IMG/VR virus record: IMGVR_UViG_2775506945_000003
Length of the DNA stretch: 64,000 nucleotides
Direction: 5' to 3' (one strand)
Source of the DNA: a virus
Taxonomy: Duplodnaviria > Caudoviricetes
Below the pieces are notes generated by a model. The model made no database searches and was not told the origin of the DNA. It was given only the letters and a program-made list of their open reading frames with translations. Of this stretch, positions 1 to 64,000 are shown in pieces; positions within the stretch are counted from its first letter, which is position 1, and every line of letters begins with the position of its first letter. Position numbers and translations under genes: made by a program.

Positions 1-12
1 ACACCTTTTGTT

Positions 13-561
13 TCATGCGCCGATCAGATCCAGCTGCGCAGTTTCCTCGAACAACGACACGAAGCGCGCCGCGGCCTGCTCCATCGACATCGGTTTGATA
101 AGCTCCGGCAGGGGAGCCACCCCCGCCAGAATCGGCCACTCCACCCCAGACTGCGGCATCAGGTCGCGCCGCTCGGTGGCCAGCAGCACCAGATCGGCGC
201 GGCGGATAGCCGCCCTGTCCTCCTCGCTCAGCTGCAGGCCGTAGCGCGCCTCCACCGCCGCGGCCACCAGGCCCTCCGTGTACTGATAGCTCGGTAGCAC
301 CCGCTTCAGCGGCGTTACCACATCGCCGATGTAGGCTTCTTGCGCATCGTGGAGCAGCCCGGCCCGCATCAGCCGCGGCGGCAGGATGCCCGCCACCCGC
401 ACCGAATGCTCGGCCACGCTGTAGAACGGCCGGCAGGCGCCGCCAAAGCGGCAGATATGCGCCAGGTGGTGGGCAATATCCTGGATGTCGATGTCGGCCT
501 GCGACGGATGGAGCAGGTCCACTAGGCGGCCGGAAACGGTTTCGATGATGGCGGTGGTCAT
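13..561 (-). CDS. HD-domain phosphohydrolase (YfbR/YfdR-like 5'-deoxynucleotidase)
   Basis: Motifs CRFGG, YSVAEHS, LLHDAQEAYIGD, ADLVLLATE. Confidence 0.85.
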   Translation of the reverse strand: MTTAIIETVSGRLVDLLHPSQADIDIQDIAHHLAHICRFGGACRPFYSVAEHSVRVAGILPPRLMRAGLLHDAQEAYIGDVVTPLKRVLPSYQYTEGLVAAAVEARYGLQLSEEDRAAIRRADLVLLATERRDLMPQSGVEWPILAGVAPLPELIKPMSMEQAAARFVSLFEETAQLDLIGA

Positions 562-1046
562 TCCGCGCGCCCCAGTTCCATGCCGATCGACGCGCCGCGG
601 ATGCGGCCCAGCAGCTGGTTGGCGTCGTGGTCAAAATCGTGGGCTTGCTGTTCCAGGCAGTTTGCGGCCAGCACGCGGTCCGCCTCCGTGCCGTCCGTCT
701 CGCCCCGGATGCGGCCCAACAGCTGACTGGCCTCGCGGTCGAATTCCCGGGCCCGTTGCTCCAGGCGGTTGGCGGCCAGCTGGCACTCCATCAGCTCGGA
801 CACGTCAAGGTGGCCAGCGAGCAGCGCGCGCACCGCGGCCGCATTCGCCGACGTGATCAGGCCCAGGTCGATCTGGTGGACGTGGACAACATTCAGCAGG
901 GTGCGCACCGGGCGCGGCATGTTGCGGTCGTTTTCGTAGCGGCTGCCGCCTGACTGGGTAACGCCGATGCGGCTCCAGAACTCTTGTTGGTTCAGGCCGG
1001 ACAGACGACGGATTTCACGGGGGGTACGGGTCAGTTGGGTTTTCAT
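558..1046 (-). CDS. XRE-family HTH regulator, RsaL-like N-terminus, duplicated C-terminal helix
   Basis: LNQQEFWSRIGVTQSGGSRYEN HTH; repeat LAANxLEQxAxxFDxxAxQLLGRIRG twice. Confidence 0.8.
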   Translation of the reverse strand: MKTQLTRTPREIRRLSGLNQQEFWSRIGVTQSGGSRYENDRNMPRPVRTLLNVVHVHQIDLGLITSANAAAVRALLAGHLDVSELMECQLAANRLEQRAREFDREASQLLGRIRGETDGTEADRVLAANCLEQQAHDFDHDANQLLGRIRGASIGMELGRAE

Positions 1047-1061
1047 GTGGATCTCCAGTTT

Positions 1062-1388
1062 TCAATTGGCCAGCAGCAGCTGGATGGATGGGTGTTCTGC
1101 TTCGCCGGCGGGCACCAGCAGCCAGTAGTGGCCTTGTGCCACCAGGCGCAGCGAGTGATCGGCGCAGACCGGAATCAGCACGCCGGCCGGCGGCGGGCGG
1201 CTGATGCGGATGAAGGCGCCGCCGCCAGGGTGGTAAACCGGCTCGGCCTGCAGCTCTACCGCTCTCGCGTTGATGTCGGCGGCTACCGTGTCGATGCGGT
1301 CAAAATGCTCCTGCTGCCGGTCCAGCGCGGTGAGCGTGGCGAGGTGCTGGCGGACGTGGTGCTGAATCGCGTTGCTGTACAGGCTCAT
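1062..1388 (-). CDS. Phage hypothetical protein
   Basis: In early operon, ATGA overlap with upstream gene. Confidence 0.6.
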   Translation of the reverse strand: MSLYSNAIQHHVRQHLATLTALDRQQEHFDRIDTVAADINARAVELQAEPVYHPGGGAFIRISRPPPAGVLIPVCADHSLRLVAQGHYWLLVPAGEAEHPSIQLLLAN

Positions 1389-1576
1389 GCGTCCTTCCTC
1401 CGGGCCTGCCGAATGGCCATGCGCTCCTCAGCGGCGCGGCGGGCGGCCACGCGCTGGCGGTTGAGCACCGCGAGCTTCATGCGGCCGTTCGGATCGATCG
1501 GGCTGGCCAGCAGCGCCAGCGGACGGCGGTCGGTGTTGTCGGGCGTCCAGCAGCGGACGTTGGCGTCACGCATCAC
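1385..1576 (-). CDS. Small basic phage hypothetical protein
   Basis: Translationally coupled on both sides. Confidence 0.55.
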   Translation of the reverse strand: MMRDANVRCWTPDNTDRRPLALLASPIDPNGRMKLAVLNRQRVAARRAAEERMAIRQARRKDA

Positions 1577-2214
1577 CCTGCCCTCCGCTGATAGCGGCTG
1601 CGCAGCTGGGCCCGAGTGGTGCGCTGGCCGCCATTGCCGTCCAACGCCTCCAGCTCCCGCTCGATCTCCTCGCGGCTCGGGGCCGCATAGATCGCCGTGC
1701 TGTTGAGGCTGGAATGGCCCAGGGTGCTCTTGACGATCAGCAGCGGCTCCTTCGCCTCGCTGTTGCGCACAATGTCCATGGCGCGGGTGTGCCGCATCCA
1801 GTGCGGGGACACCGGCAGCGTGATGCCCGCCTCCTCCGCCCAGTGCTTGAACCGCAGCTGTACAGCGCGCGCCGTCAGCGCTTCGCCGAAGCGGCCGGCG
1901 ATCAGCGGATCGGCGCCGTTCTGCGACGGGTTCATGTTGAGCAGCGCCACCAGGTGCATGCGCAGCGGCTTGGTCAGCAGCACGGAATGGTCTTTTGTGC
2001 GGCCCTTGCGGTGTTCGGCCGGGATGTAGAGATAGCCGGTCTTCAGTGCATCCCAGGTATCGGCCAGGGACGCGGCCAGGAACTCGCTGATACGGCAGCC
2101 GCTGTAGTACAGCGCGCTCATCAGGTGGTAATCCCGTTGGGCCAAATCGTCGTTGGTTTTGTAGGCGGCGCTGAACAGCTGATGCCGTTCCGCCGGCGTG
2201 AGATAGCGTTTCAT
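1573..2214 (-). CDS. Short tyrosine recombinase (catalytic domain only, FimB/FimE-sized)
   Basis: GCRISE (R), RKG (K), PHWMRH (HxxR), LGH, TAIY (Y); SD GAGGAG. Confidence 0.9.
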   Translation of the reverse strand: MKRYLTPAERHQLFSAAYKTNDDLAQRDYHLMSALYYSGCRISEFLAASLADTWDALKTGYLYIPAEHRKGRTKDHSVLLTKPLRMHLVALLNMNPSQNGADPLIAGRFGEALTARAVQLRFKHWAEEAGITLPVSPHWMRHTRAMDIVRNSEAKEPLLIVKSTLGHSSLNSTAIYAAPSREEIERELEALDGNGGQRTTRAQLRSRYQRRAG

Positions 2215-2233
2215 GTGGTTCTCCTCGAAATCG

Positions 2234-2572
2234 TCAGGCTGTGGCCGGCATGACGATCAGGGCCAGGTCTGCGCCCACTTCTTCCGCGGCATCCACCACC
2301 ACCTGGGTGGCCGTTACCGCTTGTATCCACAGCAGGAGGCGCTTGCCGCCCACCATGAGCTGGATCTCTTCCCCGGGCATCACCGGCAGGCGTTGCCGGG
2401 GCTGCCCCACCGCCATGTGCTCCACCTCCAGGCCCTGCCCTGCTCGGTGGAAGCTGATTGACGCGATATCGGCCGCGCCGTAGATCACCGCGTCTTCGCC
2501 TAGGGCGATGCAGAATCGGCCGCTACGGTTCTGGTGGCCGGGGGTAAATAGTTGAATCAGGTTGCTCATCAC
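2234..2572 (-). CDS. Phage hypothetical protein
   Basis: In early operon, coupled start. Confidence 0.55.
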   Translation of the reverse strand: MMSNLIQLFTPGHQNRSGRFCIALGEDAVIYGAADIASISFHRAGQGLEVEHMAVGQPRQRLPVMPGEEIQLMVGGKRLLLWIQAVTATQVVVDAAEEVGADLALIVMPATA

Positions 2573-2748
2573 CGCTTGCTCCTCAACATGGCCAGCGCGA
2601 TACGCCTGATGCAGATCGCTAGCGCCGGGTTGTCCATTGCGGATTCGAACGATTGCCGCAGCCTGGCGCGCTTATGCGCCACGCGCAGCGCCTGCTCGGT
2701 CAGCTCTGCAGTGCCGGGGTCGAGTGGGAGAGCGAGTTGCCGTCGCAT
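2569..2748 (-). CDS. Small phage hypothetical protein (start MRRQLAL likely)
   Basis: Operon position; GGAG before ATG; start uncertain. Confidence 0.45.
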   Translation of the reverse strand: MRRQLALPLDPGTAELTEQALRVAHKRARLRQSFESAMDNPALAICIRRIALAMLRSKR

Positions 2749-3224
2749 GGCTTCACCACCAGGCTGCCGAACCGATTGCGCAACTCGACGATGGCGGCGA
2801 TCCACTCCATCGTTTCCCGGTTGAACTCGTTGAACTCGTCCTGGGTGACGATGCCGTCAGCCAGCGCATCGTTCATGCAGCTGTGCACGTCGCCAGCTTC
2901 GGCGTGGACCTTGTTCACCAGATCCAGCAACGCCGAGTCCGAGACGTTTGCGAGCCGGGGCAGCTGGTAGCGCGCGCTGTCGAACATCCGGCACAACGCG
3001 TCCAGCGGAGACAGGTCGCCGGTGGCGTGCAGCACATGGACAAAGTCGTCCAGCGTGGTTTTATGGTGATGGGCGCCAGGCGCCAGCTTGTTGGTCAGCA
3101 CGCCGGCGGAGACGCGCAGCAAGTTCGCCAGCTTGGTGATGCCAAAAGTTTTGGCCGAGAGGTGCAGCGCGCCAAACACGTCAGCCGGGGCTGACGGCAG
3201 GGTTGCCGCCATGGAAGTGTTCAT
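2700..3224 (-). CDS. Phage regulatory protein, CII family (186/HP1-like)
   Basis: LANLL..SAGVLTNKLAP and ALADGIVTQDE motifs; directly downstream of cro. Confidence 0.75.
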   Translation of the reverse strand: MNTSMAATLPSAPADVFGALHLSAKTFGITKLANLLRVSAGVLTNKLAPGAHHHKTTLDDFVHVLHATGDLSPLDALCRMFDSARYQLPRLANVSDSALLDLVNKVHAEAGDVHSCMNDALADGIVTQDEFNEFNRETMEWIAAIVELRNRFGSLVVKPCDGNSLSHSTPALQS

Positions 3225-3347
3225 TTGTGTTAACTCCTGTTGGTTCCCACTTGTCGTGGGTCAAACAGGTGCCGATACTGCAGTTGCCACACCGTAGTAA
3301 CAGCACCACCCGCGCCGCCTGCACCTAGCCCGTGCCGGCGGCGCACT

Positions 3348-3566
3348 TCATTTGCTCGGGTACAACACGTTGAGCACCGGGATATCCAGCGCAGCAGCAA
3401 TCCGTCGTGCGAGCTCTGGCGAGGCTTTCCCATTGCCGTTTTCCAGTTGGGCGATGCGCCCCTGGCTGCACCCACATTTCCCCGCCAGCTGCTTTTGGCT
3501 CAGCTTCAAAAGCTGGCGAGCCTCTCGTACCGTGTTCATCTGCGCTCTCATGGTTGCCAATGCCAT
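3348..3566 (-). CDS. Cro-like XRE regulator
   Basis: 72 aa HTH (LSQKQLAGKCGCSQGRIAQLENG), divergent from repressor. Confidence 0.85.
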   Translation of the reverse strand: MALATMRAQMNTVREARQLLKLSQKQLAGKCGCSQGRIAQLENGNGKASPELARRIAAALDIPVLNVLYPSK

Positions 3567-3568
3567 AA

Positions 3569-3636
3569 TTATTAGCGCAGCTAATATACGTAGTCAACAG
3601 CAATGCTTATTTTTTTATTTATTAGTCCGCTAATAA
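3569..3636. promoter_or_regulatory. Lysis/lysogeny switch: leftward sigma70 promoter and two operator palindromes
   Basis: Minus strand TTGACT-N17-TAATAA (3597-3569); TATTAG-N5-CTAATA at 3570-3586; TTATTAG-N4-CTAATAA at 3619-3636. Confidence 0.7.
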
Positions 3637-3645
3637 AATGAGCTA

Positions 3646-3996
3646 ATGAACATGGGACAACGCATCAAAATGGCCCGTCGGGCACGCAAACGCTCACAAG
3701 ACTGGCTTGGCGCCGAAGTGGGCGTGAACCAGTCCTCTGTCAGCCAGTGGGAGCACGGCCAGACTGAACCGACGTCGGAAAACCTTTCCCGCATCGCGGA
3801 CGTACTGCGCATCAGCTACGAATGGCTGGCAACCGGTCGTGGGGAAATGGAACTGAGTTTTTCACCAGTGGAGCTGCACATAGCGGAACCGCTGCTTGAC
3901 GATGATCAGCGCGAGTTGCTGGCGCTGTTCGAGCAGCTCCCTCGCGGCAAGCGCTCCATCCTGATGCAGTTCATGCGGGACTGGATCAACAAGTGA
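3646..3996 (+). CDS. CI-like XRE repressor without S24 autoprotease domain
   Basis: RIKMARR..SQDWLG..VNQSSVSQWE..EWLATGRGEM; only 116 aa. Confidence 0.85.
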   Translation: MNMGQRIKMARRARKRSQDWLGAEVGVNQSSVSQWEHGQTEPTSENLSRIADVLRISYEWLATGRGEMELSFSPVELHIAEPLLDDDQRELLALFEQLPRGKRSILMQFMRDWINK

Positions 3997-4349
3997 ATTC
4001 GGCCGCCCTTTCCCTCCTTGCCCTCTTCATCGCCCTGCCAGCCACAGCGGCGCCGCGGGACGATGCACGCGCGCTGCTGGACTGGCTGCACGTCGCCCGA
4101 GACGAGATCAACCGGGCGGGGGAAGCAAAGGATCTGGTGGCTCTGCAGCGGTTGCGGCGCGACACCGAACAACAGCTGAATGCGTGGCCGTCCAGCGCGG
4201 GTTTTCCTGACTGCCGCGCCGCGCTGGTGAACATGGTGGATTTCCTGAACGCCTATCAACGCAAGGACTACGCCGGGCGGGACCGGAAGGGCGCGCACTT
4301 CCGGCAGGATTTGGCCGACTGCGAGCGAGCAGTGGCCGGTCGTTGGTAA
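3993..4349 (+). CDS. Exported protein co-transcribed with repressor
   Basis: Sec signal (LSLLALFIALPATA-A), two Cys, GTGA overlap with cI. Confidence 0.7.
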   Translation: MNSAALSLLALFIALPATAAPRDDARALLDWLHVARDEINRAGEAKDLVALQRLRRDTEQQLNAWPSSAGFPDCRAALVNMVDFLNAYQRKDYAGRDRKGAHFRQDLADCERAVAGRW

Positions 4350-4460
4350 GGTGCTGTATAGCTGGCTCATCACGGTGCCCTCTTGTTATGCCAGCTAATT
4401 TTTACCCTCGTTTACGTTCCAGACAATCGCACAACTGACATCATATTTTGCATTTTCTAT

Positions 4461-5183
4461 CTATGCAGATGTCAAATCTGTACTGATATTGAATAGCCTC
4501 CCGACCAGTTCCACCCTATTTCTCGCGGAGTGCAACATCCTGATTTTATTCAGCCTATCCCGTACCGTACGTACAGAAACACCCACGGCGCCGGCGATAT
4601 CCGCATCAGCCAGGCCCTCCAGCATGTGCTGCAGGATGTGACAATCACGTTTATCTAGGCCCGAGAGATCTGGCTGCCGATACCGCAGTCTCAAGGTGAC
4701 GGCCATCACGGCCGGCGCCAGGGCCTCCATCAGATGCAGTGACAGCGGATCTCGCTCGACCGCGGCGCCGGCGAACGACAGCACCAGCCTCACATCGCCG
4801 TGCTGCTCCATCCAGCTGACGCCGTTCAGCATGTTGTTGTTGGCGGCGGCCTGGATGAACCGGCGTAGCGTCGGATCGCTGCTGCCGGCGAGCAGCTTGG
4901 ACCACAGCAGCAGCTGGCCAGGCTGGCCATGCCATACCGGGTCCAGCTCCTGGGCGCCAATGCGAGCGTAGCCGGCCAGCCACTGCTCATCCCAGCCCAC
5001 GTTTGCCAGAATGAGGACCGTGCCACCCCGCTCAATGGCCAGAACGGCACGCGTACCGTCAGGCAACACCCGGCCCCACTCGGCAACAAACTGCCGCAGG
5101 CCTGCCATGTCATCGACCCACACGAGCTTTTCCAGCAAGGCCATCAGGTGCTCGGTGAGGCGTCCGATTTGTGATATCTGCAT
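4461..5183 (-). CDS. LuxR-family regulator with autoinducer-binding domain (LuxR solo)
   Basis: WxxxY-x8-DP ... W ... G pocket; C-terminal GerE HTH (LDKRD..IL..EG..IA..GVSVRTV). Confidence 0.85.
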   Translation of the reverse strand: MQISQIGRLTEHLMALLEKLVWVDDMAGLRQFVAEWGRVLPDGTRAVLAIERGGTVLILANVGWDEQWLAGYARIGAQELDPVWHGQPGQLLLWSKLLAGSSDPTLRRFIQAAANNNMLNGVSWMEQHGDVRLVLSFAGAAVERDPLSLHLMEALAPAVMAVTLRLRYRQPDLSGLDKRDCHILQHMLEGLADADIAGAVGVSVRTVRDRLNKIRMLHSARNRVELVGRLFNISTDLTSA

Positions 5184-5230
5184 AGTGGTTCATCGTGGTT
5201 CATAACTCAGTTCTAGTTAAAACTACGTAT

Positions 5231-5254
5231 AAAAAAACCCGCTCGGGAGCGGGT
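5231..5254 (-). terminator. Rho-independent terminator ending tail operon
   Basis: ACCCGCTC-CC-GAGCGGGT running into a T7 tract on minus strand. Confidence 0.8.
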
Positions 5255-5276
5255 CGGGACAAAAATACATACAGCA

Positions 5277-5678
5277 TCACGCCGGCGCGCGCGGCCAGTC
5301 GATTTGCGTAGGGAACTGGCCCTGTTGCGGCACGTCACGCAGCCCTTGTACATAGACGGCCCACTGCTGGGCCTGCTCGTCGGTCAAGGTCGGCGACAGC
5401 CCATACCGTTTCTGCTGTTCATGCCGATCCAGAACCGCCAGCGCGGAGTTCAACAGCCCATCCCGCTGCTGCCTGGCCAACGCCGCGAGCTCATCGGCGG
5501 TCGCCGCCGGCCGCGGCCGCGCCACCGGTTGGCCTTTGTCGTCCACGCAGATCTCCGCCCCGGCCGTTTGGGCGTTCATCAGAGCCACATACATGGCCTG
5601 CGGTATTTCGATTGCATCACTCGGCCGGCACGTGCTCTCGCGATCATAGCAACCACATGTCGAAGCTGAAAAATACAT
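5277..5678 (-). CDS. Tail fibre assembly chaperone
   Basis: MYFS...AIEI; ARQQRDGLL; YVQGLRDVPQQGQFP..IDWP. Confidence 0.85.
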   Translation of the reverse strand: MYFSASTCGCYDRESTCRPSDAIEIPQAMYVALMNAQTAGAEICVDDKGQPVARPRPAATADELAALARQQRDGLLNSALAVLDRHEQQKRYGLSPTLTDEQAQQWAVYVQGLRDVPQQGQFPTQIDWPRAPA

Positions 5679-5690
5679 GCCCCTTCCCTC

Positions 5691-6665
5691 CTACAGCTTG
5701 CCAAACGCATAGATGTAAATCGTCCCGGCATCAGGTGGTCCACCATAGACGCCGCGTGTACGCAGTGTGCAGCCCGTTGATGTTGGCGGGGCGGCGAGTA
5801 GCGCCATTACTTCCCCCTCCGCATCGAGAACCGATGGCCAGACGCCGTACACCTCGGCCATCGCGGTCGGGAACACTACACTGATCAGCTCGTCCCGCCT
5901 GCTGAACGGCACCGAGAACCACTGTTCGACCAGGCCGCCCGGCCGTTTCTGGTAGGGCCGTCCGCCGTCGAACATTGTGACGTCTACCTTGCTGGCCAGC
6001 TGCCGGCTCATCGTGGCGCTGAAGGCTGGATCGTTGCCCAATGCCGCCGCCAGCTTCTGCAGATTGTTCATCGCCGCCGGCGCGCCGGCCACCACATTTT
6101 GCAGATCGGCCTTGGCCGCAAACTTCTCATGCAGCAAACCATATTGGCGGGCGTACAGCGCCCCATCGTTGGTGATGGCCAGCTGCTCTACGTTGTCGAT
6201 CTTCAGCATCAGCTTGACCGTCCCGCGGCCGGGCTCGCTTCCTTTCGTGGCAAACAATCCAGTGTCGCCATCGACATCAAACGCGAACCCGACCGGTGCC
6301 CCATCGCCACCCAAATCCGCCGGGTCGCCTTTGTTCGCGCGGAATGCGGCGCCCCAGACGCGCCGCTCGGGATCTCGCCACGCGGCATCGGTGATGCCGT
6401 AGCCTGCCAAGGTGGTCGGCCGGCTCACAACGCCGCCCCAGGCGATCTGTTGAATCGCCTGCAGCAGCTGGTTGCTCTGCTCGGGCTTCAGCGCGAACCC
6501 CGCGCCCTCCACCACGCTGGCCATTTCCTCCTGCCAGCTGTCGAAAAGCTCATAGCCCGGCGTGGTGGCCGGCTGGCCGGTTTGCGGATTGCCAGGGCCG
6601 AACCCGTGTTTGCCCTGGCCGAACTTATCCCGCACCGGGTTGCGGTTATCGCCTACTCGCCTCAT
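5691..6665 (-). CDS. Tail fibre protein (start MRRVGD)
   Basis: Mu-like N-terminus DKFG.GK.GF..GNP.TG.PAT; PTTLAGYGITDA; gp53-like C-terminus. Confidence 0.85.
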   Translation of the reverse strand: MRRVGDNRNPVRDKFGQGKHGFGPGNPQTGQPATTPGYELFDSWQEEMASVVEGAGFALKPEQSNQLLQAIQQIAWGGVVSRPTTLAGYGITDAAWRDPERRVWGAAFRANKGDPADLGGDGAPVGFAFDVDGDTGLFATKGSEPGRGTVKLMLKIDNVEQLAITNDGALYARQYGLLHEKFAAKADLQNVVAGAPAAMNNLQKLAAALGNDPAFSATMSRQLASKVDVTMFDGGRPYQKRPGGLVEQWFSVPFSRRDELISVVFPTAMAEVYGVWPSVLDAEGEVMALLAAPPTSTGCTLRTRGVYGGPPDAGTIYIYAFGKL

Positions 6666-7258
6666 TGCTCGCCTCCATATGCAATCAAAACCGTGCTGAC
6701 GGCCGGCGTTTCGCGCCGGATCACGCACTCCATCAACGTATCGCCCCACGTCCGCAGCGGCTCGTCCGCTCCCGACTCCGTCGTCGCCTCCACCACCCGC
6801 GTGCCGGCCGGCACATTGAGCCTCCAGGTATGCCGCCAGCCGATATCCTGCAGCGCATCCTCGCAGCTCATTTCGCAGGTGTGGTAACGGAACCGGGTGA
6901 TGGTGGCGCCGGGATAGCCCAGCCGCGCCGCCAGCTGCAGGAAGCGCGGCACGCGCGCGCCGCCGGCATCGGTGAGTGTGGCCACCACCGCTTGCTGGCG
7001 CGCCAGCAGTGTCTGCTCGCCCACGGTGCACGCGTCCGGCAGGCCCAGGCTGGTCTCCCACTCCGGCAGCAGCGCCACCGCGCGGCGTGGGTCGGACTCC
7101 TGCAGCAGTAGCTGGGCGCGGGCGTCCGCATCGGCCAGCCTGGCGGCCAGCGCCGCCAACAGCGTGGCCAGCTCGCTGCCGTCCTCCGCCATCAGCGCCA
7201 GGCCGGGCGGCAGCAACGCCGCCAGCTGCTGCTGGTAATGCCGCGCCGTCACAGCCAT
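6662..7258 (-). CDS. Baseplate protein YmfQ / Mu gp48-like
   Basis: LLPPG..ESDP..LLPEWE..LGLPD.C motif. Confidence 0.85.
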   Translation of the reverse strand: MAVTARHYQQQLAALLPPGLALMAEDGSELATLLAALAARLADADARAQLLLQESDPRRAVALLPEWETSLGLPDACTVGEQTLLARQQAVVATLTDAGGARVPRFLQLAARLGYPGATITRFRYHTCEMSCEDALQDIGWRHTWRLNVPAGTRVVEATTESGADEPLRTWGDTLMECVIRRETPAVSTVLIAYGGEQ

Positions 7259-8328
7259 TCCACGCTCCCCATCACCGCCAGCTCGCCCACCCCGCACACC
7301 ACGTCCGCCGCCGGCGCCAGCAGCTGGTGGTCGTACTCGCCCGGCGCGCCGGATATCTGCTCCGTCAGGTGGCTGCGGGGAATGGTGACGGGTGTGGTGG
7401 TGCCGCTTTGCACCGGCGCGGCCTCGCGGGCCAGCAGCGCCGCCAGCGCGTCCGCTACCGCCTGTCGAGTGGCGGGCGTGTCCGGAGTGAGCCGGATTCG
7501 GAAATTTACCGGCCGCCGGGCCGGGGCCAGCGCGTAGATCTCGCTGAACGGCGTGCCGGTCTGTTCCAGATGAGCCTGCACCGCGGCCAGCTCGGCGGCG
7601 TCCGGGATCAGGTCCGGATCGCCATCACGGACGAAATACACCCCGATCGAGCCCTGCCCCAGCAGCTTGGGCGCCGCCCAGGCGCGCGTCACGCCCGGCA
7701 CTTCACGCGCCCACAGCTCCCAGTCCTGGGCGCGGCCCACCTGGCCGCTGTTGTAGCGCGCCTCCATCACCCGGGCGCGCAGCTCGTCGATCGACTCCAT
7801 GTCGGCGCCGCCGGACAGCCCCGGCGTCAGCACCTCCAGTTCGCCGTTGATGCCCGGCACCGGATTGACCAGTCGCAGTCGTGCCCCTGGCTCGGTGTTG
7901 CCGGCGGCGCCCGGCTGGATGCAGATCAGCCGCACCGTGGCGGCAGCCGCGCCGGTGTCCGGCAGCGTCACGCCGTCCACGACGGCGAACAGCGCGCCAT
8001 CGGCCCGCGCCAGTTGTTCGCCGGCGGGCAGTGGCGCCTTGTTGGCGCCGGTGGCGCGCGCGCTGCCGCTGGCGGCGGCCGGCGGCTTGCGCCCTGCCGG
8101 CAGCCAGATGGCGGCGTGGACGGAAATCAGCACGTCCTCGTCGCACTCCATCGGGTGGATCTGGCGGGCGATCCAATCCTGATGGCCGTACAGGCCATGC
8201 ACCGCGCCGGCCAGCGCGCGCGCCAGCGGAGTGAACAGATTGCGCCTCAACGGGTCGCTTGCCGTCTGCAGCGTCAGCTCCGCCTCCACGCGGCGGGCGA
8301 TCTCGGCCAGGGTTTGGCGGGGAATCAC
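7249..8328 (-). CDS. Baseplate J / Mu gp47-like wedge protein
   Basis: GAAGN, GGAD.ES..LRARV, WAREVPGVTRAW. Confidence 0.9.
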   Translation of the reverse strand: MIPRQTLAEIARRVEAELTLQTASDPLRRNLFTPLARALAGAVHGLYGHQDWIARQIHPMECDEDVLISVHAAIWLPAGRKPPAAASGSARATGANKAPLPAGEQLARADGALFAVVDGVTLPDTGAAAATVRLICIQPGAAGNTEPGARLRLVNPVPGINGELEVLTPGLSGGADMESIDELRARVMEARYNSGQVGRAQDWELWAREVPGVTRAWAAPKLLGQGSIGVYFVRDGDPDLIPDAAELAAVQAHLEQTGTPFSEIYALAPARRPVNFRIRLTPDTPATRQAVADALAALLAREAAPVQSGTTTPVTIPRSHLTEQISGAPGEYDHQLLAPAADVVCGVGELAVMGSVEWL

Positions 8329-8720
8329 GTGGTCACCTCCAGATTGATGGCGCTGCCGTCCAGGGCGATGGTCAACAGCAGGGTTTCATCGCCGGCGGCG
8401 CGGGCGGACACGTCCAGGCTGCGCGCCACGCCGTCGTCCACCATCCACTGCAGCGCCTCCCGGGCATAGTGGGCGGCGTCGCGCAGCGTCTGCGGCGTGT
8501 TCTTGGCGCGCTGCGCCAGCAACCACAGGCGAGAGCCCCAGCGGTCATATGGCACGTCGGCCAGCACGTCGCCCCACCAGCCGCGCGGATCGGCCTGCCG
8601 GTCGTCCGGCAGCGCGCGGGCATCGCAGAACAGCGACAGCACGATGGCGCTGTCGATCGGGTCGGCAAACAGCGCCAGCGGCAGCGGCGCGGACAGGTCT
8701 ATCACCAGGCGGCGGCTCAT
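8325..8720 (-). CDS. Mu gp46-like baseplate protein
   Basis: SLFCDARA, RGWWGD, GSRLWLL, YAREALQWMVDDGVA. Confidence 0.9.
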   Translation of the reverse strand: MSRRLVIDLSAPLPLALFADPIDSAIVLSLFCDARALPDDRQADPRGWWGDVLADVPYDRWGSRLWLLAQRAKNTPQTLRDAAHYAREALQWMVDDGVARSLDVSARAAGDETLLLTIALDGSAINLEVTT

Positions 8721-9301
8721 ACCGGCAGGCCTGACATGTCGCCGCCCTTTTGCACGCCGCCGTGGGCGTGGCTGTGCAGGGTGATGCCGTTGGAAGTGAA
8801 GCCGCCGCCGCTGTGGGTGAAGCCGCCGCTGAATGTACCGGCGCCGGTACCGTTGATGCCCGCTGTGTAGGTGAGTAGCCCGCCTACCGTCACCGCCTGG
8901 CTGAAGGTCGCCAGCGGCGTCGTCACCGCCACGCCGTCGCTGGCGTTGACGATGAAGCGGCGGCACGTCAGCGTGGCGTTGCCCTGGTCGTCAAACAGGA
9001 ACAGCACGCCGGCGGCGTTGTAGGTGGCGCTTTCGCCTGCCTTCAGCCCCTTGGGCCGGTGCTCCTCGTTGTCCACGGCCACCGCCACCAGGTGGTCGCG
9101 GCTGCCGCCCACCGCCACCATCACCGGCACGCTGCCGGCTGGCGGGTGGCTGGTGGCGCCGAAGTTTTGCGCCCTCTCAACCTCGTCGCGGGTTTCGCCG
9201 TCCAGCGCGGAGATCTGCAGCAGCTGCAGGCCGCCGGCGTCGTTCACCAGATTGACGATGCCCCGCGCCACCATCAGCCGCATTTTTTGTAACGGATTCA
9301 T
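8717..9301 (-). CDS. Baseplate spike (Mu gp45 / gpV)
   Basis: VERAQNFG.TSHPPAG; C-terminal HxH GGVQKG. Confidence 0.9.
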   Translation of the reverse strand: MNPLQKMRLMVARGIVNLVNDAGGLQLLQISALDGETRDEVERAQNFGATSHPPAGSVPVMVAVGGSRDHLVAVAVDNEEHRPKGLKAGESATYNAAGVLFLFDDQGNATLTCRRFIVNASDGVAVTTPLATFSQAVTVGGLLTYTAGINGTGAGTFSGGFTHSGGGFTSNGITLHSHAHGGVQKGGDMSGLPV

Positions 9302-10425
9302 AGGCTGCCCCAATCGTCATCGTCTTTTTTCTTCTTGCCGTGCTTGTCGCCCTTGCCGCTGGCCAGGCCGTGCTTGCTGGTGCCGTGCGAGCTCATCTTG
9401 GCCGTGCGCACGCCGGACAACAGGTCGAAGGCTCGCGGGTCGGCGATCTCCAGGTCGCACACCGTGCCGTCATTGGCGTTTTTCAGGTAGGTCACGCTGA
9501 CAATCAGCGCCTCGGCGCGGAGGCGCAGCCGCGGCGCGTTCACCGTCACCCGCAGACCGGGTGCCCATAGCGGCCCAGCGTCGCCGGCCTGCCGCCAGCT
9601 CTGCACCCGGATGGTGGCGCGGTTGGCGCGCCCGCGGCGCACCGTGCATTCCCATTGCGCGCGCTCGGCGGCGCTGGGGCCGTGGGCGTTGTCTTCCGCC
9701 AGCACGATCAGCGGCCGGTGGCGGGTGACGCTGGCGTCCGTGGCTTTGCCCTTCACCGCGTGTTGGGCGTGGCCGCGCGCCTGGCCTTTGACGATGTATT
9801 CGCTGTAGCGCTCGCGCCAGCTGAACCGGCCGTCGGCCCGCAGGATGTTGTCGCCCTCGTTGAGCGCGGTCTGGGCGTGGTCGGTGCCGGGCAGATCGAT
9901 CACCAGCCGGCCGCGGCCGTCGGTCCACATCATCAGCGCCTGCTGCCGCGCCGCGCGCTCCATGCAGTCGAACACCGTTTCCCCCTCCTCGATGTTGAAC
10001 GAAGGGATGGCCTGGTTCGCCGCGCCGGCGCGCGCGCCCACCGCCACTTCCACGCCAAACGGCGCCAGCAGGTCGCGGGCGATGCGGGCCAGGCTGGCAC
10101 CCTTCCACTGGCCGGTTTTGTGGATGGCGCTGCTGTCCACCAGATCCGCCGTTTTGTCCCGGCCGGAAACGTGGAACCAGGTGTTGGACGCGTCGTAGCC
10201 CGGGTTGCATTCGTCCACGTAGCCGGTCACCACCGGCTCGCCGTCTATGGTCAGCACCGCGCGCTGCCCAGGCACGATCGGCCGCGGCTGCTCCTGCCCT
10301 GGCCATCGCTCCGTCACCTGCAGGCTGAACTGGCCGGCCAGCTGCTCAAGCCCGCGCTGGATCTCGATATCGGTCCAGCCGCCATAAATCTGCCCGCCTA
10401 CCCGCAGCTCGCACACGTCAGCCAT
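9298..10425 (-). CDS. Baseplate hub (Mu gpP/gp44)
   Basis: YGGW, GRDKTADLVDSS, GETVFD, ERAQWE. Confidence 0.9.
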   Translation of the reverse strand: MADVCELRVGGQIYGGWTDIEIQRGLEQLAGQFSLQVTERWPGQEQPRPIVPGQRAVLTIDGEPVVTGYVDECNPGYDASNTWFHVSGRDKTADLVDSSAIHKTGQWKGASLARIARDLLAPFGVEVAVGARAGAANQAIPSFNIEEGETVFDCMERAARQQALMMWTDGRGRLVIDLPGTDHAQTALNEGDNILRADGRFSWRERYSEYIVKGQARGHAQHAVKGKATDASVTRHRPLIVLAEDNAHGPSAAERAQWECTVRRGRANRATIRVQSWRQAGDAGPLWAPGLRVTVNAPRLRLRAEALIVSVTYLKNANDGTVCDLEIADPRAFDLLSGVRTAKMSSHGTSKHGLASGKGDKHGKKKKDDDDWGSL

Positions 10426-11740
10426 CGCGCAGCACCTCCAGCCGCCCGGCCGGCACAAATCCGGGATGGCGCACGCCGTTGCGCGCCACCAGGTCCTCCG
10501 CCACATCCACGCCGCCGGTGGCCTGATAGGCCACCACCAGCGCCGGCAGCGTGGCGTGGGTGGTGATGATGTCCAGCTCCGCCAGCGTCGGCGCCCGCGC
10601 CGTCAAGCTGCGCGCCACCGCCTGGCGCAGCGCCTGCATGGCCGGATACAACGTGTCCGGCGCCGCCTGCAGCTCTACGTTCAGCGCGTCCAGGATCACT
10701 TCCCGCGCCTGCTGCAGTTCGGCCTTGCTCTCGAACTGCGCGCGTGGAATGGAGCGCGCCGCCTCGATCACCAGCACCCGGCGCACGTAGTCGGTAAGCG
10801 AGGGCGGCATCAGCGGCAAGGTCTGCGGGAGGCTGGATTGGCCGGCGCCGCGGCCGGCAGCCGGCATTCCGCCGGAAGATGCGCCGCCGCCAGCGCGCTG
10901 CTGGCTGGCGATGCGCTGGGCGGCAGCCACCGCCCAGCCTGGGCGGGAACTGGCCGCGGACGGCGCATCGGCTGGCCGCCGGCCGCGGTTGGGCTCCAGC
11001 GTCTGGTACGGGTGCAGCACGTCGCCGCGCAGCAGCTTGCGCCAGCTGGACAGCCCGGAAAACGGATTGCGCAGCCGGCCGATCAGCGACTGAATGCGGC
11101 CCTGAATTCGCCCCACCAGCGCCAGCGGCGCGTTGATGATGCGTTGCACGGCGTTGATGATGCGGTCCACCGCAGCCAGCGCCTGGTCCAGCGGCGCCAG
11201 GAAACTCTCCAGTGTGGCGCATACCTGCTCCACCACGGCTGCGGCTTCCTCAGCCAGCCCGGCGATGTCGTCCAACCAGCTGCTGGACAGCTCGTCCGCG
11301 CTGGTCGCCAGCGCCTCGTCCGCCGCCTCGTCCAGCTGGGCGTCGGTATCGTCCGTAGCGGCCGGCTCCAGGTTCTGGCCGGCCTCCACGAACACCATTT
11401 CCACCTCGGTGGCGCCGCCGACAAAATCCGGATCGCGCACCGTCGCCTTGCTCTGCAGCTGGCACAGCAGCCGGCCGTGGTAAGGGTGATCCAGCTCGCC
11501 CGGGCCTGGCGCTTCCAGGTCGTCCAGCAGCAGCTGCAGATCCTGCTTGGCCGTGGGGCCGATGAACAACGCGGTGACGCGGTACACCCGCGCCGCGCGG
11601 CCCAGATCCTCACCGTAGGGGATGTCCCGGTACGGGTATTCGTGCAGCACGTTGCGCCGGCCGACCTCCGCGCCGGCGCTCTTGAAGTAGAACGGCCGGC
11701 CGCGCCAGCTGCCATAGATCGGGTCCGGTTTGGCCGCCAT
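10418..11740 (-). CDS. Mu N-like DNA circularisation / tail protein
   Basis: SWRG.PF..GRR..HEYPYRD..EDLGR; C-terminal RNGVRHPGFVP. Confidence 0.9.
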   Translation of the reverse strand: MAAKPDPIYGSWRGRPFYFKSAGAEVGRRNVLHEYPYRDIPYGEDLGRAARVYRVTALFIGPTAKQDLQLLLDDLEAPGPGELDHPYHGRLLCQLQSKATVRDPDFVGGATEVEMVFVEAGQNLEPAATDDTDAQLDEAADEALATSADELSSSWLDDIAGLAEEAAAVVEQVCATLESFLAPLDQALAAVDRIINAVQRIINAPLALVGRIQGRIQSLIGRLRNPFSGLSSWRKLLRGDVLHPYQTLEPNRGRRPADAPSAASSRPGWAVAAAQRIASQQRAGGGASSGGMPAAGRGAGQSSLPQTLPLMPPSLTDYVRRVLVIEAARSIPRAQFESKAELQQAREVILDALNVELQAAPDTLYPAMQALRQAVARSLTARAPTLAELDIITTHATLPALVVAYQATGGVDVAEDLVARNGVRHPGFVPAGRLEVLRDG

Positions 11741-13926
11741 CAGTTGGCCCCCTGCATGGTGCGGCCCACGTTCATGGTGGTGGTCGGGCCCAGCGGCTTG
11801 GTGCGGGTTTCCACCTGCAACCCTGGCGGCGCGTGGATCACCACATCCACCGTGCCGCCTATCTTGGTCTGCTTCACCTGGTTCAGCAGCGCCTCGGTCA
11901 CTTGCTGGTTCTGGCCGAACACCTGGGCCAGATTGTCGCCGCCGACCGGCAGCTGCGGCCCCGGGGTCTTGAGACCAGCAAGCCAGGCCTCATTGCTCTT
12001 GCCCTGCTGCTGATCCATCAGGTACTTGCGCACCCATTGCTCTTCTTCGTTGTCAAAGCTGCCCAGTTGGTACCACGGCTTGTAACGGTTCCGTGCAGCC
12101 TCCACCAGACCTTTCCCGTATCGCTTCTCCAGGTCCGTGCGCACCTGTGCGCCCTTGTGCAGCTCGTCTTTTTCGTCCTGCGGGGTGTACAGCAAAGCGA
12201 TCATCGTTTGAATGGCCGCCAGCCAGCCGGCGGCCTTGGCTCCGGCCAATGTCTCGGCCTTCGCGACTGGTTTGACTCCCAGTTGCTCCAGCAGCCCGGG
12301 CTTGCGGGCGATGGCTTGCTCCACCGCTGAAGCACCCGCGCCACCTGGAAGTGGCGTGCCCCCCTTCCCTCCCCGCCCTCCAGTGAAAAAAGACAACAGT
12401 CCACCACCTACTACTGCCGTACCCAAGACTTGAATGGCAGTAGCTGCTCCATCAGCTGCCGTCGTCAACGTCGGGAACGTGCGTGCATATGGAATTATCT
12501 TGTCGACCAGGTCGCCAAACGCCTTGTTCAATGGCGACATAGCATCCTGATTCGCCATGGTCTTCTCGTTTTTCAGCTGATCCGCTTTGAAATCGGGCGT
12601 GGCGGCGATCAGGTCGTAATTGGTCTGCCCGGTGCCGGCAGCCTTGGGCAGCTTGGCCTCGATGTCCTTCACGTACTTGCGGTTGTTGATCAGCGCCAAT
12701 AGCGCCATCATCGCCTGCCGGTCCTGAACCAGCTTGCCCACGATGGAGCCTTGCCGCAGGTTCTGCAGACTCTCCCACACCGCGTCTTGGTCTTCGCCCT
12801 TGGCCTTGGCCTGCTGCATCCGCGCGGCGATCTTCTTGGACACCGGGTCCTTCTGCATCAGTCTGTCGATGATGGCGGCGAAAGCATCCACGCCATCCAT
12901 GCCCTTTTTCAAACGGGCTTGCGCCAGCTCCTTGGGCAGGTTGATGCCGATCTTTTTGGCATCGTGAACCGTGTCCTGGCTATTGATCTTCTGCAGCAGG
13001 TTCACCAGGTTATTGCCGGCTTCGTCCTTGGTGCCGGCGGTGATCACCGCCGCCTGGTTGAGCGCCAGCAACTTGCCCAGGCCCGCCATGCCGGACAGGC
13101 CGATGGAGCGCCCGGCCGCCATCTGCTGCGGCAGCCATTTGGACATGTCCTTGAGTTCGAAACCGCCTTCCTGGCCGGCCTTGATCGCCATATCCAGCGC
13201 CAGCGGCATCTGGTCTTCCTTGATGCCGAAGCTCTGCAACGAGCGGATGGCGATGTTGCCCAGCTCTTTGGAATCCGCGCCGCTAGCTGTCGAGTACTTT
13301 TGCAGCGTGGGCAGCAGCTTCATGGCCGTGGCCTGGCTCACTGCTCCGGACGCCAGCAGGTTGTCCAGCGTCTCCGCCGCGCCATCTATCGTGCCGCCAC
13401 CAACCCGCACCGCGCCGCGAATGGCTTTGTCCAGCTCGCCCATACCTTTCTGGCGGCCAGCCAGATTACGCTCCGCAAACGCCGTATTGGCCATGCCCGC
13501 CAGCCGGCGCTCATAACTCATGGTCTCCTTCATCGGCCCGCTCAACGCGTATCCGCCGACAGCCATGCCCACCGCCAAACCGCCCGCCTTGCGCAGCCGC
13601 TCGGTGGTTTTTTCCAGCGTGGAAAGCTGGCGCCACGCCTCCCGGCTTTCGCGCCGTACCTTGGAGAGGTCGCCCAGCAATCGGCCGAAATAGCTGCCGC
13701 GGCCAAGCTCCGCCATGGCCTGGCCAGCCTGGCGCATGGCGCGGCCAATCGCGCTACCCTGCAGCGTGGCCTCGCGTCCCACCCCGTGCAGCGAGCGGTT
13801 CACATTGGCCAGGCTGCGGCCGATGGTGTCGCTGTTGCGACCGGTGGCAGACGTTGCCTGCGCCAGCGCCTTCTCATAGGCGCTGGGGTCGGCAGCGATG
13901 CGGACTTTCAGTTCCAAGCTATCCAT
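11740..13926 (-). CDS. Tape measure protein
   Basis: 728 aa helical; GGFELKDM core; follows chaperone. Confidence 0.9.
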   Translation of the reverse strand: MDSLELKVRIAADPSAYEKALAQATSATGRNSDTIGRSLANVNRSLHGVGREATLQGSAIGRAMRQAGQAMAELGRGSYFGRLLGDLSKVRRESREAWRQLSTLEKTTERLRKAGGLAVGMAVGGYALSGPMKETMSYERRLAGMANTAFAERNLAGRQKGMGELDKAIRGAVRVGGGTIDGAAETLDNLLASGAVSQATAMKLLPTLQKYSTASGADSKELGNIAIRSLQSFGIKEDQMPLALDMAIKAGQEGGFELKDMSKWLPQQMAAGRSIGLSGMAGLGKLLALNQAAVITAGTKDEAGNNLVNLLQKINSQDTVHDAKKIGINLPKELAQARLKKGMDGVDAFAAIIDRLMQKDPVSKKIAARMQQAKAKGEDQDAVWESLQNLRQGSIVGKLVQDRQAMMALLALINNRKYVKDIEAKLPKAAGTGQTNYDLIAATPDFKADQLKNEKTMANQDAMSPLNKAFGDLVDKIIPYARTFPTLTTAADGAATAIQVLGTAVVGGGLLSFFTGGRGGKGGTPLPGGAGASAVEQAIARKPGLLEQLGVKPVAKAETLAGAKAAGWLAAIQTMIALLYTPQDEKDELHKGAQVRTDLEKRYGKGLVEAARNRYKPWYQLGSFDNEEEQWVRKYLMDQQQGKSNEAWLAGLKTPGPQLPVGGDNLAQVFGQNQQVTEALLNQVKQTKIGGTVDVVIHAPPGLQVETRTKPLGPTTTMNVGRTMQGAN

Positions 13927-14349
13927 CGTCGTTTTCTTGAGTCAGCCGTGACAGGTAATGGCGGTAACGCCACTCGGGGAGCGCCAGGATTTCGGACTCG
14001 GTCATGCTGGTGCGGGTGAGCAGCAGCAGCACGCCGTCCCAAAACCCGACCCGACGCTCCCCGCTTATTCCCCCGCTTTCTGCAGCGTGTTCAGGCCGTC
14101 AGTAAGCAGGTTGAAGTCCTCGGGCTCAAGGTCGCGCAACATGCCCAGGCTGAACGGGCCGGTGAATTCGTCGGCGCTCACGGCCACCTGGGCGATCAGC
14201 GCCGTGCGGAACGCAAACAGGTTGCTGGCCGGCGCGTCCTGCTCCGCGTCGATCAGGTCGCCCAACTTCGGCGCGCGCAAGGTAATGGACTTATAGGTGT
14301 GCTGGCCGACTTTCAGGCCGTGCTTCAGGGGAATGGTTTTGGTGCTCAT
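13919..14349 (-). CDS. Tail assembly chaperone (14065-14349) with predicted -1 frameshift extension to 13919
   Basis: Mu gp41-like; G GGG GAA before stop; -1 frame reads ...MTESEILALPEWRYRHYLSRL. Confidence 0.75.
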
Positions 14350-14397
14350 GCCAGCTCCGGAAAAGGAAAAGAACAGGCGCGGACGCGCCATGCTGGC

Positions 14398-14439
14398 ATT
14401 GTGGGTGGGGTTGGCAGGTGGGATAAGGGGTGGATTTAG
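14398..14439 (-). promoter_or_regulatory. Late promoter motif copy 1 (before tail chaperone / tape measure)
   Basis: CTAAATCCACCCCTTATCCCACC-N13-CACAAT. Confidence 0.7.
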
Positions 14440-14442
14440 ACG

Positions 14443-14680
14443 AAGAAAAGCCCCGCGGATGCGGGGCTCTATGCTGGTACGGCGGGCGTATTCCCCTTGC
14501 GGGTATTGTATTAGCCGCACACCCGGCCATAGGGCGCGCATTGTCCCACCGAATGGGCCAATGACAAACTATAGACGTAAAAATACCGCAAAGCTGACGG
14601 GTGCGGTATCCGCTGTTTGATTCTTAGGTGTTTTGAGCACCAAGTATAACGATAGCCCGCGTTGGCGGACTATATCAAGT
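14443..14680 (-). ncRNA. Structured leader resembling c4/CI-type phage antisense-RNA modules, without antirepressor gene
   Basis: TTGATA promoter, GGTG-CTCAAAA-CACC hairpin, terminator 14579-14610, stem with CCC-GCAA-GGG, terminator 14443-14468. Confidence 0.45.
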
Positions 14681-14706
14681 GAGAGTATAGCAGAGAGTCA
14701 CAAACC

Positions 14707-15552
14707 TCAGATCGGAACATCCATTAGCTCAGGCGCCTGATTAAAAAGCTGATCAATTTCTGGGAAAAAACGCCTCTGCAAACGCATCTGCCCAAATACA
14801 AAGCAGTGCGGACTCCTTCTCAAACTGTCAACCATCTTAAAACGACGTACATTGCTTATATTTTCAATATTTCTAATACGAACATACTCATTCAACCTTG
14901 CCATAAAACCATCAAAAGCATTAGCTCGCGCATGCAAGAGCAAATCTCTATTTAGATCAACCGCCCTGATAGTAAACTCCGCTCGAGCAAGGGTAGTTCC
15001 AGCTACGCCATACTTGGGAACCACCTCAAAAGTACCCGGTAAAAAATGGCCATTTAAAACCCCACCAATATCCAACTCCAAATACGATGCAGGATCATCC
15101 ACTCTAGGGTTAATAAAAACCGAATTCGAGAACGGGGGAGGAATCACCGGATCATTGCGTCCCCGATGAAACTCCACGCTATTATTATCATTATCAAAAT
15201 ACGCATACTTATTACCCTTCCTAACATTACACACCCCGCAAGAGAATATATAGTTACTCCAATCAAATGCTAGGTCGGGGAAATAATTTTTGGGATCAAC
15301 ATGTTCAATTTCGTCAGCCGCAGAGTCCCCACAGTACCCGCATCGAACAATTCCCGTGCTCATTATAGATAGTTGGCTTCTCACACTCGAAAAAGCCTTT
15401 TTCCAAGCGACCCTATCATTCTTTGCATCCCACAATTGAGATGCTCTTGCAACACGCCGGGAATAATCAAGCTCGGATGCCACCAGTTCACTCAATTGAT
15501 TCAACGCATCAACTGCATGTGGCGGCAATGGCAAGGCCGTCAGTCTTAACAT
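14707..15552 (-). CDS. ptuB: HNH endonuclease, Septu PtuB-like
   Basis: CGYC..EIEHVDPK..DWSNY..CGVCN..KG; low GC; downstream of ATPase. Confidence 0.7.
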   Translation of the reverse strand: MLRLTALPLPPHAVDALNQLSELVASELDYSRRVARASQLWDAKNDRVAWKKAFSSVRSQLSIMSTGIVRCGYCGDSAADEIEHVDPKNYFPDLAFDWSNYIFSCGVCNVRKGNKYAYFDNDNNSVEFHRGRNDPVIPPPFSNSVFINPRVDDPASYLELDIGGVLNGHFLPGTFEVVPKYGVAGTTLARAEFTIRAVDLNRDLLLHARANAFDGFMARLNEYVRIRNIENISNVRRFKMVDSLRRSPHCFVFGQMRLQRRFFPEIDQLFNQAPELMDVPI

Positions 15553-15564
15553 ATAAGTACCTTA

Positions 15565-16866
15565 CTAGCCTGCCACAGTTGAAGACGCTGTTGGCAGAGC
15601 CGTGCTCAGCTCAAGCAGACGCTTTTGCTCTTCCTCAGAAAGTTCACCCCTCAATGACTTTCTATTTAATACCGCCAATTCTTGCAACATTTCTTTTGAC
15701 GCTTCAGACCGTGTAACATTTACACCAAAAAATTCTGTCCCATAAGCATCCATTATCGATCCATAAACAAGTCGACTCAGCTCAGTGCCTTGAATTCTAC
15801 GTGACAGTTCATTCGAGCCAGGATTGGGAAGGTACCAAACCGAGTCAGCCCCCTGGCAGATTATTGGGCTATGGGTTGAAACAATAAATTGTATTCTCGG
15901 AAAACAACTCTTAAACCAAAGGCCAATTTTTTTCTGCCACGATGGGTGCAAATGAGTATCTACCTCATCAATTGCAACCACACCATCCAGCTCCAGGCAT
16001 TTGTCATGAACATTCAACGAGCTGATTACCTTCTCCATTCCGTACGACTTTGTCATTAATCTAAATATTTCAAATATCATCGACAAGACAGAACGATACC
16101 CATCACTCATTTGATCAACACGAACCAATGCACCCGACGCATCTAATATACGAACTGCATCACTAGTCACTTCACTTACTGTTGAGCCATGAGGCAACAG
16201 TTTCGAACCATTCAAGAACTCAATAAGTTTATCCAGCAGCCTTCCTTCAATTGCATAATTATTCTCAAGCTGCCTAACTTTCAGATCACTCAACCAACGC
16301 AACCCCTCAGTCAATGCGACATCCTCCCCAAAAGCAGAGAGGTGAGGAGCAAGTTTAGGATTTGAATAAAACAATCGATCAAGTGAAGCATCTCCACCTG
16401 AAAATCTTCTAAATGGCCCAAAAGATGCAGAGAACCAACCGGGGTTCGTCCCCCATATTGATCGCTCACCAACAATCTTACCCGCCCCACCTGAAACAAC
16501 CTCAGCGATATCACCGCCAAAACTACGTTCTACTTTCCTAATCTCAATATCAATATCAATTCGACTATTTGCACGCCCCTTTCCAGTGTAAATATCATTC
16601 ACACCGGCAACCAATTGCAAATTGATCTTCGCTTGATCATGTCCGCGCGGCAACCAATTCTGCCAATCCTGTCGCAAAGCAACAGACTCTCGCGGACCAG
16701 CGAAAGCTAAAGCTAACGACCTAATAATGCTTGACTTGCCCGCTCCATTGGCACCAAGAATTACATGCCACCCTGCACATTCCTCATTGAAATTGACCCG
16801 AAATTCGAAACTTCGAATAGATCTTACATTTGTCACTGCCAAGCGCCGAACATACATAGGCACCAC
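15565..16866 (-). CDS. ptuA: ABC-type AAA ATPase, Septu PtuA-like
   Basis: GANGAGKSS, MSDGY, IDEVDTHLHPSWQ, STHSP. Confidence 0.75.
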   Translation of the reverse strand: MVPMYVRRLAVTNVRSIRSFEFRVNFNEECAGWHVILGANGAGKSSIIRSLALAFAGPRESVALRQDWQNWLPRGHDQAKINLQLVAGVNDIYTGKGRANSRIDIDIEIRKVERSFGGDIAEVVSGGAGKIVGERSIWGTNPGWFSASFGPFRRFSGGDASLDRLFYSNPKLAPHLSAFGEDVALTEGLRWLSDLKVRQLENNYAIEGRLLDKLIEFLNGSKLLPHGSTVSEVTSDAVRILDASGALVRVDQMSDGYRSVLSMIFEIFRLMTKSYGMEKVISSLNVHDKCLELDGVVAIDEVDTHLHPSWQKKIGLWFKSCFPRIQFIVSTHSPIICQGADSVWYLPNPGSNELSRRIQGTELSRLVYGSIMDAYGTEFFGVNVTRSEASKEMLQELAVLNRKSLRGELSEEEQKRLLELSTALPTASSTVAG

Positions 16867-16917
16867 CTACTTTAAGTTGTGTATATGCGAAGTATTTCAT
16901 ACTTTAAGTTGCATGCC

Positions 16918-17001
16918 AAAAGAAGAAACCCCAGCCACAAGGCCAGGGTTCAGGTCGGTTGCCACACCGTAGCACTACAAGAGGAGAACGCCATGAAGCG
17001 C
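16918..17001 (-). ncRNA. Predicted ~85 nt sRNA whose 5' seed is antisense to the RBS of the short recombinase
   Basis: -10 CATACT at 17013-17008; 18/21 complementarity to 2206-2226; terminator 16918-16950. Confidence 0.5.
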
Positions 17002-17045
17002 AGGGTCAGTATGGCCGGCGCCTGGCGGTGCAAACAGGGGTGGAG

Positions 17046-18523
17046 TCAGATCAGTTCCGCCGGGTCTCCAGCCATGGTCATATCCACCTTGTTGCCCTTC
17101 AGCTCCACCTCACCCACCGTGCCGGCATTGGCCACCAGGTAGCGCTGGCCGCTGTCAGTTTCAAAAATCAGCGTCACGTCCTCCAACTGCTGCAACGCCA
17201 CCACATCCTCGTCACTATTAATCCGGCAGTAATAATCCGTACAGATTGTATACTTCCGGCATGGAAAAAATCGATGTGCGCAAGCTTGAACTGGCCGCCC
17301 GTGAGCAGCTGAGGCGTACCGCTATCCGGATGTACAAGCGAGGCCGGTCTCAAGCCAGTATTGCCGAAGAACTCGGGCTGCGCCGCCCCACCATTTCCGC
17401 CTGGGTGGTGCGTGAGGCAGCACTAGGTGCGCAGGGATTCAAAGAACAGAAGCGCGGTCGCGCCGAAGGCACCGGCCGTCGGCTGACCGAGGCGCAGGAA
17501 GCCCGGATCAAGCAGGACATCGTGGATCGCACGCCAGACCAGATGAAGCTGAGGTTTGCCCTGTGGAGTGCTCAGGCGGTCAAGGCTGTAATCAAGCAGA
17601 TGTTTCTGATCGATCTGCCGATCCGTACTGTCCGTCTGTACTTGGCCCGCTGGGGCTTTACGCCGCAGCGCCCGCTCAAACGCGCTTATGAGCAGCGACC
17701 GGCAGCAGTCGAGAAATGGCTCAAGGAGGAATACCCGGCTATCGTCGCGCGTGCCAAAGCGGAAATGGCTGAAATCAGCTGGGGCGACGAATCGGCGGTG
17801 TCGAGTGTTGAGCACTTTCCGCGTGGCTACGCCCCAAAAGGCCAAACCCCAGTTCTGGTGTTATCCCAATCGAAAAGAGCGCGCATCAACTTGATTTCGG
17901 CCATTACCAACCAAGGCAAGATGCGCTTCATGCTGTACCGGGAGACCTTGACGGCCCGGGTGCTGATCAAGTTTCTGATGCGGCTGATCCGTGATGCTGG
18001 CGGCAAGAAGGTGTTCTTGATCCTCGACAACTTGCGCGTGCATCACAGCAAGCTGGTGCAAGCATGGTTGGAGGAGGAAGAGAACAAGAAGGCGATTGAG
18101 TTGTTCTTCCTGCCCAGCTACTCACCGGAACTGAACCCGGATGAATACTTGAACGGCGACCTGAAGGCCAGAATGAGCGCAGGTGAGCCGGTTCGATCAG
18201 ACGGTCAACTTCAAGGGAAAGTGCTGTCCCATTTACGCTCATTGCAGAAGCAGCCGGCCAGAATCCGGTCGTACTTCCGGCATGAAAAAATCCGCTACGC
18301 GGCATGAGCTTTCTGTACGGTATTTGACTGCCGGATTAATAGCATGGCGCAGCGAAAATTTCACCTCTCCGCCGATCACCTCCTTGGTGGCCAGACCGCA
18401 GGGGCCGTTGGCGTCCTTGATCTGCTCGCGGATCTTGCCGCCCACCTTCAGGCTGGCGTCGCCCTCGCTACGTTTTTTCTGGCCATTGAGCGTGATGTAC
18501 ACCACGCCGGTCATGCGTGCCAT
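17046..18523 (-). pseudogene. Tail tube protein (Mu M-like) interrupted by IS630
   Basis: Removing the IS and one TA restores frame ...FSLRHA-SDEDVV... Confidence 0.9.
17218..18339 (+). mobile_element. IS630-family element copy 1 (transposase 17246-18307)
   Basis: TIR TTAATCCGGCAGT; TA duplication at CTAG; DDE motifs WGDES, ILDNLRVH, SPELNPDE. Confidence 0.95.
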
Positions 18524-18534
18524 ATCGGGTTCCT

Positions 18535-20016
18535 TTACAGACGGTACTGCACGGAGGCCGCGAAGGTGACGAACTGGTTGACCAGATTGGGCGGCAGCAC
18601 GGCGTTGACGCGGTCCACGTCGGCGTCGCTGCGCATCACGATCAGGTCCTTCTTGAACTGCTCGGTGTCCTCCACGATGCCGGCGAATTCCAGCTCGCGG
18701 TGCAGGGCGATCAGTTCGGCGCGGATGATGGACGGCGTAACCAGGGCCTGGCCGGGGGAAACGTTGATGCCGTCGTTGGCCAGCTTGTGGCGCGGGAAAC
18801 GCAGGGCGATGCGGCTGCGCACGGCGTAGCGGTAGTAGTCGGCCGTCCACTTGGTTTCCAGGCGCAGCAGGCTTTCGTCATCCACGCCGAAGGGCGATTT
18901 CTGGTAAGTGGTGATCACCCGTTCCAGGATGATTTTGCCGCCGCTGTCCACCACGGTGGAGCTGATGCCGTCGCGCAGCAGCAGCTCGCGCTCGTTGCGG
19001 CCGAATCGGTCTTTCAACCGCGGCGCCAGCACGCCGGGCACCTCCACCGCGCGCAGCGGCAGCGCGGGATCGATCGCGCCGTGGAATTCGCACACGCAGG
19101 CCCAGGCGGCGGCGCGCACCGGCGCCCAGGTGGGGCAGCCCTTCAGGCCCCAGGCGCTGACGTGGGGGCTATTACGTGCCGCGCCCCAGGTCGTGAGCTG
19201 GGCGTGGGTGCCGTCCCGCGCGGTGAACACGTGGCCGGTGCGCATGTTCATGCCACTCCAGCGGCCATCCATGTCCGCCTCCAGCGCGGCCAGGCTGGCG
19301 CCGTCGCTGTAGGGGCTGACGATGCTGTAAAACCAGTCCTCCGCCACAGCGGCCAGCGCCGCGCCCACATCCGGACTGCCGGCGCCGCCGGCGAGGTTGG
19401 CGCAGACGGCGGTGATGCCGTCCGGCAGCACGTCCTCGTCGTAGTAGGCCACGGCCAGTTCCATGCCGTTGCCGGCGTCGCCCTTGTGCCGGCAGGCCAC
19501 CGATACCACGCCGGCGGCGGCGCTGGCGGTCACGGGCAGATCCGCGTTGGCGTTGATGGCGTCGGCCAGCTTGGCGGCCAGCGCGGCGTTGGTGTCGCCG
19601 ATGCTGGCGGCCGCACGCACCCGCTCGCCGCCAATCCAGGCAGTGAGCACGCCGGGCGTGGTGACGGCGCCGGTCAGGGTGATGGTTCCGCTGGCGGCCA
19701 CGCCGGCGGGCAGATCCTCCAGCGCCACGGCGTAAACATCGATCAGGCCATAGCGGGCCTTCACCGCATCAAGGCCGCGCGCCATGGCGTGCAGCATGGA
19801 GCCGCGGCCGTACTTGGTGGCGGCGTCGTCGGCGTTGAGGATGCGGGACGGGACCAGCGCCGCGGTCTTGCCGGCAGGCAGGCGCTGGCCCAGAACCAGC
19901 AGCTTGCGCTCCATCTGCGGCAGGCCGCGCACGGCCTTGGTGTGGTCGATCTCCACATAGACGCCGCCGGTGCGGACGCCCACGGGGATAGACATGTAGG
20001 TGATGTTGTCGGGCAT
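18535..20016 (-). CDS. Tail sheath protein (Mu L-like)
   Basis: GVYVEID, YGRGSMLH, LLRDGIS, RVITTYQ, FPRHKLA. Confidence 0.95.
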   Translation of the reverse strand: MPDNITYMSIPVGVRTGGVYVEIDHTKAVRGLPQMERKLLVLGQRLPAGKTAALVPSRILNADDAATKYGRGSMLHAMARGLDAVKARYGLIDVYAVALEDLPAGVAASGTITLTGAVTTPGVLTAWIGGERVRAAASIGDTNAALAAKLADAINANADLPVTASAAAGVVSVACRHKGDAGNGMELAVAYYDEDVLPDGITAVCANLAGGAGSPDVGAALAAVAEDWFYSIVSPYSDGASLAALEADMDGRWSGMNMRTGHVFTARDGTHAQLTTWGAARNSPHVSAWGLKGCPTWAPVRAAAWACVCEFHGAIDPALPLRAVEVPGVLAPRLKDRFGRNERELLLRDGISSTVVDSGGKIILERVITTYQKSPFGVDDESLLRLETKWTADYYRYAVRSRIALRFPRHKLANDGINVSPGQALVTPSIIRAELIALHRELEFAGIVEDTEQFKKDLIVMRSDADVDRVNAVLPPNLVNQFVTFAASVQYRL

Positions 20017-20019
20017 GGC

Positions 20020-20217
20020 TTATGCCTCCGCTTTCTGTCTCGCCGGCTTGGCCGGTTCGGGCTGAACTTCCATCGCGTCGCCATCGGCGATGCGGCGGCG
20101 GTAATAGGCGGTGAGCGGCACGGGCTGGCCAGCGGCCGGCAGGTAGCCGCTGCCGTCCTCCAGCCGTACCAGCAGGCCGTCAGCCGCCGGTTTCAGGTTG
20201 ATCATGATCGGGTCCAT
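20020..20217 (-). CDS. DUF2635 / Mu gp38-like protein
   Basis: KPA.GLLVR..G..LP..G..V..AYYRRRIADGD. Confidence 0.8.
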   Translation of the reverse strand: MDPIMINLKPAADGLLVRLEDGSGYLPAAGQPVPLTAYYRRRIADGDAMEVQPEPAKPARQKAEA

Positions 20218-20791
20218 GCTGCTGGGTCTCCAAGGTAAGTTCCGGCCGGCTGGCGCTGTAGTCGCCGTTCAGCCATTTGATGTGCTCGTCGCGGGTTTCG
20301 TGGGGCGCCAGATCCACGTCCATGTGGGCGCGCAGTAGGCGGCCGGGCTGCTGGTTGGGCGGATAGGTTTCGCTGTCCGGCGCGTCGGCCTCGTCCAGCG
20401 GGCCCATATTCAGCTCCAGCGCCACCCAGCCATAGGGGAATTCCAGCTGGGAACTGAAGCGGGCGCTGCGCAGCGTCAGCCGCGGCACGGCCGGGCCAGG
20501 ATTGCACAGCCAGGCCCGCAGCTGGCCGTACAGCACCAGCTCGGCCGCTTCCACATCCCGCGGCTGGCTGACATGCTTGCGCACCTGCAGCTGGCCAACC
20601 ACGCGCAGCCGCAACGTGCTGTCCCAGTCGCCGGGTTCGATCTCCGGCAGCAGCGCCGTCACCACGCCCCGCTCCAGTTCGGCCGGCTGGCGCTGGGGGT
20701 GATCCACCAGGGACGCGGAGTGAATGCGATCGGGCAGCGCGGCGGCCAGGCTGGCGCGCAGAGCGCCCATTGCGCGGGCGATGGCGGTCAC
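20180..20791 (-). CDS. Putative tail terminator / completion protein
   Basis: Position upstream of sheath module. Confidence 0.55.
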   Translation of the reverse strand: MTAIARAMGALRASLAAALPDRIHSASLVDHPQRQPAELERGVVTALLPEIEPGDWDSTLRLRVVGQLQVRKHVSQPRDVEAAELVLYGQLRAWLCNPGPAVPRLTLRSARFSSQLEFPYGWVALELNMGPLDEADAPDSETYPPNQQPGRLLRAHMDVDLAPHETRDEHIKWLNGDYSASRPELTLETQQHGPDHDQPETGG

Positions 20792-21066
20792 TTGGCCCGC
20801 CCTTGCTGGTACAGCCGCTCCAGCATCTGCGCCAGCTTGGCGTCAATGTCCTTCAAGGTTCCGCGCACCTCTGACAGGCGTTCGTCCTGCTGGCGATCAA
20901 TCAGCGCTTGCTGCACCTGTTTTTCTTCCAGCACGGTGAGCCGGCGGTCCAGCGTGAGCATGAAGCCCGCCAGGGTGCCCACCAGCGCCAGGGTGGTCAG
21001 CACGTCACCCAGGTTGATGCGGCGGTCAAATTGCCAGCCTTGAGGGCGATTGGTATCAGCGGCCAT
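20788..21066 (-). CDS. Small membrane + coiled-coil phage protein
   Basis: One TM segment then coiled coil. Confidence 0.6.
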   Translation of the reverse strand: MAADTNRPQGWQFDRRINLGDVLTTLALVGTLAGFMLTLDRRLTVLEEKQVQQALIDRQQDERLSEVRGTLKDIDAKLAQMLERLYQQGRAK

Positions 21067-21619
21067 CTTGGGTCCTTTCCAATTTGATCAGCGCGTCACG
21101 GCCGGCGGCGACGGACTGGCACCAGGCGCCATAGTCGCGGGCATGGGCGAGGAGGTCCGCGCGTGATACCCCGCTGTCAGCTGGGGTGGCGGCGGCATCG
21201 TTCGCGTCAGGTTGTCCGGCAGCCGGGGCGCTGGCGTCGGCGCGCAGACCGAGGGCGTCGTTGTAGACCCGCAGGCCGTCAACAGAGAGCAGGCCAGGAT
21301 TGTCAGCGCCGGCACGCGGCGCAGGGAGTTGAGCGGCACGGGGTATCCTCCGGGTGAACTGCTCGCGCGCGGCGTCCAGCGCGGTCAGGGTGACATCCAG
21401 CTGTCCGGACACGTCGGCCAGCTGGCGGGTTTGCTCGTGGTAGCGTTGCAGGGCGGCGGCGCCGTCGATGCGCCGCTGCTCCGCCACCTGGGCGCGGTAG
21501 GTGGCCAGTTCGGTTCTGCCGGAGGCGCGGCCCATCTGAAACGCCCAGCACCCCGCGATTGCCCCAGACGCCAGTCCCACCAGCAAGGGCCACGTCAGGC
21601 GCTGAAGAAAATCAGCCAT
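21056..21619 (-). CDS. i-spanin (Rz-like)
   Basis: N-terminal TM plus Ala-rich coiled coil, after holin. Confidence 0.7.
   Translation of the reverse strand: MADFLQRLTWPLLVGLASGAIAGCWAFQMGRASGRTELATYRAQVAEQRRIDGAAALQRYHEQTRQLADVSGQLDVTLTALDAAREQFTRRIPRAAQLPAPRAGADNPGLLSVDGLRVYNDALGLRADASAPAAGQPDANDAAATPADSGVSRADLLAHARDYGAWCQSVAAGRDALIKLERTQDGR
21088..21339 (-). CDS. Embedded o-spanin (Rz1-like lipoprotein)
   Basis: Lipobox LTAC, Pro-rich, nested in i-spanin. Confidence 0.7.
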   Translation of the reverse strand: MPLNSLRRVPALTILACSLLTACGSTTTPSVCAPTPAPRLPDNLTRTMPPPPQLTAGYHARTSSPMPATMAPGASPSPPAVTR

Positions 21620-21812
21620 CGCCGTCTCCCTTCCCATCCGGCAATACCGCTCCGACCAACCCCGCCAACGCCAGACCGGCGGTAACGATGGCCTCTTGCT
21701 GCTCCGGTGACAGCGCCAGTCCGCAGGCGGTGGCAACCAACACCACGCCGCGCCAGGTAGACGGTTCGCCGGCCCGCGCCAGCAGGTATCGCTTCAGGTT
21801 CTGCCAAGCCAT
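21612..21812 (-). CDS. Putative holin
   Basis: EPSTWRG motif, two TM segments. Confidence 0.7.
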   Translation of the reverse strand: MAWQNLKRYLLARAGEPSTWRGVVLVATACGLALSPEQQEAIVTAGLALAGLVGAVLPDGKGDGDG

Positions 21813-22219
21813 CACTGGTAGCCCTTTGCCAGTTCGAAATGGGGAAACTCCCGGAATGGCGCGCCAGGCCGGCCGTACCAGTTCAAACCCAGCGCCATGC
21901 CGATCTGGCCGGCGGTTTGCCATGCGGGGTGCGTGTCGTTCCACATGGGCTTGCCGTTCACCAGCGGCACGATGTCGAAGGCGCGCGCCGCCGGTTTGCC
22001 GGCGATAGTGGCGTTGTGCGCGCTTTGCCCGGCCCGGGCGTTGGTTACCCGTAGCCCGGGCTGGGTGCGGCCCTGGGCATATAGCGCGTCCTGCTCGGCG
22101 CCGCTGCGCCAAGTGCAGGTGATGAGCACGTCCAGGCCGGCGGCCTTGCAGCGGTCCAGAAACTGGCGCGCCAGCGGCTGGAGATCGGGGTGGAGATCAT
22201 CAATTCTTCTGCTGGGCAT
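21812..22219 (-). CDS. Endolysin, M15 family L-Ala-D-Glu peptidase
   Basis: RS..EQDALYAQGRT, SAHN, AFDI, PHFE. Confidence 0.9.
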   Translation of the reverse strand: MPSRRIDDLHPDLQPLARQFLDRCKAAGLDVLITCTWRSGAEQDALYAQGRTQPGLRVTNARAGQSAHNATIAGKPAARAFDIVPLVNGKPMWNDTHPAWQTAGQIGMALGLNWYGRPGAPFREFPHFELAKGYQ

Positions 22220-22220
22220 A

Positions 22221-22757
22221 TCAGCCTCCATCACTGCCGGTGAATGCATAGTGGCCGCCCACGCCTGTCACAGCGCGCACGCCGGCCTCCGCGCCCTCGC
22301 GCAGAATGGCAAACAGCCGGGATTGGGATTCGTCGTATGCGGGTTTGAAAAACGGCGCCGCCTGGGTGCCGTGGTCGCGGAAGTACCGCGCCAGGCCACC
22401 GGCGCGGCGGCGGGCTTGCTTCTCGTCCAGCCCGTGCTTGATGCGCAGCCACTCGGCCAGCGGACGGATGGGCGGCAGCCCCCGGTAGCCCGGGGCGGTG
22501 CCGTCTTCCACAAAACGGGCGTAGCGCACGCCGGCCACCACGTCGCGCGCCATGGCAAACGGGCGTTGAACGTGAATGGCGTTCATCAGCGTGGTGAAGC
22601 CCATGCTGCGGTTGCTGCGCAGCTTCTGGCGCACGGCGCGGTTCAGGTATTGGCCGGCGCGCTCCACCCGCAGCTCCATCGCCCTCGCCATGGCCTGCGG
22701 CGCCCGCTCAAACGCGGCGCGCACCACGTCGTCGTTGACGTATACGTTGCCGATCAC
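22221..22757 (-). CDS. HK97 gp10-like neck / tail completion protein
   Basis: YARFVEDGT; HGTQAAPFFKPA. Confidence 0.75.
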   Translation of the reverse strand: MIGNVYVNDDVVRAAFERAPQAMARAMELRVERAGQYLNRAVRQKLRSNRSMGFTTLMNAIHVQRPFAMARDVVAGVRYARFVEDGTAPGYRGLPPIRPLAEWLRIKHGLDEKQARRRAGGLARYFRDHGTQAAPFFKPAYDESQSRLFAILREGAEAGVRAVTGVGGHYAFTGSDGG

Positions 22758-23383
22758 AGGCAGATCCTCCGCTCGAATTCCTCCATCAGCACCGTGTGCA
22801 TATAGGATGGCGTGCCGTTGCGCGGGGTGGCGCTGATGCCGTCGTGTACCTGATAAGGCGTGGTAGTGTTGGAGATGGACAGCTCGCGCATGGCCTCGGC
22901 CTGGGCGCGCAGCAGCACCAGCGGCTCGTCGCCGGCCGGGATGGTGCTACCCTCCTCGTCCAACGTATGGCGAGCGCGGTAGCGGTAGCTGGCGGCGCTA
23001 CCCAGCAGGCCGATCTGGCGCGCGGACGGCGCCGGCATCAGGTACAGCACGCGGCGATCGCCATCGCGGCTGACGCGCATGTCCGGCAGGCGACCAGGCC
23101 ATCCATCCGCCCACACCGGCAGCCGCGCCTTGTCCGCCCGGCCCCAGTCAAACGCCTGCACCGCCACCAGGTCAGCCGGGCAGTCGTACACCACGCGCTC
23201 GGCCTCCAGCTGCAGGCGGCCCAGCACGATCAGCGGCCGGCGCCGGCTGTAGTCGTCCAGCGCCACCTGCAGCAGGCGCTGGAACTCCGCCAGACTGCCC
23301 CGCTCCGGTTCGCGGTCGAACTCCTCCGCGGCGCCTAGCATGCTGGCGCGCAGGTTCTGGGCCAGGGCGGACAGGGTGGTCAC
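22754..23383 (-). CDS. Putative head-tail adaptor
   Basis: Position after capsid; coupled starts. Confidence 0.55.
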   Translation of the reverse strand: MTTLSALAQNLRASMLGAAEEFDREPERGSLAEFQRLLQVALDDYSRRRPLIVLGRLQLEAERVVYDCPADLVAVQAFDWGRADKARLPVWADGWPGRLPDMRVSRDGDRRVLYLMPAPSARQIGLLGSAASYRYRARHTLDEEGSTIPAGDEPLVLLRAQAEAMRELSISNTTTPYQVHDGISATPRNGTPSYMHTVLMEEFERRICL

Positions 23384-23883
23384 TTTTGCTTGCCCTTGGT
23401 GGCCTTGGGCTCAACTACCAGCGCGCCGGCATCGCTCGCCAGGACATTGACGGTCGCGGTATCCGATTCGCCAGCGGCCAGATCCAGGCCCTGGGTCTCG
23501 TCAACCTCACCGCCTTCACCCTCCAGTGGAGGCCGGCTTTCGCCCGGCGCGCCCAGCGACTCGCTGGCCAGGGTGAGCAGCCGTTCGGACACGGCCGCCA
23601 GCACGTCCTTGCGGCGGCCCTCGGCCTGTTCGCGCTCGCCCAACTGCTCCAGGTCCTCGCGCGCCAGCACCGGAATGGCGGACAACAGCTCGGAAAACGG
23701 CCCGGCAAGCAGCGCGTCCACGATATGGACCGGGGCGTCTTCGTCCAGGGCGAGATCTGCCGCGGCATAGTCGGGCAGCATGCTGGCGTCGACTTCGCGG
23801 GTTTCGCCAGGCGGCACCAGCATGGTGCCGACCGTCTTGTAATGTTCGGTGTCGTTGTAGTACGGGATTTTCATCTGTCGCAT
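23380..23883 (-). CDS. Acidic phage hypothetical protein
   Basis: Directly downstream of capsid gene. Confidence 0.55.
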   Translation of the reverse strand: MRQMKIPYYNDTEHYKTVGTMLVPPGETREVDASMLPDYAAADLALDEDAPVHIVDALLAGPFSELLSAIPVLAREDLEQLGEREQAEGRRKDVLAAVSERLLTLASESLGAPGESRPPLEGEGGEVDETQGLDLAAGESDTATVNVLASDAGALVVEPKATKGKQK

Positions 23884-23919
23884 CCGGTGATGCGGCTCGC
23901 CGGCGGCGGGCCGGCTGGG

Positions 23920-26484
23920 TTACAGCGCCGCGCGGGCGGTGCTGGAGTACACGATTACGCTGGTGAAGCGGTTGCGCACCGGACGCGGCACGGCGATGGC
24001 GTTGTACTCCTCGCCATAGGCGGCTTTCTTGCCGATCGGATGGCCATCCGGCCCCGTCAGCTCGAACGGCTCACCCGTCACGAACGGCTTGGCGATGGTG
24101 TAGCCCAGCACATTGCGCTGGCCCATCAGAATGCGCTCGTCGCCCAAGTCCACGCCTGGCGCGTTGGTGCCGTATGCCGGGATGTCCTTGATCGCCTCCA
24201 GGTCGCCCTGGGCGTTGGTGTCGCTTCCGTTGCGCTTTTGGCTCGCCACGAACTGCTCGGCGTTGGTGGCGGTGTCGTTCAAGGTCGGCGACATCAACAG
24301 GAATTCCGGCGCCACATAACGCTGGCTGTTCATCATCGCCTTGCGGCTGCCCACCTTTTGAATCAGGCCGTTCAGCCACTTCTCCGTCGTCACGCCGCCC
24401 TGCGGATCCAGGTCAAACTTGGTGACGTTCGTCGCCGCGGCGTAGCTGATGGCGTTGGTGCCGGTGGCGGCCGGGGCCACGGGCTGGCCGGCCTGGTCCA
24501 CGAACTGCAGCGTGCCCAGGTTGAAGCTGAGCACGCGCCAGTAGGTGCCGGCTACCTGCTTGCCGCTGCCGTCCCATTGCTTGATCTGCACGCTATTCAA
24601 CGTGACGGTGATCGGGTTTTCCGGCAGGCCCACGGCGCTGCCCTGCATGTCCCGCGCCTGGAAGGGACGCACCACCGGCCACTGCGCCAATTTGACCAGC
24701 GATTTGCCGCTGCCCAGCTGGGAGGTGAGGTTTTCATTGTTCACCGGCACGGCCAGATAGCTGTCCGATGCGCGCTGCAGCTCGTTGCAGATCCGGCGCG
24801 CCACCAGCTCGCGCAGTACGCGGGCGTTACTCTCGATATTGCGGCCCATCGCGTCCCAGTTCAGCGCGGAGGCGCGGGTGAAGAACTGCACCTCGTTGGT
24901 GATCGACAGCGCCAGCTTCATCGGGGTGACGGACACCGTATCCATTGCCTGGGTGATGCCGGCAAACGGGATCGACTGGCCCTCGTAGACCACGCCATCG
25001 TTCATCACCTGGCTGACGTCGCGCAGTTCATACGGGATCTGCGTGGTCGCGGCGCCGGAGAAGTCGGTCAGGGTCTGCACCAGGGACAGCACGTTGAGGT
25101 CCGAAAGTGCTTCGCGGATCACCTCGCGCTGCACGCCCAGCGGCAGCGCGGTGTTGCCCATGTCCAGCGTGCCCTGCCCCTGCGCCAGCACGCGGTATTC
25201 CGCGTCCAGCCGCGGCGCGTGGATGCGGTCGTATTCGGCCAGCACGCGCTGGCAGAACGGTGGCAGCGTCTGCTTGGCATCCAGGTGCAGCTGGCCGGCG
25301 GCGGACGACTTGGCCAGGTTCTCGCGGAAGAACTCGCTGAGCTTCTTCACGCCGTCGGCGATCACGGTGATCTGCGGCGAGCCGGCAGGGCCGTAACCCA
25401 GCTGGGCCAGCTGCCGGGCGGCGGCCACCTCGTTGGCGTTCTTGATCTGCATCTCGGCCAGCGCTCGCACCTGGTCGTCGGTGGTGTCGGCGGTGATCAC
25501 GCCGGCGGCGGCCTCGGCCAGCGCCTTCTTGGTGGCATCGTCCAGACCTGCGGCGGCGGCGATGGTTTCGGCCAGCAGCTTGCGCTTGCCTTCGGTGGTT
25601 TCGGCCAGCTGCTTGGCGGCGGTGTCCCGCTCGGCCAGCGCCTTGGCCACGGCCGCGCCGACGTCGGCCTGGTTCACGCCGCCGACGGACAGCTGGATCA
25701 CCGGCGCCGGGCCATTCGCCGGCAGCTTGGAAAGCTGCTCGGACAGCTGAATGGCCGCCTGCTCCAGCTGCTCGCACAGCTGCTTGGCCTGGGCTTCGTC
25801 GGTGATGCCTTCCAGTTGGGCCTCGGCCAGCGTTTTGACGGCGGCCACCGCCTGCTCGGACAGTTTGCGCGCGGCTAGGGCCTCCAGCAGCGCCTTCAGA
25901 TACTTGTTCATCGTGGTTTTCGCCTCGGAAAGGAGAGTTCGCGCCAGCTCCGGGTGGAGCAGCAATGGGATGTCCGCGCCGGAATCGCACGACAGCGTGA
26001 CGGGGTCCAAGCGCTTGATCACCGGACGCACGGTGAGGCCTGCACCCAACAGGACGGGGCCATGGAGCCGGCCCTGTTCGTTGTCCTGCCAGTTTTCGGA
26101 GAATTCAGCGGAGAGATAGCGGAAGCCGCGGCCCTTGACCGCATCGCGGCCAAAGTCGGTCCACTCCACCAGCGCGCGCAGCCGGCCGCCCTCCACCGCC
26201 AGCCGTAGGATCTTGGCGGCGGCGCCGTCGCCAGGCTGGTGGTTCACGTCCAGGAAGATATCGGTGCCCACCACGCCGGCGTCGAAATTGCGGACCATGG
26301 CTAGCAGCATGTCGCGGGAGATATCGAAGCGCCCATAGCGCGGATCGGTAAACGAACCCTCCCGGGTGAGCGTCACCCAGCTGGTGGGCTTGGCGTCCGG
26401 CACGTCGGCCATACCGGCCAGCAGGCGGACTACCTGGCTGGGCTGGGTGTTTTCAGAGAGTTGGAAGTGTCGGGGTACTTGCAT
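23920..26484 (-). CDS. Fused Mu I-like protease / scaffold / major capsid protein
   Basis: DVNH, VEWT, YLSAEF, GAGLTVRP protease; Ala-rich scaffold; capsid-like C-terminal half. Confidence 0.85.
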   Translation of the reverse strand: MQVPRHFQLSENTQPSQVVRLLAGMADVPDAKPTSWVTLTREGSFTDPRYGRFDISRDMLLAMVRNFDAGVVGTDIFLDVNHQPGDGAAAKILRLAVEGGRLRALVEWTDFGRDAVKGRGFRYLSAEFSENWQDNEQGRLHGPVLLGAGLTVRPVIKRLDPVTLSCDSGADIPLLLHPELARTLLSEAKTTMNKYLKALLEALAARKLSEQAVAAVKTLAEAQLEGITDEAQAKQLCEQLEQAAIQLSEQLSKLPANGPAPVIQLSVGGVNQADVGAAVAKALAERDTAAKQLAETTEGKRKLLAETIAAAAGLDDATKKALAEAAAGVITADTTDDQVRALAEMQIKNANEVAAARQLAQLGYGPAGSPQITVIADGVKKLSEFFRENLAKSSAAGQLHLDAKQTLPPFCQRVLAEYDRIHAPRLDAEYRVLAQGQGTLDMGNTALPLGVQREVIREALSDLNVLSLVQTLTDFSGAATTQIPYELRDVSQVMNDGVVYEGQSIPFAGITQAMDTVSVTPMKLALSITNEVQFFTRASALNWDAMGRNIESNARVLRELVARRICNELQRASDSYLAVPVNNENLTSQLGSGKSLVKLAQWPVVRPFQARDMQGSAVGLPENPITVTLNSVQIKQWDGSGKQVAGTYWRVLSFNLGTLQFVDQAGQPVAPAATGTNAISYAAATNVTKFDLDPQGGVTTEKWLNGLIQKVGSRKAMMNSQRYVAPEFLLMSPTLNDTATNAEQFVASQKRNGSDTNAQGDLEAIKDIPAYGTNAPGVDLGDERILMGQRNVLGYTIAKPFVTGEPFELTGPDGHPIGKKAAYGEEYNAIAVPRPVRNRFTSVIVYSSTARAAL

Positions 26485-26524
26485 CGCCTACCTGCCAGAA
26501 ACGCGCGGATGCGCGGTTTCTAGC

Positions 26525-26566
26525 AGGGTAAGCATGGGGGGATGGTGGGATAAGGGGGGGATTTGG
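26525..26566 (-). promoter_or_regulatory. Late promoter motif copy 2 (before capsid)
   Basis: CCAAATCCCCCCCTTATCCCACC-N13-TACCCT. Confidence 0.7.
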
Positions 26567-26587
26567 AGGTATGATGTTTCAATTTTC

Positions 26588-28000
26588 ATGGCTGCTAACA
26601 TGCCAATCATCGCAGAGCTGCTTTCCTTGCTTGATCGCCAACAAGTGCTTCAAGCCATTCATCGACTGGATGAGGGGACGCTAACTCGCTTTGCCGACTC
26701 CACCGCATTTGACCTGCTCTACCAGGGCAAGCGTTATGCGCCCAAAGCCGTCGCGGGTCTAGCGCTGGAGATTGCATACCAGCGCGAGTTTCGGCCATCG
26801 GACTTCAAGGGCGGAGAAGGCTCCAGCGCATTTCTCGCGCTGCGCCGCTGCGGTTTCACCATCATCCCCAAGATGGAGAGAAACTTGACCACATCGCTGA
26901 CAACCACCATTGCAGACATACTCCGCCTGCAGACTCAATATTCCTCCGAAAACAGCAAACCAATGCAAGAGCGCGGAGTATTGGTGCGCACAATATTTCG
27001 GGACATTCTCTATTCCCGAATGGAGCAGTTCGAACCACTATTCTCGGAAAAAGGCTATGAGTGCATGGTGGAAGGCCGAGATGGCATCGGCCGTAAAACC
27101 ATCTCCCCTTGGATCCGCCTTTATGACCCGAAGATGTCCCCGTCTGCCACTCAGGGCTGGTATATCGTAATCCACTTCTCTAGCAAAGGGGATGTCTTCT
27201 ATCTGACGATTGGCTGCGGCTCCACCATCATCAAAGGCAGCGCCATTATCCATGTAGATTCGGACGTGCTTAAAGAGAAAATCAAGTGGGCAAAAAGCTG
27301 CTTCGCCAAAAAACCGCGAGAGTCGAGGTCCTTTTCAAACAAAATTGAATTGCACGGCAACAATCTCTCTGACCAGTTTGAAAAAGCGACCGCATTCGCA
27401 AAGCGCTACCCAATCCAAAGTTTCAATGAAAGTGAGTTCTGGCAAGATTTGCAGACCCTTTGCGGCATGTTGGTCACCATTTATGAAGCGGAGCGGCTTG
27501 GAAAATCGCCACACTCGGAATCACCGGAAGCGTACGAGCACCAGTTCCAGCTTGCCGAAACCATTAGGCCAAGGAAAAGCGCCAGTCCAGGACAAGGACG
27601 GTTCCTCAAACAAGCGGAGAAGAAGGCCGTGGAACTCCATGCCATGGAAGCTGTGCGCACGGCCCTGCCCGACCATGGGTTTACCGACATCCATGACACG
27701 TCGGCCAAAGAGTCCTACGACTTCTCAGCGCGCAAGGATGGAAATGACTGGTTTATTGAGGTAAAAGGCACCACCAGCGCCAAGGCCGACTCGTTCCTGT
27801 TGACCGCCAACGAGCTAACGCTTCACAGGCAGCACCAAGGCAGAACAGTGCTGGCCATCGTTTACGATATCGATCTGGATCACAGCGCTGATACACCAAA
27901 GGCGAGCGGGGGCATGCTGTCTCTAAGCATCCCGTGGGATCCAGAGCAGTGGGACTTCATCCCCACTGTCTATTCCGCATCAAAAAAAATCGCCAATTAA
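26588..28000 (+). CDS. Candidate modification-dependent nuclease: McrA-head-like + DUF3578 (McrB-N) + DUF3883 PD-(D/E)XK
   Basis: GKRYAPKA..FKGG; GIG..PWI..GWYIV..F; SYDF..IEVKGTT..LTANE. Confidence 0.7.
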   Translation: MAANMPIIAELLSLLDRQQVLQAIHRLDEGTLTRFADSTAFDLLYQGKRYAPKAVAGLALEIAYQREFRPSDFKGGEGSSAFLALRRCGFTIIPKMERNLTTSLTTTIADILRLQTQYSSENSKPMQERGVLVRTIFRDILYSRMEQFEPLFSEKGYECMVEGRDGIGRKTISPWIRLYDPKMSPSATQGWYIVIHFSSKGDVFYLTIGCGSTIIKGSAIIHVDSDVLKEKIKWAKSCFAKKPRESRSFSNKIELHGNNLSDQFEKATAFAKRYPIQSFNESEFWQDLQTLCGMLVTIYEAERLGKSPHSESPEAYEHQFQLAETIRPRKSASPGQGRFLKQAEKKAVELHAMEAVRTALPDHGFTDIHDTSAKESYDFSARKDGNDWFIEVKGTTSAKADSFLLTANELTLHRQHQGRTVLAIVYDIDLDHSADTPKASGGMLSLSIPWDPEQWDFIPTVYSASKKIAN

Positions 28001-28089
28001 GTCCGTATTTCTTTTGTGATAGGGGGGGGCGGATTACCTTGCCCCAACATACCAAATGAAAGTCGGCGCGTAAGAATAAGCTAGAAAAT

Positions 28090-30151
28090 ATGACTAACCG
28101 AGACTATGTACTCTCCATGGACAAGATAAAAAATATACTAGAATTTCTTGCCAAAATCGGCCTCCCCATGGGCGCAGCATTTATATGGCTCTATGCAATA
28201 AAAATTAATTACTTCCCTAAAGGGATAACTATTGGCGATAGTTTATCCCTTTTAATTCTTGCGCTTACTACTTCAGCCCTACTGCTTGCATATGCTACAG
28301 CAACAATCATCGGGTCACTCTCAGCAATCCAACTATTCTCTTTTGCCACCGAAAATTACAAAAAAGGAAAGAGTATTTTTTCAATATTCAAACCTCCCTT
28401 ATCAATAAATGTCTACGACCCCTTTCTCATAACCACTCTATCCTACGCTGGAATATATAGCCTGTGCGCAGGAGATATCATTGCATTTATTCTGACAGTC
28501 ACCATTGGAATAACCACCTCCATTCTTATCCAAAAGAAATACTTATCCAACCCTGACTCCATTGGAAATCAGGGCCATTCAACGCTATCTCATGACAGCT
28601 TGCATAGCACCAGCAACGGGTCTGGTGACCAAGCCAGCTGCTCGCGTGCCGCTTTGATATTGCGGTGGCCTGCCCAACGCAAGCTGTTCAGTGCCCAGCT
28701 ACGCAGCTGAGCAAACACGCCAGCATTCACGCTGATCTGACTGGCATCTTCGTTCAAGGTCACGTCGCGAACGTAGTGGCAGCGGTTCTCTATGCCCCAA
28801 TGATCGCGAACCAACTGACTGGCTTGCTCCGCCGTCAACTCCCGAGTGCAGACATACCAGGCTGTATCCTGGCTTGACCGCCATTGCTGATGTCCAACGT
28901 CGAAGCGCTCTACTTTGCGCCCCACGCCAATCAGCGTACGCAGCAAGGTCCAGTCTTCCGGCAGGGTGCCCTCCGCTAGGCGCCAGATACGTGTCTCGCG
29001 TCGTTCTATTCGGTTGCGGTGGCCTACATCCTGCGTGGCGCACAGCTCCGCTGCCGCATGTGAGGCAGCGAATTCCAACAACTGCTCGTGAAGCTTGGGC
29101 TGGTTGCGCTTGACCTGCACCAGCACGTCACTGCCTATTTTTTTAGCAACTTGCAGCGTTTTTTTGACAGTGCAAGGCATCCAGCGTGTATAGCTGGCCG
29201 GACAGCCCCAATTCTTCAATCAGCTGCTGTGCCGCCGCGATTTCGTTGTTCTTGTCGCCATCGCGCCAATGGATCTGCCCCAGCACCAGGTGATCGAGAT
29301 GGCGGAAGGCGGAGAGCCATTGCAGTGCCGGCGTTTGCGCCGCCTGGTCAAGGCTGCCACGCAGGGTCTTGCCGTCCAAGGCAATGGCGCTGATGCCCTC
29401 GTTCTGGGTGAGTTCTGTCAGTTGCGCGGCTTGCTGGCGCAGTGCCTGCTCCAGCGCGGCGGCATCGATGCCGCGCAAAATGGTGTAAAGCGCGGTGTAG
29501 CATGGCTTGCGCCGCCAGTTGAGGCCCGTATGTTGGCGAAGCCAGTCCCAGCGGACCTCGATGAAGCGATAGACCGAGCGATAGCTATCCGCGCCGGCGA
29601 GTACGGCCAGAATGCTGCACAGAAGCACGTGCGGCAGGTCGAACAAGCGACCTTGACCGCGCCGATGGTCGGGGATAGTGGAGAGGATGGCGAGGGTCAG
29701 CATGTGGCATATCGCAAATGAATACGGACCGTTCATTTGCCTACAAGTTCAGCGTTGAATGGCCCTGATTGGAAATGTTGAATTAGACAAGAAGAAAAAT
29801 GATTCCGCACATATAAATTTCCTAATTTTACTTGTTATAATTTCCGCATACTTCTCCACGAGATCAGACGCCTTCTTTCACTTACTAAAATATGGGACGA
29901 AAATCATTCACCTTCGAGAAGAAGCCGCTACCATTTACACAAAAACACCCTATAGCGACATTCTTTCCAAACATATCAAACCAACCAGTGAAATTGGCGA
30001 ATTCAAAGAATTCAAAAATATCATAGTTCTGTTCAATGGCATTGGATCCATGACCGTCATATCCTTAGACAATAAAGATGGTGGCGCAATACTGGAAATA
30101 CCAAAGGAACAAATCATCATATCAAACACAGTCACAGGAAAAATAAAATAA
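28090..30151 (+). pseudogene. Low-GC multi-TM membrane protein (~284 aa) split by ISAs1
   Basis: Frame restored across 9-bp duplication: ...SIGN-VELD... Confidence 0.8.
28570..29767 (-). mobile_element. ISAs1-family element; transposase in two frames (29143-29736, 28590-29219)
   Basis: TIR CAGGGCCATTCAACGCT; TSD ATTGGAAAT; ALDGKTLRGS, TLDALHCQ, HWGIEN..DVTLNED. Confidence 0.9.
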
Positions 30152-30167
30152 CCAAACCACTTATAGA

Positions 30168-30716
30168 TCACTCATTAAGACTTGCCAAAAAATCCCACTC
30201 CCCAAAATCAAACTTTGGGGTTTTCAAAAAAAGCCTTTCTCTTATTTCAGCTGCAACCCCCCAAGAGTAGCCCCCTCTTTTCTTCAACTGCCTTATTGAC
30301 TCGTCCATTCCCTCAAAGGGCTCACCCCCGTCACCATAGTAAGCATATGATATCAAGCCATTACTATAATGAACATTTGCTTCAATGCACTGAACTTTCG
30401 AATTAATATCAACCCCAAGCAAAACCCAATCAATATCACCTGGAATCTGAAGATCAGGCACTCTTACGAACTTAGCGTACTCATAAGAGGCATACCTGCC
30501 AGCTTGATCCTTAGCTTCTATGACATCTCCAATCAAGTGTGCACATGCAATTGCATGTGCTTCAAGACGAGCTGCCAACATTATGGCATCACCCTTTTTT
30601 TTCTTTTCATTTTGCTGAGATTTTGAATACCAGTCCTTTCCGATTACCACAATCTGATTCAATGCCGCCCCAAGCAAACCTCCACCTAAAAATTTAAGCC
30701 AATCCTCGTAACCCAT
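30168..30716 (-). CDS. Low-GC hypothetical protein with N-terminal TM (moron)
   Basis: AT-rich ORF with hydrophobic N-terminus. Confidence 0.7.
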   Translation of the reverse strand: MGYEDWLKFLGGGLLGAALNQIVVIGKDWYSKSQQNEKKKKGDAIMLAARLEAHAIACAHLIGDVIEAKDQAGRYASYEYAKFVRVPDLQIPGDIDWVLLGVDINSKVQCIEANVHYSNGLISYAYYGDGGEPFEGMDESIRQLKKRGGYSWGVAAEIRERLFLKTPKFDFGEWDFLASLNE

Positions 30717-30751
30717 AGCTAATCACTTCGCAATAGTTTTAACAATCAGCA

Positions 30752-31651
30752 CTATATCCCATCTGCAAATACCAATTCCACATAGCTAAGCGTATTCGGA
30801 TGCGCCGGCCACGGACAAGCCTCGCGGCTGGGGTACACGCCAGGCCCCAGCCCGTAACGGTCGGCGGTCGCGTGGGTGTCGCACACGTCGCGGACGCGGT
30901 GGTTGGGCGACAGCCGAAACCTCACCCCAGCCACGCCATCGACTTGGAAGGCCGCGCCCATATAGGCCTCGCCGTGGGCGCGGTTGATCTCGCTGCGAAA
31001 CACCCGCTCCGCCTGGTACACCACGCCCTTGCCGTTGACCGGGTCCGCCTCCCCCGTCATCAGGCTGCGCACCCGCCGGCCCAGGTTGCCGCCGCGGGCG
31101 CCGTTGTAGGCGCTGGCGATGTCGGCCGGCACGCCCGCCCCGCGGCCCATGCTGCGCAACATCGCCTGGTGGGCGCTCTCGCCGTTGATTACGGCGAACT
31201 GGATATGGTCGGTCAGTACCTGGGCGGCGTTGCGGTTCAGCCGCCACAGGCGATCCGACAGCTGTAGGCCGTCGGCAGCGGTGAAGGAACGGACGAATGC
31301 GACAGCGGAGTGATTGACGGCGAACAGGGTGGACTCCGGCAGCGCGCCGGCGAACACGCCCGCCCCGACGCATGCGGACTGCTCGATGCGGCGGTACAGC
31401 TGGCCGTCTCGCCGCTCTTGCAGCCGGCGCAGCTCCTCGCGGACATGGGACAGCACGTTCTGTAGTTGCTCCAGGCCCACCCTGTCGCCCTGCCCGGCCG
31501 CGCGCTCGATATGCTGCACGATCAGGTCGCCGGCGTCGTCGTAGGTCTCGATCAGCTCGTCCACCGCCGTGTCGTTCAACCGGTTCCGCTGTTCTACAGC
31601 CGCCAAGGTGGCGGCGCGAATGGTGGCGGCGCGGTCCAGGTTAGTGGGCAT
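30752..31651 (-). CDS. Head morphogenesis protein (Mu F-like minor capsid)
   Basis: LSDRLW, AERVFRSEINRAH, D.CD, PAHPNT. Confidence 0.8.
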   Translation of the reverse strand: MPTNLDRAATIRAATLAAVEQRNRLNDTAVDELIETYDDAGDLIVQHIERAAGQGDRVGLEQLQNVLSHVREELRRLQERRDGQLYRRIEQSACVGAGVFAGALPESTLFAVNHSAVAFVRSFTAADGLQLSDRLWRLNRNAAQVLTDHIQFAVINGESAHQAMLRSMGRGAGVPADIASAYNGARGGNLGRRVRSLMTGEADPVNGKGVVYQAERVFRSEINRAHGEAYMGAAFQVDGVAGVRFRLSPNHRVRDVCDTHATADRYGLGPGVYPSREACPWPAHPNTLSYVELVFADGI

Positions 31652-33053
31652 GGTCTAGATCCGTGGCCGACTCCCCTTTGCGACCGTTGCCAGGGGTGAT
31701 TTTGACCGTAGGCGCGGCGCCATCCTCGGGATATGGGTCGTAGTGGGCGGCGTCGCTCTCGCGGCGGGCCTCCACCGTGGCCGGGTTGTAGCCCACCTCC
31801 TCCCAAACCATCGATTTCGGCAGGCCCAGCGCAGACAGTTTGAGGGCGCGGTCTACCGTTTGGCTGGCTGTTTCGGTGCGGCGCTCGGCGAAGGTGACTT
31901 TGAATTCCTCCGCGTCCGGGTTGATGCCCCGGAGCAGCAGCTGCAGGCGGAATCCGAACTCGTACACCCAGGCCAGCGTGTCCTGCAGCTGGTCCACTTC
32001 GTCGTAATAGTCCCGCTTCAGGTCCTCAAGGATGTCCCGCGCCATGCCGTCGGTGTAGCCCATCAAGCCCTTGGGCAGCGGGGTGCCGGCGAAGAACGAA
32101 TCCAGCAGGTACAGCACGTCCTGGATCTCGCCTAGGGCGGCATCGCCCTGCACAGCGCTGACGGAACCTTTCTTGTTCAGGTAGAAATCGGTCTGGATCA
32201 GCTCGGCGTTCGCCTCCACCCGGTCCTGGTAGGCCTGCAACTCCGCCTCCGTGGCCCCTTCCAGCACGTGGGACAGGCGCAGCGGCGCGCGGTGTTTGCG
32301 GCGGATCACCATGTCGGTGTCGGTCATTCGCAACTTGCGCCAGATCTCGCGGCTGGCGTCCAGGAACGGCCGGCCCAGCGCGCCCATGTCATCGAAATTT
32401 TCCGGGTCCAGTCTGGCCAGGGTGAGCTGCCACAGCGGAAAAGTGGCCAGCTCCAGGCCGTTGGCCAGGTCCATCTGGGTGTAGGCGGCGCGCGGGTCCA
32501 GGAACTGGCCGTTGATGCCGACATTGGGCCGCATGGTCTCGGTGGGCATGCGCACGGCAGACACAACGTTGCCGGCGGCATCCAGTACCCACTGCATGGG
32601 GAGGTTGCCCTCTTTCAACAGGCCACGGGCGTCGCTTTTCAGCTTCTCCGCCCGGTTCAGTTGCAAGCGGCTGACGAAGCGGCCCCACTCTGCGCGCAGC
32701 GGGCTGGTGGGGTCGGTCTGCAGCAGCACCAGCCCGCCGCGGGTGACGTCCCGCGCCACCCTCACATGGATACGTTTCACCCGGCCGTCCGCCAGGTCCA
32801 TCTGGCGGATGTCCAGGATGGTGGCGCGTAGGTCGTGGTCCACATAGAACTGCCGGTACATGGCCCGGATCTGGTTCTCCGGCGTTGAGCGGCGGCCGCT
32901 TTCGCTGGTGACGCCAGCGGGCTCGCCGGGGAGCGTAGGCGTTGAACTTTCCGGGTCCGTCCGTGGCGGCGCTGCAGGCGGAGCGGACTGGCTGGTGGCG
33001 GGCGGTGTCTGGCGGCGGCCAAAACGGGCCAGCAGAGAATCAAGAAGCGGCAT
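31641..33053 (-). CDS. Portal protein
   Basis: ~470 aa between TerL and gpF-like gene. Confidence 0.75.
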   Translation of the reverse strand: MPLLDSLLARFGRRQTPPATSQSAPPAAPPRTDPESSTPTLPGEPAGVTSESGRRSTPENQIRAMYRQFYVDHDLRATILDIRQMDLADGRVKRIHVRVARDVTRGGLVLLQTDPTSPLRAEWGRFVSRLQLNRAEKLKSDARGLLKEGNLPMQWVLDAAGNVVSAVRMPTETMRPNVGINGQFLDPRAAYTQMDLANGLELATFPLWQLTLARLDPENFDDMGALGRPFLDASREIWRKLRMTDTDMVIRRKHRAPLRLSHVLEGATEAELQAYQDRVEANAELIQTDFYLNKKGSVSAVQGDAALGEIQDVLYLLDSFFAGTPLPKGLMGYTDGMARDILEDLKRDYYDEVDQLQDTLAWVYEFGFRLQLLLRGINPDAEEFKVTFAERRTETASQTVDRALKLSALGLPKSMVWEEVGYNPATVEARRESDAAHYDPYPEDGAAPTVKITPGNGRKGESATDLDHAH

Positions 33054-33267
33054 TGTCGGGAGCCTCGATTGGGGTAACAGACACGACATCGCGCCAGCCG
33101 TTGATCATGCCGGCGTCCAGTAGGTCGCGGATCAGTTGGTCGTCGCCAAATGCCTCGCGCCAGGCGTCGCGCATCTGGGCTGCGCGCTGGCGCTGCGCCG
33201 GGGTGAGCGGCGGAGGCGGCGGCAAGGTTTCATCCGGGTGGGCCCTCTTGTATTTGCCGTAGCTCAT
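33040..33267 (-). CDS. Small phage hypothetical protein
   Basis: Coupled to TerL stop. Confidence 0.55.
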   Translation of the reverse strand: MSYGKYKRAHPDETLPPPPPLTPAQRQRAAQMRDAWREAFGDDQLIRDLLDAGMINGWRDVVSVTPIEAPDNAAS

Positions 33268-34922
33268 CGCATCCTCAGAAGTTGGTCCGCGGTCATGCCG
33301 CGGCTGGTGATCACCGTCGGGGTGTAGCTGGCCACGCCGCGGGTGAGCAGCGCCCAGACGCCGGCGCTGGCGGCGTCGAAAAGGTCGTCGCCAATCTTCG
33401 GGTTCGCCATTTTGTAGCTGTTGTAGCTGGCGCCCTGGACGGCCTTCGATTTGATATTGCCCAGCTGGCGAATGAAGCGGCCCCAGTCGCTGGCGTCGGC
33501 CTGTACCTGGTCCAGCGCGGACGGGCCCCAGTTTGTGTTGGCGCCGTTCTTGGCGCGCAGCGCGTCGATGCCGTCGTCAACGTAGGGAATGGCGGCCTGG
33601 CCGTTGTGGAAGGCGGCGCGCAGCGCGCTGGCCATGCTGTGCTTGGTCATGCCCTCGAATCGGATCGGCGCGAACGGCCAGTGCTGCCAGGTGCTGGCAG
33701 TGGACTGGCCCTCGCCGATGCTGCGGCGGTCCACCTCGGTGAGGCCCAGGGCAAACAGGCGGTCATTCAGGCTGGTGAGCATGCCCAGGCCGTAGGCGTC
33801 GCCCATGGCGTAGTCGGGGCGGAAGTATTCCCACAGGCCCGCCAGATCGCGCTCCACCACCGCGTCGTCGGTGCCGGCCGGCCAGGTTTTCACATAGGGG
33901 AATGTGATGAAGTTGCCCACTTGCTCGCACACCACCAGCGCGGAGCATGAAGCGTGGGCGCTTTCGCCGTGGCCGCTGTGGTCATAGCCGAATGAGAGCA
34001 GCCCATTTTTGCGGTAGCGCTGGCCGGGCAGAGGGCCGGCGGCCTGCAGGCCGGCTTGCAGCCCCACCGCCATGGCGCGGCGGATGTATTTTTCCCAGAT
34101 CCAATTCTGCGCGGCGGCGTTGATGCAAAGGAACTGACGGATGTATTCCGCCTCCGGCAGCTGGCTCTGCATCTCCAGCACGAACGCCTCACTCAGGATG
34201 CCCAGCTCGATGCCCAGGTACACGTCCACCGGCGGCAGAATGTGGTAGCCACCGGTTTCGATCAGGTGGCTGAGGACGTCCGCGCCCTTGTGGACGCCGG
34301 TAATGCGGATTTGAGGCTTGAAGCTGATGCCCTGGTCCACCCCCAGCCGGCGCGCGGAGCCCAGCATGGGCAGGAACCGGGAAAACAGCCGCTCGGCCGG
34401 CATGTCATCGGTTTCTTCCAGGCTGGCGAAGCTGATGCCGTCGCCGTCGATCTGGCTCATGATGCCGTAGCAGCTGGCCTTGCTGCCGTTGGCGAACTGG
34501 TATTTCAGATCGGCAATCTGGCGCCGGCCGGACTTGTAGGCGATCCAGCCGGCCAGGATCTCGGAACGGCGGATGGCGTCGAGGTGATAGGTGATGTTGG
34601 TTTGGCTCTGCTGCAGCCGCGGCGCGACGATGCCCTCTTCCTGGAATGGCGTCGTGGCCAGGAATTCCAGCGCGTACATCTCTTTGACGGCCGTCTTGCC
34701 CGTCCGCCGGCAGCTGAAATCCACCGTGTTGGGGTTGGCGTCCATCTCCAGCATTTTCAGCACCTGCATCGGGTCCAGATCCACGTTGTGAACGTGCTTG
34801 GCCCATAACGCATGCGGCCGGATGCCGGTTGCCGGGTCCGGCCGGGCGTAGCGCATCACCTCGGCCTCGGCTCGGTGCTGGATTTTGATGCGCTGGGCGG
34901 CGCCGATACGCTCGCCACTCAC
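33264..34922 (-). CDS. Terminase large subunit
   Basis: RRTGKT Walker A, ASLEE Walker B, FGYD and GDDLFDA nuclease motifs. Confidence 0.85.
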   Translation of the reverse strand: MSGERIGAAQRIKIQHRAEAEVMRYARPDPATGIRPHALWAKHVHNVDLDPMQVLKMLEMDANPNTVDFSCRRTGKTAVKEMYALEFLATTPFQEEGIVAPRLQQSQTNITYHLDAIRRSEILAGWIAYKSGRRQIADLKYQFANGSKASCYGIMSQIDGDGISFASLEETDDMPAERLFSRFLPMLGSARRLGVDQGISFKPQIRITGVHKGADVLSHLIETGGYHILPPVDVYLGIELGILSEAFVLEMQSQLPEAEYIRQFLCINAAAQNWIWEKYIRRAMAVGLQAGLQAAGPLPGQRYRKNGLLSFGYDHSGHGESAHASCSALVVCEQVGNFITFPYVKTWPAGTDDAVVERDLAGLWEYFRPDYAMGDAYGLGMLTSLNDRLFALGLTEVDRRSIGEGQSTASTWQHWPFAPIRFEGMTKHSMASALRAAFHNGQAAIPYVDDGIDALRAKNGANTNWGPSALDQVQADASDWGRFIRQLGNIKSKAVQGASYNSYKMANPKIGDDLFDAASAGVWALLTRGVASYTPTVITSRGMTADQLLRMR

Positions 34923-35878
34923 TGCCCGCTCCCGTTCTGCTGCTGGTATTCGATCAGCACCGGGTCGCGCTGCTTGCGGGCGTTGGCGCGGTCGGCGAGC
35001 ACACGCAGTGCCTCCAGGCTTGCGGCCTGTTTGGCGGCGTAGTCCTCCAGCAAGATCACCGGCGGCCCGTCTCCGCCTTGCCCCAGCCTGCCCATCTGCT
35101 GCTCTTCCTGCTCGATCGCCTTCGGCGTCATGCCCATGTCGGACAGCGCCAGGTTGTTGCGGCTGAGGAATTCCTGCAGCGGCTTGAGCAGCGGGTGCGC
35201 CTTCGTCTCCATGATGATGCGCTTTTCGCCGGTATCGAAATCGCTGTACTCGCCGATCACGATGTCACCCTCGCGCGTCACCGCCCAGGCCGGATGCTCG
35301 AGCTTCACGCCGTCGGCGATGATGGTCTGCAGGATCTGCTGGATGATGGCGGTGATGCTGGCCTGGATGGACGAATAGATGGGCGTCAGGTGCTTGGGGT
35401 TGCGCTGCTCAAACGCCGCGTGATGCACCATAAAAAGCTGGGTTTGCCGAATGCAGGCCGGCTGCGACGCGCAATAGCCGTGGTCCACGTCACAGCTTGA
35501 ACACGCCGGATATTTCCCCGGCCGGGCCGGGAAGTACTGCGCCGTCTCCGCCGTCATGCCATGTTTCAGGGCGTTGAATCGGGTTCGCAGCGCCTCCTCC
35601 GGTGTGGGGTGGCCCTCCAGGTTCTTGGCGCTTGCGGCTTTGCCGGCAGCCGTGCGCGGCCCGGTGGCGCTCGCCCAGGCCTTCACCAGCGACTTGTGGA
35701 ACGGCGCCTGCGCCGCCTCTTCGCCGCAACGGGAGCAGTTCGCGAAATAGGCGAATGGGTGGTGAGCAAGGTCTGGCTCGTCTTCCACGCGCGTCGGAGC
35801 GGCGTCAAACGTGCTCCCGCACGCCGGGCAGCGGAAGGTCAGGGATTCGAGCTGTTTGGAAAGGTCGCGCTTGGCCAT
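34919..35878 (-). CDS. Putative terminase small subunit with Zn-finger clusters
   Basis: CxxC pairs; TGPRT..GK..NALKHG motif; upstream of TerL. Confidence 0.65.
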   Translation of the reverse strand: MAKRDLSKQLESLTFRCPACGSTFDAAPTRVEDEPDLAHHPFAYFANCSRCGEEAAQAPFHKSLVKAWASATGPRTAAGKAASAKNLEGHPTPEEALRTRFNALKHGMTAETAQYFPARPGKYPACSSCDVDHGYCASQPACIRQTQLFMVHHAAFEQRNPKHLTPIYSSIQASITAIIQQILQTIIADGVKLEHPAWAVTREGDIVIGEYSDFDTGEKRIIMETKAHPLLKPLQEFLSRNNLALSDMGMTPKAIEQEEQQMGRLGQGGDGPPVILLEDYAAKQAASLEALRVLADRANARKQRDPVLIEYQQQNGSGQ

Positions 35879-35884
35879 GCTGTC

Positions 35885-35926
35885 ATTTCACAGCATGGCC
35901 GGTGGTGGAATAAGGGGGGGATTTAG
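35885..35926 (-). promoter_or_regulatory. Late promoter motif copy 3 (before terminase, probably leaderless mRNA)
   Basis: CTAAATCCCCCCCTTATTCCACC-N13-TGAAAT-N6-ATG. Confidence 0.7.
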
Positions 35927-35941
35927 TGATATTGAAAAATA

Positions 35942-36769
35942 TCAATGACCGTATGGGCGATCAAACCACTTGTCAATATTTTTAAATTTTTTATTATCAA
36001 TATAATAGCGCACCTCCATCAAATCCTCCTCCATGCTCCTTAAAAATTCATCCTTTTCCTCCTCGTGGGAAGATGGAAGATTTCTCACCCAGCGAGTAAA
36101 GATACCAACAAAATCTGAATAGTCCACACTATTAAATTCTTCATTCACTTTCTTGATATAGCTAGACAATTCTTTTAACTCATTAATTCTATCCAAATAC
36201 CCAGGCACAAGATCAATACCTCCCGCATGCCCATAATTTCTCCTCACCAATTCATTTACCTCCTGATTACACACTTGCTCCCGCGCATAAACAAATCCTC
36301 TAAGAATTAAAAGGCAGTGATGAGATAGGTCTGATAAATTCATATTATGAAGCGGCTTCATTAATATAGCAATCTCAGCGGCATCCACCTTAAGTACACT
36401 CAAAATACTTAACACTTCCTCTGTCAACGCCTCAGTCTCCCGCTTTGGAATTGGTCCATTCATCCTTCCAATCCTCGCCATAAGCTGAGTTGACAAGTGT
36501 GAGAAAATTTTCGTCACTCTTACCAATCTACCCATCAACTCATCAGCCTCTTCAATCTTCCTCTCTAACACCCTAGACTTTGCCTCAAACCCAAAACCTT
36601 TAATAAATTCAAATTTATCCATACTAAACAGCATCAACATTAAAATCCCCGCTGAAAAACAAGTCACAGCGGAGGATGTCATATCTCTAACTGATAAATA
36701 TATTCCAGTGCAAAATGAAATTACACCAATCAGCTTTGCAACAGAACCAATTTGAAAAATATTTGCCAT
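35942..36769 (-). CDS. Low-GC two-TM + helical-domain protein (moron)
   Basis: Two N-terminal TM segments, AT-rich codons. Confidence 0.7.
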   Translation of the reverse strand: MANIFQIGSVAKLIGVISFCTGIYLSVRDMTSSAVTCFSAGILMLMLFSMDKFEFIKGFGFEAKSRVLERKIEEADELMGRLVRVTKIFSHLSTQLMARIGRMNGPIPKRETEALTEEVLSILSVLKVDAAEIAILMKPLHNMNLSDLSHHCLLILRGFVYAREQVCNQEVNELVRRNYGHAGGIDLVPGYLDRINELKELSSYIKKVNEEFNSVDYSDFVGIFTRWVRNLPSSHEEEKDEFLRSMEEDLMEVRYYIDNKKFKNIDKWFDRPYGH

Positions 36770-36788
36770 CACCCCCCCAAAAAAAGCT

Positions 36789-37274
36789 CTATTTAATGAT
36801 TTGCACCACTCGACTCTTTTCCAACCGCTCATCGAACGCCCACTCTAAGCGCAAAGCAATAGTCTTTGCATCACATCCCATACTCGCAAGCTGCTTGATA
36901 TATGCATTCCGTTGAAACATTCGATACGAACGATAACGCCTCAAAGTTATTTCTAACCCTCCCTTTGAATGATGCCACTGCTCTTCCGCATCTAGGATAC
37001 GCCACATGACCAAAAAAGCATCCATCCCAATCTCAGTCGCCACCTTCTGCCAGCAATGATGCATGCCCATCGCGCGCAACTCATCCAGCCGCGGATCTCG
37101 CACACGATTTCTTTTGGCCTCATCGGGAAGTTTAGACACAGGGTAGACATCCAGGTACCCGCCCCCCCTGCCCGGGCCAGCCATCTGCCCTTGCCTACCC
37201 CCCACCCCATAGACTGTCCTACTCGCAATAGAGTCAGCCTGTGCAATTCCCGTGGTTTGACTTCGCTTTTCCAT
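36789..37274 (-). CDS. Mor/C-like late transcription activator
   Basis: VATEIGMDAF and QRNAYIKQL..IA..RVVQII resemble Mor family; start uncertain. Confidence 0.6.
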   Translation of the reverse strand: MEKRSQTTGIAQADSIASRTVYGVGGRQGQMAGPGRGGGYLDVYPVSKLPDEAKRNRVRDPRLDELRAMGMHHCWQKVATEIGMDAFLVMWRILDAEEQWHHSKGGLEITLRRYRSYRMFQRNAYIKQLASMGCDAKTIALRLEWAFDERLEKSRVVQIIK

Positions 37275-37487
37275 ATCGCCACACCCTCCGCACACCGCAT
37301 GCAACCGTCCAGCCACTTCGCACTTTGTTAGAAGGCGAAGTGGTAGCCCCTGGACAGCCTCCACGCTTTGATTTCGATTTAGCCCGTTTTGAAGGCCACT
37401 TTGAGAATCTGCTGCAACCCTCTCGGCACGGCCCTCTCACCTCACAGCCAGTTACCGCCACCCTGGCTTGTAAGAATCAAATCCGCC

Positions 37488-38504
37488 TCAACGCGCGCCC
37501 GTTGGTTTGCGCGTCATCTCGCCCAGCAGCTGGCTGACAGGGGTCGCAATCTTGCCCAGCGGATTCGCCTTGTCCACGCTGCCCGTCAGCTTACGGATTG
37601 CCAAGTGGGTGTAGATGCTCGTCGACTTCGGGTCCGCGTGTCCCATCAGCTGCTGGCGCTCCAAGACGTCCACAGCGTCCTCGGCCAGCTCGGTGCCGTA
37701 GAGGTGGCGCACAGCGTGGGGGTGCAGTTGCTCCGCAGGAATCCCCGCCGCCAGGCCGTGGCGCCGGAGCATGGCGAACGCTCCACGCGTGGAAAAGCGC
37801 CTGCGCTCGCCGTAGTACTCATGCGCCGGGCAGCGCCGGTTCCTTGTGGTCACGAACAGCACCTTGTCGCCGTCCTCGGTGGCGCGATCGATCTCGGCCA
37901 GGCCGGGGTGCTCCAGGTACACGCGCAGCAGCAGATCCGCTTCCCGCGGGACGGGAATCAGGCGCTCCTTGTCACCCTTCTCCGTCGGCCGGATCGCCAT
38001 CCGGGTCTCGCCGTCGATGGTCTGCGTTGTCAGATGCCCCTCGTTCAACCGCACTAGGCCGCTGATCCGGACGCCGCAGCCGATCAGTACCGCCAGCATG
38101 GCCGCGTCGCGCACACCCTCGAAACGGTTGAAATCTGGCGCCCACATCAGCCGCTCGGCGTTGCTCAACTCCATCGCAGCCGGCAGCTTGCGCGGCCGGC
38201 GCGGATACGGGATCGAGGCCGCGGGATCTCGCGGGAGCAGCCGGCGCACCGACCAGAGGTAGCGATACAGCTCGCGGATGCAGGCGACGTATGGGGTACG
38301 GCTCACCGGCGCCAGCTTCAACGCCTTGTGCAGGTATGGCCCGGTGAAGGCCAGCAGCTCGTCGCCGTTGACGGCCAGCAGATCGCGGCCGGCCAGCCAT
38401 ACCTCGAACCGCAGCAGGATGTCGCGGTAAGCCCTGACAGAGCGATCGGAAAGACCGCCATTTTCAGCTTTGAAGAGAAGGAACTCTTCCATCAATCGGA
38501 TCAA
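37488..38504 (-). CDS. Tyrosine recombinase / integrase (XerC-like)
   Basis: SAM-like N-terminus; GVRISG, KGDKER, HPHAVRH, MGH, IY. Confidence 0.9.
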   Translation of the reverse strand: MIRLMEEFLLFKAENGGLSDRSVRAYRDILLRFEVWLAGRDLLAVNGDELLAFTGPYLHKALKLAPVSRTPYVACIRELYRYLWSVRRLLPRDPAASIPYPRRPRKLPAAMELSNAERLMWAPDFNRFEGVRDAAMLAVLIGCGVRISGLVRLNEGHLTTQTIDGETRMAIRPTEKGDKERLIPVPREADLLLRVYLEHPGLAEIDRATEDGDKVLFVTTRNRRCPAHEYYGERRRFSTRGAFAMLRRHGLAAGIPAEQLHPHAVRHLYGTELAEDAVDVLERQQLMGHADPKSTSIYTHLAIRKLTGSVDKANPLGKIATPVSQLLGEMTRKPTGAR

Positions 38505-38540
38505 TCTCAGCTCCCAAAAAAGGGACCACAGGCAAAATAA

Positions 38541-38900
38541 CCCGTGGAATTGTGGATCGCCGCCAGAATCCGGCCAAAACCCTGTCCAATCAACATTTTA
38601 CCATTCCACAGAATCCACCAGAACAGGGTTTTTCTGGTTTTGAAACTGTGGGTCAAAAAATAGGCAGCCCTCCGAAACCGTGGATTGCCCTCACCTCCCT
38701 TTTTCTCCGCTTTCTTTCTCTTTCTCTTTGATTTTTTAAAAGAAAAAAGAAATAAAACCAAGGACACCGGAAATTGCATTGTGGAGAAATTGGCAATTCC
38801 GTGGAATAGAAAATGAAACCGTGGATTAAAAACTGAAACCGTGGGCACAGACTTCAGCAAAATCAAATACTTGCATGAAGCACATGGCCAAATCCACGGA
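38541..38900. repeat. Iteron array with AT-rich core and two IHF sites (ori-like)
   Basis: ~11 (C/T)GTGG(A/G)-like copies in both orientations; WATCAA-N4-TTR at 38588-38600 and 38861-38873. Confidence 0.65.
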
Positions 38901-39172
38901 ATTTTCTCGATTGCATGGGCCGGATTTTCTTGCCCTAGCCCCGGCGTCTCCAGCCCCTCCTCGCTCACCGGCCAGGGCCCTCCCATGACTGGCATTACCA
39001 GGTGACACCGGGCAAATACGCCCACAGAAAAGCGAACTCGATGAGAGGGGAAATCATTTCCGCATTGAAGAATGCGATGCAGCAGTGATAAGGGTTACAG
39101 CGGGGAGGAAATTGGCAGGATGCGGAAATGAAATTGAGATAACATATTGAAAAGCTGGATTTTTGGCGTAGA

Positions 39173-39228
39173 CTTGAAAACTGCCGACGGGCAACCGTCC
39201 GTGGGTTCGAATCCCACAGCCTCCGCCA
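39173..39228 (+). tRNA. 3' fragment of tRNA-Ser(TGA); att site of prophage A (not a full tRNA)
   Basis: CTTGAAA loop, long variable arm, GGTTCGAATCC, CCA end; 5' half absent. Confidence 0.85.
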
Positions 39229-39393
39229 AATAGTAGTAAGAAGCCGTCAGCAGTAGTAAGCAAAACCATTGATTTTGCTTGCTATGACTGGCGGCTTTTT
39301 CATTTCCCGTAAGCGGCAATCAGCACACATCAATCTGTTTTGATGGTAGCCTTGTTGGTATGACCTTGCGCCGTGATGGTACGGGATTCAAAC

Positions 39394-40593
39394 ATGCCCA
39401 AACTCGTAGCTCCACTTACCACAACCAGGATTAACGCGGCCAAACCCGGCCTTACCGTCATCAAGCTTTCCGATGGCGGCGGGTTGGCTTTGTGGGTGAT
39501 GCCCACTGGCAAGAAAGTGTGGCGCCTACAGTACCGCCGACCGGCAGACGGCAAGCAAGATACCGTCACAATCGGAAATTACCCGGAAGTCTCACTTGCA
39601 TCTGCAAGAGAAAGGCGCGAAGCACTTCGGGCTGACTTGGCGGCCAAGAGAGACCCGAAGCTGGAGGATCGCCGCAGAGAGATGGAGCGGCAATGCTCGG
39701 ACGCTCTTACCTTCCAGCACGTCTCGCAAGAATGGTGGGACCGCTGGAAAGAGTCTGTCACGGCCGGCTATGCGGATCAGGTCTGGCGCGTCCTTGAGAC
39801 GAATGTGCTCCAAACCCTGGGCAGCATGCCTGTAGGCGACATTCGGCCGCCACACATCGTGTGGGCATTGTCGCCAATGGAGGCGCGCGGGGCGCTGGTC
39901 TACCTCCGGCGCGCTCACAAAACTCTGTCGATGATCTTCGCTTTTGCCATAGCTCGCGGCCTTTTGGAGTACAACCCTGCGTCAGACCTGAATGGCGCGT
40001 TCAAGTCGCCCGAAACATCCAACTTCCGCGCCTTGAAGCCTGATCAGCTTGGCCTGCTGCTTTCCGCCTTACACAAGGATGACATCAACTTTCAAACGCG
40101 ATGCCTTATCAAGTGGCAACTCCTGACGATGTCGCGCCCAAGGGAGGCTGCGTCGACTCGCTGGGATGAGATAGAGGGAGACATCTGGACGATCCCGGCA
40201 TCCAAGATGAAGCGCCGGCGAGATCACATGGTGCCGCTGTCTCGGCAATCATTGGCGCTTCTTGAAGAAATGCGCCCGCTGAGCGGTCATCTAGAATATG
40301 TGTTCCCCCACCGCAACGCCCCGCGCGCGCATGCAAATGAGGGATCAGCGAATGTAGCCCTCAAGCGCCTAGCAGTGCCAACCACGGCGCATGGCCTGCG
40401 CGCCCTCGCATCCACCACGCTAAACGAGGAAGGATTTGACAGCCGGGTGGTTGAGATGGCCTTAGCCCATGCCGACCAGAACACCACACGAGCTGCGTAC
40501 AACCGCGCCGAATATTTAACCCAGCGCCGCGAGATGCTTCAGTGGTGGGCAGATCGAATAGACGACATAGACAAAGAGGCCAACCCTCAATAA
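39394..40593 (+). CDS. P4-like integrase with arm-binding domain (element B)
   Basis: LSDGGGL.L.V...GKK.W; RPRE, KMK, HGLR, LAH, AYNR. Confidence 0.95.
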   Translation: MPKLVAPLTTTRINAAKPGLTVIKLSDGGGLALWVMPTGKKVWRLQYRRPADGKQDTVTIGNYPEVSLASARERREALRADLAAKRDPKLEDRRREMERQCSDALTFQHVSQEWWDRWKESVTAGYADQVWRVLETNVLQTLGSMPVGDIRPPHIVWALSPMEARGALVYLRRAHKTLSMIFAFAIARGLLEYNPASDLNGAFKSPETSNFRALKPDQLGLLLSALHKDDINFQTRCLIKWQLLTMSRPREAASTRWDEIEGDIWTIPASKMKRRRDHMVPLSRQSLALLEEMRPLSGHLEYVFPHRNAPRAHANEGSANVALKRLAVPTTAHGLRALASTTLNEEGFDSRVVEMALAHADQNTTRAAYNRAEYLTQRREMLQWWADRIDDIDKEANPQ

Positions 40594-40596
40594 CCA

Positions 40597-40619
40597 AACC
40601 CGCCACCGGCGGGTTTTTT
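40597..40619 (+). terminator. Rho-independent terminator
   Basis: AACCCGCC-ACC-GGCGGGTT + T run. Confidence 0.75.
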
Positions 40620-40635
40620 CATGCCCAGAGGAAAC

Positions 40636-41253
40636 ATGAAAACTATCGCCACATTCTCGCAAAAAGGAGGCTCGGGTAAGTCCACCCTTGCTGTCCACCT
40701 TGGCGTCGCCGCCGAAGAGGACTCCACCTCCGTAATCATCTTCGACCGAGACGACGCTCAGGCATCCAGCTCGCGCTGGGCCGGCAGCCGCTCTGCCGAA
40801 TCCCCGGTCGTTCTCCAAACGCCGCCCTCGCAGCTGCAAGCCGCGCTCAAGGCCGGCAGCACCAAGGGATTCGGCCTGGCCATCATCGACGGGCCGCCAC
40901 ACTCCTCTCCCGACTCAGCTGCCATTGCGCGGGTCGCCGACCTCATCCTGATCCCCGTTCGGCCGACAGCATTCGACCTGGCCGCGGTCGGCAACGCGGT
41001 GAAGATCGTCACGGCAGCCGGGCGCGCGCCGCTGTTCGTCCTGTCCGCCTGCCCTCCTCGCGTGCCGGAGGTGGCTGACGCGCGCCAGGCGCTGGCCGAC
41101 TTCGGCGAAGTAGCGCCAGTAGAGATCGGTGAGCGCATCGCATTCTCGCGCGCCATCGCCACCGGCCAGTCGGTGACGGAGTTTGACTCGCGCAGTAAGG
41201 CGGCGGCCGAGATCCGCGCGCTATGGCAGTGGATCAAGGAGAAGACGCGATGA
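40636..41253 (+). CDS. parA: ParA/ParF partition ATPase (type Ib)
   Basis: QKGGSGKST, DxDxQ, IIDGPP, ADLILIP. Confidence 0.9.
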   Translation: MKTIATFSQKGGSGKSTLAVHLGVAAEEDSTSVIIFDRDDAQASSSRWAGSRSAESPVVLQTPPSQLQAALKAGSTKGFGLAIIDGPPHSSPDSAAIARVADLILIPVRPTAFDLAAVGNAVKIVTAAGRAPLFVLSACPPRVPEVADARQALADFGEVAPVEIGERIAFSRAIATGQSVTEFDSRSKAAAEIRALWQWIKEKTR

Positions 41254-41495
41254 GCAAGACCAGTCTGAAGGATTTCTTGGGCGGCGGCGAGGCGGAAGCA
41301 CCGACCAAGGAAGAAAAGCCGCTGCCGGACTATGTGTGCATCAAGGTCAAAGTCCACCCCGACGATCACCGCCGGCTCTCCGACCTCGCCAAGGCGGAAC
41401 GCCCGTCCAGCCTGCAAAACCTGGGTGTCGAGGGCTTCAACCGTGTGCTTGCAGAACGTGGTCTGCCACCGCTGCGGCCTTACAAAGAGGGGTAA
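41250..41495 (+). CDS. ParG-like ribbon-helix-helix partner
   Basis: 81 aa, coupled to parA, beta strand then two helices. Confidence 0.65.
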   Translation: MSKTSLKDFLGGGEAEAPTKEEKPLPDYVCIKVKVHPDDHRRLSDLAKAERPSSLQNLGVEGFNRVLAERGLPPLRPYKEG

Positions 41496-41496
41496 A

Positions 41497-41560
41497 TGCT
41501 CATTTGCGCATTTGCCCTTTTTCTCACCTGCTCATTTTCGCACATGCGCAATTGCTCATT
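41497..41560 (+). repeat. Eight tandem degenerate 8-mers (TGCTCATT consensus), centromere-like
   Basis: tgctcatt tgcgcatt tgcccttt ttctcacc tgctcatt ttcgcaca tgcgcaat tgctcatt. Confidence 0.7.
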
Positions 41561-41660
41561 GAATCGGAGAAACCAATGATCAACATCGACGCGAAAACCA
41601 GGGCCATTTGCAAGATATCGCAGATGGCCCAGTCTCAGAGAGAGGCAAGGCCCCGGCGTC

Positions 41661-42647
41661 TTACTTCAGATCGTCGGCGGAAGGCTCCAGCAGTGGCGAC
41701 AAACGAGTCAACAGCCAGTTCAGCAGTTTTGACTGATGGCGGAAGTAGTTCCAGGTCGGCGCTTGCTCCGCACCCAGGATGCGTTTGAACTCATAACAGG
41801 TGGAGCCCAGCTCAATCTCGGCGCAGCCCCTCTGCTGGGCCACCTCCACCGAGCGGATCAGCATGGCGAAGTAGAGCCCATATTCATAAGTATGCTGGTA
41901 GTCCAGCCCGGCGAAGGCGCTCATCATCAACTGGTCCTTGCGTAGCAATTGGGTGAAGCCGATCAGTTCGCCCTGCAGATAAAACAGCATGTAGATGCTG
42001 CCGTCGCTGGTACGAGTAAAGTAATCGGGACCAAGTCGGCCGAATTTGATCGGCGCTTTCTCCCAGGTCTGCAGATAAAGCGCGTACATCCTGTCCAGCA
42101 GATCGGCAGGCAATCCGTCTACCACTTCGTAGCTCAAACCATCCGCTTTCCTCAGTTTGCTCTTGAGCTGGCGGCGGCGGCGGCCTCGCAGAGAAGCGTA
42201 GTAATCGCCGTCCAAGCGGATGACGGGAACCGGCAACCCACGCACTCTGGCGTAGCCGTCCAGCGGAAGGCCTTCACCGAATCCCTTCCAGGCGATCAGC
42301 CTTCCCTTCTGGCTCAGCCGCCGGGTCACCTCCTCGGCAATTTCGGGTGTCAGCTCCCCCTCGACGCGCCCCAAGTCCGTCACCGGGTTGCCCACGCAAG
42401 CCATCTGGATACTCAATTTGGGCAGCAAGGCGAACAACCGTCCCCTGGGCAGCAGGATGTTCAGCTCCAGATCTGTGACGAAGTAAGGAATGCAGCATAC
42501 GCGTCGCCCGTCCTGTCCAGCGACGAAAAAGCCCTGCTGAAACCCTGGCATGCAGCCATCGGCGAAGGCTCTGTAGAAATTCGTGTCATCGGGATTGTCG
42601 CTGGAGAAATCAGCCGGCGGATAAGGCAAATCTGTTATCAATAGCAT
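41661..42647 (-). CDS. GNAT / FemAB-like acyltransferase
   Basis: YYASL..RRRQLK, GLDY, LYF, IELGST.YEFK..LGA. Confidence 0.8.
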   Translation of the reverse strand: MLLITDLPYPPADFSSDNPDDTNFYRAFADGCMPGFQQGFFVAGQDGRRVCCIPYFVTDLELNILLPRGRLFALLPKLSIQMACVGNPVTDLGRVEGELTPEIAEEVTRRLSQKGRLIAWKGFGEGLPLDGYARVRGLPVPVIRLDGDYYASLRGRRRRQLKSKLRKADGLSYEVVDGLPADLLDRMYALYLQTWEKAPIKFGRLGPDYFTRTSDGSIYMLFYLQGELIGFTQLLRKDQLMMSAFAGLDYQHTYEYGLYFAMLIRSVEVAQQRGCAEIELGSTCYEFKRILGAEQAPTWNYFRHQSKLLNWLLTRLSPLLEPSADDLK

Positions 42648-42725
42648 AACGATCTTAAACCATTGATTTTACTGGACTCATGAATTTTTCCAGCTATTTG
42701 ACACCCCCATTTGTCCCCCTTTAGC

Positions 42726-43170
42726 CCCAGAACTCCGTTGTTCATTGCCTTCCCTTCCTCGCACAGTGGAAAGGGTCGCAGTATGTTGCTTTATCAGCAT
42801 TGCCTTGACCAAGAGCGTGCTGAATAGGAAAATTCCTATTTAGAGCCATCAACAGGGAGCTGCAGCCCAAGCTGCGGGTAAGGAAGCGCCGGCGAAAACG
42901 CTGCTTTGATCGGGCGGGGCCTGACGGTGATTTGATCACGCGGGACGCTAGACTTCGCCTGCTCCAGCCCGGCCTGCACATCGGACTAACACACCCATCC
43001 GCGCCGCGCAAACTCCAGCCCAACCTACGCTCTCCCCTCTCCCAAATACCGCGGCAGAGGAGTTTTCCTAATTCTGGGCGCCCTTGTTCAGGGCAATGCT
43101 GATAAAGCAACATACTGCGACCCTTTCCACTGTGCGAGGAAGGGAAGGCAATGAACAACGGAGTTCTGGG
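42726..43170. repeat. ~92-bp inverted repeat (42726-42817 / 43079-43170) duplicating the RHS-gene leader
   Basis: Three mismatches; includes RBS and ATGAACAACGGAGTTCTGGG. Confidence 0.9.
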
Positions 43171-44296
43171 ATTCAATGGAGAGCGCCTCGACCCCGTCAG
43201 TGGCGCTTTTCATCTGGGCAATGGCTACCGGACCTACAATCCGGCGCTGATGCGCTTCCATTGTCCGGACAATCTGAGTCCGTTTGGTGCCGGCGGAATC
43301 AACCTGTACGCCTACTGTGCCGGAGATTCGATCAACCGAGCCGACCCGTCCGGGCATCTAAGCTGGCAGGCCTGGACATCAATAGGCCTGGGAGTGGCCG
43401 GCCTGGCGCTGGCGGCGTTTACCGCCGGGACGTCAATTATTGCCTCCGGTGGGGTCATCGCCGCACTGGAAAGCGCCTCGGCCGTCTCGCTGGTGGTGGG
43501 CGGAGCCGCCGTGCTGGCCGATGTGACAGCGATCGCTAGCGGAGCGACCGAAGAGAACAATCCGGCGGCGTCGGCGATACTGGGCTGGGCTTCGATTGCT
43601 CTGGGCATTTCAGGCGTAGGGGGCAAGTTTGTCCGGACCACGTATAGCGTTGCAGCTTCCATTGGCAATCGCTTGATGAAATCGTTTGCCAGAGGATTAA
43701 GCCCCACCGGAAGAAGCGTTTGCATCAATACGCGTCGGTTGATGGCTCTGGATGCTGGGCTTGATACTGCCCCATCGAGGGGATGGATTGCGTTGGATTA
43801 TTTTACGTCTGAGCAGCGTGCCTATCTGGATTCCCAGCATGTTGGCACGGGAGCGTATCAAGGCCGCTTGTATCGCGGCGATAGCCGGCCACCTCAATAC
43901 ATCTTCAAATATGGTTTCCTGCCCAAAGGAAGTAATCGCGATATGGCTAATCATTTCGCGGGGTTGCCGGACAGCGCGTTTGTGTCTTTTACCAAAAGAA
44001 AAGAAGTGGCGGCAAATTTTGCCGGTTTCAGGGCGCTTGATACAAGCGCCGGCCGTATTGGTTTTATTTATAAACTGGACAAGCTGGATTATGCGGCAGA
44101 TCTCACAGCATCTAGCTTGCGCGTGAACGATTACGCAGAAGTTGTTGCCCTTTCGCCTGTGCCAGGTGACCGTGTGAAAGGCGCTTATATAGTGCGATTT
44201 GAAAGTCGATCGAGCGCCTCATATGAGTTTGTCGACTATATCAAGAATCCTGAGTTCGATGAAAACCGTCAGCGATGGTTGTTCTGTTTCTTCTGA
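43151..44296 (+). CDS. RHS-core-only protein with TM region and R-S-E ADP-ribosyltransferase toxin domain
   Basis: GFNGE..YRTYNP.LMRF..PD..N.YAYC..DPSG; LYRGDSRPP..F..GF, FVSFT, YAEV. Confidence 0.8.
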   Translation: MNNGVLGFNGERLDPVSGAFHLGNGYRTYNPALMRFHCPDNLSPFGAGGINLYAYCAGDSINRADPSGHLSWQAWTSIGLGVAGLALAAFTAGTSIIASGGVIAALESASAVSLVVGGAAVLADVTAIASGATEENNPAASAILGWASIALGISGVGGKFVRTTYSVAASIGNRLMKSFARGLSPTGRSVCINTRRLMALDAGLDTAPSRGWIALDYFTSEQRAYLDSQHVGTGAYQGRLYRGDSRPPQYIFKYGFLPKGSNRDMANHFAGLPDSAFVSFTKRKEVAANFAGFRALDTSAGRIGFIYKLDKLDYAADLTASSLRVNDYAEVVALSPVPGDRVKGAYIVRFESRSSASYEFVDYIKNPEFDENRQRWLFCFF

Positions 44297-44319
44297 GATG
44301 TCGAGGTTCAGGTTTGATC

Positions 44320-44452
44320 TGAAGCACCCCGGGTTTCGCGGAGACTCCCTCACTTGAGAGAATGGCGCCATGAGCAAATCCACCAAGTTTTCCCCAGAAG
44401 TCCGCGAGCGTGCTGTACGCATGGTCTTTGACCGCCGCGCCGGCAACTGGTA
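44320..44452 (+). mobile_element. IS3-family remnant (left end and orfA start)
   Basis: TGAAGCACCCCGGGTTTC end; MSKSTKFSPEVRERAVRMV then truncated. Confidence 0.75.
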
Positions 44453-44720
44453 AGGAATCCTTGCGAGTTCAAGCGGTGCCAGAAAGCGTAGTTGAGGAGG
44501 CTGCCAAAAAGCTGGCGGCTGATTTTGATTACCCATGGGAGCACATGCCACAGGCCGGCAAGGATGACTTCAGGCACAAGGTGCGGCGCGTCGCCGCCCT
44601 ACTCGCCGTCGCCCGTCGCCCGTCGCCCAATTGATACACAACCCACACACAAAATACTTTAAATTTGCGTAATTCACGCACCGTTGCCATGCTAATTGCA
44701 AATCAAAGGAGCAATCAGCC

Positions 44721-46222
44721 ATGCGCCTCTACCTCTCCGCCGACCGCTACTACGGGGCATCTCGAATAACCCAAGCTTTTCAGCAAGCCTAACAACAGCA
44801 TGACGCTTGCGGCCATATTCGGATCGTTTTCTGCAACGGATCACCGCTCAACGCAGCGATTCAGCCCATTTCGGGCGTCAGAAGGCCACGATTCCGGCTT
44901 TCCGGAGGAACACCAAGCGCTTTAGGTTGTAACAGGTCGCCATCATCGTCAGCGCAAAGTTCGCGCGCGGTTGGCCAATTGTGCGGACCAACTTGCCTCC
45001 CATCTGATCAATCATGGCGAACACGTGTTCGACACGGGCACGAACCTTGGCGATGCGGTGGTTGCGCTGCTGCTGGCACTCGGACAGCGGCTTGTTGGCG
45101 TGCCCCTTTCGCTGAATCCGATTCCGAAATCTGTCTTGGGCAAGCTGCGCTCCACGGGCCTCGGACGGATAGCCTCGGTCGGCGTAAACATCCCGGCTTG
45201 TATTGCTGGTATCGAAGACGTTGTCGAAATGCTGGCTGTCATGCGTACTGGCCGTATCAGTTTTGAACTTGCGGATCAGCTTGTATTTGTTGTCGACGTT
45301 CACCGACAGTTTGTAGCCAAAGTAGGATTTGCCGTGCTTTTTGGTCCAGCTGGCATCCTGGTCCTTCTGGCGCCGCTTCGCGGGTTTCCAATCGGCCGGC
45401 GTTGCGCCCTGATCGAGCAGCATCTTCTCGTCGCTGCTGTTGTGCTGCTTCGGCGCTGGCACCAACGTCGCGTCGATGATTTGGCCGCCGCGCGCGATAT
45501 AGCCTTGCTTGAGCAATTGTGCTGACACGCCATCGAACAGTGCACGGGCCCCGGTTTCGCCGATCCGATTCTCGAAGGTCCAAATCGTGGTGCGGTCAGG
45601 GATGTTGACCGCCTGGCCCAGCCCACAGAAACGCTGATAACTCATCCGGTCGAGCAGTTGATACTCCATTTGTTCATCGGACAGGTTGTACAGCCGCTTG
45701 AGGACCAGAATCCGCACCATCGTTTCGGTCGGAAACGGCGGGCGGCCGCCCTGCTGGCTGACTGGCCGAGGCGCGACCCGATCGACCTCGGCCGCCAAGG
45801 CGGCAAAGTTGATGTGCTTCTCGATCTCGACCAGAGGGTCGCCCAGGTGGTCGATCTTCTGCCGGTGGTGGTCGGCGGCGAACAGGTCTTTCTTGATGGC
45901 GTTGCGTGGTTTCATCGGGCTCAAGCTCGGCAAGAGTCTGGACGGTATAATTTTACCAGCTGAGGGCACCCCGGGGTTTTTCGAGGTGCCCTACGCTATC
46001 GCCATCCAGCTGGACCTGTTCAACAGGCCGGTGATCGTGCGCGCCTGGGGCGGCCGCGGGAGTCGGCGCGGCGGCATGGCGACTGAGCCGTTCAGCACGG
46101 CGCGGCTGAAGGATATTGACCGCCGCCGGCGTCAGCACGGCTACCAACTACTACAAAATCATGTCGATCGACGGCCGGCAAGGGGATCGGAGCGATGCGA
46201 AAAGGACGCCGGCAGATTATAA
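44721..46222 (+). pseudogene. WGR-domain gene interrupted by IS5
   Basis: MRLYLSADRYY + AIAIQLDLF...RAWGGRG in frame after IS removal. Confidence 0.7.
44755..45991 (-). mobile_element. IS5-family element (transposase 44878-45915)
   Basis: TIR GGGCA(T/C)CTCGAA; TSD TACG; IIDAT, YADRGY, RARVEHVF. Confidence 0.9.
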
Positions 46223-46402
46223 TCAGCTAGGAGTAAACTGTTACATTCGGGATGTAAACCTCGCGGGGGTAACGCAGCTCTCCAGGCTCGTCTTAAACGC
46301 GGCGATCAATAACCTTTCGATCCTCGACCTCTCCGAGCCAAAATAGAATGGGACTGCCCTGTTGGCGTTGCCTGCCCCAAAACGGAATTAAGGGAAAAAG
46401 GC

Positions 46403-46939
46403 GTGAAGCGTTGGATGATGATGTTGATAGGAGCCACATCAGCGCAGGGAGTTTTTGCGGACCCATCTGCGTATATCTGCACGGTGGAGAAAAGTGCAGG
46501 GCTTCACTACGATGGCCAAACTAAGGCGTGGTGGCCTAGAGCTTTTGCACCAGGCAAGCAATATATGCTGCGCAAGCTAACCGAAGAAAACTTGAAAGAA
46601 CACAAGCACAGAATGTTGCAAAATCTCGACCTGACTAAGCCAAATTGGGCATTTTGGGACAGCAAATTGCTAGTGGCTAGTTGCATTGAAGACACTTCAA
46701 TCGTTAAGTTCAGCGAACTAATGTGTCGGCCAATTATTGCGATGGTCGATTTTGACAAGGATTCTCGCCGATTTGAGGTTTCCCATCACGGAGCTTATGT
46801 CGAGCAAGGATTCTGGCGACAGCTACAGCTGGAAGATTCTGAGCAATATAAACAGGGTCTCATCAATAAACATGGGGGCGATGCTGATCATCCTGACGAT
46901 GTGTTTGTTGAGGTAGGCACGTGCAGCCCGGATCGTTGA
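46403..46939 (+). CDS. Exported Cys-containing hypothetical protein
   Basis: Signal-peptide-like N-terminus, four Cys. Confidence 0.65.
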   Translation: MKRWMMMLIGATSAQGVFADPSAYICTVEKSAGLHYDGQTKAWWPRAFAPGKQYMLRKLTEENLKEHKHRMLQNLDLTKPNWAFWDSKLLVASCIEDTSIVKFSELMCRPIIAMVDFDKDSRRFEVSHHGAYVEQGFWRQLQLEDSEQYKQGLINKHGGDADHPDDVFVEVGTCSPDR

Positions 46940-47099
46940 CCCTCAATGAGAGCAATGAAAATATAATAAAAATGAGCGGCAGAATTTCTCCCACCATACC
47001 CATTAGGGAAGGTCTGAACAATCTGCCGAGCAAATAGAAATGCAATTTCTCTCCGTGCAACGGAAGCCGCTCGTGGAGTTGTTTGAGACCGCCAAGCCT

Positions 47100-47291
47100 T
47101 GCATAAAGTTGACCGGATCTCCGGCGCAATAGGCGTAAGAATTGACGCCGCCGGCGCCGAACGGACTCAGGCTATCCGGACAGTGAAAACGCATCAAGGC
47201 GGGTCTGTGCCCGGTAGCCATGGCCCAGATACGTCGCGCAGCTGACGGGGTCGAGACTCTCTCCGTTAAACCCCAGAACACTGTTGTTCAT
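47100..47291 (-). pseudogene. Frameshifted, truncated paralog of the RHS-core gene
   Basis: MNNSVLGFNGESLDPVS / ALMRFHCPDSLSPFGAGGVNSYAYCAGDPVN in two frames. Confidence 0.8.
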
Positions 47292-47639
47292 TGCTTTCCC
47301 TTTTTGCATGGCAGGCCAGGCAATGCTGCTTTTTTGCGTTGCCCAAGACCAGCCTTGCGTCCGGATATTAGGAAAACTCCTCATGATCACATGCGGTGCC
47401 AAATATCGTCTGGTATCGTAGGCCTCAGTGATGGGACGGGTATGGCGTGCTCTTGCCGGAATATTTCGCCAAGATGCGCATTGGGAGGGATGATGTGCTT
47501 GAGGCTTATGTATTCCCGATCGGCTCCGCGAAATTTATTGCTCAGCGCGATGGGGAGATAGGACATTATCCGGCGATACGCAGAGCCTATCGCGGATTCG
47601 GTATATCCAAGCATTGGCAGCCGTTCGCTGAGTTGCCAG

Positions 47640-47756
47640 AGGGCGATCCTCATAGATGTTCTGCTGGTCAGCCCCGGCAGTGCTCAGGGCGTTGTGTTGC
47701 AGGCCGAAGGACTGAGACCCATCAGCATTGGCAATGCGCCTATAGCCAATTAGCAT
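47640..47756 (-). pseudogene. Serine resolvase N-terminal remnant
   Basis: MLIGYRRI..ADGSQ...LQ..AL..AG....IYED; catalytic Ser lost. Confidence 0.65.
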
Positions 47757-48475
47757 TTTTTCCATTCCATGATCATGGAAAATGGCATCGCGAGATACCT
47801 TTGTACTCTGTCTTGTGGCCCACCGGATGGTCTAGGTTCGTCGAAGAATGTCAGTTTCAGGCCTTCACCAATCAATACAGACATGTAAGTGCTCAGGGGG
47901 CGATGCCAGTTTCGCACTCTCAAACCATCCCATTCCAACCACTCTGCCTGTTCACTAAAATAGTTTCCAAGAGGACGGTAAGCGCGACCGTCTTCGCCTT
48001 TTATCCACCCAATTGTGCCATTGGAAGTGAAGAAACTAGTGAGGTTTGCGATCAGAATTCTTCCGCCGGGTTTGAGAATGCGAGTGGCTTCTCGAACCGC
48101 TGCGTGCATGTCGTCAATGTCGATAAGGCTTAGATAGAAGACTGCAAGGTCGAACTCTCCATTATTGAAAGGCAAATTTTCAGCAAAAGCATTGAGATAT
48201 TTACCAGCTGGATCGTGGTTTCGAGCTCTTTCAATAAATGGTTCGATTGGATCAACTCCGACAGCATCGATGCCTATCTTCTTTGCCATACGGCAAAACC
48301 TCCCTTCGCCGCAGCCTATATCCAACATTTTTGCAGCGGCTGACAATTCGGATCGCTCCAGCATCGGCTTGTCGAGGATGAATTCGCGAGCGAAATCGCC
48401 CGCATCTGGCATTCTGTCGATCCAGGCTTGAGAAGAACTAAGCCACCCGTTCTCATCCGGGTCACGTTGGTTCAT
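47750..48475 (-). CDS. Class I SAM-dependent methyltransferase
   Basis: LDIGCGEG, GVDP, AENLPF, RILKPGG. Confidence 0.9.
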   Translation of the reverse strand: MNQRDPDENGWLSSSQAWIDRMPDAGDFAREFILDKPMLERSELSAAAKMLDIGCGEGRFCRMAKKIGIDAVGVDPIEPFIERARNHDPAGKYLNAFAENLPFNNGEFDLAVFYLSLIDIDDMHAAVREATRILKPGGRILIANLTSFFTSNGTIGWIKGEDGRAYRPLGNYFSEQAEWLEWDGLRVRNWHRPLSTYMSVLIGEGLKLTFFDEPRPSGGPQDRVQRYLAMPFSMIMEWKKC

Positions 48476-48837
48476 TGCCTAATACTCCCTGTTTCACAAA
48501 CGATGGTTTGAGGCAGCTGGACTACCCCGGCTCCTGTAGGCATTCCTGCCTTATGATACGATTCAAGACCTCGGCAGCACTACGGTACCAGAATCTATCG
48601 ACAATACTCCCTAAAATCGCCGCGCGCGTTCATGGTTATGAAGCGCACACCGGGCGGCAGATGGCGCTTTGGCACGAAGCCATAAGTCGCCACCTGCAAC
48701 CCGTCGCGGGTGATGATCGGCGCAGCGTAGTTCTGCCAGCAATCAGGCTTCCAGAGACCGTCTTCGACCTCATAGCCAAAGTGCTAGCGGATCTGCTGCG
48801 CCGCGGGCGGGGCGAAATTTATGCACATAAAACGAAG

Positions 48838-49029
48838 CTACTGCACGATTTCCGTGGAAAGAATCCGTTTATGGCCATCGAGCCGTTCAGAATCCACGCT
48901 CACTCCTTCTCCAACAGGGTTTGCGCAAAATGATTCAATAGCTTCTTTCGTTGCATGATATTTAGATCTAATGGCTTGGTCTGATACGATGTCGTATTTC
49001 TCAAATTGAAACACCGTTACCTCTTCCAT
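48838..49029 (-). CDS. Small hypothetical protein
   Basis: GAGG SD upstream; AT-rich. Confidence 0.5.
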   Translation of the reverse strand: MEEVTVFQFEKYDIVSDQAIRSKYHATKEAIESFCANPVGEGVSVDSERLDGHKRILSTEIVQ

Positions 49030-49103
49030 CTCAACCTCCTCAAGCCAAAAATGATGAGCATTATATAAACTAGACGCCCCCTCCCTAAGATCAATCAGTA
49101 AAT

Positions 49104-49583
49104 CTACTCTATTCTGCTATTTTTAATTACCGCCTGGCAGGCTCTGAGCTGCCGGACAACGTCGTCTGCCTCGCCGGCGAGTCGGAGAGCATCCTCTCCA
49201 TGCGCTGCAAGAAAGTCGGCTGGCGCGGACGCATCACGTCGGCCGGCGCCGGTGGCAGCTGCGGGCAGATCGCCGCGCCCAGCGGCGGGTTGCTGCTCGC
49301 GCAGCCGGAGAGCAGCAGCATGGCGAGCCAAAGCAGCCTGAAGTTCCAATTTCCCATCTTCCAGATCCTTCTCATATGCGGCCGATGTGGCCGCGTCATC
49401 TGCTGCCGCCTGGTGCTCGCGCGCCCGGGCGGCCTGGGTGGCCGCTACCTGCTGCTGGGCCAGGCTGGCACGCACCACTGCGGCGTCGCGCTGGGCGATA
49501 ACGGCCCGCATCTCCCAGCCCAGAAAAGCCAAGGCCGCCACGGCGGCGGCCAGCACGATCTCCCTCCACAGCTGCATGTTCAC
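49104..49583 (-). CDS. i-spanin (Rz-like) with embedded o-spanin ending at 49127
   Basis: TM + coiled coil; nested frame has lipobox LSGC and Pro-rich tract. Confidence 0.75.
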   Translation of the reverse strand: MNMQLWREIVLAAAVAALAFLGWEMRAVIAQRDAAVVRASLAQQQVAATQAARAREHQAAADDAATSAAYEKDLEDGKLELQAALARHAAALRLREQQPAAGRGDLPAAATGAGRRDASAPADFLAAHGEDALRLAGEADDVVRQLRACQAVIKNSRIE

Positions 49584-49819
49584 CCTCCTTTTGCCTTAGC
49601 CAGCACTACGATGCCGGCCCAGATCGCGCCCAGCAGGCCAATCACAATGCCGCCGGCCAACGCCTTCAGCACAGCATCCGCTACGCCATCTACTCTCTTG
49701 GCCAGCTTCACCGCATCAGCCACTCCAGCCTCGTCCAGCGCCTGGCGCGCGCCGGCCTTGGCCGCCGCCTCCAACAGTGCCCGGAACTCTTCCCGCGGCA
49801 GCACGACTTCATCACCCAT
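49580..49819 (-). CDS. Small membrane protein in lysis cassette
   Basis: AAKAGARQAL..G motif, C-terminal TM. Confidence 0.6.
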   Translation of the reverse strand: MGDEVVLPREEFRALLEAAAKAGARQALDEAGVADAVKLAKRVDGVADAVLKALAGGIVIGLLGAIWAGIVVLAKAKGG

Positions 49820-49822
49820 CCC

Positions 49823-50440
49823 CTACTCCCCAAAGTAAGCGCGATACTTGCCCCTCCGCACGACCATCACGTTCCTGACGTGCGTATTGGTGATGTCCGC
49901 AAACGACTGCCCATAGCCGGCATGCCGCGCTTTCGACTGCGCGCTGCTGTGTTCAAGATTGCCGAACCAGACGCCAGGCTGACAGCCTGACGTGTTGGCG
50001 CACTTCCGCCGGCGCTGGATCACCCCCCCGAGACCAGAGTTGTAGGCCGCGTCCATCATGGCCAGCCGGTCTGCATCAGCAGCCGCCCAGCGGATCAGCT
50101 GGTAATTGCCACGGTTCTTCAGCACAACAGCCGTCAGCTGGTAGCGTGGGTCGTAAGCATTGCCCCAACTCCAGCCCCGCAGTTCGGGATGTGCAACCAC
50201 CATCTCTCGAATCGCATCGAAACGCACCGAACCATCTGCCTTGTACGCCTTGGTGAACTGCCCCAGGCCGGCACCCAGCTCGCGCGAAGTCTGCAGCTTT
50301 GCGTTGACGCGCCAGCCGCTTTCTTGCTCAACCTGAGCCGCCAGCACCGACCGCGACGGCATATCGGGCCAGTACTGGCCGATGGCCGCCGATAACGCAG
50401 GCAGCAACGCCAACGCGCCGGCGCTCAGCCCCGCAGCCAT
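49823..50440 (-). CDS. Endolysin, lytic transglycosylase family
   Basis: QVEQESGW, GLGQF, AAYNSG. Confidence 0.85.
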   Translation of the reverse strand: MAAGLSAGALALLPALSAAIGQYWPDMPSRSVLAAQVEQESGWRVNAKLQTSRELGAGLGQFTKAYKADGSVRFDAIREMVVAHPELRGWSWGNAYDPRYQLTAVVLKNRGNYQLIRWAAADADRLAMMDAAYNSGLGGVIQRRRKCANTSGCQPGVWFGNLEHSSAQSKARHAGYGQSFADITNTHVRNVMVVRRGKYRAYFGE

Positions 50441-50715
50441 AACACACCGCCAATCACCACAGCAGCCATGAACAGCCGGTCGGCCAGCACCACGAGGGCG
50501 GCGCCCGTTGGCGCATGCATGGCGATGTCTGCAGCGGCGGACACGTCGACATGGAACAGCGCTTTGCGCATCAGCAATGCCACACCCAGGAGCACCGGGA
50601 GCGCCAGACCGAGCTGCAGCCAGGTTTGAGCAACAACGGAGTCGATCCAGAACAGCGCCAGCGCGGCCGGAATGATCAGCAGGTAGATGCGATAGTCGTG
50701 CAGATTTTTCAGCAT
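50425..50715 (-). CDS. Putative holin (three TM)
   Basis: Hydrophobic, upstream of endolysin. Confidence 0.65.
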   Translation of the reverse strand: MLKNLHDYRIYLLIIPAALALFWIDSVVAQTWLQLGLALPVLLGVALLMRKALFHVDVSAAADIAMHAPTGAALVVLADRLFMAAVVIGGVLWLRG

Positions 50716-50732
50716 GGTGTCTCCAGGAATGA

Positions 50733-51017
50733 TTAAGGCCGGTTGTCCCGGCCCTTATTGATTGCCCGCAGGTTGCTGAGCAGGATGAACGCGTAGAACA
50801 CGCACAGCAGCTGATAGGCCAAAGGCGGCGGCTTGAGCAGACAGCAGGCTAGGAACAAAAGCGCCTTGACCGCCACCAACGCAGGCAGGATGCCAGCGCG
50901 CTCGATCAGGCGCCTGACGAACGGGTTCAGCTCCCTGCCACCCAGGTAGGTCAGCGCATAGAAGGTGCTGGCGATGTCCGCCGCTTGGAGCAAAACGAGC
51001 AGTGCAATCCAAATCAT
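50733..51017 (-). CDS. DUF5658-like membrane protein
   Basis: D..ST.Y.L...G.RELNP motif. Confidence 0.65.
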   Translation of the reverse strand: MIWIALLVLLQAADIASTFYALTYLGGRELNPFVRRLIERAGILPALVAVKALLFLACCLLKPPPLAYQLLCVFYAFILLSNLRAINKGRDNRP

Positions 51018-51298
51018 TTCGCCCCTCCCTGCAATGCAGCCAGTTTGTTCTGCGCATCGGCCAGCTGTAACTGCAAGGCCTGGTTTTGCGTAAGCGCCAC
51101 CGCCGCCGCTTGGCCCAGCACATCGGCAAGCTTCAGACCGGCCTGGCCATCCGCGACACTCAAGGACTGCGGATCGCTGATATAGGTCTGCAGTTGCTGG
51201 CTCAGCGGGTTGGGCTGGTCCGCGGCGAATCGCACGGACGCGCCGGCGATGCCGGCGGCAGACAACCGAATCAGGATTTCATAGGGGTATTGATTCAT
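51014..51298 (-). CDS. Phage hypothetical protein
   Basis: GAGG SD; follows tail fibre. Confidence 0.55.
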   Translation of the reverse strand: MNQYPYEILIRLSAAGIAGASVRFAADQPNPLSQQLQTYISDPQSLSVADGQAGLKLADVLGQAAAVALTQNQALQLQLADAQNKLAALQGGAK

Positions 51299-51305
51299 GT
51301 AGACC

Positions 51306-52214
51306 TCAGACAGGATTTCCGGATCTGACGCTGATCCAGGCGTTTCCGTTTGACCACGCCAGCGCGGCACCGCCGACAGCATCCGTGATGTAGACCGATG
51401 CGCCTGCAAACGCTGAAGCGGCCGGCGCGGTTGCTCTGGTGTACGCCGGGGCCGGCGTCGGCGTAGTGTTGAATCCACTGACGGTTAGAACGCTCTGCGG
51501 CTGCACGGTCAGGAGATTGCCGGCCGGCAGCCGGCTGCCGGTATTCACCACGTTGGCCACCCAGCCGCCATTCGACGTATCACCAAATGCGCTGCAGCTG
51601 CCGGCGCCGGACCATGCCTGCAACTGGACGAACACCGTGTAGGACGTCGGGCTGTTTTGGGAGACCAGAAAGGTGCAGCCCGTGTTGCCGAACACCATGG
51701 CGGATGCAGCACCGAAAAATGGACCGCTGGAGCCTGGTTGCTGTGCTCCACCGTTGCTGGTGCAGAACAACAATGTCGCTATGCCCAACTGATTATTGAG
51801 GGCGTTGTAGCCATTGCCGAACAAAACATTGAGTGCCAGCTTGGCCCCGTTCTGTCCGCAATTGAACGTCCCCAGCTGCACGTAGGACGCGGTGTCCTTG
51901 GTATCAGGAATGCCATCTTGTCGTACCGGCGGATAGCCAAGACCGGCTGCAACCTGCGCCCCCGTCACATTGCTGACCGTGCCGGCGTTACCCGTCACAG
52001 AAATTGGCCAGGTTCCGCTGCTATTGGATCCGTCGGAGCGCAGCACGTTACCTGCAGCCGGCACTGTGCGCGTGCTGCCGGTCGCATCCGTCAACGTCAC
52101 CATTCCGGAGCCGGTCAGCCACGCATTGAACTGGTCCATCGTGACATTGTATTTCTGGAGCAACTGGGCGACCGACGCCGCGAGGTCTGCCGTAGAAGGG
52201 CTTGCTGCTGACAT
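51306..52214 (-). CDS. Tail fibre-like protein
   Basis: Gly/Ser/Thr-rich beta-type sequence downstream of gpJ. Confidence 0.7.
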   Translation of the reverse strand: MSAASPSTADLAASVAQLLQKYNVTMDQFNAWLTGSGMVTLTDATGSTRTVPAAGNVLRSDGSNSSGTWPISVTGNAGTVSNVTGAQVAAGLGYPPVRQDGIPDTKDTASYVQLGTFNCGQNGAKLALNVLFGNGYNALNNQLGIATLLFCTSNGGAQQPGSSGPFFGAASAMVFGNTGCTFLVSQNSPTSYTVFVQLQAWSGAGSCSAFGDTSNGGWVANVVNTGSRLPAGNLLTVQPQSVLTVSGFNTTPTPAPAYTRATAPAASAFAGASVYITDAVGGAALAWSNGNAWISVRSGNPV

Positions 52215-52429
52215 CACGCCTCCAAAGAAGAAGCCCCGCTGTCGCGGGGCTTGGGATAGGTGTTTTTGACGGCGCGAATCTGGTCCAGCATCGCCGCCGC
52301 CTCCGGCGGCAACGTGTCGGGCGGCAGGCTGGCAATCACCCGCCACAACACGTCGAGCTGCTCGCCTGTGTCCGGGTACCGCTGACGCCGCGCCACGACG
52401 TGGTCGCCGACATGGTGGATTTTCATCAT
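52214..52429 (-). CDS. Small tail-associated protein
   Basis: YPDTGEQLD.LW...IRAVK.TYPKP motif. Confidence 0.7.
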   Translation of the reverse strand: MMKIHHVGDHVVARRQRYPDTGEQLDVLWRVIASLPPDTLPPEAAAMLDQIRAVKNTYPKPRDSGASSLEA

Positions 52430-52788
52430 GTCGTCACCTCGAATACAGCGGTTTGCGCCGGGAAGGCCTCGACGACGACGACATGGCGGCCCGGATGCGC
52501 GAACGACAACTCGCACACCGCGTCCGCGCACCGGTACTCCGCGCCGTCGATGTATAGCCAGCACGGCGCCGGCAGCTGCCGCAGCACCAGGCCGTCCAAC
52601 TGCGCGGTGGCGGGCGGGCGCGGCGCAATGGCGCCGTCGCGCACGTACTGCGTCACCGGGTCGGCCACGACGGCGAGGATGCGCTTGCCGGCGGCGCGAT
52701 CCAGTTTGATGTTTTCCGGCCGGGACGTCCCGGTTTGCAGAATCCGGCCGGTGTCGTCGTACTCGACGATGTTGATAGCCATGCTCAT
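52426..52788 (-). CDS. Tail-associated hypothetical protein
   Basis: YDDTGRI..G; coupled to gpJ. Confidence 0.65.
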   Translation of the reverse strand: MSMAINIVEYDDTGRILQTGTSRPENIKLDRAAGKRILAVVADPVTQYVRDGAIAPRPPATAQLDGLVLRQLPAPCWLYIDGAEYRCADAVCELSFAHPGRHVVVVEAFPAQTAVFEVTT

Positions 52789-55700
52789 CTCCTGAAAAGA
52801 ACGCAACCATAGCGGATCATGCCGTTCAGTCCGCTGCTGATCGCCGGCGACGATACGCCGATCGTCACGACCTCGCCGGCATTGACGTTGAGGACCAACA
52901 CTGCACTGCCGTTGATCGGCGTGGAGCGCCCCCGCCCGTAGAGGGTTGCGATCGGATCGGCATACGGCGAGTCGGCGAACGCCAGCAGCGTGCCGCTGTC
53001 GCTGCAGCTGAACTGGAATGAATAGTCGAACGGAGGGACGCGACCGGTGACGGTAATCGAGCGCGTGTCATTCTTGCTGACCGCCTCCCCCTTGATCTGC
53101 AACGTGTCCACCATCAGATTGCGGATGAAAGAGCCGTCGATTCCGTTCATGCTGACGATGATATTCCCCACTGCATCCCTGATCGTCATGCCCCGAGTGT
53201 CGATTTGCCCGACCGTCAACTGCCCTTTGATATACGCGGCCCCCATCCCGGTCATGTCGACCACGACGCCGCCGGCAGCATCGCAGATGGTCAACCCTCG
53301 CGTATTGATCTGGCCTGCATCGATAGAACCGGACACGATTGCATTTCGACCGGAAATCGAGCCATCAACGATCATGGCGCCGTCGACGCCGACAGCCGCC
53401 TGCCCGTTGATACGACCGACCGTGAAAGCCGGGCGCGGATTAGAGCCGTCCGGAAACGCGACCTGGAACTTGTCCGCCAGGACCGCAAACGAAGACCCGC
53501 CCTGCCCATTGTTCAACTGGATGCCGGCAACACGGGGATTCTGGCCGTTCGCGTCCAACTGGATCTTCACCGCCCACTGCCCGAGCAGCCCGTTAAGGCT
53601 CTGGGTCTGTTGGGCGATGGTCGCGCTGTTACCGTTGAGGGTCGTCTGCAACTGAGACAGCTGGCTCGCCGCGGCGCTGTCAGCAGTGACACGTGCCATC
53701 CATTCGCTGGTGATCGCCGCGGCGTTGCCGGCGACGGCCGCCTGCAGAGCCAAAATGTTCGACGCCATCGCGGCATTCTGGTCGGCGCGGACTTTCTGCT
53801 CATTCACGATTGCCGCTGTTGCCTGGCCGCTGATCACTCGCGCGCCGCGCGCCTGCGACCATGACGTGTCCACTTGCAGCAACGCTTGCAGCAGTGCGCT
53901 CGCCACATTGTCATTGCTGGTGATGCTGCCGGCCAGATCCGGCGCAAGCAGGCTGTAGTCGACGCCGCCCTGCAGCTGCTGGAGCAGCAGCGTGGGATCC
54001 TTCATCGTTTGAGCTTGAGCCGTGGCAAACGCCGAAACATTCCCCCAGGTATCGTATATTCGAAGCCAGAAGAAGTAAGTCACACCCAGCTGCGCGCCCT
54101 GAAAGGTAAAGGCCGTCGTGGGATAGCCGAGGTCCGCCAGCTTGCCGGGATTGGGGTCCGCTGCAGTGGTGCTATAAAACAGCTCGGCCCGCTTGATGTC
54201 CGGCCGGCCGGCAGGATACGCCCACGTCAGATCGACCTTCATCGCGCCACCCACGGCCGACAACGTCGGCGCCGGCGGCGGCGTCACCTGCCCTTGAGTC
54301 TGCTGATTTCCGGTAACGGGAATGCTGACGACGCCGGTCACCGATACAGTCGACACCCGGACATCGTAACTGCCGGGCACCACATCCATGATTTCGGCGT
54401 GATTGCTCACCTGGTCCGGCAGAACAATCCAGTTCCCCCCGTCCTGCCTATAGGTCACCCGATAACCACGAAGGTACGGATGCACGACCGCCGGCCAGTC
54501 CACCAACAGCTTCACCCTGCGGCTGCCATCTGGCGCCAAATAGGGCTGCTCCTGGAGCTGAACCGCCAGGACCGGCGGCATCGCGCCAGGATCTGGAAGA
54601 TTGCTGGTCGGGGCCGGGTCGAAGCGGAGGCCGGTTTCGATGGCAGCCCATTTATTCGGATCGTACTGCAGGCCCGAGATCTCGAACTCGCCGTTATCGG
54701 CAGCCTTGATAGACACGCAGGTCCACAGGTCAGGCTGAAGATTGGTCGCGATCAACACCCAGGTGGCACCGGCGACCGGCTGGGCCGGATACTGCGACAC
54801 GATGGTCAGCGTGTCAGTCGTTCCCGGCGGAGCGACAACCCCACGACGCACCGGTACGCCATCCGGCCCCGTCACCTCCAACGTGTAGGTGACACCTGCC
54901 TGCAGCGTAACTGGAGCATCGAGCCGAACCACGGTGCCGGCCACCGAAACTACCCGACCACCCATCCGCGCGCCGGCCACGTGGAAGTCGGACGTCGCAA
55001 ACAGGTCACCCGGTTGCAAATCCGCGCTGTACGCCGCCGCCTTGAAATCCACCATCTCGGTACTGCGCTGCGCAGTCTCCAGGATGTACCGGCCACAGCG
55101 GCGCGCCTGCCCGCGCGTGACGGCGCCCATCGCCACCGCCGACGTCTGCTGCAGCCCGTAGGTCAGCAGCCCTTGCCCATGCTCGGTGTACTCCACCGCG
55201 CGCCGGTAGCGGTCGCTCGGATCCGTCCAGGCCACGGCCGCAGCAGTGAAGCGCCCATTTTTCGGAGTGGACGAATAGGTGAATTTTCCATCAATGACAT
55301 TGGTGGCGTTGAAGTGCTTGACCGGCTGTTTGCCGGGCATGTCCGCGACGATCCGAATGCCGCCGGCAGACCAGTAGGCCTGGCCGCAGAAACTGCTCAC
55401 GATGTCGGAAACGACTTTCCAGGCATCCTGCGTGTCTTGCTGGAAATTGTGGAACTGGAATCGCGGCTCGAAGCCGCCGTAACCGTCCGGAACAGGCTGA
55501 TCACACCACTGGGCGATAGCGTACATCCCCCAGCGGTCCATGTTGGCCGCCGGAATGTTGATGCCGAAACGGTTATCCGTGCAGTAGGTCCACAGGAACC
55601 AGACGGGGTTACTGGTCGGCGCCGGCTTGAAGTTGCCATCCCATGGGCCGGTATACGTGCGCGCCACCGGATCGTAATTGCTGGGCACCTGGCACTTCAG

Positions 55701-56462
55701 CTGCTGCCACAGCACCGACACCTCCGGCATCCGACTGAACTGGCGCGCGTCGAACTTCAGCGCGACCACAGACAGGTTTGGATAGCGCAGCTGCGCGTCG
55801 ATGATGCTGGTGAACGATGTGAAAACGGTCTGGTTTGCCAGATACTGCGTCGTGCTGTCCGGCGTGATTCTGCGAACCCGGACGAGCCACGGGCCAGTGC
55901 CAGGCAACTGCAGCCGCGTGCTGCGCTGGTAGTTGGCCGTGGTTTTGTCGGAAATGGTGACCATGGCAGCTTGGGAAAATTTGCCATTCGTCGGCGCCAA
56001 ATCGATGGCGTACTGCACCGACGAACCACCGGTGTCGCCGGTTTTCGGATCGGTGGAGCGCAGGCCGGCGGGCAGAGATACCGTCACCCGGATGGCGGTG
56101 GCGTTCACATCCGCCACAGTTTGCGTGATCGGATTCGTCGCCTTCACCTCCAAGCCCACGCCGATCTCCGTCTCGACAGCCGGAAAACCCTGAATCGCGG
56201 GCTGCGTTTGGGTGCCAGTGCGATACGAAACCTGCATGTTCTGGAAGTTGAACGAACCGTCAGAATTCTGAATCGGCGTATCGTCCAGATAGATGCTTTT
56301 CAGCGGATTGGCCGGGTCGGCCGGCCCGCCGGTCTCGCCATGGCCCAGCAGCACCATCATGCGGCCGTAGCTGATCGACTGCGCGGTGTCGGGCGACTCT
56401 ACCGGGGTATGCTGGCTGCCACCGCCGCCGCCCTTGGCGCCAAAGATTGCATCGTCGGACAT
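52785..56462 (-). CDS. Lambda gpJ-like tail tip / host specificity protein
   Basis: GAKGGG..TPVESPD, VPSNYDP..Y.G.WDG.FK, FN3 regions, DUF1983-like AGI..FAVLADKF. Confidence 0.95.
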   Translation of the reverse strand: MSDDAIFGAKGGGGGSQHTPVESPDTAQSISYGRMMVLLGHGETGGPADPANPLKSIYLDDTPIQNSDGSFNFQNMQVSYRTGTQTQPAIQGFPAVETEIGVGLEVKATNPITQTVADVNATAIRVTVSLPAGLRSTDPKTGDTGGSSVQYAIDLAPTNGKFSQAAMVTISDKTTANYQRSTRLQLPGTGPWLVRVRRITPDSTTQYLANQTVFTSFTSIIDAQLRYPNLSVVALKFDARQFSRMPEVSVLWQQLKCQVPSNYDPVARTYTGPWDGNFKPAPTSNPVWFLWTYCTDNRFGINIPAANMDRWGMYAIAQWCDQPVPDGYGGFEPRFQFHNFQQDTQDAWKVVSDIVSSFCGQAYWSAGGIRIVADMPGKQPVKHFNATNVIDGKFTYSSTPKNGRFTAAAVAWTDPSDRYRRAVEYTEHGQGLLTYGLQQTSAVAMGAVTRGQARRCGRYILETAQRSTEMVDFKAAAYSADLQPGDLFATSDFHVAGARMGGRVVSVAGTVVRLDAPVTLQAGVTYTLEVTGPDGVPVRRGVVAPPGTTDTLTIVSQYPAQPVAGATWVLIATNLQPDLWTCVSIKAADNGEFEISGLQYDPNKWAAIETGLRFDPAPTSNLPDPGAMPPVLAVQLQEQPYLAPDGSRRVKLLVDWPAVVHPYLRGYRVTYRQDGGNWIVLPDQVSNHAEIMDVVPGSYDVRVSTVSVTGVVSIPVTGNQQTQGQVTPPPAPTLSAVGGAMKVDLTWAYPAGRPDIKRAELFYSTTAADPNPGKLADLGYPTTAFTFQGAQLGVTYFFWLRIYDTWGNVSAFATAQAQTMKDPTLLLQQLQGGVDYSLLAPDLAGSITSNDNVASALLQALLQVDTSWSQARGARVISGQATAAIVNEQKVRADQNAAMASNILALQAAVAGNAAAITSEWMARVTADSAAASQLSQLQTTLNGNSATIAQQTQSLNGLLGQWAVKIQLDANGQNPRVAGIQLNNGQGGSSFAVLADKFQVAFPDGSNPRPAFTVGRINGQAAVGVDGAMIVDGSISGRNAIVSGSIDAGQINTRGLTICDAAGGVVVDMTGMGAAYIKGQLTVGQIDTRGMTIRDAVGNIIVSMNGIDGSFIRNLMVDTLQIKGEAVSKNDTRSITVTGRVPPFDYSFQFSCSDSGTLLAFADSPYADPIATLYGRGRSTPINGSAVLVLNVNAGEVVTIGVSSPAISSGLNGMIRYGCVLFRR

Positions 56463-56496
56463 TCATGCTCCAGAAAAGATGCCCGCGCTCGGCGGG

Positions 56497-57108
56497 CTAT
56501 ACGAGTACAGGGGAGTTGGTGGGCAGCGCCCCGGTGCCGATGTCCTCGACGCTGACGCCGGCGGAAATCACAGTGCCGGCAATCAGCATGGTGCCGACGC
56601 CTATCGGGATGGGCAGGCCCTGGGCGCTGGTCTGCTGCGCGCCGTTGAACCAGTAGTTCGGCTTGCCGTCCTTGGCCTGCCAGTCGGGCTGCTTGGGGAT
56701 GGGGGTCAGCAGTTGAATCGCTCCGCCAATCATCATGCTTGCGCCGACGCCATAGCCTGCGGTCACTGCCGCGGCACTCCAGTACAGCGGGTTCCACCAC
56801 GAGAAAGCCAAGATGGCCGCACCGGCCAGAAAGCGAACGCCAGCACTCGCCCCAACGATCACCGGCATAATCAGGATGTCGCCCTGACTCACCAGCACGA
56901 TCTCATCCTCCGCGACATCCCTATCAGCCACCGTCACGCGATATCCGACCTTCTCCGGATCGCTCTCACGCAGGTGCTGGGCAAACCCTGGCCAGTTGGC
57001 TTCCAGCATGCGGATGGCTTCCGCCACGCTGTCCACGTAGGCGGCGAACTCCTTCACGAACTTCTCGCCCAACTCTCCGCCCAGGCGGACGTTCCGTTTC
57101 TCACCCAT
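56497..57108 (-). CDS. Lambda gpI-like tail assembly protein
   Basis: L.GELG..F..AEAIR.L; QGLPIP..G..ISAG. Confidence 0.9.
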   Translation of the reverse strand: MGEKRNVRLGGELGEKFVKEFAAYVDSVAEAIRMLEANWPGFAQHLRESDPEKVGYRVTVADRDVAEDEIVLVSQGDILIMPVIVGASAGVRFLAGAAILAFSWWNPLYWSAAAVTAGYGVGASMMIGGAIQLLTPIPKQPDWQAKDGKPNYWFNGAQQTSAQGLPIPIGVGTMLIAGTVISAGVSVEDIGTGALPTNSPVLV

Positions 57109-57784
57109 TTCGAGACCTCACAATCGTGACGGTACAGCGCCGCCACCAGCCGCCATAAATGCCGACCTGGCTGGGCTGATGGTAGAGCTGATGAAGGATG
57201 CGGCTATCGCCGAGGTAGATGGCAACGTGGTTGACCACGCTGGCCTCGCACATCATGAAGATCAGGTCGCCACGCGCGGGCTCGCCTTCAACGACATCCA
57301 CCGACGCGCTAGCCAGCCACGCCGGGAATGGGCTATCTCCCCGCTTCCAGAATTCCTCTGCCACCTGCGCCCGCGGCAATACAATCCCGGTCTCCCGACG
57401 ATGCCAGTCCTGCGCCAGCGTGAAGCAGTCGAACATGCCCCAGCAGAATGGCCGCCCCTCGTAGGGCGCCTGCCAGCCGATGGGCTCGGTCAGCGTGTGC
57501 TCACCGTTCGGCCAACTGACGATGTGCCAGGGCAGCCCGGTCCGCTCGCACATCACACGATCCACCATCGATGGCTCGGCGGTGTCGTCGGGGTGACTGT
57601 GCCAGATGCCGACAACTCGGCCCAGTTGCTCAGCGGCGGCATAGTCAACCGGGTCGAGCTCAAACTGCGCGCGGGGGTCGCCGGCGATGTTCCGGCACTG
57701 GTAGACGCGCCCGGAGTTCAGCAGCACGCCGCACGCCTCCTGCGGGTGTGCCAGCTCCGCCAGGTGAAGCATTTCGTTGATCAT
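57101..57784 (-). CDS. Lambda gpK-like JAB + NlpC/P60 tail protein
   Basis: EACG, HSHPD, DCFTL, NHVAIYLG, ILH. Confidence 0.9.
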   Translation of the reverse strand: MINEMLHLAELAHPQEACGVLLNSGRVYQCRNIAGDPRAQFELDPVDYAAAEQLGRVVGIWHSHPDDTAEPSMVDRVMCERTGLPWHIVSWPNGEHTLTEPIGWQAPYEGRPFCWGMFDCFTLAQDWHRRETGIVLPRAQVAEEFWKRGDSPFPAWLASASVDVVEGEPARGDLIFMMCEASVVNHVAIYLGDSRILHQLYHQPSQVGIYGGWWRRCTVTIVRSRNG

Positions 57785-57948
57785 GGGACATCCAGAAACG
57801 AGAAAACCCGCCGGAGCGGGTTGATTGTAGGGGTGAGATCGCTCAGCCGTAACGACGCAGCCCCAGCAGTCCAGGGAAGTTGGTCTGGTTCCCTCGGCAC
57901 TGGCAGTCGCTGTAGTGCTTGCCGCAAGCGTCTTTGTTGGGATCGCTA

Positions 57949-59070
57949 TTAATCCGGCAGTAATAATCCGTACAGATTGTATACTTCCGGCATGGAAAAA
58001 ATCGATGTGCGCAAGCTTGAACTGGCCGCCCGTGAGCAGCTGAGGCGTACCGCTATCCGGATGTACAAGCGAGGCCGGTCTCAAGCCAGTATTGCCGAAG
58101 AACTCGGGCTGCGCCGCCCCACCATTTCCGCCTGGGTGGTGCGTGAGGCAGCACTAGGTGCGCAGGGATTCAAAGAACAGAAGCGCGGTCGCGCCGAAGG
58201 CACCGGCCGTCGGCTGACCGAGGCGCAGGAAGCCCGGATCAAGCAGGACATCGTGGATCGCACGCCAGACCAGATGAAGCTGAGGTTTGCCCTGTGGAGT
58301 GCTCAGGCGGTCAAGGCTGTAATCAAGCAGATGTTTCTGATCGATCTGCCGATCCGTACTGTCCGTCTGTACTTGGCCCGCTGGGGCTTTACGCCGCAGC
58401 GCCCGCTCAAACGCGCTTATGAGCAGCGACCGGCAGCAGTCGAGAAATGGCTCAAGGAGGAATACCCGGCTATCGTCGCGCGTGCCAAAGCGGAAATGGC
58501 TGAAATCAGCTGGGGCGACGAATCGGCGGTGTCGAGTGTTGAGCACTTTCCGCGTGGCTACGCCCCAAAAGGCCAAACCCCAGTTCTGGTGTTATCCCAA
58601 TCGAAAAGAGCGCGCATCAACTTGATTTCGGCCATTACCAACCAAGGCAAGATGCGCTTCATGCTGTACCGGGAGACCTTGACGGCCCGGGTGCTGATCA
58701 AGTTTCTGATGCGGCTGATCCGTGATGCTGGCGGCAAGAAGGTGTTCTTGATCCTCGACAACTTGCGCGTGCATCACAGCAAGCTGGTGCAAGCATGGTT
58801 GGAGGAGGAAGAGAACAAGAAGGCGATTGAGTTGTTCTTCCTGCCCAGCTACTCACCGGAACTGAACCCGGATGAATACTTGAACGGCGACCTGAAGGCC
58901 AGAATGAGCGCAGGTGAGCCGGTTCGATCAGACGGTCAACTTCAAGGGAAAGTGCTGTCCCATTTACGCTCATTGCAGAAGCAGCCGGCCAGAATCCGGT
59001 CGTACTTCCGGCATGAAAAAATCCGCTACGCGGCATGAGCTTTCTGTACGGTATTTGACTGCCGGATTAA
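57949..59070 (+). mobile_element. IS630-family element copy 2
   Basis: Same transposase and TIRs as copy 1. Confidence 0.95.
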
Positions 59071-60151
59071 TAGCTCCGGCCGCCTTCCATTGCTTCATGA
59101 AGGCCGCGCCCCGCCCCTGGATGAAGGTGCTGGCGATCTCCAACGAAGCTTCGTAGCTGGAGAAGCCACTGCCGACCAGGCTTTGCATGCTGCCCTGGTA
59201 GTCGATGCCGGCCTTCTTGTACGCCTCTATGGTCGGCTTGGCATTCATGTGCGACAGCCAGTTACGCAGATTGGTCACGGCCTCGTCGCCGGACCCGGCG
59301 CCTTCGCGGCCGACTTCCAGACTGGCCACGATCTGGGTGACTGCTTCCTGGCCCTTGATGCCTTTGGCCGCAAAGGCGGCCGTCATTTCCGGCAACGCCT
59401 TCGCCATGTCCTTCAGTTCGAACCTCCCCAACTTGCCGCCATAGGCCGCCCGGTTGAACGCCTCCTTCAAGCCCTTTTCGGTTTTGATACCCAGCGTCTC
59501 GGTGAAGCTGTAGACCATGCTGGCCACGTCCCGCATGTCGGCATTGGTCGCCGTCGACACCTGGCCAAGCAGCTTGGCCCGTTCCCCGGCCTCCTTGGCA
59601 TCCATGCCGGCCGCAACCAACGTGTTGACGCCTTCCATGATTGCGGCATGCCCCTGGTTGGTGGTGAGGGCCGCCTGGCGGATCAGCCCTCCGACCTGCT
59701 GCTCCTGCAGCTTGGTCAGATTGCCGGTGATGGCGATATCGCGCAGGCCCGACTCGAATCGTGCTCCCTGCTTTATGGAGCTGAAGACCGGCGCGCCAAC
59801 GGCTACCGCTGTCGCTGCGCTTTCCTTCATCCCCGACCAGCTGTCCTGGCGTGCCTGCTTCAACTCCAAGCCGCGCGCCATGCTGGCGGCCAGCTTTTCC
59901 TGCTTCAGCCTGAGCGCGTCCACTGCGCGCCCCAGCCGTTCGTAGTCGCGGTTCAGCGCGGCTAGGCTGCCGCCGCTCAAAGTGCCCATGGCGCGCCGCA
60001 TAGACTGCCCCAGGGCGTCCTGCTGGGCCGTCAATTGCTTGCTGGTGGCGCCGAGTACATCCATGGTGCGTTTGGCGCCAGCGAATGCGGCAAGGTAGGA
60101 ACCCTGCAAAACGGCACCGATTGCCACACTGACCAGCATGTTGTTCGCCAT
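59071..60151 (-). pseudogene. P2-like tape measure protein truncated by IS630
   Basis: VAIGAVL N-terminus, GRFELKDM core; frame runs into the IS. Confidence 0.85.
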
Positions 60152-60179
60152 CTGAAAGCGTCCTCGCTATACTGCGCTT

Positions 60180-60434
60180 ATGAAAATCGAAACCCATGAC
60201 ATCAGCGAAACCATCGCTGAAGCCGTCCAGATCGTCGGTGCCGCCGTCGCCTGCGGAGTCGCCATATGGTGGGCATGGTCGCTTGCTGCGGGTAGCGTGG
60301 TCGGCTTTGTCTTGCTGTTGCTTCTGGCCGTGCTATTCATCGCGCCGCTGGTCGCCTGGGGATTGCCGATGGTGGCGCTGGTGCTGGGCGCGCTGGTCCG
60401 GGTGATCCGCTCCGACCACTCCATCCCGCTGTAA
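60180..60434 (+). CDS. Small membrane protein (moron)
   Basis: Highly hydrophobic, opposite strand within tail genes. Confidence 0.6.
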   Translation: MKIETHDISETIAEAVQIVGAAVACGVAIWWAWSLAAGSVVGFVLLLLLAVLFIAPLVAWGLPMVALVLGALVRVIRSDHSIPL

Positions 60435-60606
60435 GTCCGGCTCTTCGCCACAGGCCGCCGATAATCCGGCGGCCTTTGCTTTGTGGCCTTAGTGAGTTTG
60501 CCGGCGCTTAATCTCCCTCTCCGCAGCTCCCAGCCAGAACCAGTAATCTTCCATCTCCAGCCCGTCGATCTCGGACGGCGGCATCCCCAGCGCGATCAAC
60601 AGCACT

Positions 60607-60876
60607 TCATCCAGCGGCAGCAGGCTGCTCTCCGATGCCCACCATTTGGCGAAAACAATCGGACAATGCCTTGCTGTCGGCGATGTCCAGCTGGTCGATG
60701 TCTTCCAGCGTCAGGCCCGTCATGCGGGCGAACAGGTAGTCTTCCTGGTCGGCGTCGTCTTGGCTGTGGCGGCTGGCGGCCTTCAAGTCCGCGCGCTTCA
60801 GGCGCTTGATGTCCAGCGCCTCAATACGCTGGCCTGCGGCACTGGTGAACGGGTACTGCAGCTTGAGCTTGTCCAT
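60607..60876 (-). CDS. Tail assembly chaperone (gpE / gp41-like), with an E'-like frame ending at 60489
   Basis: L.YP...L.IKRLKRADL..TGLT.EDIDQLD.AD. Confidence 0.85.
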   Translation of the reverse strand: MDKLKLQYPFTSAAGQRIEALDIKRLKRADLKAASRHSQDDADQEDYLFARMTGLTLEDIDQLDIADSKALSDCFRQMVGIGEQPAAAG

Positions 60877-60946
60877 GGAAATATCCTTCCGTTTGATTGA
60901 TTGGGAACCACGAAAGGATTGTGGCCGGGTGGCCGAGGAAACGCCG

Positions 60947-60960
60947 TTAAAGGGCTTTAA
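60947..60960. promoter_or_regulatory. Palindrome TTAAAG-GG-CTTTAA upstream of tail chaperone, possible late-activator site
   Basis: 14-bp dyad in intergenic region. Confidence 0.45.
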
Positions 60961-61021
60961 AGAAGGGTTTGCACGTTTGGTCAGTCGAAAAGGTCAAGGT
61001 ATCGTGATAGTTTCCGCGGCC

Positions 61022-61441
61022 ATGAAACCCGTCATCAGATTGGGCGACCCCACCAGCCACGACGGCAAGGTGGTCAGCGCCTCCAGTACCACCACCATGT
61101 TCGGCAAGGCTGTCGCATTGGTGGGCGACTCCGTCTCTTGCCCACAGCAGGGCCATACCAATTGTGTGATTGTTGAAGGCGATCCCACCTGGACAGTGGG
61201 AGGCAAAAGCGTCGCGTTGGACGGCCACAAGGTCAGCTGCGGTGCCACGCTGATCAGCACGCTCGGCGCAGTGATGCGAAGCTATGAAAGTAGTGGAACA
61301 GCGACTACAGGGGCTAGCTCTATTGGGGTTGCCGCTGGCGCCGCAGTTGCCGCGGCGGCGGTGGGCCTTGCCGCCTTCGATGAGCAGATCAGGTTCTTTA
61401 CTGCCAATCGCAATGTCTTGGCGAACACCCGTTACAAGCTA
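61022..61441 (+). pseudogene. PAAR-domain protein with C-terminal extension, truncated by IS630
   Basis: IRLGD.TSH.G.V, GD.VSCP..GH, GH..SCGATLI; FDEQIRF extension. Confidence 0.85.
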
Positions 61442-62563
61442 TTAATCCGGCAGTCAAATACCGTACAGAAAGCTCATGCCGCGTAGCGGATTTTTTCATG
61501 CCGGAAGTACGACCGGATTCTGGCCGGCTGCTTCTGCAATGAGCGTAAATGGGACAGCACTTTCCCTTGAAGTTGACCGTCTGATCGAACCGGCTCACCT
61601 GCGCTCATTCTGGCCTTCAGGTCGCCGTTCAAGTATTCATCCGGGTTCAGTTCCGGTGAGTAGCTGGGCAGGAAGAACAACTCAATCGCCTTCTTGTTCT
61701 CTTCCTCCTCCAACCATGCTTGCACCAGCTTGCTGTGATGCACGCGCAAGTTGTCGAGGATCAAGAACACCTTCTTGCCGCCAGCATCACGGATCAGCCG
61801 CATCAGAAACTTGATCAGCACCCGGGCCGTCAAGGTCTCCCGGTACAGCATGAAGCGCATCTTGCCTTGGTTGGTAATGGCCGAAATCAAGTTGATGCGC
61901 GCTCTTTTCGATTGGGATAACACCAGAACTGGGGTTTGGCCTTTTGGGGCGTAGCCACGCGGAAAGTGCTCAACACTCGACACCGCCGATTCGTCGCCCC
62001 AGCTGATTTCAGCCATTTCCGCTTTGGCACGCGCGACGATAGCCGGGTATTCCTCCTTGAGCCATTTCTCGACTGCTGCCGGTCGCTGCTCATAAGCGCG
62101 TTTGAGCGGGCGCTGCGGCGTAAAGCCCCAGCGGGCCAAGTACAGACGGACAGTACGGATCGGCAGATCGATCAGAAACATCTGCTTGATTACAGCCTTG
62201 ACCGCCTGAGCACTCCACAGGGCAAACCTCAGCTTCATCTGGTCTGGCGTGCGATCCACGATGTCCTGCTTGATCCGGGCTTCCTGCGCCTCGGTCAGCC
62301 GACGGCCGGTGCCTTCGGCGCGACCGCGCTTCTGTTCTTTGAATCCCTGCGCACCTAGTGCTGCCTCACGCACCACCCAGGCGGAAATGGTGGGGCGGCG
62401 CAGCCCGAGTTCTTCGGCAATACTGGCTTGAGACCGGCCTCGCTTGTACATCCGGATAGCGGTACGCCTCAGCTGCTCACGGGCGGCCAGTTCAAGCTTG
62501 CGCACATCGATTTTTTCCATGCCGGAAGTATACAATCTGTACGGATTATTACTGCCGGATTAA
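61442..62563 (-). mobile_element. IS630-family element copy 3 (inverted)
   Basis: Same transposase (61474-62535) and TIRs. Confidence 0.95.
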
Positions 62564-62871
62564 TAAGTTAAGCTTTTGGCACATTTACTTGTCAAGTTAT
62601 CTCTAAATGCTTTGATCAGCAGACATACATCTTGCTTGGCTAATTTGCTCGGCCATCCCGCTCTGGTTTCTGCTATTATTTTTCTACACTTAACTCGGGC
62701 AATAATTAAGACATGGAGCTTACGCCTATCCGTTTGCTTGGCTTGTGCCGCCTTCAAGATATTGTCTACGCGGCGAAGTAGAAAAGGGCTGATATCCTTT
62801 CCTTTTTCAGAAGTAGATATAAGGATTTTCGTTAATCCGTCGATAGCCGCGTGGTCTTCCATCAGCATCAA
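62560..62871 (-). pseudogene. Hypothetical protein, probably truncated by IS630
   Basis: GAGGAG SD; stop codon lies inside the IS end. Confidence 0.5.
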
Positions 62872-63076
62872 CTCCTCTTAAGTAGCGTTCCACAAATTTT
62901 ATTTTGCATATGGCCCGCCCGAAATAAGACTAGTCTTAAAATTCTTTTTCAATGACATGGCCGTCCTCTATGATCGTCCAGCAACATCAGACGTAGAGGG
63001 CGCGTAAGGCCTGGACAGTTTGTCCGGGTCTTTTCATTTGATATCCGCCGCCCGGCAGCCAAGCGGAATGCTTGAC

Positions 63077-64000
63077 TCACTGCGTGCGAGGCAGCACCGG
63101 TTCAAAACTTGCGCCCTCGCCGCCAATCGCCTGCAGCGTCACCAGCAAGCCGGGGATGTGATTGGCCCCGACCACCCACAGGACATTCTTGTTCTCATAA
63201 TCGCCCTTGTTGTCGAAAAACCTGTCGCTCAACCACTGATTGCTTCGGGCCTCGCAACAGGCGTAATCGTTGCCCTCTTCCGCGAGCTTTTGGCCATATT
63301 CAACAAAACTGGCATTTTCATTGCCGGTCATGAACGCATCGTCGCCATGGTCCATATCCGCCGCCTCCCCTGCCTGACGATAAGTCCTGACCTGATCGCC
63401 ATCGTCCTTGTAATGATTGGCGAGCTGGACCCGCGAATCAGCGGTTTCAAGATATTCGACCTTGCCTGCCGCGCTGAGGAACAAATCGTCGTAGGGCGCC
63501 TTGTTGATCTCGCAAACCGACTCGTACTGCTTCAACCTCATCTCCGCGCGGCGGATATCGGCCGGTTTTCCGCCCTCCCGCGCCGCCGCCACCCGCGCGC
63601 GGCCGTCAAGCACGTCCTGAACCTGCCCGGCCAGCTCATCCAGGCTTTTCCCTGTCGAGTTTCCTGGCACTTCCAGGTAGACCACGTCAAATTTCTTGTC
63701 TCGAACAAGATTGAGCAGTTCAACGCCATGATGCTTGTCCTGGATGATGCCTTCCCTGTGCATCGCCCCCAGCAGATGGAGCTCTGCCCCATCGACATTG
63801 ACCTTCCACAAGTTCATCCCATTGCTCGGCGCCATCTTCGACAACTCGGATATCGCCGCCCCTCTGGCCTTCAAATCATCCGGCCTCATGGTCCTCTTCA
63901 AATCCGCCACTTCCAGTTTCTTGCTTCCCGCCACCGAAGCGCTCTCAAACGAACCATTCAAAACCGAACTCAAACCGCCCGATGCTGTAACGCCATACAT
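63077..64000 (-). CDS. TraB/GumN (Tiki-like) domain protein; may extend beyond window
   Basis: LWKV..LHLLGAMH, VYLE, LET, R...W, VVGANH. Confidence 0.65.
   Translation of the reverse strand: MYGVTASGGLSSVLNGSFESASVAGSKKLEVADLKRTMRPDDLKARGAAISELSKMAPSNGMNLWKVNVDGAELHLLGAMHREGIIQDKHHGVELLNLVRDKKFDVVYLEVPGNSTGKSLDELAGQVQDVLDGRARVAAAREGGKPADIRRAEMRLKQYESVCEINKAPYDDLFLSAAGKVEYLETADSRVQLANHYKDDGDQVRTYRQAGEAADMDHGDDAFMTGNENASFVEYGQKLAEEGNDYACCEARSNQWLSDRFFDNKGDYENKNVLWVVGANHIPGLLVTLQAIGGEGASFEPVLPRTQ

Follow-up and report, generated by a model that had tools for sequence, protein, structure and literature searches.

A conserved candidate transcription unit after the tail tube gene of a Chromobacterium prophage and the short core it shares with the cro-cII leader

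Does the 96-nt stretch that follows the tail tube gene of a temperate Chromobacterium prophage give rise to a small RNA and, if it does, on what would such an RNA act? The original prediction for positions 16918-17013 of the window (the whole stretch of viral DNA analysed, 64,000 nt in length) held that a minus-strand unit with a promoter and terminator of its own encodes a trans-acting RNA that silences a small recombinase gene about 15 kb away, connecting the tail locus to the control of excision or lysogeny. Here we analyze the architecture of this unit, its conservation across related prophages and its complementarity to the start regions of phage and host genes. The results point to a promoter-to-terminator unit that likely has its 5′ end near 17001, bring out a short core sequence held in common with the leader between the cro-like and CII genes, and argue against the recombinase as a target.

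Genomic setting, layout and conservation of the unit

The window is part of a host genome that consists of a single contig of 5.14 Mb, with Chromobacterium piscinae, Paludibacterium and Pseudogulbenkiania as its nearest named relatives. Judged from its genes, the prophage is a temperate phage of Chromobacterium, a mosaic of Mu-like head and tail genes and a 186-like cI/cro/CII early region. Its structural genes all lie on the minus strand and include the first late gene (34919-35878), a portal-like ORF (31641-33089), a Mu-like protease/scaffold ORF (23920-26484), the tail sheath (18535-20016), a tail chaperone gene with its ATG at 14349 and the tape measure (11740-13926). In the early region, cI is encoded on the plus strand (3646-3996), and the minus strand carries a cro-like gene (3348-3566), a CII gene of the CP76 family (2700-3224) and, beyond two small ORFs, the 213-aa tyrosine recombinase ORF of the original prediction (1573-2214; Pfam Phage_integrase, E = 1.4e-20). 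A full-length tyrosine integrase of 338 aa with a SAM-like N-terminal domain is encoded near the prophage head end (37488-38504, minus strand), so the recombinase of the early operon is a second, shorter one. In Paludibacterium G028 (loci L022/L023) the homologue of the 213-aa recombinase is spread over two overlapping frames (residues 1-130 and 118-213) and is therefore probably frameshifted there.

The tail tube gene exists in two minus-strand pieces, an N-terminal one at about 18343-18523 and a C-terminal one at 17046-17214 (positions 68-115 of the 117 in Pfam Tail_tube). Between the two sits a 1128-bp element of the IS630 family (17215-18342) with a DDE_3 transposase and 31-nt inverted repeats. 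The insertion point is a TA, and the reading frame runs on across the target; the element has 47 near-identical full-length copies in the genome, at least three of them in the window. Because the tube gene is split in this way, the prophage is probably defective in its tail.

Three further features of the prophage region and its surroundings were recorded. A LuxR-type regulator with an autoinducer-binding domain is encoded between a tail fibre assembly gene and cI (4461-5183, minus strand). A low-GC ORF of 296 aa (35942-36832, minus strand) has no Pfam, PHROG or PADLOC match, is flanked by a conserved 191-aa ORF and the putative first late promoter, and is absent from this place in C. piscinae and in G012. 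An inverted repeat free of mismatches, about 85 nt long and with some 300 nt between its arms (at about 42700-42800 and 43090-43190), includes a sequence resembling a start region, and a third start region of similar appearance is found at 47283; the repeat may represent an invertible segment or, alternatively, duplicated gene starts.

The unit begins on the minus strand one base past the tube stop codon (17046-17048). An upstream block, TCCACCCCTGTTTG, occupies 17031-17044, which corresponds to about -43 to -30 relative to the predicted start, and is followed exactly 17 nt later by the -10-like hexamer CATACT (17013-17008), found where the original prediction had placed it; a G at 17001 sits 7 nt after the hexamer. 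A simple sigma-70 scan reported no promoter at CATACT because no -35 is present, in keeping with the poor -35 conceded from the outset. From this start, a predicted RNA of about 84 nt (16918-17001) would comprise three modules, namely a 5′ region that holds a CU-rich tract (the proposed seed, 17001-16981), then a small hairpin and lastly the hairpin of the terminator with its U tail. Its predicted fold has an energy of -30.2 kcal/mol (z = -2.5), and the RNAs predicted for the relatives fold into the same three-part layout.

The intrinsic terminator that had been proposed for the 3′ end of the unit was recovered by a terminator scan (T1, 16918-16951, minus strand). Its stem-loop (16951-16926) has 11 pairs, 6 of them G-C, and a loop of 4, and is followed by CTTCTTTT; in an alignment of seven sequences, two of its 10 predicted pairs show compensatory changes. 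The locus thereby combines the G+C-rich stem-loop, the T-run and the compensated stem of an intrinsic (Rho-independent) terminator, and a terminator directly follows the core described below in 7/7 sequences, even where a second terminator lies farther downstream. A search of the whole window against Rfam gave 0 matches at the gathering threshold, the best sub-threshold match being rnk_pseudo (20.1 bits against 55), and no entry on this element was among those listed in literature searches.

Several other ways of reading the stretch were tried and rejected. A plus-strand ORF (16959-17312) with an SD and ATG reverse-complementary to the seed is without a Pfam or PHROG match, runs opposite the tube C-terminus and has its last third inside the insertion element. 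A read-through extension of the tube protein does not fit the frame of the conserved block, which differs between the window and Paludibacterium, and a long-range pairing of the first block with the core meets an A-to-C change that is uncompensated in two lineages.

In searches of 61 and 68 genomes, five related prophages were found to keep the element as a block, and one IMG/VR contig has it as well; about five independent lineages underlie the comparisons reported here. Searches of genome contigs yielded 5 loci and searches of IMG/VR 13. The phage collection gave no DNA match and a single distant Klebsiella match to the tube. Among the matches listed in a 14-mer scan of IMG/VR, only known lineages passed the context filter and one further match lay inside a coding region, and the metagenome pattern matches were without the element's context in 25/25 cases. 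Where the element is kept, its parts follow the tube stop in a fixed order: a block TTCC[A/C]CCCCTGTTT, a free spacer, the hexamer (GAGAAT or GAAAAT in the relatives), a variable stretch of 25-39 nt that holds the CU-rich tract, the core, and a hairpin with its T-run. G012 has degenerate versions of both the upstream block and the core. Comparison with two other Chromobacterium lineages, not independent of each other, revealed 0/46 and 0/46 differences across 17001-16956, against 17/166 and 24/166 (10-14%) in the coding part of the tube gene, 5/41 and 4/41 in the promoter region and 7/38 and 7/38 in the terminator region. The lack of change beside such diverged flanks argues for selection on 17001-16956.

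The block and hexamer belong to a larger family. The motif TCC[AC]CCCCT[GT][AT]T has five exact copies in the 5.14-Mb genome, four of which fall in the prophage within 21.5 kb, all on the minus strand (35921, 26561, 17044 and 14434). Copies 1, 2 and 4 precede the first late gene, the protease/scaffold gene and the chaperone gene, respectively, and copy 3 follows the tube gene. Each of the four is followed exactly 17 nt later by a hexamer ending in T (TGAAAT, TACCCT, CATACT and CACAAT for copies 1 to 4). Five relatives from at least three named genera carry 4, 4, 4, 4 and 3 syntenic copies with the same spacing, the copy absent from G012 being represented there by a degenerate version, and the 17-nt spacing holds for 23/23 exact-motif copies in six phages. 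In 6/6 phages the first late gene has its conserved ATG 6 nt past the hexamer of copy 1; this leaves no space for a leader and places the transcription start on the ATG, so that the first late gene appears to be leaderless and the family can be read as late promoters depending on a phage factor. Transferred to copy 3, the same geometry would set the RNA start at 17001 ± 1, as originally predicted. The sequence CATGG, resembling the CATG of the seed, stands just past the hexamers of copies 1 and 4. The prophage yielded no activator or sigma factor that would serve the family: a search for Mor/C-type activators gave Pfam Mor matches only at 4.82 and 4.87 Mb, in other prophages, and orf191 was assigned no family.

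The fourth copy (TCCACCCCTTATCC, 17 nt, CACAAT; 14398-14434, minus strand) is preceded by a second terminator, T2 (14441-14467, minus strand), and between T1 and this junction lies a slot for accessory genes. Here it holds an inserted low-GC cargo (14707-16919, minus strand; GC about 0.42-0.46) with a promoter-like site of its own (16919-16891, from a promoter scan) and the adjoining ATPase and HNH nuclease genes of a Septu system, PtuA (15565-16866, minus strand; PADLOC E = 9.7e-149; Pfam AAA_21/AAA_15) and PtuB (14707-15552, minus strand; PADLOC E = 1.8e-82; Pfam HNH). The content of the slot differs in every lineage, the same slot being found in L013-L017: Pseudogulbenkiania has a MazF/PemK-like ORF, G012 has P22_AR_N and SAP-domain ORFs, C. 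piscinae and G021 have ORFs without an assigned family, and G009 has other ORFs. In Paludibacterium the slot is empty and the chaperone leader follows at once, and the junction of T2 and the fourth promoter in the window matches the single terminator-promoter junction found there.

These data bear on the alternative that survives best, in which the site is punctuation only, the 3′ untranslated region and terminator of a capsid-sheath-tube operon, with the block a decayed duplicate of the chaperone promoter and no independent RNA of any function. Such an account fits the position directly past the tube stop, the strong terminator and the outcome of the sigma-70 scan, and it is consistent with the distant relatives (Eikenella-type, L039/L040), which have a terminator only after the tube gene; moreover, the block of copy 3 (..CTGTTT.) deviates from the other three (..CTTATCC) and might hence be a weak or dead duplicate. 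A decayed promoter is hard to reconcile, however, with a block, 17-nt spacing and hexamer that are kept in at least three named genera while the spacer between them varies, or with the unchanged 46 positions downstream of the predicted start in Chromobacterium, and punctuation does not explain why the 13-nt core recurs in the cro-cII leader. We regard this alternative as unlikely, though as one to be taken seriously.

A core sequence common to the unit and the cro-cII leader

The unit had also been said to carry the loop of the CII leader. That observation holds in the form of a 15-nt identity, CTACGGTGTGGCAAC, between 16972-16958 and 3297-3283, both on the minus strand. The core of the unit, ACGGTGTGGCAACCG (16956-16970, minus strand), could form a CGGU/ACCG stem around a GUGGCA loop, and its second copy, ACGGTGTGGCAACTG (3281-3295, minus strand), forms the tip of hairpin 2 in the cro-cII leader (3225-3347). 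The 5.14-Mb genome has two copies of the 12-mer CGGTGTGGCAAC, both of which lie in the prophage and on its minus strand, and this sharing is beyond chance. Four of the five relatives likewise carry two exact prophage copies at the same two places, one in the leader, 1.1-1.3 kb upstream of the recombinase gene, and the other after the tube gene; in G012 a variant accompanies the single exact copy, which is found 1.7 kb upstream of that phage's recombinase gene. The core is found at the same position of the leader in 5/5 relatives, and across seven phages its 13 nt are intact in 13 of 14 copies, all 13 of which can form at least three CGGU/ACCG pairs.

The consensus fold of the cro-cII leader comprises three hairpins with 30 pairs, 7 of which show compensatory changes, and on this covariation the leader is a structured RNA. 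The loop of hairpin 1, GGGCTAG, is almost invariant, and hairpin 3 pairs with part of the cII SD region in the Chromobacterium lineages. No partner complementary to the core was found, either in the window at up to three mismatches or in the genome as an exact 12-mer. Since the two copies are identical and not complementary, the simplest reading is that of one common reader, a protein or the polymerase that transcribes them. Readings of the core as a sigma-54, Ogr-type or sigma-70 element were rejected, inspection by eye revealing no fitting second element.

An alternative at the level of DNA would make the 13-nt core an operator or recombination site for a phage DNA-binding protein such as CII, Cro or the small recombinase. 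In the 14 copies from seven phages the stem of the core shows one-sided changes only and no compensated pair, which leaves room for recognition as DNA; the invariance of the core, the direct orientation of both copies and the start of the accessory slot a few bases downstream would all suit such a site. The covarying arms of the long stem that bears the leader core at its apex point instead to RNA, only the outer 4 bp of the core are symmetric, and the boundary of the slot falls after the terminator, not at the core. Taken together, we judge recognition as DNA to be quite unlikely.

Complementarity to the recombinase start region

The pairing at the heart of the original prediction joins the first 21 nt of the predicted RNA to the SD and start codon of the 213-aa recombinase ORF (2206-2226, minus strand). 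The complementarity was reproduced at 18 of 21 positions, with 17001-16981 opposite 2226-2206 and both SD and ATG covered, and no other non-self site in the 5.14-Mb genome complements the seed with so few mismatches. That genome contains nine other sites at 17/21 and a total of 71 non-self sites at 16/21 or better, a distribution from which about one 18/21 site is expected. Inside the window, seven other pairs between a start region and a sequence elsewhere attain at least 18/21 (118 SD-bearing candidates, true repeats aside).

The 21-nt seed was paired with each of 7797 SD-bearing start-region candidates of the host genome, and these potential targets were ranked by duplex energy. The recombinase, at -27.7 kcal/mol, came first among the 119 candidates of the window and 75th of all 7797 (best -35.4, mean -17.1, s.d. 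3.9 kcal/mol). Duplexes computed with the 45-nt 5′ part, which gave it rank 839/7797, involved implausibly long pairings and were left out of the verdict. Five host sites hold perfect complements to the seed of 13-15 nt, against 9 contiguous nt in the recombinase, and at least three of the five are arranged as SD, spacer and ATG.

Covariation of seed and target was sought across relatives and none was seen. The seed is frozen in three Chromobacterium lineages, in which the recombinase target matches it at 18, 17 and 16 of 21 positions. A 6 × 6 matrix of mid-regions against recombinase start regions revealed no preference for the own partner, pairing across lineages being as good as pairing within them; set against shuffled sequences, pairing with the own recombinase was the better in 5/6 mid-regions. 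The recombinase start region ranks 8/118 here and 24/87, 35/110, 47/97, 9/100 and 4/118 in the other five phages. That of the neighbouring orf112 homologue ranks 1 and 2 in G021 and G029 and 22, 49 and 11 elsewhere, and a rough combination of the recombinase and orf112 ranks, resting on about four independent lineages, is not significant.

As the original prediction itself had cautioned, part of the match is generic: the reverse complement of the seed is close to the consensus start region of the organism. The pairing with the recombinase start region is most likely coincidental, because the seed, with its anti-SD-like CU tract and the palindrome CATG, is antisense to a near-consensus start region. 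On paper, an RNA with such a 5′ end 'targets' many genes.

This same property could be taken as the function of the RNA, the CU-rich tract and CAUG pairing with many GGAGAACGCCAUG-type starts and damping a set of genes late in infection. The five perfectly complementary host sites, with the SD-spacer-ATG arrangement in at least three, are compatible with such a role, as is the CU-rich tract (TCCTC or similar) present in all lineages, and the layout of a single-stranded tract, a hairpin and a terminator with U tail would by analogy resemble that of chaperone-dependent base-pairing RNAs. Identity of the seed is confined to Chromobacterium, though, and outside this genus the short CU tract alone persists, so no common target can be named; the shared core is again left unexplained. 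We therefore consider a generic anti-start-region RNA improbable.

For a dedicated RNA that blocks translation of the recombinase, neither the top non-self match by mismatch count, the first place in the window, the advantage over shuffled sequences nor the high ranks of the orf112 homologue in two phages outweighs the 75th place genome-wide, the longer perfect complements in the host, the seven pairs in the window that are at least as good, an invariant seed facing a drifting target, the lack of own-versus-other specificity, the ranks of 4 to 47 in other phages and the predicted pairing of the first 5 nt of the seed within the RNA itself, and we hold it to be highly improbable. The terminator and U tail of a trans-acting base-pairing sRNA are present; conservation of the seed beyond Chromobacterium and a top-ranked target that is kept or compensated were not found in the lineages compared. 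A target outside the first rank and a lack of covariation had been named beforehand as findings that would speak against the silencing of the recombinase, and as far as computation can tell both are what was observed. What stands of the proposed transcription unit is its conserved architecture, its covarying terminator and its link to the cro-cII leader.

A working model and its relation to known phage systems

Our best explanation, in which we place almost as much belief as doubt, is that the 96-nt feature is a small conserved transcription unit made of the third late-type promoter, an RNA of about 84 nt and a strong terminator, with the 13-nt core as its working part. The sequence architecture, its conservation and the copy numbers are observed; that the promoter is active and late, that the RNA is made and that it has any function are inferred. 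The third of four phage-specific late-type promoters, directly past the tube stop, would start an RNA near 17001 that stops after about 84 nt at the strong intrinsic terminator, and the same terminator would also end the capsid-sheath-tube transcript and insulate the accessory slot. The working part of the RNA would be the 13-nt core and not the 21-nt seed. A single factor, either a protein or RNA polymerase, may recognise both copies of the core, in which case the late RNA and the CII leader could be competitors for that factor, or the factor could act on the late RNA at the neighbouring terminator.

A more ambitious version of this model, which we think rather unlikely, would have the late RNA carry its copy of the apical hairpin of the CII leader as a mimic and, by competing for or recruiting the reader of that hairpin, tie the onset of virion production to switching off or resetting the lysis-lysogeny module. 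We know of no RNA mimic circuit of this kind described for temperate phages.

A comparable arrangement among known systems is that of lambdoid phages, whose late promoter PR′ and terminator tR′ give the 6S RNA, called StxS in Shiga-toxin phages, where a regulatory role of its own is reported for this short RNA (PMC7547250). The candidate unit would share with PR′-tR′ a late-type promoter, an intrinsic terminator within about 80-200 nt and a short RNA as the default product, the distance from the predicted start to the end of the T-run being about 84 nt here and the promoter activity presumed. It differs from PR′-tR′ in the number of promoter copies, four here instead of one, and in its place amid the structural genes with another promoter of the same family to follow; no Q-like antiterminator gene was noticed among the ORFs scanned for general families, and, unlike the constitutive PR′, activity here would be expected to depend on an activator.

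Two copies of a short hairpin also call to mind nut/boxB, the antitermination sites of lambdoid phages. The core, which may form a short hairpin with an invariant loop, is likewise present in two copies per phage, one of them between cro and cII, and in at least three lineages has both copies upstream of a terminator-like hairpin. The second copy here belongs to the late structural genes and not to a leftward early operon, and what resembles boxA is no more than a loose CU-rich run. The prophage yielded no arginine-rich protein of the N type; orf78 (ORF 2569-2805) was considered as an antiterminator and rejected, its arginine-rich N-terminus not being conserved and the alignments with relatives starting at residue 16-21.

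The immunity RNAs of P4 (CI RNA) and of P1/P7 (c4) are complementary to their repeated targets. The candidate RNA would be similar to them as a short phage RNA tied to repeated short blocks in a leader, and departs from them in that the blocks are identical and have no complementary partner. With the chaperone-dependent base-pairing sRNAs of prophages it would have in common a single-stranded tract, a terminator hairpin with U tail and, on the strength of the promoter-like block, perhaps a promoter of its own; it departs from them in a seed that is conserved within the genus only and in the lack of any conserved target among those examined.

Within the working model, the link to the CII leader is the part most deserving of experiment. 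Apart from any RNA, the locus provides a well-bounded accessory slot, running from a terminator to the next late promoter, in which defence genes can usefully be sought. Provided that the unit is transcribed, the Mu/186-mosaic prophages of the Chromobacteriaceae would gain a family of late promoters, one member of which would drive a leaderless first late gene, together with a late small RNA and a connection, at the level of sequence, from the structural genes to the CII module of lysogeny.
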